Made by a program: the position numbers and the translations under genes. Positions 1 through 32,000 of a stretch of DNA of 32,000 nucleotides are shown here, piece by piece (position 1 is the first letter of the stretch; every line of letters begins with the position of its first letter). The stretch covers positions 20,652-52,651 of the forward strand of contig JBMOJK010000003.1 in NCBI GenBank assembly GCA_049315825.1, in the 5' to 3' direction. Below the pieces are notes generated by a model. It did not search any database, had not been told where the DNA came from, and saw only the letters and a program-made list of their open reading frames with translations. This DNA is from Patescibacteria group bacterium. Its GTDB lineage: Bacteria; Patescibacteriota; Gracilibacteria; BD1-5; UBA2023.

Positions 1-33
1 TGCCCCGAAGGACAAATATTCAGAACAAAGAAC

Positions 34-62
34 TTGACAATATCCATTATCCGGACATAAAT
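34..62 (+). promoter_or_regulatory. sigma70-type promoter candidate (-35 TTGACA 34-39, 17-nt spacer, -10 ATAAAT 57-62)
   Basis: Consensus -35, 17-nt spacing and near-consensus -10 read directly. It lies about 40 nt upstream of ATG 101. Confidence 0.5.
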
Positions 63-100
63 CATACGTTGTTTCAAATTAACTCAACAAGGAGGACAAA

Positions 101-370
101 ATGATCGTTGGAATAGTGGAAGGTCAGATAAACCGGGAGCAATACTCACACATTGCTGTTATGTACGATGAAAATGGTCGCTTCCCCCTCACTTGGGTGG
201 GAGAGTTTATGAGTGGAGGTTTTGACATCCACACACCACTCGGCAATACGTATAGCAACAAAGTTAAAGACATTGAGGGGGATCAAACACACCATGCGAT
301 GGTATGTTACCCGTCGAAACATGATGATATCCAACAAATTACGGCATACTTATCACTATTTGCCACGTAA
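101..370 (+). CDS. hypothetical small protein (89 aa)
   Basis: Intact ORF ending TAA. AAGGAGG Shine-Dalgarno at 89-95. Followed by a hairpin terminator. No family recognised. Confidence 0.6.
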   Translation: MIVGIVEGQINREQYSHIAVMYDENGRFPLTWVGEFMSGGFDIHTPLGNTYSNKVKDIEGDQTHHAMVCYPSKHDDIQQITAYLSLFAT

Positions 371-402
371 AATGAGAAAAACCTCGCTGGCAATGGGGTA
401 AT

Positions 403-431
403 AAAAATCCGTCTAAATAGACGGATTTTTA
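403..431 (+). terminator. rho-independent terminator
   Basis: Perfect 12-bp stem AAAAATCCGTCT / AGACGGATTTTT with a 4-nt loop, ending in a T-run, 33 nt after stop 370. Confidence 0.75.
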
Positions 432-543
432 TTGTGTGATCAGGCTTATGGCAGAATTCACTCGTCCTAGCTCTCATGAACTTGCCTCTGTTATTATTCA
501 TGAAAAATCGTACAATGCGCCATTATACTTATAGATCTTTCTC

Positions 544-2283
544 ATGCAGTGACCTGCACATAACAATAATGCAAGTATTTGAGCACTCCTCAAACCATAC
601 GCAGCACTCGTTTGAGGACTTCTTTTGCTCACGCTTGCCGGAAATGCTATCAACCTCATAGTTCCAAAAATTATCTCAGGAGGGATCGATACATTTGGAA
701 CTGCAGCATTTAGTCTCAGTACACTAAGTCTTGAATTCCTCGGGGTGTCTGCGATGATTTTCCTCCTGGTGTATCTCCAAAATATCTTGCAGGTCTACAT
801 CTCTGAGAAAGTAGCCAAAGATCTACGAGCTCGTCTGATCGCCAAAATCTCTACACGAAGCTACGCCTACATCCAAGAGGTTACCCCATCAAAACTCCTC
901 ACTAATCTCACTTCCGATATCGACAGTGTTAAATCTTTTGTTTCGCAGGCAATTTCTTCACTGGCATCATCGGTCTTTCTGATCATAGGATCGAGTATAC
1001 TACTGCTCATGATCAACTGGCAACTCGCACTTGCTGTCATCGCGATTGTGCCGATCATTGGCGTATCTTTTGGATTCATCCTCGGGAAAGTTCGAAAGCT
1101 CTTCAAGGCAACCCAAGAAACGATCGACTGGCTCAATAAAATCATCAACGAAAGCATTCTTGGTGCTTCTCTCATCCGCATTCTCAATTCACAAGCGCTC
1201 GAATACAATAAATTCCTCGAAGCAAGCACTCGCGCGAAGGAGATTGGCTTCGGTATCCTCAAACTTTTTGCAACACTCATCCCGATCGTCACCTTTGTAT
1301 CCAATCTTGCGATCCTCACGATCTTAGTGCTCGGTGGACACTTTGTGATCACAGGAAGCATGACACTTGGAGATTTTTCTGCGTTCAATGGCTATCTTGC
1401 GATCCTGATTTTCCCGATATTTGTTATCGGATTTATGAGTGGAGTCATCGCACAGGCAACAGCATCTTACGCGCGAATCGCCGAAGTATTATACGCACCG
1501 GATATCCCACACACTGGTACGCTTACTGCAGTATTGACGGGTAAGATCGAAGTTCGCAATATCAACCTACATTTTGGTGAGAAGATCGCGTTACGTGATA
1601 TATCATTCACGATCCAACCACACACCAAGACTGCGATCATCGGACCAACAGCCGCTGGTAAAACCCAACTCCTCTCGCTTCTCATGGGACTCATCCAGCC
1701 AACGTCTTGAACCATCACCTACGATGGCCATCCGATCGATGAATACAACCAAGAATCCCTCTACAAACAAATCAGTCTCGTATTTCAAGATAGCAATCTC
1801 TTCAATCTCTCGATCCGAGAAAACATAGCATTCAGCAAGGTCTCAAACGACGCAGCTTTTCAAAAAGCGATCAAGGCCGCAGAGTTGGAAGACTTCATCA
1901 AAACACTTCCCGATGGACTTGAGACCATTGTTTCAGAGCGTGGCGCGAGTCTTTCTGGTGGACAAAAGCAGCGAATCATGCTCGCGCGTGCACTTACACT
2001 CGATCCAAAGATTCTCTTCTTGGATGATTTCACAGCTCGCCTCGACACACAGACCGAACAAAAAATCCTCCAAAATATCCATACACTCTACCCGGAAACT
2101 ACCCTGATTTCGGTAACACAAAAGATAGAATCTATTCAGACCTACGATCAGATTATCCTCCTCATGGAAGGTGAAATCCTCGCAATCGGAACGCACGATG
2201 AGCTCATGGCCACTTCACCCGAATACGTACAAATCTACAATTCCCAATTCAGTACCAACAACTATGAACTATCAGCTAAATAA
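544..2283 (+). CDS. ABC exporter subunit, fused permease/ATPase (non-canonical Walker B partner)
   Basis: Track ORFs 625-1710 and 1885-2283 share a frame and join through TGA 1708-1710 (LIQPTS[G]TITYDG). The ORF extends 5' through TGAs at 550, 580 and 613 to ATG 544 (TAG at 532). Walker A GPTAAGKT, signature LSGGQKQR, Walker B ILFLDD. Stop TAA 2281-2283. Confidence 0.85.
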
Positions 2284-4024
2284 GGGACAAAAAACCGATC
2301 AGAAGGAACCAATTCTCACCTCGATCAAACGTCTTGGGCCTTTGCTTGCGGGTGAGGAAAAGAGTTTGTATCTGACACTTGCAACCGTACTGATAAGCTC
2401 AGGGTCGGTTTTGATTGCACCGATTATTATCGGACACACGATTGATACATATCTTCCCACAAAGGACTATAACGGAATTCTCTTCAATGCAGCAATCCTC
2501 TTTGCGATCTATATCGCAGGGAGTATCGCAAGTTATGTACAGACCAAGGCGATGGGAGGTGTAGGACGACGCATGCTCTTCAATCTCCGAAACGCAGTAT
2601 TTACTCGACTCCAGGAGTTGCCAGTTGATTTCTTTAGCCAAAACAAAACGGGCGATCTCATCTCTCGTATCAATAGTGATACAGATAAAATCAATCAGTT
2701 CTTCTCGCAGGCACTTATGCAGTTTTTGGGGAATTTCTTCCTCATCGTTGGAGCTGGGATATTTATCGTATTCCTCAGTCCGAAGCTTGGACTTGCAACA
2801 CTTCTGCCAGCGCTCGGAGTACTGATTATCACACAAATCATCTCGCCCTGGGTAAAACGTAGCAATCTACGCAGTCTTCAATCTACCGGCTCGATGAGTT
2901 CCGAGATCCAAGAAAATCTCAATAATTTCAAGGTTATCATCGCCTTCAATCGCCTTGATTATTTCCGAAAGAAATTCGAAGAAGTAAATACTGCGAATTA
3001 TTCGAGCGCACTTCGGGCCGGGATTGCGAATAATATTTTCACTCCTCTCTACGGACTTGCTTCTAACCTTGCACAGCTCATCGCACTTGCCTACGGAATC
3101 TATCTCGTAAATACTGGATATATCACAGTGGGGCTTCTGATCGGGTTTCAGTTTTATGTGAATAATTTTTATAGCCCGCTCAAACAACTCGCATCTGTTT
3201 GGTCATCATTTCAGCTTGCACTTGCCTCGCTCGATCGCATCTCAGAGGTTCTTGCACTCAAATCCAACATGCAGACCGTAGAGCACGCCGTTACTCCAAC
3301 CAAGGATGCAATCCTCGAATTTCAAAATGTTACATTCGCGTACAACCCCGAGAAAACCATCCTCAAAGATATCAACCTCGTACTCGAACGATGAAAGACT
3401 TATGCACTCGTTTGACCCACCGGTGGAGGAAAAACAACCACTGCCCTGCTCATGGCGCGACTCTATGATCCTACATCTTGAACGATCATCTTAGATCAAA
3501 AAGATATCAGGTCATACGAGCCTTCTCAGCGTACAGATAAGATCGGTTTCATCCTACAAGAACCATTTCTCTTTACGGGTACACTTGCGGACAACATACT
3601 CTACGGAAATACCAAATACGTGCATATTACCCACTCACAGATCCTTGAACTTCTCACACAAAAAGGACTCACAGGGCTGCTCTCAAAATTTGAAAATGGT
3701 CTTGATACCCCCATATCAACCAGTGGTGAATCCATCAGCCTTGGACAAAGACAGCTACTTGCGTTCATGCGCGCCATCCTCAAAGAACCCGAGATCCTCA
3801 TCCTCGACGAAGCAACAGCGAATATCGATACCGTCACTGAACAGCTCCTCGAAGAAATGCTCAGCAAACTTCCGAAATCTACTACGAAGGTTATCATCGC
3901 GCATCGCCTCAATACGATCAAGGATGCAGACGAGATATTCTTCGTAAATGCTGCAGAAGTGGTAAATACCGGAAATATGGAACACGCTCTCGATATGCTC
4001 CTCCATTGAAAAAGAGCCAGTTAA
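2264..4024 (+). CDS. ABC exporter subunit, fused permease/ATPase (canonical Walker B, degenerate signature)
   Basis: ATG 2264 (MNYQLNKGQK) overlaps the upstream gene by 20 nt. Track ORFs 2171-3394 and 3620-4009 share a frame and join through TGAs 3392, 3413, 3479 and 4007. Walker A reads LV[TGA]PTGGGKTT, Walker B ILILDEA, signature ISLGQRQ. Stop TAA 4022-4024. Confidence 0.85.
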
Positions 4025-4025
4025 A

Positions 4026-4064
4026 ATAATCCTCCAAAGCCTAAGGCGAAGGAGGATTATTTTT
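4026..4064. terminator. bidirectional hairpin terminator between convergent genes
   Basis: ATAATCCTCC (4026-4035) pairs with GGAGGATTAT (4051-4060) and is followed by TTTT. It overlaps the 3' end of the minus-strand gene. Confidence 0.5.
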
Positions 4065-4964
4065 GGTAGTCCGTGGTGGTTTGGAAGATAGATCAATTGC
4101 ATGTTGTATAGCTTCTCGCACTAATACATCATCACTGTATGTACCCCGATATCCCAGCATCCAGTTTGTAACATTCTCGCTCACAATCGCAGTAAAGCTT
4201 CCGGAGTTATCATCTGCAGCAAACTTGGTTCTCTGAAATTCACGTGGAGATTCGGTTATGCCATTTTCCTTCATCCATTGATCAAGTGTCTGCGCAATGA
4301 GTACCTGATTTTCAGGATTACCGAAATGCACAACAATAGAATCATTCACAGCAATAAAACTCGATAAATTGGTTGGTATTTTTACTCTAATCGAATCATT
4401 GGTATTGCGTGCTACTATACGGAGTCGCTTTATAAGCAAGGGTATACGATGAATAAACCAATACTGATTGACTGGAAGAGTGGTGTACATTTTATAGTTT
4501 GACTCGACCGTTTTAATCAGCTCAGGATGTACATCAATACCAAACCAGACAGGGTTGCTCACCCATTTGAACTGAGGCTCCATGCGCAATAGAAATTGCT
4601 CAATATTTTCTCTTCTTTTCGCATACCAATTCTGTTGTAACTTGAGGTCTGCCATAATGTCAGCAATAGACTTCTTCGAGAGTATTACCTCTCCACGATG
4701 CGAAAGCATCTCATAAAGAGAATTCACAATTGCATTGGAGAGTTCAAATCATGTCTTTTTAGAAAGATGCCCATGAATGATTTGTGCGTAGTGATCTTTT
4801 TTGCGATCCTCCAAATCAGTAGATGAAGCACTCAAAACTGCTCATGCTCGATTCTTTGCAATATTTAAAACCTCAGACTGTTTTGAGGTATTGTTTGGAG
4901 TTCAGGGATTTTTTGGAGAGTTAAGATCACTCATAATAGAAGATATTTTCATAGTATCATACAT
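4041..4964 (-). CDS. hypothetical protein (~307 aa)
   Basis: Track ORF 4041-4727 extends 5' in frame through TGAs (plus-strand TCA at 4749, 4842, 4902) up to a TAA at 5016-5018. ATG candidates are at 4964 (AGGAAA 7 nt upstream), 4952 and 4934. No family recognised. Confidence 0.55.
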
Positions 4965-5192
4965 AGATTGTTTCCTGCAAATATCCACAAAACACACCTC
5001 CCTAGGGTGTATTTTTTAACCGGCCTATTTTTGACTCAGCTTATTTGAGTGAATATACAAAGTTGCAAGCTAGTTCATGTGTTATGGATAAAAACCCAGA
5101 TAGTCAAAGATGGATATTTAAAAAACTCACGTACGCATATTTTCAAATAAGCAGAAACGCATATGATATTCACTTACTACCTATAGACTCAC

Positions 5193-5744
5193 ATGAATAA
5201 GTTAATCATCACAGCGCATCCGAGCTCACAGGGATTTACTCATAAAATTGCCCAGAAGATATCGGAACTATCAATACGAAGGGGTGATGCTGTTGAAATC
5301 CTCGATCTCTATAAGACTGATCTCAAGCAGGATTTTCTCGCATTTGAGGATATGAAGGACTTCGGAAAAGACGCAACTACCCAAGCACTTCAGGCAAAGA
5401 TTACTTGGGCAGATGAACTCGTATTTATATTCCCGATCTGGTGGGGAGACACCCCAGCAATCATGAAGAATTTCATCGACTGTAACTTCGGAGCAGGATT
5501 TGCATTCAAGTATGTAAACGGGAAATCCGTTGGACTGCTTACCGGGAAATCCGCACGTATCATCGCAACTTCTGGTGCGCCAGGATTCTTCTACAAAATC
5601 CTCCTTCATGTCCAAGTTATGTGGAATCTTAACCGTATCAAGTTCTGTGGAATTACACAAAAATCTTTCACAGTATTTGGCAGCATGGACAGCTCCAAAG
5701 CCAATAAAGATGCCTATCTCAAGAGTCTCAATCATCTTATTTAA
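5193..5744 (+). CDS. flavodoxin-like fold NAD(P)H (quinone) oxidoreductase family protein
   Basis: 183-aa intact ORF. The N-terminal KLIITAHPSS, the FIFPIWWG segment and overall length are typical of the Flavodoxin_2/NQO-azoreductase fold. Confidence 0.6.
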   Translation: MNKLIITAHPSSQGFTHKIAQKISELSIRRGDAVEILDLYKTDLKQDFLAFEDMKDFGKDATTQALQAKITWADELVFIFPIWWGDTPAIMKNFIDCNFGAGFAFKYVNGKSVGLLTGKSARIIATSGAPGFFYKILLHVQVMWNLNRIKFCGITQKSFTVFGSMDSSKANKDAYLKSLNHLI

Positions 5745-5749
5745 TTCCT

Positions 5750-6262
5750 ATGTCTCATCTCGTTCAACTCACCGACCGTGACGATCAGTTTCTCGGACAC
5801 AAGATGCGGGATGAGCTCACACCAGAGGATATCTTTCGCTGTATTTCCGTGCACATAACAGATCATTCAGGTGAATACATCCTCATACAAAAGCGCAGTC
5901 TCACGAAACCAGCTGCACCGGGTCGCTGGACACTCGGTGTGATGTGAACACTCGAGGATGGTGATACTTATGAAATCTGAGCACTCCGAGAAATCCAAGA
6001 AGAACTCGGTTTTTCGCCACAAAGCCTGACACATCACGGTGTTACTTTCGTGCCCAATCATTCGGTCGGAGGACTCCAGCGAGGCTTATTTGTAGTTCAG
6101 ACTGACATAACGACTGATTTTGTCCTCCAGGAAAGCGAGGTCGCAGAGGTTCGCTGGGTAACAAAACAAGAACTTATCGACTGGATAAATGAAGAATCTG
6201 ATATGTTCACGAGCGGATCACTTCAGGTTTGGCGAGAACTGGGAATTCTTAGCGCCGAATAA
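5750..6262 (+). CDS. NUDIX hydrolase
   Basis: Track ORFs 5750-5947 and 6050-6262 share a frame and join through TGAs 5945-5947 and 5978-5980. The Nudix box reads [G]TLEDGDTYEI[G]ALREIQEELGF, matching Gx5Ex7REUxEExGU, with TGA at the leading Gly. Confidence 0.8.
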
Positions 6263-7274
6263 TCTTCTTAAAACTTCGAATACATTGCAAGAAGGCATAC
6301 ATCCATCCCTGGATCACATAAATCCGCTTCTTTGGAAATTCAAATTCACTTCCTCCGAATTTCCGCTTGAAATCTGACACTCATTCGAGTCGATGGTTCA
6401 TTACACCGGCAGGTGCAATCCCGAGAAAGTCATACACACTACACCCTGCAGCCTTGCTCGCACGCATCATCTCCCACTGCAGGAGATACGCGGGCATGAA
6501 TTTGCGCTTCGCGTTGTCCGAAGTCGATGCACCATAGTAATAGAGCGCAGTTGCATCCTGGATCACGAGTATCGCAGCTGCGATCACTTCGCCGTCTTTT
6601 TTGGCGAGATAGAGTCACTCATGAGTGCCCGTACGAGCAGCAAGGAGTGCTTCATAGTAAGTACGAGAATTCCCAGCAAAGCCGTCGCGCTCGAGTGTCT
6701 CATGTAAAAGTCGCATAAATGCATCAAGGTCTGTAGTGTCACCCTCTGATCGAACGACAGTTACTTCATGCTTTTGTGCGAGTTTGATATTATATCGCCC
6801 CTTTTGGTGCATCTGTGCGAGGATTGCATCTTCGTCCTGCGTGAGATCTATGAGGAGTGTATGTGATTCGATGAATCCTTTGTAGTATCCGCACTTCCCT
6901 TGTTTTAGAGCGAGTTCATATATCGGTTCGATCTGCAAGAAGACTCCACCCTCCTTTCGCACGAGATCCTGCATCGCAGTCTCGAATGCTCCTAGGTCAC
7001 AGTCCGAAGTGATACTGGGTCCTCCAATACAGAAGAATCCATATTTCCCGAGTCCGATCGAACGTTTCTCAATAAGAGCATATCCAAGAAGTTTACTATC
7101 TCGTACATCACCCAAAAAATACGCCTGATCAAGCGCTCCGCCTCGCAGTAACATCTCGATCCAGTCGATCTGCTGCCAAACAGGTACATATTCATGAGAT
7201 CACTGCCAGAAATCTGAAATCATCTTTCGGATTTCTGTAAAATCTTCACCAAGACCAAAAGTTCGTATTTGCAT
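6249..7274 (-). CDS. FemAB-family peptidoglycan interpeptide-bridge aminoacyltransferase
   Basis: Track ORFs 6381-6587 and 6615-7154 share a frame. They join through TGAs at 6381, 6615 and 7200 and extend to TAA 6249-6251. The C-terminus ...HRLE[G]VSDFKRKFGG matches the FemAB GxxxFKxxFGG motif. The start at 7274 is the longest option; ATG 7223 is an alternative. Confidence 0.7.
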
Positions 7275-7314
7275 AGGCGAAAGGCTACGAAAAGCGTGTT
7301 AAAATGCAATACAT

Positions 7315-7343
7315 TTGCGTTTATGGGTATGATTTGTTATATT
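7315..7343 (+). promoter_or_regulatory. promoter candidate (-35 TTGCGT, 17-nt spacer, extended -10 TGtTATATT)
   Basis: Read directly. The -10 ends 28 nt upstream of ATG 7371. Confidence 0.4.
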
Positions 7344-7370
7344 TTTTGTGGTTCTATCTCTTTTCTCCAT

Positions 7371-7721
7371 ATGAATACGCTTATTGAAGTAAACACTCGA
7401 ACTGCTAACGACGTGATGATTTTTGAGTTCACAGGTGAGCTCGACGAAACAAATGCAGACAAGACATTCACTTCCATCTACAACGCTATTCCTGATTTCA
7501 CTGGGAAGAAGGTTCTCTTCAACCTCGTAGGACTCAAATACCTCAACTCAAAGTCGATCGGATACATCGCTGACATTTTTCAGAACATCGAAGACGGTAA
7601 CGGAAAAATGGTGATCTCTAATATGACCGAAGAAGTAAAGGATACTCTTGAGCTCGTTGGTATCACAACGATCATCCAGATCGCTGAGACCGAAGATGAA
7701 GGAGTTGCCATGATGGCATAA
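7371..7721 (+). CDS. STAS-domain protein (anti-sigma-factor antagonist, SpoIIAA-like)
   Basis: 116-aa ORF from internal ATG 7371 of track ORF 7269-7721. The pattern ...FEFTGELD...VLFNLVGLKYLNSKSIGYI...GKMVISNM...V...LELVGI is typical of the STAS fold. Confidence 0.65.
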   Translation: MNTLIEVNTRTANDVMIFEFTGELDETNADKTFTSIYNAIPDFTGKKVLFNLVGLKYLNSKSIGYIADIFQNIEDGNGKMVISNMTEEVKDTLELVGITTIIQIAETEDEGVAMMA

Positions 7722-7736
7722 ATTGTCAATACAATT

Positions 7737-7762
7737 AAACCGCTCAAATAGGGCGGTTTTTT
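7737..7762 (+). terminator. rho-independent terminator
   Basis: AAACCGC...GCGGTTT stem followed by TTTTTT, 16 nt after stop 7721. Confidence 0.65.
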
Positions 7763-7810
7763 GATTTCTAAAAAGACTTATGAGAAGATGAAAGAAATCA
7801 ACACCTATCT

Positions 7811-9511
7811 ATGTCAGAAAAAAATACTCACGATATCGTATCAAATAGCCACGAGATTGCCTCCGGAAATAAGGAGGCACATCCCGTCTTTGCAGAAAAA
7901 CCTCAAACACGCGAACAGATCAACATGGAAACAGCAAACGATCGTATTCGCCTACTCCAGTCTGAAGAAAAAAAGACAAAAGACCTCGAGCGCAAAGGAG
8001 AGATTCGCACACAAATTAACGCGATTCGTCGTGAAAACAATCGCAATGCTCAGAAAGATGCCTACATCAATCCTACACTTACACAGGATGCCTCCTTTGC
8101 AAAACAAGCAAAAGAGCTTCTTGGTGATGGTTCAGTAGACAGCATTTCTGCAAAAAATCTCCTCAAATTAGAGCGCACAAAACGTGGATCTCTTTCAAAG
8201 TTTTTTGCATTCAAAAAAACAACAGATGAAAAGGGGAATGATCTTGAGGAGCCACTTGATGTATCCAAGATTAAGGAAGGTGATAATATCATTATTGATT
8301 TTGGTCGGAATTCTAGCGCAGATATCAAGATAGGTGCAGGGGATCTTATTCCAATAAACATCCAAGCAGTCTCTATTACAGACACTAAAGGTCGAGTACG
8401 GGTAGGAATTCGTTCCGTGGTAAACGGCAAGGTTGGTTACTATGATGAAAGTGGATATATGGAGATTCACAACGGATACACACTCCATATTCTTACAGCA
8501 AAAGAAGTGAAATCTGCACTCACTGCACTTGAAGGAAAGGTAACACTGAGCACTGACGAAAAGAAAGAAAATGATGCAATGGATAGTTTTATTGAACAGG
8601 CCGATCGATTCCCTTCTCTTGCCCAGCGACTCACAAGTTCAAATATTGAACAATATAAGTCATATCAAGAGAAAGCAACTGTGCTCGCAAAACAAATAGA
8701 AAGTGAAACTGGTATCCCATGGCAAGTAACCTATGGTCAAGCTACTCTTGAGACTGGCTATGGTCAACATGCACCAGGGAATAATTACTTTGGAATGAAG
8801 GGTTCTGGGCAATCACAAAAGACGAAGGAGGTGATTAATGGTGTGGAAGTAACCGTACAAGCAGGATTCAAGACATACGCCAGCATGGAAGAATCATTTG
8901 CAGACTATGCGCGACTCATATCAACAAGCGCACGCTACAAAAAGGCATTTGAATTTAAAAATGATCCAGAAGCATTCCTTACAGAAATCATTCGAGGTGG
9001 ATACGCAACAGATCTTGCATATGTCGGGAAAGTAAAATCTATCTGGTGAGATTATGAAAACATTTACAATGCTACCCCAGAAAATATAGCACGCGTTCAA
9101 ATTGACCCGTCTATCAAAGTAGATCCAGACACACTCATTGCTCACGCTGAGAAATATCTCGGCATGAAATATCAGCTCGGTGCAGATGGAACAAGTGCAA
9201 TCGACTGTTCGCAGCTTGTGGTAGAATCTCTCAAGCAAGCAGGAGCTGTTGGCTCAGGGTTTGATACCACTGCTGCTGGATTTCACTCCGTTACAAAGCC
9301 AAAAAAAGCACATGAGGTACAGCGCGGTGATTTCGTGTTTCTTAAAAACGGCAGTAATATTACTCATATCGAAATCGCAACAGGTCCAGCTGTAAATGGA
9401 GTTATTCCCATCATTGATGCAAGCGGACGTAGCAACGCAGGAAAAGTTGCCTATCGCGAACAACGAATTGATAGTCATGTACTCGTTGGAACTCCTACGT
9501 TCTACGCATAA
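7811..9511 (+). CDS. bifunctional peptidoglycan hydrolase (N-acetylglucosaminidase domain + NlpC/P60 endopeptidase domain)
   Basis: Track ORFs 7811-9049 and 9164-9511 share a frame and join through TGA 9047-9049. The middle region has a FlgJ/glucosaminidase-like segment (GQATLETGYG...NYFGMKG...SFADYARL...GYATD). The C-terminus is NlpC/P60-like (YLGMKYQLGADG..AIDCSQLV...GDFVFL...ITHIEIATG). The ~280-aa N-terminus is hydrophilic with no signal peptide. Confidence 0.75.
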
Positions 9512-9513
9512 AT

Positions 9514-9559
9514 AAAACCCCCCTTACTTTGCTCCTAAGAGCTACGTGGGGGATTTTTT
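9514..9559. terminator. terminator-like C-run/G-run hairpin with T-tail
   Basis: CCCCCC (9518-9523) ... GGGGG (9548-9552) followed by ATTTTTT. It sits between convergent genes and shares a motif with 23096-23135. Confidence 0.4.
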
Positions 9560-10745
9560 AGAATATTCCAAGCTGTCAGCTTGCAGGAGCCTCAACATTG
9601 TCGAGGTACTGCCAAAGGGTTTTGATATCTTCTTTGAGCTCGAAGCCTATGATCTCGATATCTGCATTCAGGAGAGATTGGATAAACTCTGTCACTGAGA
9701 CTACCGAAACATCGATGAAGTACTTCCCTGTATCAGGGATATCGAGTGCGATACCAGTGAGGACACTCGCATCTTTCTTGGTGGCAAGTGCAACGCGACC
9801 AGCTTCAAGGACGAGCGGGAGGAGTTTTTCGAGTTCTGTACTCGAATCGATCTTAGTATACGTCACACCAAGTGAGTCAAAATTCGCAAGCACCTGCTCA
9901 TCATCAGGTAAGAGTGATCGAAACTCGAATTCCCGGAAGAGTTCACGAACCGCAGGATTCACGATCGAACGATCTCTGAATATATGAGCGTCGAGATCAC
10001 ATTCGATCTCGACCGTTGTATCGATCGAAGCGAGTTTTTTGGAGAGGAAGGCAACCTCCCGGTTCTCTTCGAGGACAAGTCGGGTTTTTTCGGGCATTTT
10101 GTCGAGATTCTCGTAGATGGATTCGAGCGATCCGAACTCACCAATGAGCGATTGCGCCTTCTTCGGACCAAATCCCTTGATCCCTGGGATATTATCCGAA
10201 CTATCCCCAGTGATCGAGAGATAATCTACGACGTGTTCTGGTCCAACACCGAATTTCTCCCATGCCTGCTCGCTTCGCATCACTGAGCGCTTCATCGTGT
10301 CATACACCACGACATTTCCACCGATGAATTGGTAGAGATCCTTGTCTCCAGAAAGGATCGAGATCTCGTTTTGCGGATCGGTTCGGAGTCTGGTAGCGAG
10401 TGTTCCGATGATATCGTCCGCTTCGTATCCGAGTTTCTCAAGAACGGGGATTTCCATCGCTGCAAGTAGTCGCGTGATATGTTTTTCTTGTGACTTGAGA
10501 TCGTCCGGCATACGGTCTCGAGTTCCCTTGTATTCTGGATATATCTTCTCACGAAAGGTCTCCCCCTTCGCGTCCATGATGAATATGAGAGTATCTGGTC
10601 GTTCGCTCGAATGAAGCCCGAGAAGTGCCTTCGCCATTCAAAATACCGCATTCACCGGCTCACCTGCCTTCGTAGTGAATGGTGGTACCGCGTAGAAGAG
10701 ACGATAGATGAGATTGTACCCGTCGATAAGGAAAATCTTGCGCAT
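9558..10745 (-). CDS. Pol I-type 5'-3' exonuclease (FEN) with a short 3'-5' exo-like remnant and no polymerase domain
   Basis: Track ORF 9576-10637 extends 5' through TGA 10638-10640 to ATG 10745 (MRKIFLIDGYNLIYRLFYAVPPFTTKAGEPVNAVF[G]MAKAL, the classic Pol I N-terminus). It extends 3' through TGA 9576-9578 to TAA 9558-9560. GDKDLYQ and DNIPGIKGFGPKKA (H3TH) motifs are present. Confidence 0.85.
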
Positions 10746-10752
10746 AAGATGG

Positions 10753-11181
10753 TTATTTATTCCCTGTTGTTCCAAATCCACCACGGTCTGTGTTATCCAT
10801 GGTTTCTACAAGTTCGAAGTCCGCGCGTTCAATCTTCACGAATACACCCTGACCGATACGCTCTCCTTTTTCGATCGTCACCGGTTCTTTGCGCATATTG
10901 ATATATGGGAATTTGATCGTGTCATTGTCCCCTGCGTAGTCGATATCGATAATCCCGACAGAGTTCGTCTGCATGAGACCATAGTTCTTGAATGTACTCG
11001 AACGTGGCTGGATCTGAAGTACGTATCCAGCAGGAGTTTCGATCACGGTTCCTGTATCTACGAGCTTGAATTCTCCGGGTGCAAATGTCACCGTTTCGTT
11101 CGCTTCAAAGTCAAAGCCACATGCTCCAGCTGTCTTGTATTCTAGCTTCTTACCAGAGAGATTTTTGATTCGTACTTTCAT
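10753..11181 (-). CDS. dut: dUTP diphosphatase
   Basis: 142-aa intact ORF with trimeric dUTPase motifs (AGACGFDF, GIIDIDYAGD, RIGQGVF, RGGFGTTG). Its stop lies 7 nt upstream of the 5' nuclease start. Confidence 0.85.
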   Translation of the reverse strand: MKVRIKNLSGKKLEYKTAGACGFDFEANETVTFAPGEFKLVDTGTVIETPAGYVLQIQPRSSTFKNYGLMQTNSVGIIDIDYAGDNDTIKFPYINMRKEPVTIEKGERIGQGVFVKIERADFELVETMDNTDRGGFGTTGNK

Positions 11182-11310
11182 AGAGGAAAATTATTTCTAC
11201 GAGTATATCTATGGCACTCGAAAGCAGAAAAAAATCCGAAATTACCTATGTTCAATTATTAACAAAAGTGAATTCTCACAGATGATTTTTAAATATAGTT
11301 TGACCTTACC

Positions 11311-11319
11311 GGGGGGGGG
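11311..11319. repeat. G9 homopolymer tract in a divergent intergenic region
   Basis: Nine consecutive G between a TTGACC (11300-11305) and a TATAGT (11327-11332). It is the only long G/C homopolymer I saw in the window. Confidence 0.9.
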
Positions 11320-11387
11320 TAATGATTATAGTGCGGCCACTTTCAGAAGCGCTCTTGAAACGAAATCAAATCACATAAGGAATTCCT

Positions 11388-11744
11388 ATGGAAAACAAAT
11401 CATTTTACCATGCAGGTATTGTGGTCGGATGTATATCACTCATTCTTGGGTGGTTCTATTTAAATACAGAAACACCAGAGACTTTTGCATCCCCACAAGA
11501 AACAAACACACAGTCGAAATCAGTAATAACTATCCCACTAAAGCAATCATCATCTCAGGCAATATGGGGGAAATCTCCTTTTGAAGTCGGTTATGAAGAT
11601 GTAGAAATTGCTGCTGATTCTACGAAGAAATCCCCCGCTAAGCCAAATCTCATCTGGCCAAAGCAGACTTTCACTCTGAAAGACGGGAGAACTCTGACAT
11701 ACGAGTTCGGAAAAGGAAATCCAACTGAGGTTGCAATGCTGTAG
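11388..11744 (+). CDS. small membrane-anchored hypothetical protein (118 aa)
   Basis: Intact ORF. AAGGA lies 8 nt upstream. One N-terminal hydrophobic helix (AGIVVGCISLILGWFYL). Confidence 0.55.
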   Translation: MENKSFYHAGIVVGCISLILGWFYLNTETPETFASPQETNTQSKSVITIPLKQSSSQAIWGKSPFEVGYEDVEIAADSTKKSPAKPNLIWPKQTFTLKDGRTLTYEFGKGNPTEVAML

Positions 11745-11830
11745 GCAACTACAACATAGTCGATATTAACTGATCAACTAGCAACAATCATTACTTCAGT
11801 TTTATTTAGAAATACCGAGTAATGAACACA

Positions 11831-11862
11831 AAAAAACCCACCATCGTACGATGGTGGGTTTT
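11831..11862. terminator. bidirectional rho-independent terminator
   Basis: Perfect palindrome ACCCACCATCG-TA-CGATGGTGGGT flanked by an A-run and a T-run, between convergent genes. Confidence 0.8.
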
Positions 11863-11871
11863 ATCTATAGG

Positions 11872-13074
11872 CTAGTTGTAATTCACGTAAGTATTTACTG
11901 TGAGTGAGTTATTGTTCTCATCGCGCTCTCGAACTGCATTGATCGTGTCTACGACCGCACGAGTTGTGTAGTATCCGCTGTAGTACATATTGAGGAGATT
12001 GAACTGTACGTAAACATCCTGACATGTATCTCCAGCAAGACTCATCGTAACATTTACGCTGCGAGTTGTATTAGCTGCCGTGAGTTCCACATTGGTTGTT
12101 GTTCCTGAGAACATAGACGCTCCACGGTTACAGATGTTCACAACGAATTCGCGAGATGATCCATTCTGCTTAATGTTGTTTACCACGAGATCAGGTCGGC
12201 TTGAGTAGTCGTTGTTGTAGCAGTTGCTATTGTTGTATCCACAGTTGCAGTTGTTGCCAGTGCAGTAGTAGTATCCATTACAGTTGTTACCATTACAGTT
12301 GTTGTAGTAATTTCCGTAACAATTATTGTAGTAATAGTCGTAGTTATAGTTTCCATTTGAGCCATTTACATAGTCAAATGTGTTATACGTGTTTGTTCGA
12401 TAGTATTCATTTCGGGTAGGACATGGAACATAGTTTCCATTTGAGCCATAATACCAGCCGTTGTCTCGATATATATAGATTACATTCCCAGCGTTACTTG
12501 TTTGACCGTAGAATGGCCCTGAAGGACTAAAGTTGATAGGATCAGTATTGGAAGTGCTCGTAGAAGTATAGTTCGTATTGGTTGGCTTGTACCAAGTAGT
12601 AGCCGAATTTGAATTATTCCAAAGATCACGTGAAGGATTTGTAGAAACTACCTCTCCATCGGTCATTGCAACCGAAGGCTTGAGAACATACTGATTGTTG
12701 TCTGTTACCATTTCACGACGATTTCCATCCCATCGGATCGTTGTGGTGATGTTGTAGTTGCGCTCGTATGGTTTCCCAAAAGTTCCAGCTGAAGAAATCT
12801 CAAATGTCTGACATCGACCTGCCTGTATAGAAACACCGGAGATTGTGCGCTCGATAGATTTTGCTGATGTACCGCGGGCATTGAGCACGATACTTCCGAT
12901 CCCATTGGAAGTATCTCCACGATTACAAACTACCATTGTGAAAGTTCGTGCGCTTTTCTGAACAAATGAAGTGAGTTCAAGATCAGGTACTCCGTCATAG
13001 AGTGCATTAAATCCTGCGGATGCACTAGAAACGGTTGCACCGAGCGCGAGGAGAGCGAGCATGATACGTCGCAT
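11872..13074 (-). CDS. secreted protein with two CARDB-like domains and an Asn/Tyr/Cys-rich linker
   Basis: Start reassigned to ATG 13074 (MRRIMLALLALGATVSSASA signal peptide). Both halves show the CARDB-type pattern PDL..., CNRG..., ...D..N.V.E.DENNN. There is no in-frame TGA. Confidence 0.6.
   Translation of the reverse strand: MRRIMLALLALGATVSSASAGFNALYDGVPDLELTSFVQKSARTFTMVVCNRGDTSNGIGSIVLNARGTSAKSIERTISGVSIQAGRCQTFEISSAGTFGKPYERNYNITTTIRWDGNRREMVTDNNQYVLKPSVAMTDGEVVSTNPSRDLWNNSNSATTWYKPTNTNYTSTSTSNTDPINFSPSGPFYGQTSNAGNVIYIYRDNGWYYGSNGNYVPCPTRNEYYRTNTYNTFDYVNGSNGNYNYDYYYNNCYGNYYNNCNGNNCNGYYYCTGNNCNCGYNNSNCYNNDYSSRPDLVVNNIKQNGSSREFVVNICNRGASMFSGTTTNVELTAANTTRSVNVTMSLAGDTCQDVYVQFNLLNMYYSGYYTTRAVVDTINAVRERDENNNSLTVNTYVNYN
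12199..12366 (-). repeat. low-complexity coding repeat (N/Y/C/G-rich)
   Basis: Encodes GSNGNYNYDYYYNNCYGNYYNNCNGNNCNGYYYCTGNNCNCGYNNSNCYNNDYS. The DNA is built from GTTGTT/GTAGTA/GCAGTT-type units. Confidence 0.8.
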
Positions 13075-13274
13075 ATTTTGACAAGTTATGATTACAATGT
13101 CCACTATATTAAATGGTGGGAATTGTCAAGGAGAAACTTACGCATTAAATTCAATGTATTTTATCTTTTTGCATTTTCTAAAAATCCCAATAAAAGGGAT
13201 ACATAGACAAATACTAAAAAATATATTTAGTTTATCCTCCTTGTACGCAAAACTCGTACAATAATTCACTTGTT

Positions 13275-16200
13275 ATGATACTCACTCCATCCTCCTATGG
13301 AGAGCAACCTGACGGTTCGATTGTTGATAGATTTGGGAATGTTATGTCACTCGAAGAGCGACTGAAGATTATCGAGACGGTAGAAGGTCTTCCGGCAACT
13401 AGCAAGAAGGATGATATTATGAATATCGTCAACAACAACCCAATCACCATCGTTATCGGCGAAACAGGAAGCGGGAAAACCACCCAAGTTGGTAAGTGGT
13501 TTTTTGATGACAAGAAAAAAACGGTTATCACCCAGCCTCGTGTGCTTGCTGCGATGAGCAACTCTCATCGTGTATCGGATGAAATGCTTGCGATGACATG
13601 AGATCCGTATTACTCCATTGGAGATGGTGTTGGGTATCGTACTGGAAAATGAGTAAGTTCACTTCATGCTTCACCACTTTCATTTCATACAGATGGAGTA
13701 GAGCTCATGCGTCAAGTGATCTCAAAGATTGTCCCGGATCTACTCATACTCGATGAAGTGCATAATTTCGCACTTCCTACCGAGATATTAGCCATGACTC
13801 AACGCCTCGCAATGCTTCTCAAGCAAAAACGAGAAAGCAAGATTGTAATCATGTCAGCGACGCTTGATCCAGTGATTTTCCAAGAATACTTCAAAGACGT
13901 ATCCACCGATATCCCTGTTGTACAAATCCCGGGGCGCACATTCCCCGTTGAGAAGTATTTTAACAAACGTGACGGGTACATCAGCTCAATCGTTACTCAA
14001 AATACCCAAGGGAACAATGTCCTTGTCTTCGAACCAGGAAAAAAAGAAATCGAACAAGATCATACCACGCTCACCAAACATTTTGCTGCAGATCAGAAAT
14101 ACACTGAAATGTCACACACGATGGGATGGAAGGAACCAATCATCCACGAACTACATGCTGACCTTCCAAAAGAAGATCAAAAAGGCATTACACAAGCCAA
14201 GCAAGATCAGCCCGATGTAACTCTTGCAACCAATGTAGCGGAGGAAAGTATCACAATCGAGCGAATCAACACAGTAGTCGATCTTGGTGAGCATAAAGTG
14301 GTCGACTACAGTAATATGGGCATCCCTGCACTTCGAACACGAAATGCATCGAAAGCAAACTGCCTCCAGCGAGCAGGTCGTGCAGGACGTGTGCGCCCGG
14401 GGACATATATTCGAGTCAATGACACTCCATACGAAGATCTTCCGGACTATCCAGAGGCACCGATGGAAAAGGAAATGCTCGACAAATACATCCTCATCAT
14501 GCTCGAACATGGCGTTGATATCCTCAAGATGGATGATGAAGCTCGTATCGAAGGGAAACAGCTCTTTTTTCATGAATTCGATCGAAAGCTCGTAAACATC
14601 TCGCTCTATCGACTGCACAGCATCGGAGCGATTGATCGAGAACGTAAAATCACAGCGCTCGGTCGTGATCTCATCAAACTTCCACTTGATGTCTACAATG
14701 CACGTGTGCTTTACGAAGGAATCAAGCTCGAATGTGCTGAAGATATGATGTATGCTGCAGCTATTCTTGAGAAAAAAGGATTCGTCTCGAAGAACGGAGC
14801 CTGGAAAGAACTCAAACTCGCTGATCAAGATGAGTCTGACGTACTTGCATTCGTAGATCTTTTTAAGATTATCTCCGCAAGAACCCTCAACAAAGATCAG
14901 ATTCACAAACTCAAGCAGCTCGGTGTGTCTACAGAGGATATTGCTCTATTTCAGGCGCACGATGGAAAATATCGTCTGTTTGAAGTGGTGGATCTCACGG
15001 ATTTTGGCATCAAGACGAAACGAGTAAAAGAGATCAGTGACCTCGTAGAAGATCTCGCTCGCAGACTGACGGATTCCAAGATCGAACTCAAGCCATCAGG
15101 CAATCTCTTTAATAAGAAAGTTGCCCTTGTTACCGGAAGTCTTCATGACGTATATCGCTACGATGGGGATTCTAAAACACTCATAAATACTACTCATAAG
15201 ACTTCGAAGAATCGTCTCGAATTCATCGCTGGTGATATCAGTCTGATCGAAGTTACTCCCAAGAGTATGTATGTAGGACAGCCATTTATCATCGGCGGAA
15301 AGAAGAACCCAGAGACCGGACTCATGTCACCCGACCTTAATCTTGTGACATTCTTAACCGCAGTAGACAGTGGACATATCAAAAGTGCGGTCGAGAGCAC
15401 ACAAAAGCATCTTGCAAAGTTGGCAACGAGCACATGAATCACAAACATCGCACATACCACACCTTCTTCCCAGCCACATTCAATTGTCCAGACTGAAGTA
15501 GCAAAAGGCACGCCAATACGAGAACATGCCCCGGGTACGAGTGATCAGGTAGACCAATTATGAGCACCAGAATCGGGAAATATACCAAGCATTAAAGAAC
15601 TTGAACGCGAAGCTCCAAGTCTCTTCGCGGAAATCTGAAAAGATGTAACTCGGGATACACTTTCTATTGAGAAGGCCATTGCTCACTACGCTGCTGCAAT
15701 GGAAAATGTGAAACTTGAAGAATCACACGTATTTGAGACGCAGGATACTGTGACAAACTACTATCTCAAACACTGCCTCCCTGATTTTCTCATCGGTCAT
15801 AACGAATCAATCCGAAAATTCTTGAGCACAAAAGATCCTGAGTATATCTTCAATTTTCGTGAGCTCCTTGCTCGATTCCTGCTTGATTCCGAGTCATACC
15901 GTATCTCAAAGCAGAGCATCGAGAAAACCGAGAAGAGCTTTCGTCATGATACGAGTATCATGAGTCGGTTCCTCGAGTCTGACAATCCGTTCATCAAGCA
16001 GTTCATCCGAACAGGAAAGGTGCACCTCCCAGCACAGCATACACAAGAACTTCTTCTTCCGCTCACGAGTCATGTTGAGAGTGCAAGTGGGAATGCAACT
16101 CTTACGCTTCAGAAAATCGAATATGCAAAACTTCTCGGTCAGCTGGGACGCGAAAAACGAAACATCGATCTGCAGGACTACAAATCACGCATAACTCGAA

Positions 16201-17048
16201 ACTACATCAGAGGTCTTTCAGATACCTCAGAAGCCTACTGCAACATTGCAGCAATCCATCGTCAGCTCTCTTTTAAAGAAAATAGCGATCTTCAAGTAAT
16301 CACGAAGTCGCTGAAATGAATCGATCGTAAGAAAGGTGCACTTCGAAAATGCCAAAAGCTTCGAGGGTATAAGCTCAATATCCTCGATCATCTTCGTCAG
16401 CTACAAAATTGAGAAAAATGTGACATCGAACTTCTCGAATGACATGCGTTTTCGAAAGAAACTTCTACACGGTTTGTTACAAAATATCTCCCAACGCTCC
16501 GCTATATGCAGTCGGATGACGTGCGTCAGATTACCCGCGGAAAGCGTGCACTTGAAGACTATATCATTCACTTCAAAAGTGAGATAGAAGCACTCGACAC
16601 TATGATCAACGCACTCGTCGATGAAACGGATATTCAACATATTCCAGCAGCTCGGGACATGAAGCGAGCCATCGAGAAGCTCTGCACTGAATTCTTTGAT
16701 ACGGAATACTATCGTCTCATGGTAGCACCTGAGATATTTGGACTTGTTCGAGAATTATTCCGAGACAAACTCGATCGCAATCGAGGCTGCGATGAAATTC
16801 TTGCTCAATTTCTCGAATCAAAAAGCTTTTCGCACAGCAAAGAATACAAGAGCATCTTCCGTGATCTCGAAGCATATACTGACACTCTCTACGTACTTGA
16901 ATCTTACTCAGGCACCATTGCTCAAGAGGTTCGAGAATCTCACGATGAATCCCTCATCAAATCTCGCATCAACGAGCTCAAGGCACATATCACACTCCTC
17001 AAAGCACAAAAGCAAACGATTAGTGAGAATCCCCTACTCCAAGTATAG
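13275..17048 (+). CDS. DEAH/RHA-family ATP-dependent helicase (HrpA-like) with a long uncharacterised C-terminal extension (1257 aa)
   Basis: Track ORFs 13275-13601, 13707-15437, 15699-16319 and 16506-17048 are all in frame 0 with no TAA/TAG between them. They join through eight TGAs (13599, 13650, 15435, 15561, 15636, 16317, 16410, 16440). Motifs: GETGSGKTTQ, DEVH, SAT, QRAGRAGR and an HA2-like LGAID...LPLD. Stop TAG 17046-17048. Confidence 0.8.
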
Positions 17049-17054
17049 ATTCAC

Positions 17055-17088
17055 ATGAAAAAAGACCGACAAATCGGTCTTTTTTCAT
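17055..17088 (+). terminator. rho-independent terminator
   Basis: Perfect 15-bp stem ATGAAAAAAGACCGA / TCGGTCTTTTTTCAT with a CAAA loop, 7 nt after the helicase stop. Confidence 0.8.
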
Positions 17089-17092
17089 GTAT

Positions 17093-17107
17093 TTTTCCGT
17101 TTTTTTC
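17093..17107 (+). repeat. 15-nt intergenic motif TTTTCCGTTTTTTTC, copy 1
   Basis: Exact repeat of 17543-17557. It lies 49 nt upstream of ATG 17156. Confidence 0.7.
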
Positions 17108-17155
17108 GTAATGGGCTGTACTAGCATGTAGGCCTTACTCCTTTATCCAGTCTAT

Positions 17156-17527
17156 ATGGAAGAATCCCTCAAAGAGCAGTATCGCTCAGATATGCTCTCC
17201 GGCATTCAACGTGAAGCGCACAAAGAACTCCAAGATCTCATGCGAATCATCGTACGCAGACATGTACATGAACCAACAGGTTCACAAGATATTTATAAGC
17301 TTTTCTCACAGGTCTTCGACGATGTGTTTCGCGATATTTACGACAAGAAAGTTGATCTTAAGCGCAAAACTCGCCACATGCTCGAAATGCTCTCCATCTC
17401 ACACAATCACAAACCACACGAAGAGCGCATGAAGCTCTATGAAGACATTATTGAAAATAAGACCTACTATCAACGAAAGAAAAAGCCAGAAAACCCTGAA
17501 TTAGAGAAAGAAACTTCGAATTCGTAG
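17156..17527 (+). CDS. hypothetical charged/helical protein (123 aa)
   Basis: Intact ORF ending TAG. No family recognised. Confidence 0.5.
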   Translation: MEESLKEQYRSDMLSGIQREAHKELQDLMRIIVRRHVHEPTGSQDIYKLFSQVFDDVFRDIYDKKVDLKRKTRHMLEMLSISHNHKPHEERMKLYEDIIENKTYYQRKKKPENPELEKETSNS

Positions 17528-17542
17528 AAAAATTTCCGTGAC

Positions 17543-17557
17543 TTTTCCGTTTTTTTC
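17543..17557 (+). repeat. 15-nt intergenic motif TTTTCCGTTTTTTTC, copy 2
   Basis: Exact repeat of 17093-17107. It is preceded by a third TTTCCGT at 17533-17539 and lies 68 nt upstream of ATG 17625. Confidence 0.7.
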
Positions 17558-17567
17558 TTCTTTTAGG

Positions 17568-17603
17568 TGATATACTTGCAAACAAGTTCACAAGCTGTGA
17601 ACT
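17568..17603 (+). promoter_or_regulatory. extended -10 (TGaTATACT, 17568-17576) followed by palindrome AGTTCACA-AGC-TGTGAACT (17585-17603)
   Basis: Read directly. The 8-bp perfect inverted-repeat arms lie just downstream of the -10-like element and 22 nt upstream of ATG 17625. This could be an operator or a 5'-UTR hairpin. Confidence 0.4.
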
Positions 17604-17624
17604 CTATCCTGTCATTTTTCCTCT

Positions 17625-20051
17625 ATGCAGAGCGCAATGCATATATCTACACCATTCCCACCTCGGCCATTCTCACTTCGCGAGACTGCTCTTGAGCTCT
17701 TCGAAGAAGCCCAGTTCAAAAAACGCGGATCGCGTTTTGAGAAATTCAAATCCGATTGGAAACGAGATTCCAAGAAACGTCTTGTTCTCGGACTTACTCT
17801 CGCAGGCTGAGCTATCATCGCAACAGCTACTGGTGCTACTGCGATTGCAGGAGCGATGCTCGCAACCCGTGCAGCCGTTGGAGCGATTGGTGGTTTTCTG
17901 ACAACAGAGGCTCTGTTTGATATCGGGAAATCAAAACTCTCACAAAGTCAGATCACTCAACTACTCAACACTATCGAACGAGCTAATGACTTCAACGAAG
18001 TCCTCAAAACTATTGCTGAAATCGAACAATCCTATGCTTCGGAACATCTAGAATCTGCTTTTCGAGAAGCTCAACGAAAAAAGGTGCGATTCGAAGCTGT
18101 AAAAAAGATATCTGCCGTAACGGTTGCTGCGGTACTCGGAGTGCTGGGTGGATCACACGCAGCAGAAGCTGCAACTGAGTCGGTTTCTCAAAGTGCAACT
18201 CCTATCGTTCCTGTTCCTACTTCTACCTCTGTTTCAGCGAATTTACCTCCTATTGCACCTCACAATCCACCTCCTTCCATGAAAGATATTTTCGCGGATA
18301 TTCGACACGATCATCCAACACAGCGATATGTCACACTCGAACAAAGCATCAGACGTATCGAAGGACTTAAACAAGGGATTGCTCTCGAAGAAAGTGAGAA
18401 ACTCACCACTCTCAACAACGAGATTTCCCGGCTCGTCCATAATCCGAACGGCCACATCGCAACGATAATCGATGAACTTGGATATCGTTCACCAGGAGAA
18501 ACCATAGATCAGGCTGCTCGCAAACTTCAGGAAAAGGATCTTCAAGAAATCCTTGAAAAATACATCGAACAAACCACTCCTACAGCAACACCCACACCCA
18601 CTGACATTATATCCCCAGTTGCACTTCAAAGCACACCTGCATCAAACTCAACAATCGAACTCGACTCCGCAAGACTCACAACAGAAACACCTCAGGATGA
18701 TCTAGAACAAAAAGGCTGGTACCACCATGCATTTGGAAAGATACTCATCGGATGAACTGCCTTATTGAGTGCCTTTGGTATCGGAAGAATGAGTAAAAAA
18801 GACGATACGACTACAGTAACACCAACACAAGAAACTACGACAAATCCCGTAGTGATTCCCCCGATAGTCGAAGAGCCCTCAGAGTCCACGGTAAACACCG
18901 TAGCTCAGCCTCCAGTGACACAGGCTGCTGAAAATGATGCTGCTCAAAATATCGTCGATGACACCCTGCAAACAACCTCAGTACATAATAATACAACCGA
19001 GCATGAACATGCAGCAAATGAGCCTGAAGAAATCTCTATAGAGCAACACGTGCGTGATCTCATGAATACTGGAAAGCACTATCAATGGCTCCTTGATCGC
19101 GAGAAAACACGGGCCAGTAGTGAAAAAGCACATGTATGCTTTAGAGCACCAACGCTTTGAGGGGAGTTTGAGATGAGATTCGAGATCACACACACATCGT
19201 ATCATTTTGCGGTCATCTGGCACGAAGCAGGCATTGGAAGGCATCATGTAGACTCTGGAAAAATAGAATCCTCAACAATCCCACGCGACCTCACAGAGCG
19301 ATCAGTATTCCTACAAGAACTCATCGAAAAGTACTTCTTCGAGATCCTCGACTATCGCGAAGAACAAAAGACGATGGAAATGCGAAGTCTCCATACGGTC
19401 GAGATCACCAAACAAGATCTCAAAGCCATCTACCAGCAACTCGAGCATCCAGAGACCGTAGCACTTGACCATGAGACGGGTGGTTGGTGGTACATGGATA
19501 GTTATCGACTGCACAACGGGAAAATACGGATGATAAATTTGCACAATCCCCCATATGAGCTCATTGATGCATCACCAGTAATATTCAAGGTGAAGTCAAC
19601 CGAGACTGGAATGAAGTACGACCATGTTAGAGAGGTAGACTATATGAAAGCAAACTACTCACACATAGAGACGAAGTGGATGATCGAAAGAAGAGAAGAG
19701 GACTTAGAAGTAACTCCTCGTGCATGGTTCAAAACTGGTATGGTCAGTGGATTTAACTGGCATAAGCATTGCTCAGAAACCCTTCGTCATCCAAGTGGAG
19801 GAGATATCAATGATCCAGCATGTGCAACTCTTGCATTTAATAAATCGAATGTTCAAGCTCATACTTGGGCCATCCTCACTCCGCTCACAGATCCTCACTT
19901 CAGACCAGAATCTCATCAGGTCATCCTGGGGGAACCATGACAACGACGATACGTACTCAGTTATTGGGCACTCAATCGAAATCCACAAAACATTCACGGT
20001 CGATATACCCACCGAGATCTTCGAAAGATCAACGTAGAGGTGGTCGATTAA
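17625..20051 (+). CDS. large membrane protein (808 aa under code 25) with a C-terminal JAMM/MPN+-like domain
   Basis: Track ORFs 17625-17810, 17856-18755, 18765-19160 and 19173-19940 are all in frame 0. They join through TGAs 17808, 18753, 19158 and 19938 and end at TAA 20049-20051. Gly/Ala-rich TM segments surround the first two TGAs. The C-terminal part has ETGGWW (19473-) and HKHCSETLRHPSGGD (19761-19805). An SD-like GAGGGGAG plus ATG 19173 directly follows TGA 19158, so a separate 255-292-aa product cannot be excluded. Confidence 0.55.
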
Positions 20052-20054
20052 TCC

Positions 20055-20122
20055 CCGGCACTTTATGTGCCGGAGGGAGGGTGCTGCGCTATCACTCTCC
20101 CTCCGGTGCAGAAATGCACCGG
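20055..20122 (+). promoter_or_regulatory. three overlapping GC-rich hairpins (structured RNA, complex terminator or leader)
   Basis: H1: CCGGCAC (20055-61) / GTGCCGG (20067-73). H2: CCGGAGGGAG (20070-79) / CTCCCTCCGG (20097-106). H3: CCGGTGCA (20103-10) / TGCACCGG (20115-22). H2 shares its CCGG ends with H1 and H3, so the structures are mutually exclusive. No T-tail follows. Confidence 0.5.
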
Positions 20123-20156
20123 AAGTTCATTAACACTCTCGAAGAAAGGATTTTCC

Positions 20157-20663
20157 ATGCACTCTTTTTGGACTTTGTTTAAAGCAGATTTTCTGGCGGA
20201 GACACTGTCCATGGTGCTCTTTTCTGGAAAACATCCGAGATTTATTGCATTCATATTTCTCTTGTTTGTAGGGATCTATTATGTGATTCGTACATGCCTG
20301 AGGATTTGCATCTTTGTTATCTGTTTACCATTTCGTACGAAACATGCTCGGATCAAACACTCGCTCAATACAACTACTCGCGTAGCTCGTAAATTCGGGG
20401 ATGTTTGTTCTCGTATTAGCTCACACGAGAAGTATCTTCAGATTCAAATAACGGGAGAAAATTGGTCCAATCAGATCAATCACATCCTCTATCGAGTCAA
20501 CAAAGATACTGGTTTGCTTCAGATTTTCATATATCGAAATCATGATTCACTTCAGCTGGATTATGCATTTTTGTTGCATCATGCCGGCCTTCCGTACGGT
20601 TGTGAACTCACTCATGAGTCACTCCCCTTGATCCACCAAAAAATTCGCACCAATCTACTCTAG
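20157..20663 (+). CDS. hypothetical membrane protein (168 aa)
   Basis: ATG 20157 lies inside track ORF 20067-20663, with GAAAGGA 6 nt upstream. Hydrophobic segments include FIAFIFLLFVGIYYVI and ICIFVICL. Stop TAG. Confidence 0.5.
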   Translation: MHSFWTLFKADFLAETLSMVLFSGKHPRFIAFIFLLFVGIYYVIRTCLRICIFVICLPFRTKHARIKHSLNTTTRVARKFGDVCSRISSHEKYLQIQITGENWSNQINHILYRVNKDTGLLQIFIYRNHDSLQLDYAFLLHHAGLPYGCELTHESLPLIHQKIRTNLL

Positions 20664-20671
20664 GGGTTATT

Positions 20672-20917
20672 ATGAAAGCGTTTATTTCTCTTGTTCTCGT
20701 TGGTGGACTTGTTGGCTGCAGTTCTACTCCAGCATACAATCCACCTATTCAAAAACCTATTACTACCATCGAATCTGTACCAGCCCCCAGCAGACCAACA
20801 CCCCCCAATAAATTCGATCTCGAAAAACGCAAAAAACGTCTCGAGCTCATCCGCAAAGCAACGGAGAGATCATGAAAAAGTATATTATTTGGATTTTATG
20901 CTTCATGCCTCTGTTAA
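20672..20917 (+). CDS. small lipoprotein
   Basis: Signal peptide with lipobox LVGC (MKAFISLVLVGGLVGCSS). Track ORF ends at TGA 20873-20875, which forms an ATGA overlap with the next gene. Under code 25 it reads on 14 codons to TAA 20915-20917. Confidence 0.55.
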
Positions 20918-21432
20918 GTTTTGCAGAGGTAGCTGGAGATGTAAAAGCCTTGAAACTACAACTTCAATCAATAAATCAAGAGCGGAAACTCGCTCGCGAT
21001 AAGGCGAATAGAATCTTTGCAGAATATGAGAAGGGCGAAGTGGATGAAGATGAGATCGATCACGAATATCAGGCTATTGAGAGTCAAATTACCGCTCTCA
21101 ATGGCCAGAAACAAGATATCGAAAATCGTATTAGAAATCTTGAGGTCACAGAAGCACAAAAGCCCCTGACACATCCAGTTCCAAAGCCCAAAGAAGTTAC
21201 CAAAGAATCTACCCCGCCACCTTCTGGCGGACTCGCTTCTTATGGCGGTAATTTTGTTGCTGATGGCTTACTTTTAGTAGGTCGTATAGTTATCTTCACC
21301 ATTGCTTTTGTAGTGATACTTTTTTGTATCGGACTCGCTATTGAGATTCGAGACAAAAACAAAGTATCTTCTATAGAAAAAATTGAATTATCTGGCAAAC
21401 ACAGTGGTCGAGTCCCCGATCATCTACTCTAG
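20872..21432 (+). CDS. secreted/membrane coiled-coil protein with C-terminal TM anchor (186 aa)
   Basis: N-terminal signal peptide (IIWILCFMPLLSFA), heptad-like charged region, Pro-rich linker and C-terminal TM (IVIFTIAFVVILFCIGLAI). GGAGAG lies upstream of the ATG. Confidence 0.6.
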   Translation: MKKYIIWILCFMPLLSFAEVAGDVKALKLQLQSINQERKLARDKANRIFAEYEKGEVDEDEIDHEYQAIESQITALNGQKQDIENRIRNLEVTEAQKPLTHPVPKPKEVTKESTPPPSGGLASYGGNFVADGLLLVGRIVIFTIAFVVILFCIGLAIEIRDKNKVSSIEKIELSGKHSGRVPDHLL

Positions 21433-21443
21433 AAAGGACTATC

Positions 21444-21905
21444 ATGCCTCGTGATACAAACGCCCTACCGAATTGGGTGAAAAAAAATCCGGAAAAGTAC
21501 AGCAAGCGACTTCAGTACGAAGCAGCTATGCTCTACAAACAATTCCCGTTTCTTGGCTTTTTCATGAAAGGAGATTCACTACGGATAGAAGGACCTGTAA
21601 TGTCGGCAAGTCTCAATGTGTATCAGATTCGTGTAGTTTACGAAGCTGAATATCCAGCGAGACCGCCAAGCGCCTTTATCATTGATAAAGATATATCAGA
21701 GTTTTGTAGTAAAGATGGAAACCGTGGTCACAATTTCCATAACTACGGAATGGAAGCCAATGGTCTCGGACTCTGCCTCATGGCTCAAGATGAATGGAGC
21801 CCTCAACGTTCTGGTATTTCAGTAGTTGAATATGCAATTGCTTGGGTCAATGCATATGAATTTAAGCGTATGCGTGGATACTGGCCATTGCGCGAAACAA
21901 AGTAG
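21444..21905 (+). CDS. ubiquitin-conjugating enzyme (UBC/E2)-like protein
   Basis: AAAGGA SD. VVYEAEYPARPPSAFI resembles the E2 YPfxPPxvxF motif. HNFHNYGMEANGLGLCLMAQDEWSP resembles the E2 HPN...G.ICLdiL...WSP active site, with candidate catalytic Cys111 (TGC 21774-21776). Confidence 0.6.
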   Translation: MPRDTNALPNWVKKNPEKYSKRLQYEAAMLYKQFPFLGFFMKGDSLRIEGPVMSASLNVYQIRVVYEAEYPARPPSAFIIDKDISEFCSKDGNRGHNFHNYGMEANGLGLCLMAQDEWSPQRSGISVVEYAIAWVNAYEFKRMRGYWPLRETK

Positions 21906-21943
21906 TTTTTCATATATCTCAATACAATACAAGGAGCAATATC

Positions 21944-22186
21944 ATGGGTAGCACAACTAGAACTGAATACAAAATCCCAGGAATGGGTGACGTAGGTACG
22001 CCTGGAAACAGACGTCCAATTAATATTTCAGCACTCGATGCAGCCTTCAAGGATTATCGAGAAGGCGACGGTGTTGTTATGGATCCACGTGGTGTCATTC
22101 ATGGTGGAAATTCTCGCCCTGCTCAAGAACTCATTAATAATAGTGAGTCAGTAGCAATACTCATGGATGAACCTACTACAATGTAG
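21944..22186 (+). CDS. 80-aa protein between E2 and E1 (candidate ubiquitin-like modifier precursor or substrate)
   Basis: AAGGAG SD 8 nt upstream. Double stop TAGTAG. Internal ...GVIHGG (GG = 22103-22108, residues 54-55) is followed by a 25-aa tail. There is no C-terminal GG. Confidence 0.55.
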   Translation: MGSTTRTEYKIPGMGDVGTPGNRRPINISALDAAFKDYREGDGVVMDPRGVIHGGNSRPAQELINNSESVAILMDEPTTM

Positions 22187-22225
22187 TAGTCCACATTCTC
22201 GAATAAAGACAAGGAGAAATACATA

Positions 22226-23092
22226 ATGGATACTGCAGACTGCAAAACAGGAAGTGGTTTTCGTAATCTAAATCATCTCGAAAACCACTTCCACTCCCCC
22301 AATCCACGTCGCGATGCGCTCATTCCTCCTTTGCGGGGAAAGCGGGTCGTGGTGGTGGGGTTGGGTGGTGGTGCACCGATACCGATTGAGCTTTTGAAGT
22401 GTGGTGTGGATGCGTTTGATCTTGTGGATTTCGATATTCTCGAGCCCCACAATGCCATCCGTCATCCATGCCCGGCAAAATACTTCGGTCGCCCAAAGGT
22501 CGAAGCAGTTGCTGAGTTTATGCGAGAACTCGCCGGATCACAGGTGGAGATCAACCCACATGTGATCGATGTATTCAAACATCACGACACCCTGAAAGAT
22601 CTCATCAACAATGCAGACCTCCTCATCGTTGCAACTGACAGCGAAGCTTCGCGGTTTTTTCTCAATGAAATCGCCGTCGAAACCAAAACCCCCGCTGTCT
22701 ACGTTGGAATGTACGAAAACGGTTCTGGCGGAGAAATTTTCGCTGCTATGCCCGGACAGGCATGCTATGCATGCCTGTCTCACTACAACCAGCGTGAAAC
22801 CTTCATGCAACAATACCGAACTGCCACCCGCAAGGGCGACTGCAGTTCAAATCGCGATACCCTGGCTATGCCAGGCTTGGGTATCGATCAGGGCATGCTC
22901 GCCCTCATTGCGGCACGCAAGTCCGTGGAAATCCTTCTTCGTGGAGTGCAACACTCCCTTCCTCCAGCCGGAGGAAACTGGATCGTGTTCTCGATTTTCG
23001 GTATCACCAAAATACTCGAATCTCCGCTTACATGCTTCCAGGGCGACCTCGCGCAACATTCCAAATGCTTTGCGTGCGGCGATCCGTACTAA
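22226..23092 (+). CDS. ThiF/MoeB/E1-like adenylyltransferase
   Basis: AAGGAG SD. Rossmann nucleotide loop VVVVGLGGGAPIP, DLVDFDILEPHNAIRH (the E1/ThiF DxDxxxxSNLxRQ region), and paired CxxC motifs (CYAC, CFAC). 288 aa. G+C is visibly higher than in the neighbours. Confidence 0.8.
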   Translation: MDTADCKTGSGFRNLNHLENHFHSPNPRRDALIPPLRGKRVVVVGLGGGAPIPIELLKCGVDAFDLVDFDILEPHNAIRHPCPAKYFGRPKVEAVAEFMRELAGSQVEINPHVIDVFKHHDTLKDLINNADLLIVATDSEASRFFLNEIAVETKTPAVYVGMYENGSGGEIFAAMPGQACYACLSHYNQRETFMQQYRTATRKGDCSSNRDTLAMPGLGIDQGMLALIAARKSVEILLRGVQHSLPPAGGNWIVFSIFGITKILESPLTCFQGDLAQHSKCFACGDPY

Positions 23093-23095
23093 AAC

Positions 23096-23135
23096 AATCC
23101 CCCTTCATAACTCGTAAGAGCGTAGAAGGGGGATT
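23096..23135 (+). terminator. hairpin terminator candidate after the E1 gene
   Basis: Perfect 11-bp stem AATCCCCCTTC / GAAGGGGGATT with an 18-nt loop, 4 nt after the stop. The T-tail is weak (TT only). Confidence 0.5.
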
Positions 23136-23167
23136 TACCGGTTGTGGATGGATATCGTCTCGTGAAT

Positions 23168-23269
23168 GAAGGTGAAAGATGTATATGTATTCCTCGTCGA
23201 CAAACGCAGTGCGCACTTGAGAGACGTACAGTGAGTCAACTTTGTCATACATATACATCTTTCACCTTC
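23168..23269. repeat. 23-bp perfect inverted repeat separated by 56 nt
   Basis: GAAGGTGAAAGATGTATATGTAT (23168-23190) is the exact reverse complement of 23247-23269. An inner GACAAA/TTTGTC pair (23199-204 / 23241-246) and a GTGCGCAC palindrome lie in the loop. Confidence 0.85.
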
Positions 23270-23311
23270 CTAAAGTTTCAACTAATTTAAGGGCACATTT
23301 TTATACGCGAT

Positions 23312-24040
23312 CTACCCCTTAAACACCCGCTTCATATATTCAATCGCCCTTGCTTGATCGATGAAAAATGGACTACTCGCAATCGTGATACACGAAACTT
23401 GTCGTGCAAAATGCAGGATCACTTCCTTTTTGAGTTCGAAATCTATATCGTCAAGATCTTCGCTAAAGAAATCCAGATCCAGATTGAGGATAGAGTTCTT
23501 CGAGATGATTTTTCCACGTTCACGAAGCAAATCCCCTTCTCACTCGATCCGTATCATCTCACCAATAATCCCCTCTTGCATCGCAGGTTTGATATAGTTC
23601 CCCACATTGCAGAATTTATTGGTGAATTCGAAGGCCTTCACGAGATCGAGCGAATCAGGTTTGGAAAATGTATGAACATTTTCCCAAAGATCAGAATGTT
23701 CATCGATATGAACAAGTGTCGCCCCATCTTGAATAATCTCTAACTGACGAGCTTCATACCAGAAATACAGCGCGTGATTATGGTTATCGAAGATCGTGAC
23801 TGGGATGTTATTCCAGGTGGTTCGGACGAAATGTTTGAGACCCTTTGCCTCGATGAGCTTCCCATCGTCTTCTGCAACAAAGACGAGCTCATTTCACATC
23901 TCTACATCATCAAAAGTCCCATCGATGATACTCGGGATTGTGAGTATTCCTTGCCAATTTGCAGGTGCTAGAGCACGATTTCAAACCGGCTGATCGAGGG
24001 TATGAACAATGTTATACACGCTCAGTACTGAAGAGTTCAT
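23312..24040 (-). CDS. UPF0489-like (arginase/deacetylase-fold) hypothetical protein
   Basis: Track ORF 23312-23530 extends 5' in frame through TGAs (TCA at 23540, 23894, 23981) to the first ATG after an in-frame TAA (24056-58), giving ATG 24040. It overlaps the gmk 3' end by 29 nt. The motifs VTIFDNHNHALYFW, LVHIDEHSDLW and LNLDLDFF resemble UPF0489. The family call is tentative. Confidence 0.5.
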
Positions 24041-24593
24041 GAAGTCGTTCGAGAGTTATTTCCAGATCAGCATTTACGATACTCACATCATAAAAATGTC
24101 GTTCTTCCATCTCGACGATCGCATTCGCATATCGGGTTGCGAGATCTTCTGGGGAATTCACTCCTCGTCCGATCAGACGCTCCTTGAGTTCCTCCATAGA
24201 AGGTGGCTCAAGGAAAATACTCGTCACAGCATAACCCGCATCTTCGAGTACCGGTTTGAGATGCACCATCCCCTGTGGATCGATGATATAGAGCGGTTTC
24301 TTCCCAAGTGCAACAATGCGCTCGAGTTCAGCAAAAGTCGATCCATAGTAGTTCCCATGAACTGCCGCATATTCAATGAGTTCATTCTTCGCGTGTATGG
24401 CACGTGTGAAGTCCGCAGTATCCCAAAAATGATAGTGAACTCCGTCGATCTCCCCTGGTCGGATAGTTCGAGAAGTGGTAGTAACCACCTTTTCGATGGA
24501 AGTTTCTGGGCGAGCGGATTTATATGTTTCCCAAACAGTGGTTTTTCCAACTGCAGAGGGCCCTGAGAGAATGAAAACTTGTGGCTGATCCAT
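24012..24593 (-). CDS. gmk: guanylate kinase
   Basis: Start reassigned to ATG 24593 (MDQPQVFILSGPSAVGKTT P-loop). Also TTSRTIRPGEIDGVHYHF and IEYAAVHGNYYGS. Stop TAA 24012-24014. Confidence 0.9.
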   Translation of the reverse strand: MDQPQVFILSGPSAVGKTTVWETYKSARPETSIEKVVTTTSRTIRPGEIDGVHYHFWDTADFTRAIHAKNELIEYAAVHGNYYGSTFAELERIVALGKKPLYIIDPQGMVHLKPVLEDAGYAVTSIFLEPPSMEELKERLIGRGVNSPEDLATRYANAIVEMEERHFYDVSIVNADLEITLERLHELFSTERV

Positions 24594-24668
24594 AGAGATG
24601 AGATGATTATCTACTCGTATTAAAATAAGTCTATCCGCTGCATATTTCGACACAAGATATGAGAAAAT

Positions 24669-24706
24669 AAAAAAATATAAAGCGACATTGTCGCTTTATA
24701 TTTTTT
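24669..24706. terminator. bidirectional rho-independent terminator
   Basis: AAAAAATATAAAGCGACA / TGTCGCTTTATATTTTTT near-perfect palindrome, immediately 3' of the A2M-like gene stop (24714-16). Confidence 0.8.
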
Positions 24707-24713
24707 GCGTGGT

Positions 24714-27700
24714 TTATTCTACAACGATTTCCTTCCCTGCACTTCGTCCGAAGACTTCTGAGTTTGAGAACTCGAAGGCCCGTGATGGACGAACGGAGTA
24801 TGTTCCAGCATGGGTCATGCGGATCGTGTAAGCAAATCCGTAGTCACCACTGCCGAGAGTGTTAGCAGTTGCGAAGTAGCGATCATCACGGTACTCTTCG
24901 TGATCGAAGATGGATGTACTGTATCCTGTATCGACGGTCTTTGTATCAGATTGAATCTGACCTGTGAGCTCGTTGACACTCGGGATATTCACCGCACTTG
25001 TTACAACCGCTTCCTTGGTCTCAGTGGCAAGTTTCGTGTTTACGAGTTCTGCACCAGATGGGATAAATCCTTCGAATGCAGGCTGTTTACGGGCTTCACT
25101 CGTGATGAGTCGAGTATACGCAAATACCAGATCTCCTACCTTAAATTTCGACTGCGGAGTGAGGTAGTTGACGATATCTTTTGGATATTTGAGCGCTGAA
25201 TATTCGATGTCACCAGCGATGTATTTCTTCCATTCATCAGACTTGAGTGCTTCTACTCGCTTGTACTCTGAGAGAAGATAGTACTGGGTATCTACATAGA
25301 ATCCTTCATCTCGTGCCAGGATATCCTTGGTAGGAAGCGTGTACGAGAGGGTGATATCGTAGTAGAGCGACCCCTTCCCCGTTTTGTCGAAGACAAATGT
25401 AGAATTCTTTGGAAGGTCTCGAACGAGAACAGATTTTGAGAATGTTGTAAATCGATCCGCTCCCGCGATTTTTTGTTCTGCGAGGAGATTCTCGTCTGAC
25501 TTGATGCGAGCAACCATGTCTACATCTTTGAGTTCACCTGTCTTTGTGAGATACACACTCAGTGATCGGATGATTGACGCGGTTTCATTTGGTGATCCGT
25601 ATCCTCCGTCGGCTTTCTTGGATCCAAGAAGGAATCGATTCATATTATCGATCACAGATGCGATATCCTTGAATTGATCACGGCCAAGCAGTGATACTAC
25701 TTCAACAAATGCTGCAGTATTCTCGATGCGTGAATACTCGCCATATCCACCAACGAATGCACCTCGTGGATTTACGACCACATCGTTCTTGAGAATGGTA
25801 TCAATGCGTGATTTTGCATCAGCGAGGAGGGTCTTACGATCGCTTTCTGGGAGATCTTTTTGATCTGCGAGAGCGGCGATAGTTCGAAGATAGATGAAGA
25901 CATCCGATGGAGAGAATAATTTCGTATCTACGAGTTTGAACATCTTACGAGATTCAGTATCGGTTGGCTGAAGTTTGAGAATAGCTTCGATTGCCTCGAG
26001 ACGTGCACCTTCTGAATACTTGCAGTCGTAGAATTCATTTGGAGTACAGCCTTCGGTTTTCCCTATATAGAAGCGCTCTCGCAGATACTTCACTGCCTGA
26101 GACTCCACACCTGAATCCACTGGGAATCCAAGCATCTTGAGTTCACCGATCGTACGCACCACATAGGCGGTGAGTGCAAAATCCGGAGACTCTCGTGGTG
26201 TATCGTTCCAGTAGGTAAACCCTCCGTTGTTCCTCTGGAATTGTCCGATCGTTGCGAGGTAATCCTGGATGGCATCTTTGAGTGGCACTTTGATGTATCC
26301 AGTCTGTGCATCGATGTATTTATCGAGCATGATCTGAGAGAGATCAAATGGTTCACCCATCGAGTCGTAAAGCTTCTTCATCTCGATATTTGGCACGAGC
26401 GTGTAGGTTCGATTCCATGACGAAGCGTATGGATATTCTCGAAGGTATTCCATGCCGTTCTTGAGACCGCTCAGTGCAGATGCACCATAGTTAATCTGAA
26501 CAAGGGATTCTGGGTTCATTCCTTCAAGCTGAATTCGCTCATCCGCTGAGACACCTGATGTCTTCCCTGCTGTAGAAGTCTGCTCTGGGGTAGATGACGG
26601 ATAAATCGGAAGTGTTGCTTCGATCACATCTTCGTTTCCATCTGCGTCCGTTGCCTTGAAGGTGATCTTCGAAGCAAATGCAGGTTTTACTTCTGGATTT
26701 GAATGCGGAGTCATCTTGAATCGTACGACCGTAGATTCGCCATTCTTAACTCGCATCTTGATCGCAGATCCATCCATGTCGGCATTGTCCGCTGACGCAC
26801 TTACCGTGATATCTACATCCTTGCCAGTCTTGTTGAAGATACTTGGTGCGAGGACGACTTTATCACCTGATATGAGGAATCTTGGAAGATTTTCTGAGAT
26901 GAGGAGTGCTTTGGTAGTCATGATCGATGCTCGACCTACTCCGACCTTGTTGCCCACTGGAGTGGATACGACTGATTCGATCACCCATGTTGTGAGATTG
27001 TCTGGGAGTTTGTCGGTCGAGATTTTTGCTTCACCGTTTGCATCGGTATTGAAGTCAGATTTCCAGAAAGCAGTATCCTTGAATGTTCCGCGCTTTTTCT
27101 TGGCATCACCTCCCTTCTGTCCATCACCGGCTCCACCCTTTTCACCGTTTCCAGTGTTCTTCACTTCGAGCTTTTCGATGAGGTTCGTGAGTGAGAGATA
27201 CGTGCGAGTTCCGAGGTATCGCTTCATATCATAGAAGAATGCGAATGGATTCTTCTGAGGATTTCCCATGAGTGCGAGAACACTTTCATCGACGATCGAG
27301 AGTGATCCGTTCGCATTTGCGACTGGCTTTCCTTCTGAGTCTTTTACTCGGACTGTCACCTCAACTGGATCAGCTGGGAGATAGCGAGTCTTCGATGGAA
27401 CAACTTCTACGGAGAGTTTTTTCTCATCAGAGACCACCTTGATCACCGCGAGTGCTCGCTTGTAAACTGGGAGGTCCATCTTTTCATCCTGTCCGATGAG
27501 ATAGACTTTGACGTAAATATTTGGGATGAAACTTGTTTGGATCGGAAGCTCGATCTTTTCTGAATATCCTGTGATATCTTTCACGTACGAGTCGATCACT
27601 GCGTCGTCCTTCTCGATAGAAACAAAGTATTTACCAGACTTCACTGGAGACTTGAGTGTGAATACTGCAGTATCTCCTGGCTTAAGAATACTCTTTTCGG

Positions 27701-30700
27701 CTACAAGATCCGTGAGTGAATTGTTTCCGTTATTCCATGTGAGATATCGATCAGACTCGACGTAGATCGTGCGAGATGAGGTGAATGTATTCCCATTTGA
27801 ACCTGTATAGTTCGCACGAATTTCGTATTCTCCGTCTGAAGCAGTCTGGAATATTGCCTGGAATTCTCCGCTGTCATTAGACTTTACGGCGATTTCTTTT
27901 TCTTTCTTTTCTTCGAGAGAGTAGTCATCGTAGAAGATACCATCCACTCCTTGCTTCTTGGCCACCTTCCACTCACGGTGGATCACCTCGATCGTACCTC
28001 TGGCACTCGCCTTTGGTATTGCATCATGTGTGAGGATCACTCCTTCCACTCGGATATCGGTGTTCTTTGGATACGAATATCCTGTGCGAAGTCCGATGTA
28101 TCCGTCAGTCGTGTGAAGCACTTCAGAATATGAGTTCGTCACCGTCTTTGAAGTATCTGGATCTTTTACCTCTACGTTGTAGGTGTAGATTTTCTCACCG
28201 TTTAGAGTTGTTGGAGATTTTGGATCAAATGCTTCTTTTGGATAATCAAACCCGATGTTTCATTTTCCATTTTCGTCGATCTTTCCATCGCCTGTTGTGA
28301 TAGTTGTATCAGCGAAATTACACTGTCCCCAATACTGACAATCAAAATACTCGTATCCGCGTCCGAACTGGTATTCGTTGTATTTTTTTGCATCGAAGAA
28401 ATAACTCTGAGCGAGTACTCCATAGTGGAATGTTGTATTTACCATATTTCCACCGAAGTAGTATTCACTTCCGATATTGATGCGAGTCGAATCACCGATG
28501 AGATGATCCTTTTTATCAGATGAGAGATTGACCCTGAAGACCGGTTTTTTGTAAGCCTCTACATAGAACGAAGCATCGTTGTAGATATACGCATATCCGA
28601 GTTCGTCCGTCCCCATATAGGCATATGCATTCCCACCCTTGAGGTAAAGTGCAAATGTGTACATCCCCATTTGTCCATCAGCTGGGATCGTGAAATTCCC
28701 GTGGAAATTCGAGTTCGCATCGAGGGTAATAGGAACTTCCTTGAAGAGTGATCCGTCTTGCTTGAGGAGCTTGATTTTGCCGGTTGTGTTCTTGGATTTC
28801 GTGTAACCAGTCGGCTCGAAAGTTCGTAGGAGACCCTTGAATTCTACAGTATCACCTGGACGATAGATCGGTCGGTCTGTATAGATATAGGCAAAGTCCT
28901 TCGTATCTGAAGTCTGACCTGCGATATAGCCGAAGTCGTAGTTACTCACTTCGTCATTGGTGGTAGTGATCACGCCATAGTTCCCGTCTTTCTGAGCAAT
29001 GATGATCTCAGGAACGACAGAGAGTTCGTAGAGCTTTTTGGATGCAAGATAGTTCACCTTGAAACCTGGTGCAGGTGCGATTTTACCATCTGTGTTCGTC
29101 GAATATCCTTCGATGGTTGCTCCTTCGATGATCTGTTTACCGTCCATCGAAGTGAGTAAAAGTTCGTTTTTGTTCTTACCTGATTCGAGCGCAAGCGCGA
29201 GCGTAGAACGCACGAAAACATTGAGTGATTCGCGTCAGTCTTTGCGATATCCTGAGTATCCTTGGTTGTATTTTCCGTTCACAGTCGATCGAACGAGGAT
29301 GAATGGCGAAGTGAATACATGCCCCATTACATCCTTTTCAAGATCGAATCGGTTATTCGCGATCGCCCATGCCTTGTTGGCAACTGGGAGGGATTTTGCG
29401 ACTCTTGAACCCTGACAAACTGGTTTATAGTTTGCATTTTGTCGATCCTTAAGGTAGCTTGCGTATTCTTCTTTGGTCATTTCACATACCTCAACATCGA
29501 GCTGAGAAAGGTTGATCGTTTGGAAATTTACAACGAGCGGAACATTAGCCGGAATCACGCTCACATCCTTGGATGATGGAGAATATGCGTAGCGGTCTCC
29601 ATCGGTCACATCGCCTGCCTTGATGTCTTTCTTCTCATAATTGGCTACAAGAGGATTTCCAACTGCATCAAGAAGTGTAGACTTGGTGTGAAGCGTATAT
29701 GTTTCATGCGGATTGAATCGTGTACCGATAACATAGGCGATTTTTCCTGGGATATCCTTACAAAGTTTTACAACTTTTGAATTCCCAGTTACTTCGTCAT
29801 ACTGCTGTATTCCATCCTTTACAACTGATCGGATCGGAGATTTTGGTTCTGTCTCGAAATGCTTCTCGAGCCCGTATGTGCCATAGTCACCAAAGGCAAG
29901 CAGGTTCGTAAAATACATACATCCCTGCGTATTAGAAACATACGTGAAATCACTCGCCTCGAACTTTGGAAATGTCTTGAGTTCCCGAGATACATTTTCG
30001 CGAAGATGCGGATTGGATGCTTGATCGATCGTGAGTGTATAGGTTACACCGTAGTCGAGCGAATCTGGAAGTTCACACTTGATTCGACGCTTATCATCCT
30101 GAGCCTTAGTCGTCATTTTTCCTCCAATAAACTCGCTCGTTTCGTATTTCATGTACGAAGTCTTGCACTCGATACGTGCACCACTCTTCGCAAGATATGG
30201 CTTTGTTTTAGCAAGATCTACGTCCTCACCAAAATTCAACACGAGAAATCCGTCTTTCTTTGCGATAAATATCTCAGATGTCGAATTCGAGTTATAAATC
30301 TCAGGCGTGTCTTTCAGAGCACCCGTTTCTGAATACTCATTTCGATATGACTGCACATTCTGAAGATAGTCCGAAGAACGCATAGCAAACGAAGTCGCAC
30401 CTGTGTAAGCAATATTTCCTTCTGCTGGCATGAGTGCACCAGAGAGTGCTACGTTATATCCAGTAGAATAGAGAAGTCCTGGCGAAGCGTTTTTAGTGAT
30501 GGTAAATCTTCGACCTACATCACTTGGTCCTGATGTAGTTGCGACAGTAACTGCGATCTCTTTTTGACTTTCCTGTACCTTCACGATTTTAGCGAGATCT
30601 GCGGTTTTTACTGGCGCATTGAACTCGAGTGGGATACCGTTTTCAGGAGAAAATCCATCCCCCTTTCCGATCACTTCAAGATTTGGGGTCTTGAAACTCA

Positions 30701-31598
30701 CGGTCTTGGTGTCAGAAAGTGGATAAAGGAGCCCTTCTTTAGAAGCGACTTTTACCTCGTATTTTGTGGCATATGGAAGTGGCTTCGATGGGATGAATTC
30801 GAGGATAGAACCACTCGTCCAAGAACATTTTCCTTCGACAGCTGGCGTGATCTCGATCGGACAAGGAAGTTTATCCTTCGTCGCAAGACTTCCGAGTGGA
30901 ATCACTGGGATATTGAAGAGTACAACGATATTCTTGCTGACATTCTTAAGCTCTCCTTCCGGGATAATTCGCATAGCCTTCGCCCCAGCGATTGCCTCGA
31001 ATTCGTAGCTGATATCCCGACCGATTTTCGCTCCGTATTTGGATTTAATATCTGACGAGAGGGTGATCATATAGTGTTCACCGATCTTGAGTTTAGAATC
31101 CAGCTTGTACGAGATCGTATTTCCGTCCTTGAGTGATGGTGTTCCCTGGATATACGGTGCAAATCGAACCGTTTCCTTGGAGATAGAGTTCGCATCCAGT
31201 TCTCGTGAGAAGGTGATGTCGATCGATGGAACATCGTATGGGATTTTCTTGTATTCAAAACTCCAGTTCCCCGCTATCACCGATGGTGCTGCAAAGAAAT
31301 ACTGTGTTCCGATCACCCCAACTACTGTGATCACGAGTGCAGCAAAAACTCCAGCATATGCTCGAACATGTGAACGAATATGTTGTCCTACCTTCGTGAA
31401 GAATCCTCCCTTCACGGAAGGTTCGGCCTGAGACTCCATGAGTGACTTCTTGAGCATGTTCGCGAAGTCTTGATCGAATTTGGTATCCGGCTTTTCGGCA
31501 AGGAGTGCCTTGATAGCTTTCATGGTTTCTTTTTTATGATCTGCCAATGAGGGGTCAACTGCGACGAGCTCGTCGAAGATTTTTGCGACTGATTTCAT
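24714..31598 (-). CDS. giant alpha-2-macroglobulin-family protein, thioester-less, N-terminally membrane-anchored (2294 aa)
   Basis: Track ORFs 24714-28142, 28260-29213 and 29235-31598 share a frame and join through TGAs (TCA at 28260-62 and 29235-37) with no other stop. LREYPYASSWNRT (26403-26435) aligns to the A2M YPYGCxEQ thioester site. QRNNGGFTYW, LPDNLTTW and a Gly/Lys-rich bait-like stretch are present. The N-terminus has ~85 hydrophilic residues followed by one TM (GVFAALVITVVGVIG). Confidence 0.85.
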
Positions 31599-31600
31599 TT

Positions 31601-32000
31601 TTAAAATATGAAGAAGAGGAGGAAGAGTGCGACGTTTGCAGCGATTTTTGCGAGACTGCGGGAGATGATCTTTTTGACGTTAGAGAGTGATTCTCAGCTG
31701 ATTTCTGCGATCTCGGCGTATTTGAGATCGTCCCAGACGGCCATGAGCACGATGTCTTTGTGCTTCGTCGGGAAGGTCTCGAGGTATGCGAGAACCTTAT
31801 CAAGCCTATCCTTCGCATCGATTGCGGCAGCGTTGTCGGTATCGATGCTCGCGGTTTCTTCGTGGTCTACGATATCATCGTGGACTTTGTTAGTGCGCGA
31901 TCGATCGATAATCGAGTTGTACGCGATACGAAATATCCACGAAGCGAATTCAGACTCCGAAGATCCCGTGAAACTCGCAAATCCACGAAGTGCCTTGAAA
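31601..32000 (-). CDS. ECF-type RNA polymerase sigma factor (5' end beyond the window)
   Basis: The reverse frame gives ...FASWIFRIAYNSIIDRSR... (region 2) and ...DIVLMAVWDDLKYAEIAEIS[G]ESLSNVKKIISRSLAKI (region 4 HTH, TGA at 31694-96). Stop TAA 31601-03 lies 2 nt before the A2M-like start. Confidence 0.8.

Follow-up and report, generated by a model that had tools for sequence, protein, structure and literature searches.

Described ubiquitination-like systems and the present locus

Operons in which E1, E2 and JAB enzymes occur without a ubiquitin-like protein are already known as families 6a-6c (PMC1779556). In type II CBASS, the tail of the CD-NTase is a substrate of Cap2, an enzyme that has also been reported as ATG7-related (bioRxiv 10.1101/2022.03.31.486616). 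The Serratia E2-CBASS enzyme SmE2, whose conserved cysteine is named C101, cuts a C-terminal GFP fusion off its partner cyclase, the C-terminal glycine of which is conserved (PMC12948482). The 6A-MBL systems (family 6a) join an E2-E1-JAB triple fusion to a metallo-β-lactamase (MBL), the Bil systems (BilABCD, family 6d) have a separate E2, JAB and E1, and the Bub systems (family 6e / DUF6527) consist of component fusions (Ubl-E2, JAB-E1) with a JAB that processes the precursor and a BubE serine protease.

We analysed a window of 32,000 nucleotides from a Patescibacteria genome, in which sequence and structure comparison confirms predicted E1, E2 and JAB-type enzymes of ubiquitin-type conjugation, set among membrane proteins and conserved in code-25 Patescibacteria. 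The initial annotation had described an E1/E2/JAB cassette tied to envelope proteins and belonging to no described system type, a view supported here by HMM, structure and gene-neighbourhood evidence. Neither a CD-NTase nor a β-grasp protein, a BubE or an MBL was found. With its membrane proteins, its conservation and no recognisable ubiquitin-like protein, the block appears to be a hitherto undescribed variant of bacterial ubiquitination-like systems with a predicted function. We consider it likely that the block from 17625 to 23092, probably extending from 17156, is a single conserved module that combines a ubiquitin-type conjugation cascade with a membrane complex. All seven genes claimed earlier lie on the + strand at or near the positions given, but the cassette starts farther upstream than 19173, at 17625 and probably at 17156, and a strong terminator at 17053-17090 parts the helicase gene from it. 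The features are as follows.

17156..17527, + strand: 123-aa predicted helical protein, possible first module gene, after the terminator
17625..20051, + strand: 808-aa polytopic membrane protein with C-terminal JAB, an ORF with four in-frame TGA (Gly) codons
From 18285, + strand: conserved domain of ~200 aa in the 808-aa protein, predicted extracellular (DIFADIRHDHP…VTLEQ…RRIEGL)
About 19380-20051, + strand: predicted JAMM/JAB (MPN+) metallopeptidase domain, C-terminal ~220 aa of the 808-aa protein
19470-19490, 19755-19775 and 19791-19811, + strand: JAB motif sites Glu616, HKH and PSGGD
20157..20663, + strand: 168-aa membrane protein, hydrophobic N-terminal region and ~100-aa soluble C-terminal domain (hydropathy)
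20672..20917, + strand: 81-aa lipoprotein, lipobox LVGC, basic C-terminal helix (hydropathy)
20872..21432, + strand: 186-aa tail protein with signal peptide, extracytoplasmic coiled coil, membrane anchor and cytoplasmic tail (hydropathy)
21400-21429, + strand: tail-protein C-terminus HSG(179)RVPDHLL
21444..21905, + strand: 153-aa UBC-like E2, E2-CBASS family (PADLOC, Pfam, PDB profile)
21774-21776, + strand: candidate catalytic Cys111 of the E2
21944..22186, + strand: 80-aa conserved accessory protein, motif G-[TS]-P-G-N-R-[RN], always directly 3' of the E2
22226..23092, + strand: 288-aa E1, single-domain ThiF-type adenylation domain (Pfam, PADLOC, PDB)
22358-22375, 22427-22465 and 22631-22645, + strand: E1 motifs GLGGGA, DxDxxxxxNxxR and ATD
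22763-22774 and 23066-23077, + strand: two CxxC pairs of the E1
22835-22849, + strand: invariant E1 loop K-x-D-C-S-S with Cys206

The longest ORF grows from 1182 to 2322 aa once TGA is counted as sense, and in alignments with orthologues TGA stands opposite GGN 25 times, TGA 10 times and TGG never; TGA is therefore read as Gly, which bears out the proposed code 25 and not code 4. The 123-aa protein has orthologues at the equivalent position in two related loci (L001, 90% identity; L005, 64%) and a relative in L009 (1.4e-9), with no significant Pfam match (best E-value 0.18). The Shine-Dalgarno motifs and short spacers reported for the last three genes were also seen, with AAAGGA 5' of the E2, AAGGAG 5' of both the 80-aa ORF and the E1, and spacers of 11, 38 and 39 nt.

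The separation of E1 and E2, put forward as a distinguishing trait, is not one, since the Bil systems share it (PMC11601596), together with a separate JAB and the logic of a conjugation cascade. Unlike Bil, the module has an E1 of one domain (270-290 aa), a JAB fused to a membrane protein and no detectable ubiquitin-like protein. The fusions and precursor-processing JAB of Bub can be counted as a likeness, and the BubCD JAB domain is among the Foldseek matches of the module JAB; however, catalytic cysteines are missing from the E1 and E2 of Bub, which act via oxyesters, whereas both candidate cysteines are conserved in the module, in which no BubE or DUF6527 was found. Three enzymatic domains and the lack of a ubiquitin-like protein are shared with 6A-MBL, although in the module these domains lie on three proteins, with membrane components and no MBL. 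A further parallel is offered by ATG7/ATG3/ATG10 with ATG8/ATG12 (non-canonical homodimeric E1, E2-recruiting accessory N-terminal region, membrane-directed output), and we also count as a likeness that ATG8 is made with an extension past its C-terminal Gly; in the module, however, no β-grasp modifier is found, and the resemblance is indirect, drawn via Cap2.

Predicted enzymes and membrane proteins

The E2-like identity proposed for 21444-21905 holds, as the protein matches the PADLOC E2 model PDLC00877 (9e-11) and has a precomputed Pfam match to PF26395 (E2-CBASS), and the profile of its family finds SmE2 (8hsb_B, E 0.005) as the best PDB match, over nearly the full length. In this profile alignment Cys111 pairs with the conserved SmE2 Cys101, and six lineages keep the cysteine, the H..H..G and the YP motif unchanged. 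The ThiF/E1-like gene at 22226-23092 was likewise correctly assigned and is intact, with significant matches to Pfam ThiF (7.6e-26; 91 bits, cut-off 28) and the PADLOC E1-E2 model (2.5e-28). A further likeness to 6A-MBL is its match to the cap2_3 model at 3.4e-17, but with 62 bits against a cut-off of 320. The E1 motifs are unchanged across the aligned lineages.

The JAMM domain had been placed at 19173-20051. These positions are no separate gene but the C-terminal part of the ORF at 17625-20051, and the suggested fusion to a long membrane protein is upheld by this single frame of 808 aa across four TGA codons. According to a topology predicted from hydropathy and Lys/Arg counts, the N-terminal part would form a glycine-zipper membrane hairpin and then a third membrane helix, and between the ~200-aa domain and the JAB domain would come a fourth, weaker membrane helix, then a linker rich in Thr and Pro and a β-rich domain; the cytoplasmic placement of the JAB depends on this fourth helix, which is weak by hydropathy. 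Orthologues of the 808-aa protein show 69% (L001) and 41% (L005) identity, and when 1.84 billion representative proteins were searched exhaustively with HMMER, only 41 relatives came up, several of which are 720-906 aa long and share the C-terminal domain.

The JAB motif E…HxH…SxxD is present, the family consensus being NWHKHPx6PSxxD (HxHx7SxxD), and the metal-binding motif of the window lineage is one residue longer than this consensus. From its own sequence the window JAB gave no Pfam match above threshold; Pfam Prok-JAB is matched by two of ten family members (E 0.007), and the best PDB match of the family profile is the Cap3 chain 9ild_A, at the JAB motif (E 0.067). The AF2 model of an orthologue with 52% identity (P0003, 20-sequence alignment) reached a pLDDT of 91 and a pTM of 0.88, and its best 50 Foldseek matches in the PDB are all JAMM/MPN domains, among them BRCC36 (2.5e-6), the Caldiarchaeum Rpn11 homologue, AMSH/Sst2, CSN5, BubCD and Cap3. 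The motif and the orthologue's modelled fold together confirm the predicted JAMM/JAB domain.

Hydropathy agrees with the three membrane or secreted proteins described initially, given the hydrophobic N-terminal region of the first, the LVGC lipobox of the second, and the signal peptide and membrane anchor of the third. The 168-aa protein, which matched no Pfam or PADLOC family, has orthologues in L001 (88%) and L005 (55%) that share its C-terminus …IHQKIRTNLL identically, and relatives in L010 (6e-15) and L011 (4e-8). The final 14 codons of the lipoprotein gene lie past an in-frame TGA and overlap the tail-protein gene. Short lipoproteins also stand directly 5' of the tail protein in L001, L005, L007, L009 and L018, although beyond L001 and L005 the lipoprotein HMM matches are weak (L009, E 0.0045; L018, 0.0062; L007, 0.32).

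Conservation, candidate modifiers and alternative readings

Eleven loci were compared, namely the window and ten further loci with a member of the JAB-membrane protein family (L001, L005, L007, L008, L009, L010, L011, L018, L019 and L020). The E2, the small protein and the long-tailed membrane protein adjoin the JAB-membrane protein in the window and eight other loci (9/11), the small module lying directly 3' of the E2 in all nine, and an E1 does so in nine of the ten loci, window included, whose contigs are long enough. Since the same set recurs in eight other loci with an altered order in six (three gene orders overall), this grouping goes beyond chance, and the co-conservation of the E1 and E2 genes holds; the linkage is not absolute, as L008 and L020 have the JAB-membrane protein without an adjacent E2. 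The loci belong to divergent genomes that use code 25, including at least one with a Gracilibacteria annotation.

In the eight other loci, the counterparts of the tail protein bear tails 24-194 aa long, of low complexity by eye. In all nine loci these tails finish in [SD]-G-[RKME]-[VI]-[PSHT], with the conserved Gly always 5-11 residues before the end; the L018 tail has three further residues after the motif. A scan of 1592 six-frame ORFs from the 11 loci picked out the tail gene only; as the regular expression was built from the very sequences scanned, only its specificity is informative. The Gly with its short extension resembles ubiquitin-like precursors as well as the Gly-containing C-terminus of the E2-CBASS cyclase (CdnG). 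The CD-NTase tail used by Cap2 and the partner cyclase of SmE2 offer precedents. We tentatively regard this apparently disordered tail as the best candidate for the activated C-terminus, as modifier or substrate, though the odds are somewhat against it; because the window protein finishes in Leu-Leu and not in Gly, such a role needs an inferred processing step.

The tail protein is preferred, as we infer, over the 80-aa ORF, first described as a small GG-containing ORF. The gene is real, but a modifier role is doubtful, as its product shares homology with the first ~75 aa of the L005 E1 (50% over 46 aa) and its HGG is limited to the window and L001. Another homologue is fused to the E1 N-terminus in L001, and free relatives occur in L007, L009, L010, L011, L018 and L019, of which those of L007, L009 and L018 carry a C-terminal membrane helix; no Pfam, PADLOC, NCBIfam or PDB match was obtained. 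There is about an even chance that this protein is an adaptor linking E1 and E2, a role analogous to that of the linker in Cap2 or the N-terminal domain of ATG7. Should it instead be a ubiquitin-like modifier, the JAB would cleave its precursor behind a conserved Gly, and the E1 would then activate it. The module is always present and always beside the E2, with a free N-terminus and a variable continuation (nothing, a membrane helix or the E1), which is the pattern of ubiquitin-like precursors and of the JAB-cleaved BubAB fusion, and the Gly of DPRG is kept in seven of eight aligned modules, the E1-fused L001 copy having Asn. Yet the order of conserved segments in these 55-70 aa is unlike a β-grasp by eye, the C-terminus is [ST]-[FM] and not Gly, and no ubiquitin-like family is matched in Pfam or the PDB; moreover, the region past the Gly is itself conserved and so appears to be a folded part, not a disposable extension. 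We therefore consider a modifier role for the 80-aa protein unlikely.

That the module is a type II CBASS-like antiviral system in degenerate or divergent form, with a split Cap2, a Cap3 fused to a membrane protein, membrane-protein effectors and a cyclase located elsewhere or lost, appears quite improbable, in spite of clear likenesses to type II CBASS (Cap2/Cap3) and the E2-only E2-CBASS (family 6b, Iyer et al. 2006). The E2 family and its cysteine are shared, the E1 is one adenylation domain best matched by Cap2-type models, a JAB peptidase is present without a β-grasp modifier, the order E2, small module, E1 parallels the Cap2 domains E2, linker, E1, and next to the module lies a variable region, which holds an HrpA-like helicase in the window and different genes in L001 and L005. 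However, the CBASS models are matched at modest scores (40 bits for the E2), the small module has no detectable Cap2 similarity, and, in line with the initial annotation, no module protein searched matches a CD-NTase or known effector model. In contrast to CBASS, the E2 and E1 are on separate genes with a small extra module in between, the JAB, instead of being a free Cap3, forms the C-terminus of a polytopic membrane protein of 800-900 aa, a lipoprotein and a bitopic membrane protein are included, and in the window, L001 and L005 the module occupies one fixed chromosomal position between housekeeping genes of a CPR lineage rather than a place in a mobile defence island; no relatives were found in phage, plasmid or viral collections. 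It is far less probable still that the ThiF-like gene encodes a conventional MoeB/ThiF activator of sulfur carriers and stands beside E2-like and JAB-like genes by coincidence. Its closest solved structures by sequence are indeed MoeB (2.4e-9), ThiF and UBA5, and ThiF is its top NCBIfam match, but that match scores 64 bits against a cut-off of 275, all other equivalogs are also far under their cut-offs, no ThiS or MoaD gene occurs in the window or any related locus, and across nine loci of varied gene order the E1 is conserved together with the E2 and JAB proteins.

Proposed mechanism and biological role

In the cascade that we propose for the conserved module, the E1, which like MoeB, Uba5 and Cap2 is probably homodimeric, would adenylate a C-terminal carboxylate; by analogy with CBASS, this would belong to a partner protein with a conserved C-terminal tail. 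The acyl group may then move to Cys206 in the E1 loop and next to Cys111 of the E2, from which a target amine would receive it. The JAB domain, predicted to be cytoplasmic, may trim the precursor, reverse the conjugate or do both. The biological role of such a system in these Patescibacteria may lie in transmembrane signalling or an envelope function, or in antiviral defence.

Genetic code, gene models and surroundings of the module

Translation with table 11 splits the module region into fragments, many of which merge when TGA is read as sense, and the longest ORF in the window then grows from 1182 to 2322 aa. When codons are aligned with those of the orthologues in two related genomes, TGA stands opposite GGN 25 times, opposite TGA 10 times and opposite TGG not once; since TGA faces GGN and never TGG, the code is 25 (TGA as Gly) and not 4. 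The gene models in this code, for a module that ends at 23092 and begins at 17625, or probably at 17156, are listed below.

Code-25 ORFs of the module
17156-17527, +, gene of 123 aa
17625-20051, +, 808-aa JAB-membrane protein, four TGA
20157-20663, +, 168-aa protein
20672-20917, +, 81-aa lipoprotein, one TGA
20872-21432, +, 186-aa tail protein
21444-21905, +, 153-aa E2
21944-22186, +, 80-aa small protein
22226-23092, +, 288-aa E1

The window comes from a 68.5-kb contig of a MAG that NCBI labels "Patescibacteria group bacterium" (locus tags ACOYN2_02070-02090). The NCBI annotation calls the E1 a ThiF family adenylyltransferase, in generic terms, and lists both the E2 and the 80-aa protein as hypothetical. 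The initial annotation ascribed strong Shine-Dalgarno sequences and 10-40-nt spacers to the last three genes, which agrees with their ribosome-binding sites of the AAGGAG/AAAGGA type and spacers of 11, 38 and 39 nt. The lipoprotein and tail-protein genes overlap at an ATGA (20872-20917) that would be a stop/start overlap under code 11; under code 25 its TGA is Gly, and the lipoprotein reads on for 14 residues, encoded across the signal-peptide codons of the tail protein. In L005, the related locus on OY970170.1, a genuine stop codon ends the lipoprotein at the corresponding position. Searches of the whole window for tRNAs and Rfam families gave no match.

Directly upstream lies the gene of an HrpA-like DEAH-box helicase (13275-17048, +; 1257 aa, eight in-frame TGA), whose first 538 aa match NCBIfam HrpA at 5.9e-52 and whose long C-terminal extension has no match; it is closed by a terminator with a 17-bp stem at 17053-17090. 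The helicase was considered as a part of the module and rejected, as it is absent from L005 and from L001, a related locus in a Logan assembly, and is followed by this strong terminator. Both loci hold unrelated small opposite-strand genes at its orthologous position, which we therefore regard as a variable spot directly upstream of the module. Downstream, the gene of a UPF0489 (PF12640) protein (23312-24040, -; three in-frame TGA) is convergent with the E1 gene and keeps its position in L005, and beyond it lies the gene of a giant protein of about 2294 aa (24714-31598, -; two in-frame TGA), the L005 orthologue of which has the α2-macroglobulin-type domains MG2, A2M_BRD and bMG10. L005 has a Peptidase_C39_2 gene between its guanylate kinase and α2-macroglobulin-like genes, and the window has none there. 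Positions 535-4024 and 6249-9511 are ordinary chromosomal context, with two ABC exporter genes, a FemAB-like protein (recognized by eye) and a secreted cell-wall hydrolase, whose L005 orthologue has a glucosaminidase domain and a C-terminus read as NlpC/P60-like.

Three enzyme families in conserved linkage with membrane proteins

The module joins members of three enzyme families to a set of membrane proteins, and this linkage is conserved. The product of 21444-21905 was at first called UBC/E2-like by its motifs, a call upheld by PF26395 (E2-CBASS), recorded in precomputed Pfam for the window protein and its relatives, and by thirteen PADLOC E2 or E1-E2 models that match at E-values up to 0.018 (best 9e-11); the local Pfam copy, apparently without PF26395, gave no match. 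A six-lineage E2 profile has as its best PDB match, nearly full length, the Serratia E2-CBASS enzyme SmE2 (8hsb_B, E 0.005). Cys111 is invariant in the six lineages and aligned with Cys101 of SmE2, a conserved site in that enzyme (PMC12948482). These sequence comparisons support a UBC-like enzyme with Cys111 as its candidate thioester site. Viral contigs, phage records and plasmid records held no E2 relative, and a narrow-peptide-pattern scan of genome contigs with the E2 alignment, a weak guide to distribution, found OY970170.1 alone. In the related locus L018, the main E2 is directly preceded by a second, diverged E2-like gene (5703-6137), which has a YPEDYPYS motif, matches the E2 profile at E 1.5e-8 and could encode a UEV-like partner.

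The E1 (22226-23092) scores 91 bits against a cut-off of 28 with Pfam ThiF (7.6e-26) and keeps its nucleotide-binding motifs, in line with its first description as a ThiF/E1-like adenylyltransferase; its best PADLOC match is a CBASS E1-E2 model (2.5e-28), and the solved structures nearest to it by sequence are MoeB, ThiF and UBA5. It is built as one domain of 288 aa. Across the aligned lineages the motifs GLGGGA, DxDxxxxxNxxR and ATD are invariant or nearly so, and two CxxC pairs and a K-x-D-C-S-S loop are invariant. This invariant loop, in full K-x-D-C-S-S-x-R-D, lies 23 residues past the first CxxC, at a distance similar to that of the catalytic Cys of Uba5 past its own CxxC, and Cys206 of the E1 is a candidate thioester site. 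A ThiF/MoeB sulfur-carrier enzyme was considered and rejected: scores for the E1 lie far under the equivalog cut-offs, none of which is reached in NCBIfam (ThiF 64 bits vs 275), and no partner lies nearby, with no ThiS or MoaD domain in the module or the related loci. The 6A-MBL cap2_3 model gives the E1 62 bits vs a cut-off of 320.

The JAB domain is the C-terminal part (19380-20051) of the 808-aa protein. Searched alone, its window sequence had no significant match in Pfam, PADLOC, NCBIfam or PDB sequences; Pfam Prok-JAB matched 2/10 family members at E 0.007, below threshold, and the family profile weakly matched the Cap3 chain 9ild_A at the JAMM motif (E 0.067). Exhaustive HMMER searching of 1.84 billion representative proteins returned 41 relatives only, many of them 720-906 aa long with the JAB domain C-terminal. 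The Glu (of ETGG), HxH, Ser and Asp are invariant in all aligned family sequences that cover those positions, and the family consensus NWHKHPx6PSxxD after ETGG or EICG is the canonical JAMM motif (HxHx7SxxD), with canonical spacing in most members and one additional residue in the window, L001 and L005 (HKHCSETLRHPSGGD). For structure prediction the orthologue P0003, whose region is without TGA, stood in for the window protein, to which its domain is 52% identical; with a 20-sequence alignment drawn from the exhaustive search, AF2 reached pLDDT 91 and pTM 0.88, vs pLDDT 33 for a JAB-domain run with a 2-sequence alignment. In this model HxH ends a strand and SxxD opens the next helix, and the top 50 Foldseek matches in the PDB are all JAMM/MPN (the first 37 at probability 1.00), among them BRCC36, archaeal Rpn11, AMSH/Sst2, CSN5, BubCD and Cap3. 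Motif and predicted fold point to a real JAMM/JAB-family metallopeptidase domain. The initial annotation had this JAMM-like domain either fused to or abutting a long membrane protein; it is fused, lying C-terminal in the 808-aa ORF and in many of its relatives. A conserved T-L-G-G turn before the domain (19149-19169) was rejected as a cleavage site; it reads as a β-hairpin turn and has NG, AG or CG in relatives. By hydropathy and the positive-inside rule, the JAB domain and the tail of the tail protein are predicted to be cytoplasmic, the fourth membrane helix of the 808-aa protein being weak, and the roughly 200-aa conserved domain of that protein, the lipoprotein and the coiled coil are predicted to lie outside.

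Orthologous clusters in the same chromosomal neighbourhood were found in L001 (64-93% protein identity across the module) and in L005/L006 on OY970170.1, a 1.27-Mb MAG chromosome (28-66%). The shared neighbourhood comprises a 5'-3' exonuclease, a dUTPase and a CARDB-like protein on one flank and the UPF0489 protein, guanylate kinase and giant α2-macroglobulin-like protein on the other. More distant contigs with a JAB-membrane family member were translated with code 25 and searched with HMMs built in this analysis, and the following orders were seen.

Gene order in the window-type and related loci
Window type: JAB-membrane protein, 168-aa protein, lipoprotein, tail protein, E2, small protein, E1
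L007, L009, L018: lipoprotein, tail protein, E2, small protein, JAB-membrane protein, E1
L010, L011: 168-aa-like protein, E2, small protein, JAB-membrane protein, further membrane protein, E1; the tail protein precedes E2 in L011, and in L010 the membrane protein before E1 is the tail protein
L019 (short contig): tail protein, E2, small protein, JAB-membrane protein, contig end

E1 lies beside the JAB-membrane gene in 9/10 informative loci, and E2, the small protein and the tail protein lie next to it in 9/11 loci each. The exceptions are L008, with two JAB-membrane paralogues and no E1 or E2 within 10.8 kb, and L020, with an E1 and no E2 within the contig. Co-conservation of the cassette genes, on which its first interpretation depended, is borne out by this recurrence in three arrangements. 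All these loci need TGA read-through, and L007 is annotated as Candidatus Gracilibacteria. Word-based homologue searches gave 1, 2 and 1 matches, all close relatives. When metagenomes were scanned with the E1 alignment, L011 was the one true relative, and the other six matches were generic ThiF genes without E2 or JAB. A DUF4116 repeat protein of 630-730 aa follows E1 in L007 (11828-13729), L009 (11442-13763) and L020 (10090-12105) and is absent from the window. The two paralogues of L008 (854-3514 and 6669-10172) lie on a Logan SRR22388103 contig of 57% GC; one called protein there, P0009, is cut off by a TGA midway through the JAB motif, and as the motif continues through this codon as Gly, TGA appears to be Gly in this high-GC genome too.

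The small protein and the tail protein as partners of E1 and E2

The 80-aa ORF had been listed as a small GG-containing gene of the cassette. It is a genuine conserved gene; its internal HGG, considered as a diglycine processing site, is not conserved in relatives and was rejected, and a modifier role is unlikely. Relatives have in common the motif G-[TS]-P-G-N-R-[RN], a single Gly at a probable turn with a helix after it, and a C-terminal [ST]-[FM], and there was no significant match in Pfam, PADLOC, NCBIfam or the PDB. The L005 homologue is part of a 349-aa E1, of which it makes up the N-terminal ~75 aa (identity 50% over 46 aa), and L001 carries two copies, one free and the other diverged and fused to E1. 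Comparison of window positions 21944-23092 with L001 10493-11835 identifies the N-terminus of the window E1 (MDTADC…) as a remnant, the last few residues of a fused copy; the two window genes are in one frame, with two consecutive stop codons and 36 nt between them. L007, L009 and L018 encode the small module as a protein of its own that has a membrane helix at the C-terminus, and L010, L011 and L019 encode it as a free protein of about 86 aa.

Fusion to E1 and constant adjacency to E2 suggest that the 80-aa protein serves as an adaptor between these enzymes, a role for which we consider the chances evenly balanced. The linker of Cap2 and the N-terminal domain of ATG7 likewise link E1 and E2 (bioRxiv 10.1101/2022.03.31.486616), and the domain order of Cap2 (E2, linker, E1) is mirrored by the gene order of the module (E2, small module, E1); no sequence similarity between the small module and Cap2 linkers was detected. 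That the 80-aa protein is itself the ubiquitin-like modifier appears improbable.

The tail protein is a candidate for the species that is activated. Ubiquitin-like precursors are made with a conserved Gly followed by a short extension. Sequence similarity among the tail protein and its eight counterparts at other loci is low. In each of them a membrane anchor precedes a tail of 24-194 aa, of low complexity by eye, and the tail closes with the pattern [SD]-G-[RKME]-[VI]-[PSHT], in which the Gly lies 5-11 residues before the C-terminus.

C-terminal ends of the tail proteins
Window, L001: HSGRVPDHLL
L007: DGRVPVDLL
L009: DGRIPLELL
L010: DGRISDDLI
L011: DGRIPDEFT
L019: DGKIHMENIY
L018: DGMVPQDLVGKE
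L005: HSGEITNI

Among 1592 six-frame ORFs of 11 loci, the tail gene alone has this motif near its C-terminus, a count in which only the specificity is informative because the pattern was derived from the sequences tested. Cap2 of type II CBASS has as its substrate the C-terminus of the cyclase, which is disordered and conserved (bioRxiv 10.1101/2022.03.31.486616), and in E2-CBASS the E2 cleaves a C-terminal GFP fusion off its partner cyclase, whose C-terminal glycine is conserved (PMC12948482). The tail protein may be the species activated by E1, an idea that we hold tentatively and at less than an even chance, and Gly179 is its candidate processing site.

Relation to known systems and a proposed mechanism

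Five operon families with E1/E2/JAB components, 6a-6e, were defined by Iyer et al. (PMC1779556); the forms that have been studied are type II CBASS, Bil, Bub and 6A-MBL (PMC11601596). By E2 and E1 sequence the module is closest to the CBASS branch, with which it shares the apparent lack of a β-grasp modifier. Type II CBASS has a Cap2 E2-E1 fusion and a free Cap3, whereas the module has a JAB-membrane fusion and, as first noted, separate E2 and E1 genes, which is so in all loci. The first reading of the cassette as having no CD-NTase was also accurate, with no such cyclase in the module (Pfam on nine proteins, PADLOC on six) and none seen in the related loci. Bil (6d) has the β-grasp protein BilA and a multidomain E1 (IAD-AAD-CYS), in contrast to the single-domain E1 of the module, for which no BilA was found and in which no protein searched matched a ubiquitin-like family. 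Bub (6e) has BubE and a cysteine-less E1/E2, whereas the E2 cysteine and the E1 loop cysteine are conserved here and no module protein matched DUF6527 (BubE) in Pfam; the MBL and triple fusion of 6A-MBL are both missing from the module. By their defining tests the module is none of these four. What distinguishes it is that its JAB domain belongs to a large polytopic membrane protein, that a small module accompanies E1/E2, that it includes the tail protein and the lipoprotein, and that it is so far restricted to code-25 genomes. The searchable (incomplete) literature on Gracilibacteria, Absconditabacteria, CPR and Patescibacteria holds no description of such a system, and the initial view that the cassette fits no described type is sustained. 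The cassette itself is confirmed, and its interpretation as a conjugation cassette is supported with corrections.

The specific mechanism that we infer starts with adenylation of a C-terminal Gly by E1, which would form a thioester on Cys206 and pass the acyl group to Cys111 of E2; E2 would conjugate it to a target, and the JAB domain would expose the Gly, reverse the conjugation, or both. A tethered-modifier system, in which the modifier is the cytoplasmic tail of a bitopic envelope protein and not a free ubiquitin-like protein, is a proposal to which we give clearly less than an even chance. The JAB domain on the receptor-like 808-aa protein would then trim the tail past its invariant Gly, and the split Cap2-like E1/E2, with the 80-aa adaptor between them, would ligate the still membrane-anchored tail to a protein or possibly, by analogy with ATG8, a lipid. 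As for the role of the module, the fixed chromosomal position and the components predicted to face outwards lead us to favour envelope biology or signalling, and antiviral defence is a possible alternative because its enzymes are akin to those of CBASS and a variable region lies next to it.

The study of ubiquitination-like systems in bacteria (type II CBASS, Bil, Bub and 6A-MBL) is young. To our knowledge, the characterised examples are all soluble and for the most part mobile, and an antiphage function has been shown or proposed for most of them. The module would add an E1/E2/JAB system that is built into a membrane complex, has no recognisable modifier protein, and is chromosomally fixed in code-25 Patescibacteria, hosts of almost unknown cell biology. 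It offers testable candidates in the Gly179 processing site, the thioester sites at E2 Cys111 and E1 Cys206, and the 80-aa adaptor. If the tail is the modifier, the CBASS principle of using a partner's own C-terminus as the "ubiquitin" extends to membrane proteins, with a bearing on the origin of membrane-directed conjugation of the ATG7/ATG3 type. A tethered-modifier system, if true, would be an added branch of the Cap2 / ATG7-ATG3 lineage of conjugation enzymes and would let what happens at the surface of an episymbiotic CPR bacterium drive covalent modification within the cell.

Follow-up and report, generated by a model that had tools for sequence, protein, structure and literature searches.

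The bacterial E1/E2/JAB systems, namely type II CBASS, Bil and Bub, were discovered recently and are relevant to how ubiquitination originated. To our knowledge, the JAB peptidases of those described so far are either small and soluble or fused to E1, and the systems are encoded in sporadic defense operons. All characterized bacterial E1/E2 systems of this type use a JAB peptidase, and in BubCD the JAB domain cleaves the precursor after a conserved glycine (PMC11601596). In type II CBASS, Cap2 and Cap3 conjugate and release a protein without the beta-grasp fold via its conserved C-terminal Gly/Ala (PMC10097602).

The locus analyzed here lies in a 32,000-nucleotide stretch of a Patescibacteria contig (JBMOJK010000003.1), referred to as the window, and its features are listed in Table 1. 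Its central gene encodes a membrane protein with four predicted helices in an E1/E2 module. The C-terminal part of this protein (aa ~586-808) is likely to be a diverged, catalytically complete MPN+/JAMM zinc metallopeptidase domain, a type of enzyme that trims ubiquitin-like tags. What is new is the joining of a JAB domain to a multi-pass membrane protein with an apparently external domain, the presence of further membrane proteins in the module, and the conservation of the module across a candidate-phylum lineage in which a stop codon is recoded and genomes are tiny (~1.3 Mb in the only relative with a complete genome). The first-pass annotation knew of no described system with a JAMM domain tethered to a membrane region, in agreement with the literature searched, where neither a membrane-tethered JAB nor ubiquitin-like systems in Gracilibacteria were described.

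Table 1. Coordinates of the features of the locus within the window (aa, residues of the respective protein).
Feature	Positions	Strand	Basis or remark
123-aa conserved small protein, directly upstream of the 808-aa gene	17156..17527	+	64% identical in L002; also in L005
Full gene, 808-aa membrane protein with predicted C-terminal JAMM/MPN+ domain	17625..20051	+	ORF with TGA = Gly
Hydrophobic hairpin, TM1 (aa 53-76) and TM2 (aa 79-99), Gly/Ala-rich	17781..17921	+	Kyte-Doolittle
Predicted TM3 (aa 161-181)	18105..18167	+	Kyte-Doolittle
TM3-TM4 conserved domain (aa ~218-335; DHPxQxYVTLEQxxRRIEGL)	18276..18629	+	All full-length homologues
Predicted TM4 (aa 368-388), followed by RMSKKDD and a Thr/Pro-rich linker (aa ~390-470)	18726..18788	+	Kyte-Doolittle
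Pre-MPN subdomain (aa ~495-585; TLGGEF…IWxExG…, helix ending REEQKT)	19107..19379	+	Conserved in alignments
MPN/JAMM core (aa 586-808)	19380..20048	+	AF2 orthologue model; Foldseek top named matches
E617, predicted catalytic Glu (in ETGGWW)	19473..19475	+	Invariant (26/26); weak hhalign match
Zinc-ligand motif HxH-x8-S-xx-D, H713-K-H715…S724-G-G-D727, HKHCSETLRHPSGGD	19761..19805	+	Predicted ligands; alignment
168-aa membrane protein (N-terminal TM, C-terminal globular part, ends …RTNLL)	20157..20663	+	Homologues in L002 and L006 by search
186-aa protein: signal peptide, coiled coil, TM (aa 132-159), short cytoplasmic tail ending HSG179RVPDHLL	20872..21432	+	Candidate modifier/substrate
E2-like protein, CBASS type, invariant Cys111 (21774..21776)	21444..21905	+	PADLOC E2 model, 9.1e-11
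80-aa E1N peptide (motif GTPGNRR), ends TAG TAG	21944..22189	+	Comparison across loci
E1-like ThiF-family adenylyltransferase, 288-aa single domain	22226..23092	+	Pfam ThiF, 7.6e-26; PADLOC E1-E2 model, 2.5e-28

The 808-aa gene was obtained as one reading frame only when TGA was read as a sense codon (glycine). Four in-frame stops were present, every one of them TGA (17808, 18753, 19158 and 19938), and all four aligned with Gly in homologues, so that the 808-aa membrane ORF proposed earlier was borne out under this reading. Translation with table 11 split the region into three fragments in the same frame (17856..18755, 18765..19160 and 19173..19940), and the NCBI annotation of the gene comprises only a 255-aa fragment (P0001, MFZ4461340.1; 19173..19940). 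Since standard annotation fragments the gene, the protein and its family are invisible in databases. Reading TGA as sense made the ORFs of the window much longer, with the longest measuring 2322 aa compared to 1182 aa before. When six homologues were aligned, TGA columns were paired mostly with Gly (119 cases, compared to 44 for Ser as the next residue), and Trp was outside the eight commonest residues opposite these columns. Code 4 (TGA = Trp) was ruled out for the window because TGA aligned with Gly; the usage observed in the alignment matches genetic code 25. An 860-aa orthologue in OY970170.1 contained 10 TGA codons. There are no tRNA genes in the window, and hence no suppressor tRNA-Gly(UCA) could be demonstrated there.

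A separate product starting from ATG 19173 had also been considered. This candidate was dropped, as in-frame conservation extended upstream across TGA 19158, where TLGGEF of the window protein was paired with TIGGNF and TIGGEF in homologues; the ATG is merely the start of the code-11 artefact ORF annotated by NCBI. In-frame conservation crossed TGA 19938 as well.

Four hydrophobic segments were found by Kyte-Doolittle analysis in place of the two Gly/Ala-rich transmembrane segments reported before. The TM1/TM2 hairpin was conserved in every long homologue. On its N-terminal side, aa 30-52 are strongly basic, with 11 K/R, and further basic flanks were located before TM3 and after TM4. According to the positive-inside rule, the domain between TM3 and TM4, for which no Pfam match was obtained, is probably extracytoplasmic, and the predicted topology would probably place the JAMM domain in the cytoplasm.

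The positions previously assigned to the HxH…SxxD motif and to the Glu, which is contained in HPETVALDHETGGWWYM (19446..19496), were confirmed. The HxH…SxxD string alone is no evidence, because 25% of shuffled windows contained one or more matches to the regular expression H.H.{7,8}S..D (mean 0.285); another match in the window, on the minus strand, is meaningless. The significance of the motif comes from conservation, fold and gene linkage together.

A profile HMM search of 1.84e9 representative proteins yielded 41 relatives at E ≤ 1e-3, 21 of them at E ≤ 1e-10, and the long relatives (595-906 aa) carried the JAMM domain at the C-terminus. As the earlier proposal of conservation in orthologues would lead one to expect, the five motif residues were invariant in the family sequences covering them (E 26/26, His 25/25, His 25/25, Ser 21/21 and Asp 19/19), at identities to the reference of 22-50%, mostly 22-33%. 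In the consensus of the family, NWHKHPxxxxxPSxxD, the residues are spaced as in the canonical JAMM motif, E-x(n)-H-x-H-x(7)-S-x(2)-D (HxHx7SxxD). The extra residue (x8) noted at first therefore holds for the small clade of the window, comprising the window protein, L002 and P0004, and not for the family, whose spacing is exactly x7. This additional residue between HxH and Ser could disturb the zinc site.

The Pfam JAB and Prok-JAB models, which had been suggested as a check, gave no match to the window protein at E ≤ 1, and no significant JAB model was found for it in NCBIfam or PADLOC (Cap3-type included). Relatives scanned individually with Prok-JAB (PF14464) reached 11.9-15.1 bits, below the gathering cut-off of 25; the sub-threshold matches lay over HxH…SxxD in 7/29 members, with a best whole-protein E-value of 0.0049. 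The PDB chain 9ild_A ("Peptidase") was matched at E = 0.0027, its WHTHP…PSxxD being aligned with HxH…SxxD of the window family. By hhalign, the family Glu was set on Glu28 (IETCG) of the AMSH-LP catalytic-domain sequence, which we take to be the catalytic Glu, in a weak match (E = 0.1), and HKHP…PSxxD was paired with HsHP…SxxD of a JAMM alignment; both matches were short, local and of low probability. Four JAMM sequences were used with hhalign, of which only AMSH-LP was verified, and these pairings are taken as positional support, not as proof.

Several other searches added little. The PDB sequence search with a two-sequence profile returned nothing relevant. The word-indexed homologue search retrieved the window fragment and one orthologue only, to which the family profile added none, and nothing useful was obtained when it was run with the external domain. 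OY970170.1 was the sole match in the genome-contig collection, and no match was found in the metagenome-contig collection. Motif-level reading of recoded genomes can recover families that profile libraries miss.

The fold was assessed by modeling P0002, an orthologue with 52% identity. From two aligned sequences, AF2 gave a pLDDT of 33, and from 29 sequences from the exhaustive HMM search, including the window fragment, a pLDDT of 90.2 and a pTM of 0.86. When this model was compared to the PDB by Foldseek, the top-ranked matches identifiable by name were all JAMM/MPN proteins, with E-values down to 1e-5 and a probability of 1.00. Sst2/AMSH (1e-5, probability 1.00) came first, followed by Rpn11, BRCC36, Rpn8, Prp8-Jab1, Npl4 and Citrobacter BubCD. 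Owing to large insertions, TM-scores normalized by query length were no more than moderate, at 0.37-0.56. E32 of the orthologue model precedes strand 34-39, H128 and H130 lie at the end of strand 123-129, and S139 and D142 are at the start of helix 140-153. This placement in the model, with the Glu just ahead of strand 2, HxH where a strand ends and SxxD at a helix N-terminus, represents the canonical JAMM topology. Between an MPN and an unrelated fold, the orthologue model and Foldseek thus decided for MPN; the core, however, begins near 19380 and not at 19173, from where the domain had originally been drawn.

As an alternative, the domain might have the MPN fold but be a non-catalytic scaffold of the MPN-minus type that binds the E1/E2 machinery or the modifier at the membrane. 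The zinc loop of the window clade contains a one-residue insertion (x8 compared to x7), the curated JAB profiles give no score for the window protein, and locus L004 encodes a paralogue with a degenerate site (NWYKH for NWHKH, D for Glu), so the family is able to lose catalysis. Nevertheless, the five motif residues are invariant in all other members, the window protein and its orthologue included; active enzymes typically show such conservation when overall identity is as low as the 22-33% seen here, and the insertion falls in a loop, not at a ligand. We consider a purely structural role improbable.

In bacteria of the Gracilibacteria type (code 25), the gene forms part of a conserved module, which comprises a CBASS-type E2, a single-domain ThiF-type E1, E1N and one or two small membrane proteins. 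In the window, the 123-aa gene probably opens the transcription unit, because a strong terminator-like hairpin (17053..17090) was detected 5' of it in the terminator scan; no Rfam match was obtained for the conserved intergenic hairpins. A 178-aa ORF in L008 resembles the 168-aa membrane protein, by eye only. PF26395 (E2-CBASS) is recorded on the E2 orthologues, and the E2 Cys was invariant across seven loci. In a seven-locus alignment, the E1 keeps GLGGG (22358..22372), a CxxC…CxxC pair and an invariant Cys206 (22841..22843) within KxDC[ST]S, a segment taken to be the crossover loop with Cys206 as the candidate catalytic Cys. In L002 and L006, E1N forms the N-terminal part of a fusion with E1, and a probably related standalone ORF of 86-155 aa was present in L003, L005, L007, L008, L011 and L012. 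No beta-grasp Ubl was recognized among the module proteins by Pfam and NCBIfam family searches.

Of the ten loci retrieved besides the window, with L002 counted and its duplicate L001 left out, nine had a CBASS-type E2 and/or a ThiF-type E1 in the vicinity of the gene. These nine were L002, L003, L005, L006, L007, L008, L010, L011 and L012, and their flanking genes and gene orders varied. No E2 was found within 12 kb in L010, and L004 carried two JAMM-protein paralogues with no E1 or E2 within 12.9 kb. The partnership of a JAB peptidase with E1 and E2, originally suggested from the window, therefore recurs over many independent gene neighborhoods. As E1/E2 neighbors occur in nearly all related loci examined, an undescribed membrane-bound protein-tagging system is indicated.

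The linkage also bears on a second alternative, in which an active JAMM peptidase would act outside E1/E2 chemistry, for example on membrane or secreted peptides, and its neighborhood would be incidental. The module without a recognizable Ubl, the large N-terminal membrane and probably external part without known function, and the two copies in L004 with no E1/E2 within 12.9 kb speak for this explanation. It is opposed by the E2 and/or E1 lying close to the gene in nine of the ten other loci, in differing orders and with differing flanks, and by the use of a JAB peptidase in all characterized bacterial E1/E2 systems of this type (PMC11601596); its probability is accordingly low, similar to that of a scaffold. 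That the motif arose by chance in a separate 255-aa standard-code ORF (19173..19940) without MPN kinship, as its frequency in shuffled windows and the NCBI annotation might suggest, is refuted by TGA = Gly (backed by ORF statistics and the Gly alignment), in-frame conservation across TGA 19158 and TGA 19938, motif invariance, and the confidently MPN fold of the AF2 model and its Foldseek matches, leaving this explanation with virtually no likelihood.

If the domain is a catalytically complete JAMM peptidase of the E1/E2 module, as preferred here, it would cleave peptide or isopeptide bonds at the C-terminus of a protein that is adenylated by E1 and carried by E2. Such cleavage at the membrane might expose a reactive C-terminus, undo conjugation, or both. 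The analysis establishes the gene structure, the conserved motif, the MPN fold for the orthologue and the gene linkage, while zinc binding, catalysis, topology, substrate and biological role are inferred. As a substrate, the 186-aa single-pass membrane protein is the foremost candidate, through its cytoplasmic tail, which resembles a ubiquitin-like precursor cut after Gly; E1N peptide is the second candidate. In nine co-encoded proteins of the 186-aa family, the tails end in Gly-[R/K/T/M/E]-[V/I]-… with a further 3-9 residues and are otherwise hypervariable and unalignable. The nine termini were HSGRVPDHLL, HSGEITNI, DGRVPVDLL, DGRIPLELL, HSGEIPI, DGMVPQDLVGKE, DGRISDDLI, NGTVPKNLV and DGKIHMENIY. 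The substrate assignment is thus suggested by a short C-terminal motif in nine proteins, in which the distance from Gly to the end varies from 4 to 11 residues. If this mechanism holds, ubiquitin-like chemistry in bacteria would reach as far as modifiers anchored in the membrane, and the Cap2-type "non-Ubl modifier" principle could be tested on a concrete group of proteins that lie outside immunity.

A broader and rather doubtful proposal is that Gracilibacteria-type bacteria possess a lineage-wide, membrane-embedded ubiquitin-like conjugation without a beta-grasp modifier. The tail of the single-pass protein (or E1N) would be cut after the conserved Gly by the tethered JAMM domain, activated by E1 and transferred by E2, and the external domain would couple this chemistry to events outside the cell. 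If true, this would be a transmembrane-signaling version of Cap2/Cap3-type chemistry with a housekeeping or host-interaction role and not an anti-phage one.

Type II CBASS is among the known systems closest to the module. The JAMM motif is common to Cap3, which acts with the Cap2 E2-E1 fusion, and to the window protein; the E2 belongs to the CBASS family (its orthologues carry PF26395), and the best PADLOC matches of the E1 are Cap2-type E1-E2 models. Type II CBASS also provides a precedent for a conjugated protein other than a beta-grasp Ubl (PMC10097602). In contrast, the E2 and E1 of the window are separate genes and not a Cap2 fusion, and no CD-NTase or effector was found when five module proteins were searched against PADLOC and nine locus proteins against Pfam. 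On these grounds, membership in type II CBASS was rejected despite the fitting type of E2 and E1. Cap3 is small and soluble, whereas the peptidase of the window family is the C-terminal domain of a four-TM protein of 720-910 aa, and no PADLOC model matches the 808-aa protein. The module described here is widespread in one lineage, lies among housekeeping genes and does not have the look of a sporadic defense island.

BilC of Bil and the BubCD JAB domain of type I Bub (6E.1) are JAMM peptidases of bacterial E1/E2 operons as well, in which cutting of the precursor after the conserved Gly exposes the C-terminus of the modifier (PMC11601596), and Citrobacter BubCD (9ea4) was among the Foldseek matches of the orthologue model. 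In Bil, however, the modifier BilA is a beta-grasp Ubl and the E1 BilD consists of several domains (IAD-AAD-CYS). Bil was rejected as the parent system, as no Ubl family match was found in the module and the E1 is a single 288-aa ThiF domain. Bub (6E) employs a Ser-type E2, a Tyr-type E1 and DUF6527/BubE, whereas E2 and E1 of the module keep an invariant Cys and no DUF6527 match was obtained, so membership in Bub was rejected too. The JAB domain of the window family differs from both in being membrane-tethered.

Relative to Prok-JAB (PF14464), the HxHPx5PSxxD consensus of the new family is of the same type of motif, but scores reached only 12-15 bits (cut-off 25), with about 25-35 profile positions aligned. 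The best structural matches were eukaryotic JAMM deubiquitinases (AMSH/AMSH-LP/Sst2, Rpn11, CSN5 and BRCC36), in which E…HxH…SxxD are located on the same elements as in the model. Identity to these proteins was about 10-14%, and the window family differs from them by a two-helix insertion of ~37 residues, the membrane anchor, and a bacterial host with a recoded stop codon. The insertion, located before the HxH strand, presumably sits at the Ins-1 position of AMSH-LP. The pair of MPN+ and MPN-minus-like paralogues in L004 recalls Rpn11/Rpn8.

The motif strings at the C-terminus of the target protein were confirmed, and the first-pass annotation had placed both E617 and H713…D727 correctly. Taken alone, the pattern H.H.{7,8}S..D turns up readily by chance, in 25% of shuffled windows, and it has one further, meaningless match on the minus strand; independent support for the observation was therefore needed.

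Under the standard bacterial code, the target is broken into three ORFs of the same frame, and all four in-frame stops are TGA. When TGA was read as sense, a product of 808 aa was obtained, and the longest ORFs in the window doubled in length (from 1182 to 2322 aa). In an alignment of the target with six homologues, TGA codons were paired mainly with Gly (119 cases), followed by Ser (44 cases), and Gly or TGA was found in the homologues at three of the four TGA positions of the window. From this lengthening and pairing it follows that the window genome uses code 25 (TGA = Gly), the code in use in Gracilibacteria and Absconditabacteria. The window contains no tRNA genes, hence no tRNA-Gly(UCA) to confirm it. 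The public annotation was made with code 11, so the target and many other window genes were deposited as fragments; for the target, NCBI lists only a 255-aa piece, 'hypothetical protein [Patescibacteria group bacterium]'. Fragmented genes also include ABC transporters (four TGA each) and a 1258-aa helicase-like ORF (eight TGA).

Coordinates of the features described, in the window unless a locus carrying other family members (L003–L012) is named
Feature	Position
401-aa secreted protein	11872..13074 (minus strand)
1258-aa helicase-like ORF	13275..17048
Terminator-like hairpin	17053..17090
Target, JAMM membrane protein	17625..20051 (+)
Target ORFs under the standard code	17856..18755, 18765..19160, 19173..19940
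In-frame TGA codons of the target	17808, 18753, 19158, 19938
E617	19473..19475
H713…D727	19761..19805
Hairpin region	20052..20156
168-aa membrane protein	20157..20663
186-aa protein	20872..21432
E2	21444..21905
E1N, 80-aa N-terminal piece of E1	21944..22189
E1	22226..23092
E1N-like ORFs	L003 9580..10014; L005 7562..7984; L007 7492..7959
DUF4116 repeat protein	L003 13837..15729; L005 11577..13763; L010 10090..12105; L012 8466..9683
Second E2-like ORF	L007 6706..7137
Paralogues of the JAMM membrane protein	L004 2854..5511, 8669..12169

No match to the C-terminal 340 residues of the target was found in Pfam, NCBIfam, PADLOC or PDB sequences, including the Pfam JAB and Prok-JAB profiles proposed earlier as a check. 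Apart from the window fragment itself, a word-indexed protein search returned a single orthologue, P0002 (52% identity), whose gene occupies a syntenic position on the 1.27-Mb chromosome OY970170.1 (locus L002). When 1.84 billion representatives were searched exhaustively by HMM, starting from a two-sequence profile, 41 proteins were obtained at E ≤ 1e-3, 21 of them at ≤ 1e-10. Many of these relatives had been deposited with Trp in place of Gly, which shows that code 4 was used to translate them; among their source names, 'Candidatus Gracilibacteria bacterium' was the one that was informative. The long members (595–906 aa) carry the JAMM domain at the C-terminus and have the same N-terminal architecture as the target.

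Aligned family members were 22–50% identical to the reference, mostly 22–33%. The putative catalytic residues, whose conservation in orthologues had been proposed as a check, were invariant in the 29-sequence alignment: Glu in 26/26 of the sequences covering its column, each of the two His in 25/25, Ser in 21/21 and Asp in 19/19. In the family consensus, NWHKHPxxxxxPSxxD, the residues are spaced HxHx7SxxD, as is canonical for JAMM; the one extra residue noted originally is present in the window, L002 and the family protein P0004, and is limited to that small clade.

In locus L004, whose contig has 56% GC, two genes for paralogues of the JAMM membrane protein lie some 3 kb from each other. The site is degenerate in one of them (NWYKH for NWHKH, Asp for Glu), and together they may be an MPN+/MPN-minus pair comparable to Rpn11/Rpn8. 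In P0031, a family protein from another sample, the Glu is likewise replaced by Asp, as judged by eye.

The AF2 model of P0002, based on the 29-sequence alignment including the window fragment, reached a pLDDT of 90.2 and a pTM of 0.86, compared with a pLDDT of 33 for a two-sequence alignment. Foldseek against the PDB gave 34 matches at E ≤ 1e-3, and the top ranks that could be named were all JAMM/MPN, which speaks for MPN and against an unrelated fold. Sst2/AMSH matched at 1e-5 (probability 1.00); other named matches were AMSH-LP, Rpn11, Rpn8, BRCC36, Prp8-Jab1, Npl4, eIF3 and bacterial BubCD. TM-scores were moderate (0.37–0.56) because of insertions, notably two helices ahead of the HxH strand. 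In the model, Glu stands right before strand 34–39, HxH closes strand 123–129 and SxxD starts helix 140–153, a predicted placement that is the canonical JAMM arrangement.

Prok-JAB matched over the motif, below threshold, in 7 of the 29 family members. Weak sequence links agree with the MPN/JAMM fold: the family profile was aligned with PDB 9ild_A ('Peptidase') at WHTHP…PSxxD (E = 0.0027), and hhalign matched HKHP…PSxxD to HxHP…SxxD in a small set of aligned JAMM sequences (four, AMSH-LP being the one verified) and the family Glu to Glu28 in the sequence of the AMSH-LP catalytic domain (IETCG), presumably the catalytic Glu. The C-terminal domain of the target is very probably an MPN+/JAMM domain.

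Hydropathy gave four hydrophobic segments in the target (aa 53–76, 79–99, 161–181 and 368–388) in place of the two TM segments counted originally. Basic clusters lie ahead of TM1, ahead of TM3 and behind TM4. By the positive-inside rule, the N-terminus, the 100–160 loop and the JAMM domain are predicted to be cytoplasmic, and the conserved domain at aa ~218–335 (DHPxQxYVTLEQxxRRIEGL…), which had no family match, would lie outside. Toward the C-terminus follow a Thr/Pro-rich linker, a conserved pre-MPN subdomain (aa ~495–585) and the MPN core (aa 586–808).

The window gene order is 123-aa protein, JAMM membrane protein, 168-aa membrane protein, 186-aa protein (signal peptide, coiled coil, one TM), E2, E1N and E1. 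E2 matched the PADLOC E2 model (9.1e-11), and E1 matched Pfam ThiF (7.6e-26) and the PADLOC Cap2-type E1-E2 models (2.5e-28). In an alignment of seven loci, the E2 Cys (C111) is invariant, and E1 contains GLGGG and CxxC…CxxC; its C206, within a KxDC[ST]S segment taken to be the crossover loop, is likewise invariant.

The JAMM gene keeps the same partners across loci with unrelated flanks and differing gene orders: E2, E1N-like, JAMM, E1 (L003, L005, L007); JAMM, 168-like, TM protein, E2, E1N::E1 (L006); 168-like (resemblance by eye), E2, E1N-like, JAMM, TM-tail protein, E1 (L008); JAMM, E1 (L010); TM protein, E2, E1N-like, JAMM (L011); and E2, E1N-like, three other genes, JAMM, E1 (L012). L009 was too short and was left out of this judgement, and no E1 or E2 was found near the two L004 paralogues within the 12.9 kb examined. 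The shared partners, despite unrelated flanks and differing orders, are strong evidence that the JAMM protein, E2 and E1 work together. The target is probably the peptidase partner of the E1/E2 pair; the recurring linkage speaks for the JAB partnership proposed in the first-pass annotation, whose interpretation is supported overall.

The window E1 is broken exactly at the junction of TSM and AD, which is uninterrupted in L002 and L006. Its N-terminal piece ends TAG TAG, and E1 restarts 36 nt on, where it has an AAGGAG-like site to itself; a clean gene fission seems likelier than a pseudogene. A large DUF4116 repeat protein, absent from the window, is encoded downstream of E1 in L003, L005 and L010, where it follows directly, and in L012, where it lies ~1.5 kb off; it may be a further module member. 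Directly upstream of E2 in L007, a second E2-like ORF (…ITIYYPEDYPYS…), judged by eye, may be a UEV-like partner.

JAB peptidases of type II CBASS, Bil and Bub cut a precursor to expose the C-terminal Gly of the modifier and/or reverse conjugation (PMC10097602, PMC11601596), and a modifier without beta-grasp fold is possible, such as the CD-NTase in CBASS (PMC10097602). No Ubl or CD-NTase was recognisable in the module, which holds two conserved candidate substrates. The first is the tails of the co-encoded single-pass membrane proteins, predicted to be cytoplasmic; they are hypervariable, yet each of the nine closes with Gly-[R/K/T/M/E]-[V/I]-… and a short run of further residues (HSGRVPDHLL, HSGEITNI, DGRVPVDLL, DGRIPLELL, HSGEIPI, DGMVPQDLVGKE, DGRISDDLI, NGTVPKNLV and DGKIHMENIY). 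Such a tail would be a precursor cut after Gly, and a membrane-anchored substrate would explain the membrane anchoring of the peptidase. The other candidate substrate of the JAMM domain would be the E1N peptide (motif G-T/I-P-G-N-R), a separate ORF in most loci and fused to E1 in two.

In the E1N-like ORFs of L003, L005 and L007, TGA stands right after the conserved C-terminal Phe/Tyr, at the position of TAA or TAG in the L008, L011 and L012 orthologues. Either this TGA acts as a stop in spite of code 25, or it is read as Gly, giving a hydrophobic read-through tail of 35–45 residues that the JAMM domain could trim. We infer both candidate substrates, the tails and E1N, and the tail of the 186-aa protein family is tentatively favoured over E1N as a possible, still doubtful, substrate. 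The module sits among housekeeping genes, its position is conserved between two genomes and it is widespread in the lineage, which makes a cellular function likelier than sporadic defence.

Between the target and the 168-aa gene lie three consecutive GC-rich hairpins (folding z-score −4.8). A ~125-nt stretch across them is 89% identical to L002, compared with 45–55% for the flanking proteins, with one compensatory G-C to A-T change. The hairpins had no Rfam match and no T-run. Immediately before the start of the 168-aa gene stands a GTTCATTAACA box that L006 and L008 retain in part. This region may be a regulatory RNA or operator. The helicase-like ORF is of DEAH/HA2 type (Helicase_C 3.4e-11, HA2_N), its long C-terminal extension had no family match, and the hairpin after it has a 17-bp stem; the otherwise syntenic L002 has a 551-aa minus-strand gene in its place. 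The 401-aa secreted protein has a long Asn/Tyr/Cys-rich low-complexity core and no TGA codons, and is also present in L002 (62% identity across the aligned part).

Scores below threshold place the domain outside Pfam JAB/Prok-JAB. The module differs from CBASS in having no recognisable CD-NTase and unfused E1 and E2, from Bil in having no recognisable Ubl and a simple E1, and from Bub in having Cys-type enzymes and no DUF6527. In the literature searched, neither a membrane-tethered JAB nor such systems in Gracilibacteria were described, in agreement with the earlier remark that this architecture was not known from described systems. By analogy, the target domain may be likened in function to Cap3, BilC or BubC, and its predicted structure resembles AMSH and Rpn11. 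The whole is most readily seen as a variant of the JAB/E1/E2 type, set apart by, among other things, the membrane tethering of the JAMM domain.

What the first reader, a model, noticed from the sequence alone, without database searches (positions are those of the whole stretch)
19158..23092. The cassette looks written in the standard code: no internal TGA, TGAs only at apparent gene ends, and a GC-rich E1 gene
From 20157 to 23092 none of the six ORFs contains an internal in-frame TGA. Most other genes in the window carry 1-8 each.

The three TGAs in or next to the block sit where a standard-code annotation would place stops:
- 19158-60 is followed by GAGGGGAG-N6-ATG (19173).
- 19938-40 is followed by an Arg-rich 37-codon tail.
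- 20873-75 forms a classic ATGA stop/start overlap with the next gene, followed by a 14-codon tail (GKSILFGFYASCLC).

Hand counts of 60-nt stretches inside the E1 gene (22291-22350, 22351-22410, 22801-22860, 22861-22920) give 38, 34, 32 and 37 G+C. The same count gives 24 in the E2 gene (21541-21600) and 22 in the wall-hydrolase gene (8281-8340).

Together this suggests recent acquisition from a standard-code donor or mobile element, with TGA stops now read through as Gly. That would be a visible footprint of gene transfer across genetic codes.

Two caveats apply. The 6.9-kb A2M gene has only two TGAs, so TGA density is uneven. Hairpin H1 starts 3 nt after TAA 20051, which fits the code-25 stop.
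Basis: partly seen in the sequence, partly recalled or inferred. Interest (0 to 1): 0.7.

Follow-up and report, generated by a model that had tools for sequence, protein, structure and literature searches.

The report
Standard-code genes inside a recoded genome
[quoted passage not shown] They look as if they are kept readable in the ordinary genetic code, for a reason not yet known.

Summary
The sequence facts are right. The window is code 25 (TGA = Gly), the ORFs from 20157 to 23092 have no internal TGA, and E1 is the most GC-rich gene.

Two of the three "stop-like" TGAs are not stops. TGAs 19158 and 19938 are conserved glycine codons inside one 808-codon membrane-anchored JAB peptidase gene (17625-20051). 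Only TGA 20873, with its ATGA overlap, sits at a true gene end.

"Recent acquisition" is refuted. The cluster is syntenic in 17 Gracilibacteria species genomes and 3 metagenome contigs. E1/E2 trees match the tree of the adjacent JAB gene.

In every genome E1, E2, "small" and g20157 hold 0 TGA among 760 Gly codons, against 366 of 827 in the same-locus JAB gene. Conserved Gly columns cycle through all four GGN codons but never TGA. In two genomes E1's other synonymous sites match the host's extreme AT bias.

TGA is the terminal codon in 21 of 69 of these genes, against 0 of 26 neighbouring genes.

So long-term selection keeps the conjugation half of an E1-E2-JAB module compatible with the standard code, while its deconjugase needs UGA = Gly. 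The reason is inferred only. My best guess is function during a state in which UGA is not read as glycine, for example phage interference.

The parts
17625..20051 (+). Membrane-anchored JAB/MPN+ peptidase gene. It is an ordinary code-25 gene with in-frame TGA (Gly) at 17808, 18753, 19158 and 19938, and its real stop is TAA 20049-20051. It has an N-terminal TM/coiled region and a C-terminal JAB domain (about 19173-20048).
   Evidence: - It is one continuous ORF in every related locus that holds both parts.
- TGA 17808 and 18753 lie in Gly-rich TM helices. TGA 19158 and 19938 align with conserved Gly.
- The JAMM residues are invariant: E74, H170, H172, S181, D184.
- PADLOC JAB models hit up to 6 of 14 members, best E = 5.5e-5. 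Pfam Prok-JAB is weak, in 5 of 14 members.
- The ATG 17625 start is provisional.
20055..20125 (+). Hairpin-forming intergenic stretch directly after the JAB stop codon (first stem CCGGCAC/GTGCCGG, 20055-20073).
   Evidence: Read from the sequence. The pattern scan did not call it a T-run terminator. Its function was not tested.
20157..20663 (+). g20157: a small membrane protein with a conserved C-terminal 'LRxNxL'. It is TGA-free and stops at TAG.
   Evidence: Orthologues were found in 11 loci with 0 TGA among 94 Gly codons. In L005 it ends directly on TGA.
20672..20875 (+). Lipoprotein gene (lipobox LVGC). Homology ends at '...KATERS', directly before TGA 20873-20875, which overlaps the ATG of the next gene (ATGA). 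If TGA is read as Gly, a 14-residue tail follows, to TAA 20915-20917.
   Evidence: Orthologues end at the same point with TAA or TAG in L002, L004 and L007. They end with TGA in L005, L006 and L008.
20872..21432 (+). g20872: signal peptide, coiled coil, TM helix and a tail ending in the conserved extreme C-terminus HSGRVPDHLL. It is TGA-free and stops at TAG. It is a candidate substrate of the E1 (inferred).
   Evidence: The family was found in 14 loci with 0 TGA among 160 Gly codons. The C-terminal motif is always directly followed by a stop-like codon: TAA 9, TAG 1, TGA 4.
21444..21905 (+). E2-like (UBC-fold) conjugating enzyme. It is TGA-free and stops at TAG.
   Evidence: - PADLOC E2 models, best E = 9.1e-11.
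- Invariant H..H..G and G..LC cysteine.
- 0 TGA among 188 Gly codons in 17 loci.
21944..22189 (+). 'small': an 80-codon ORF in frame with E1 and separated from it by TAG TAG (22184-22189). In most relatives it is the N-terminal domain of E1. It is TGA-free.
   Evidence: Fused 347-374-aa E1 homologues are listed, and the fusion is visible. 0 TGA among 79 Gly codons in 11 loci.
22226..23092 (+). E1-like adenylating enzyme (ThiF/MoeB/UBA fold). It is TGA-free, stops at TAA, and is the most GC-rich gene in the window (0.52).
   Evidence: - Pfam ThiF E = 7.6e-26. PADLOC E1-E2 E = 2.5e-28.
- The AF2 model of the orthologue P0003 has pLDDT 86. Foldseek top hits are UBA5, MoeB, MccB and ThiF.
- 0 TGA among 446 Gly codons in 21 loci.
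23097..23134 (+). Hairpin after E1 (ATCCCCCTTC ... GAAGGGGGAT). It is the likely end of the transcription unit.
   Evidence: Fold of the downstream 120 nt. The equivalent G+C-rich hairpins with T-runs follow E1 in relatives.

Best explanation
**What it is.** The block is the conjugation half of a vertically inherited E1-E2-JAB protein-conjugation module of Gracilibacteria-type code-25 bacteria. It holds two membrane proteins with conserved C-termini, a lipoprotein, E2, and E1 with its N-terminal 'small' domain.

**Shown here.**
- Purifying selection, not recent transfer, keeps these genes free of in-frame UGA.
- That selection also tolerates UGA at their stop positions. They therefore encode the same proteins whether UGA is read as glycine or as stop.
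- The JAB peptidase gene in the same cluster uses UGA like any other gene of the genome. It can be made only while UGA = Gly.

**Inferred purpose.** The module has to function in a cellular state in which UGA is not decoded as glycine. The most likely such state is interference with UGA decoding by UGA-free phages, through a phage release factor 2 or loss of tRNA-Gly(UCA). In that state E1, E2 and their substrates are still made correctly. The UGA-dependent JAB deconjugase is no longer made, so conjugation runs unopposed.
For: **Selection against in-frame TGA**
- E1, E2, small and g20157 hold 0 TGA among 760 Gly codons. The JAB gene of the same 20 loci holds 366 TGA among 827. Each locus is individually below 0.05.
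- The g20872 family adds 0 of 160.
- E2, small, g20157 and g20872 were not used to find the loci, so their result is free of ascertainment bias.
- At 13 conserved Gly columns of E1, 21 sequences use GGA 95, GGT 76, GGC 48, GGG 31 and TGA 0. Seven conserved Gly columns of the JAB gene use TGA 57 times out of 126.
- Only the reading frame is affected. Out-of-frame TGA counts in E1 are 45 and 145.
- In relatives where 74-92% of Gly codons are TGA, E1 and E2 still have none.
- In L012 and L013, E1's four-fold GC3 equals the host's.

**Vertical co-inheritance**
- Gene trees show the same clades, with Mantel r between 0.70 and 0.84.
- Synteny with UPF0489, gmk and A2M is conserved.

**TGA at stop positions**
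- 21 of 69 cassette genes, against 0 of 26 ordinary genes; Fisher P = 6e-4.
- After E1 the TGA is followed by a noncoding conserved hairpin and an intrinsic terminator.
- In L005 all five genes end on TGA.

**Plausibility of the trigger (literature)**
- Most predicted Gracilibacteria phages lack in-frame TGA (PMC10746230).
- Phage-encoded RF2 exists (10.1101/2021.08.26.457843).
- prfB is absent from BD1-5 genomes (PMC6851277).
- E1/E2/JAB modules act in antiphage immunity elsewhere (10.1101/2024.11.21.623953).
- JAB, E1 and E2 identities rest.
Against: **The trigger is untested.**
- No phage, RF2 gene or tRNA nuclease was linked to these genomes.
- No relative of the E1 was found in viral contigs.
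- No defence-island context is evident in the window. The neighbours are housekeeping genes.

**The module's biological role is unknown.** It could be a housekeeping membrane-protein modification system rather than a defence system.

**The JAB gene looks neutral with respect to TGA.** Its TGA content is roughly at background. This shows only that the gene is not under the avoidance. It does not show that it is a designed sensor.

**Terminal TGAs are a minority.** They make up 30% of stops and could be tolerated read-through tails, possibly trimmed by the JAB peptidase.

**The property is not exclusive to this module.** Other TGA-free genes exist in TGA-rich relatives: a PAS-GGDEF gene and a DapD-like gene in L023, and a secreted protein in L018.
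Confidence: 0.5

Rival explanations
1. One reading: the block was recently acquired from a standard-code donor or mobile element. It has not yet picked up TGA-Gly codons, and its former TGA stops are now read through.
For: - In the window the block is TGA-free and E1 is the GC maximum.
- In many relatives E1 and E2 have higher four-fold GC3 than the same-locus JAB gene (16 of 20 loci, mean +0.08).
- TGA-free, GC-richer genes that may be recent imports do occur in relatives. An example is L018 1325-1993, with GC3 0.67 against 0.44.
Against: - The same cluster is present in 17 species and 3 contigs of the clade, with conserved neighbours.
- E1 and E2 trees are congruent with the native-looking JAB gene.
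- E1 protein identities are 40-66%, and conserved Gly columns are saturated among the GGN codons.
- In L012 and L013 GC3 is fully ameliorated, yet there are still 0 TGA in 20 Gly codons against an 84-92% background.
- No close homologue was found outside the clade among 185,579 species genomes.
Confidence: 0.03
2. Shuttle model: the module is a code-agnostic mobile cassette. It repeatedly moves between code-25 and standard-code cells by plasmids, phages or transformation. Only TGA-free versions survive the round trips.
For: - TGA-free phages predicted to infect both kinds of host are a precedent (PMC10746230).
- Gene order in the cluster differs between subclades.
- GC3 is elevated in many genomes.
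- Stop-codon usage resembles that of a standard-code genome.
Against: - All 17 genome hits are code-25 MAGs of one clade.
- There were no viral hits.
- The TGA-rich JAB gene, which could not work in a standard-code cell, co-evolves with E1 and E2. In one subclade it sits between them.
- No integrase or transfer genes flank the window copy.
Confidence: 0.08
3. Ordinary translational selection: UGA decoding by tRNA-Gly(UCA) is slower or less accurate. These particular proteins are selected to avoid it. Terminal TGAs are harmless read-through tails, perhaps trimmed by the JAB peptidase as in Ubl maturation. No special cellular state is involved.
For: - Low-level mistranslation of UGA was seen by proteomics in a BD1-5 bacterium (PMC4032931).
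- JAB-type and other peptidases do trim C-terminal extensions of Ubl precursors in related systems (10.1101/2024.11.21.623953).
- GC3 is elevated in E1 and E2, as in codon-optimised genes.
Against: - In relatives where TGA is the major Gly codon (74-92%), avoiding it means using rare codons. That is the opposite of codon optimisation.
- Avoidance is absolute even in poorly conserved linker-rich membrane proteins, where a Gly error would be harmless.
- Housekeeping enzymes in the same loci use TGA heavily. I identified these by eye as HisRS, Tgt, HtrA, HflX and PBP.
- It does not explain why TGA is enriched at stop positions of E1 and E2 themselves. There, read-through runs into terminators or hundreds of out-of-frame codons.
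Confidence: 0.2
4. Trans-cellular expression: the TGA-free genes are written for the standard-code bacterial host of these episymbionts and are expressed there after transfer, by analogy with T-DNA. The code-25-only JAB gene protects the producer.
For: - The genes behave as if they are selected under the standard code, including TGA stops.
- Their products include secreted or membrane proteins.
- By my own knowledge, Gracilibacteria and Absconditabacteria are episymbionts or predators of standard-code bacteria.
Against: - I know of no mechanism for DNA or mRNA delivery from these bacteria.
- There are no transfer or border features in the locus.
- The signal-peptide logic works equally well in the producer cell.
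Confidence: 0.04

Closest known systems
Code-11-compatible (TGA-free) phages predicted to infect Gracilibacteria and Absconditabacteria (Liu et al. 2023, PMC10746230)
   Same: These are genes associated with code-25 hosts that have no in-frame TGA. They use all three standard stop codons and so read the same in both codes.
   Different: - Those are whole phage genomes, explained by a broad host range.
- Here it is a chromosomal, vertically inherited part of one operon-like cluster in the host itself. It is interleaved with a TGA-using gene of the same system.
- Prophages in those hosts were reported to be TGA-rich.
Stop-codon-recoded phages whose early genes stay standard-code compatible (Borges et al., 10.1101/2021.08.26.457843)
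   Same: One genome is partitioned into genes that are readable in two codes and genes readable in only one. That paper proposes this as a way to gate expression by the state of the translation machinery. Phage release factors and suppressor tRNAs act as the switches.
   Different: - The polarity is opposite. There a standard-code host is infected by a recoded phage.
- No switch factor has been identified here.
- The partition here runs between the conjugating and deconjugating halves of one module.
Bacterial E1/E2/JAB conjugation modules: Bil operons and type II CBASS Cap2/Cap3
   Same: - An E1-like adenylating enzyme (ThiF fold).
- A UBC-like E2 with a conserved cysteine.
- A JAB/MPN+ peptidase in one gene cluster.
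- More distant E1 relatives in standard-code bacteria sit next to E2-CBASS and Prok-JAB genes.
   Different: - No CD-NTase or effector (CBASS).
- No recognisable Ubl ending in Gly (Bil).
- The JAB is fused to a long membrane-anchored N-terminal region.
- The extra conserved partners are a lipoprotein and two membrane proteins with conserved C-termini ending in Leu, Thr or Ile.
- E1 carries a novel N-terminal 'small' domain.
Bub (bacterial ubiquitination-like) operons (Ye et al. 2024, 10.1101/2024.11.21.623953)
   Same: A diverged E1/E2 pathway with a dedicated peptidase that processes a precursor.
   Different: Bub works through serine oxyesters and uses a Ser-His protease. Here the E2 cysteine and an E1 loop cysteine (C206) are invariant, and the peptidase has the JAMM metal motif.

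Membership tests
Genetic code 25 genome (Gracilibacteria/Absconditabacteria type) | In-frame TGA at positions where homologues have conserved glycine | tested here: met
   - Walker A and 'PTSG' motifs of two ABC transporters.
- Conserved Gly columns of the JAB gene are TGA in 57 of 126 codons across 20 loci.
- All related loci are Gracilibacteria, Peribacteria or Patescibacteria MAGs.
Genetic code 25 genome (Gracilibacteria/Absconditabacteria type) | Absence of release factor 2 (prfB) and presence of tRNA-Gly(UCA) | not testable with these tools
   Only 32 kb of the genome is available, and the window holds no tRNA. The literature reports that prfB is absent from BD1-5 genomes (PMC6851277).
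E1-like adenylating enzymes (ThiF/MoeB/UBA superfamily) | ThiF-family Rossmann-type adenylation domain with a Gly-rich nucleotide loop and the overall E1 fold | tested here: met
   - Pfam ThiF 91 bits against a cut-off of 28.
- Invariant GLGGG, R79, D138 and two CxxC pairs.
- The AF2 model of orthologue P0003 has pLDDT 86. Foldseek hits UBA5, MoeB, MccB and ThiF at E about 1e-15.
E2 (UBC-like) conjugating enzymes | UBC-fold profile match and a conserved catalytic cysteine after an HxN-like motif | tested here: met
   - 12 PADLOC E2 models match, best E = 9.1e-11.
- Invariant H..H..G and G..LC in 17 orthologues.
- Pfam gave no hit for the window protein, but the orthologue in L023 carries precomputed PF26395 E2-CBASS.
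JAB/MPN+ (JAMM) metallopeptidases | E...HxHx(7-9)SxxD metal-binding motif within an MPN fold | tested here: inconclusive
   - The motif residues are invariant in 14 divergent sequences.
- 14 PADLOC JAB models hit members, best E = 5.5e-5.
- Pfam Prok-JAB is only weak. The PDB profile hit has E = 0.58 over the motif.
- The fold could not be tested, because the AF2 model reached only pLDDT 34.
Bil-type ubiquitin-like conjugation system | A beta-grasp Ubl with C-terminal glycine encoded in the operon | tested here: not met
   No ORF of the block ends in Gly, and none hits a Ubl family. The candidate substrates end in ...VPDHLL and ...IRTNLL. Their folds were not predicted.
Type II CBASS | CD-NTase and effector genes next to the Cap2 (E1-E2) and Cap3 (JAB) genes | tested here: not met
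   No such genes are in the window or the related loci. E1 and E2 are separate proteins.
Bub pathway | Serine (oxyester) catalytic residues in E1/E2 and a Ser-His peptidase | tested here: not met
   An invariant cysteine is present in E2 and in the E1 loop (C206). The peptidase has the JAMM motif.
Recently transferred genomic island | Patchy presence among relatives, a gene tree incongruent with neighbours, and unameliorated composition | tested here: not met
   - The cluster is present in all 20 related loci.
- Trees are congruent.
- GC3 tracks host GC3 and equals it in L011-L013, L015 and L016.
Code-11-compatible phage or prophage | Phage hallmark genes (terminase, portal, tail, integrase), or membership of viral contigs | tested here: not met
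   There is no phage family in the block, and no relative in 2.9 million viral contigs.

The most novel reading that the evidence does not exclude
Code-25 bacteria have a second, recurrent translational state in which UGA is not glycine. In that state UGA is read as stop or left undecoded, either imposed by phage or switched on by the cell. A conserved set of chromosomal genes is written for that state. In this module the genetic code itself acts as the switch. The conjugating enzymes and their substrates are readable in both states. The deconjugating JAB peptidase is readable only when UGA = Gly. Losing UGA decoding would therefore turn conjugation on.
Probability: 0.3. Interest if true: 0.9.

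Novelty: new variant of a known kind. Interest (0 to 1): 0.8.

Why it matters
Stop-codon reassignment is usually treated as a genome-wide, all-or-nothing property of a lineage. Here one functional module of the host chromosome has been held compatible with the standard code across the diversification of a code-25 clade. It even uses UGA at stop positions, although the literature reports that these bacteria lack RF2.

This implies a selective environment in which UGA is not glycine. It makes a testable prediction: something switches or attacks UGA decoding in these cells.

It also offers three practical points:
- **A genomic marker.** TGA-free, vertically inherited genes could be used to find other genes that must work in that state.
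- **A caution for annotation.** Under code 25 these genes gain false C-terminal extensions or fusions. Under code 11 the JAB gene is split, as in the public record of this contig.
- **A new kind of module.** It describes a previously uncharacterised membrane-associated E1-E2-JAB system that is widespread in Gracilibacteria.

Tried and rejected
**Searches and predictions that led nowhere**
- **Exact-sequence look-up of E1.** It returned only a 1.1-kb contig with no context.
- **Viral contigs.** A scan with the E1 profile found no relatives.
- **Metagenome scan with a JAB profile.** The first alignment was too divergent to search. The second found 129 pattern matches, but none was confirmed. This was intended as a TGA-independent way to ascertain loci. 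The unbiased evidence therefore rests on E2, small, g20157 and g20872, which were not used to find the loci.
- **Structure of the JAB domain.** A 4-sequence alignment gave pLDDT 34, so no fold search was run on it.
- **Literature.** Searches found no report of TGA-free chromosomal gene sets, or of this E1/E2/JAB module, in Gracilibacteria.

**Ideas tested and dropped**
- **Positionally conserved 'sentinel' TGAs in the JAB gene.** Three conserved-Gly columns have TGA in 5 of 9-10 low-TGA genomes, against a mean of 0.19. With 22 columns and related sequences this is weak, so I dropped it as evidence.
- **Avoidance of the TGA trinucleotide as an RNA or DNA motif.** Out-of-frame TGAs are normal.
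- **A coding 'VPQWN' tail after E1 in L005 and L007.** The similarity comes from a conserved hairpin, GTTCCAcaaTGGAAC, that precedes the terminator.
- **A separate gene starting at ATG 19173.** Neither the Met nor the Shine-Dalgarno sequence is conserved, and the ORF is continuous in all relatives.

**An error of my own**
- One row of my window gene table (STAS) was in the wrong frame. I excluded it from the numbers I quote.

Full report
**1. The window and its code**

ORF structure shows that TGA is a sense codon here. The 6.9-kb A2M gene and a 1,258-codon helicase-like gene are open only if TGA is read through.

TGA falls on glycines that are invariant in the protein families concerned. Examples are 'ALVgPTGGGKT' and 'PTSgTI' in two ABC transporters. 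This is translation table 25.

The identical E1 protein is on a 68.5-kb NCBI MAG contig named 'Patescibacteria group bacterium' (P0001). All 17 related loci from species-representative genomes are Gracilibacteria, Peribacteria or Patescibacteria MAGs.

**2. Checking the observation**

- The ORFs from 20157 to 23092 have no internal TGA.
- All six G+C hand counts are exact.
- E1 (GC 0.52) is the highest of all gene-sized windows (mean 0.442, sd 0.025).

Inside this one window the absence of TGA is only weakly significant.
- The block has 67 Gly codons. About 5.6% of Gly codons outside it are TGA, which gives P about 0.02. I recomputed this by hand after removing a mis-framed row.
- Other genes are also TGA-free: dUTPase, gmk, a flavodoxin-like gene and a 396-codon N/Y-rich gene.
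- A2M has a TGA-free run of 1,182 codons, longer than the block.

**3. What the genes are**
- E1 (22226-23092) is a ThiF-family enzyme: Pfam E = 7.6e-26 and PADLOC E1-E2 models at 2.5e-28.
- An AlphaFold model of the orthologue P0003, which includes the fused N-terminal 'small' domain, has pLDDT 86. It matches UBA5, MoeB, MccB and ThiF.
- E2 (21444-21905) matches 12 PADLOC E2 models (best 9.1e-11). It has an invariant cysteine in G..LC.
- The 80-codon ORF 21944-22186 is in frame with E1 and separated from it by TAG TAG. In most relatives it is the N-terminal domain of a 347-374-residue E1.
- g20872 is a signal-peptide, coiled-coil and TM protein. Its extreme C-terminus, HSG(E/R)VPDxL(T/L/I), is conserved in 14 loci and always abuts a stop-like codon.
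- g20157 is a small membrane protein ending in LRxNxL.
- 20672-20875 encodes a lipoprotein.
- More distant E1 relatives (31-38% identity) in standard-code bacteria sit beside E2-CBASS, a small ORF and a Prok-JAB gene.

**4. The left edge of the finding is a different kind of gene**

The stretch 17625-20051 is a single gene. The ORF is continuous in every related locus that holds both parts.
- TGA 17808 and 18753 lie in glycine-rich TM helices.
- TGA 19158 aligns with a conserved Gly-Gly ('KTLGgEF').
- TGA 19938 aligns with '[YF]GG..DY..FW'. The 37 codons after it are conserved to the C-terminus.
- In L002 that glycine is a GGN codon, and the protein simply continues.

The C-terminal domain carries an invariant E...HxHx8SxxD JAMM motif. 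It is hit by 14 PADLOC JAB models (best 5.5e-5) and weakly by Pfam Prok-JAB. Its fold could not be confirmed.

The GAGGGGAG-N6-ATG is a chance match.

The public annotation of this contig was evidently made in code 11. It lists 19173-19937 as a 255-residue hypothetical protein (P0052).

**5. The decisive comparison**

I ran a code-25 tblastn of the window's proteins against the 17 genome loci and 3 further contigs. The whole cluster is conserved, in two gene orders.

| Genes | In-frame TGA | GGN Gly codons | Loci |
|---|---|---|---|
| E1 | 0 | 446 | 21 |
| E2 | 0 | 188 | 17 |
| small | 0 | 79 | 11 |
| g20157 | 0 | 94 | 11 |
| g20872 family | 0 | 160 | 14 |
| JAB gene, N-terminal part | 217 | 308 | 19 |
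| JAB gene, C-terminal part | 149 | 153 | 20 |
| UPF0489 | 16 | 104 | 8 |

- Paired within loci, the four families give 0 TGA in 760 Gly codons, against 366 of 827 for the JAB gene. Each of the 20 loci is individually significant, and naive log10 P = -207.
- The contrast is starkest in AT-rich relatives, where 74-92% of all Gly codons are TGA. In L012 the neighbours show 38 TGA/8 GGN and 53/4, while E1 shows 0/20.
- Only the reading frame is affected. Out-of-frame TGAs are common in the same genes.
- The loci were found through E1 with GGN-based patterns and a standard-code confirmation, so E1 itself carries some ascertainment bias. E2, small, g20157 and g20872 do not.
- Independently, public protein predictions recover E1 full-length in all 33 close relatives (261-374 residues). 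The JAB protein appears only as fragments of 154-255 residues.

**6. Recent transfer is excluded; selection is required**
- The E1, E2, JAB-domain and N-terminal-region trees show the same clades. Mantel r for E1 against JAB is 0.83, and for E1 against E2 it is 0.84.
- The flanking UPF0489, gmk and A2M genes are syntenic in the nearest relatives.
- E1 proteins are only 40-66% identical to the window's.
- At 13 columns where E1 glycine is conserved, the 21 sequences use GGA 95, GGT 76, GGC 48 and GGG 31, typically three or four codons per column, and never TGA. Seven conserved-Gly columns of the JAB gene use TGA 57 times out of 126.
- GGA, one transversion away from TGA, is the commonest Gly codon in E1.
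- In L012 and L013, E1's four-fold GC3 outside glycine (0.05 and 0.11) equals the host's (0.08 and 0.10).

These sites have therefore turned over many times, and TGA has been removed each time.

**7. TGA at the stop position**

I took the first stop-like codon after the end of C-terminal homology.

| Gene family | TGA is the first stop-like codon |
|---|---|
| E1 | 7 of 20 |
| E2 | 2 of 17 |
| g20157 | 1 of 7 |
| small (where separate) | 3 of 4 |
| g20872 | 4 of 14 |
| lipoprotein | 4 of 7 |
| All cassette families | 21 of 69 |
| JAB, UPF0489, gmk, A2M and other neighbours | 0 of 26 |

- Fisher P = 6e-4.
- After E1, the TGA in L003, L005, L007 and L008 is followed within about 15-40 nt by a G+C-rich hairpin with a T-run. 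In L005 and L007 a small conserved hairpin precedes it. What follows is therefore noncoding.
- In L005 all five genes end on TGA. Read-through would add 258 and 361 out-of-frame codons to g20157 and E1 and would fuse the lipoprotein to g20872.
- The window's own TGA 20873 fits this pattern. The orthologous lipoproteins end at the same '...KATE/ILTE', and L006 and L008 have the same ATGA-type overlap.

These genes thus evolve as if TGA were a stop, in a lineage reported to lack RF2 (PMC6851277).

**8. Composition**

E1's GC-richness is also a conserved trait rather than a local accident. The four-fold GC3 of the TGA-free genes exceeds that of the same-locus JAB gene in 16 of 20 loci (mean +0.08; Wilcoxon P = 6e-4). 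It still tracks host GC from 0.05 to 0.85. Avoiding TGA also raises GC directly, because it forces GGN codons.

**9. How it most likely works**

Shown:
- This is an E1-E2-JAB module.
- Its conjugation half is maintained compatible with the standard code.
- Its JAB half is not.

Inferred:
- The E1 adenylates a protein C-terminus. The invariant termini of g20872 and/or g20157 are the candidates, and MccB-like N-terminal substrate clamps are a structural precedent.
- The E2 cysteine passes the substrate on.
- The membrane-anchored JAB reverses the conjugation or matures the substrate.

The code partition means that when UGA is not read as glycine, only the conjugation half is still made correctly. 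I consider phage interference with UGA decoding the most likely source of that selection, for three reasons:
- Most predicted Gracilibacteria phages are themselves TGA-free (PMC10746230).
- Phage RF2 genes exist (10.1101/2021.08.26.457843).
- Related modules are antiphage (10.1101/2024.11.21.623953).

No step of this was tested. I put about 0.9 on selection-maintained code neutrality and about 0.3 on this particular purpose.

**10. Rivals**
- **Translational accuracy or speed.** This is contradicted in genomes where TGA is the major Gly codon, and by the terminal TGAs.
- **A cassette shuttling through standard-code cells.** This is contradicted by clade-restricted distribution, co-phylogeny with the JAB gene, and the absence of viral relatives.
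- **Expression in the episymbiont's standard-code host.** This fits the code evidence but has no mechanistic support.

One caveat applies to all readings. Other TGA-free genes exist in TGA-rich relatives. These are a PAS-GGDEF gene and a DapD-like gene in L023, and a GC-rich secreted protein in L018. Whether they are recent imports or members of the same class is open.

**11. Verdict**

The 'recent HGT footprint' reading is wrong. What is there is more unusual: a conserved, vertically inherited set of genes held in the standard code inside code-25 genomes. I found no report of this in the searchable literature.

Noticed in passing
window 19173-19937, and the contig's public record: The NCBI record of this MAG contig appears to be annotated in code 11. 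It lists the C-terminal part of the JAB gene as a separate 255-residue hypothetical protein (ACOYN2_02070, P0052). Genes with in-frame TGA on this contig are therefore probably split or truncated in the public annotation.
   Followed up: partly
window 21944-22229: The 'small' ORF and E1 are in the same frame, separated by TAG TAG followed by a new Shine-Dalgarno sequence and ATG. In most relatives the two form one 347-374-residue protein. The window's copy is a split version of a fused gene. The same split occurs in L003 and L015-L018.
   Followed up: partly
L004, L005 and L007, about 10-40 nt after the E1 stop: A conserved small hairpin (GTTCCAcaaTGGAAC, or CTTTCTGCAATGGAAAG in L004) sits between the E1 stop codon and the intrinsic terminator. 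When translated it mimics a conserved 'VPQWN' peptide.
   Followed up: partly
L023 59-907(-), L023 10851-12113(-), L018 1325-1993(-): Other TGA-free genes occur in TGA-rich relatives.
- A PAS-GGDEF protein has 0 TGA/17 GGN.
- A DapD-like hexapeptide protein has 0 TGA in its first 400 codons with 35 GGN. It lies next to TGA-rich lysine-pathway genes.
- A secreted protein has GC3 0.67 against a background of 0.44.

These may be recent imports or further members of a TGA-free gene class.
   Followed up: partly
JAB-gene orthologues; window 17808, 19161 and 19938: In the ten low-TGA genomes the JAB gene uses TGA for 21% of its Gly codons, against roughly 9-22% in same-locus ORFs. Three conserved-Gly columns are TGA in 5 of 9-10 genomes. 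This is suggestive of retained TGAs but statistically weak.
   Followed up: partly
L009 14868-16940: A second paralogous copy of the TM-JAB gene sits about 8 kb from the first. It has no detected E1 or E2 next to it.
   Followed up: no
L015 7294-7740 and 8961-9596; L023 5898-6329: Some relatives carry two E2-like genes in the cluster. The extra copy in L023 is divergent and may be a non-catalytic UEV-like variant. All copies are TGA-free.
   Followed up: no
L018 11035-11280 and L024 2963-3280: A small conserved Tyr/Gly/Lys/Asp-rich ORF ('NGY.DGYKKG...') lies directly after E1 in the AT-rich subclade. It is TGA-free internally, and L024 has a TGA near its end. The window has no counterpart.
   Followed up: no
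window 11872-13062 (-): A 396-codon secreted protein extremely rich in Asn, Tyr and Cys ('NGNYNYDYYYNNCYGNYYNNCNGNNC...') has no in-frame TGA among 31 Gly codons. The opposite strand carries a long spurious code-25 ORF with 12 TGAs.
   Followed up: no
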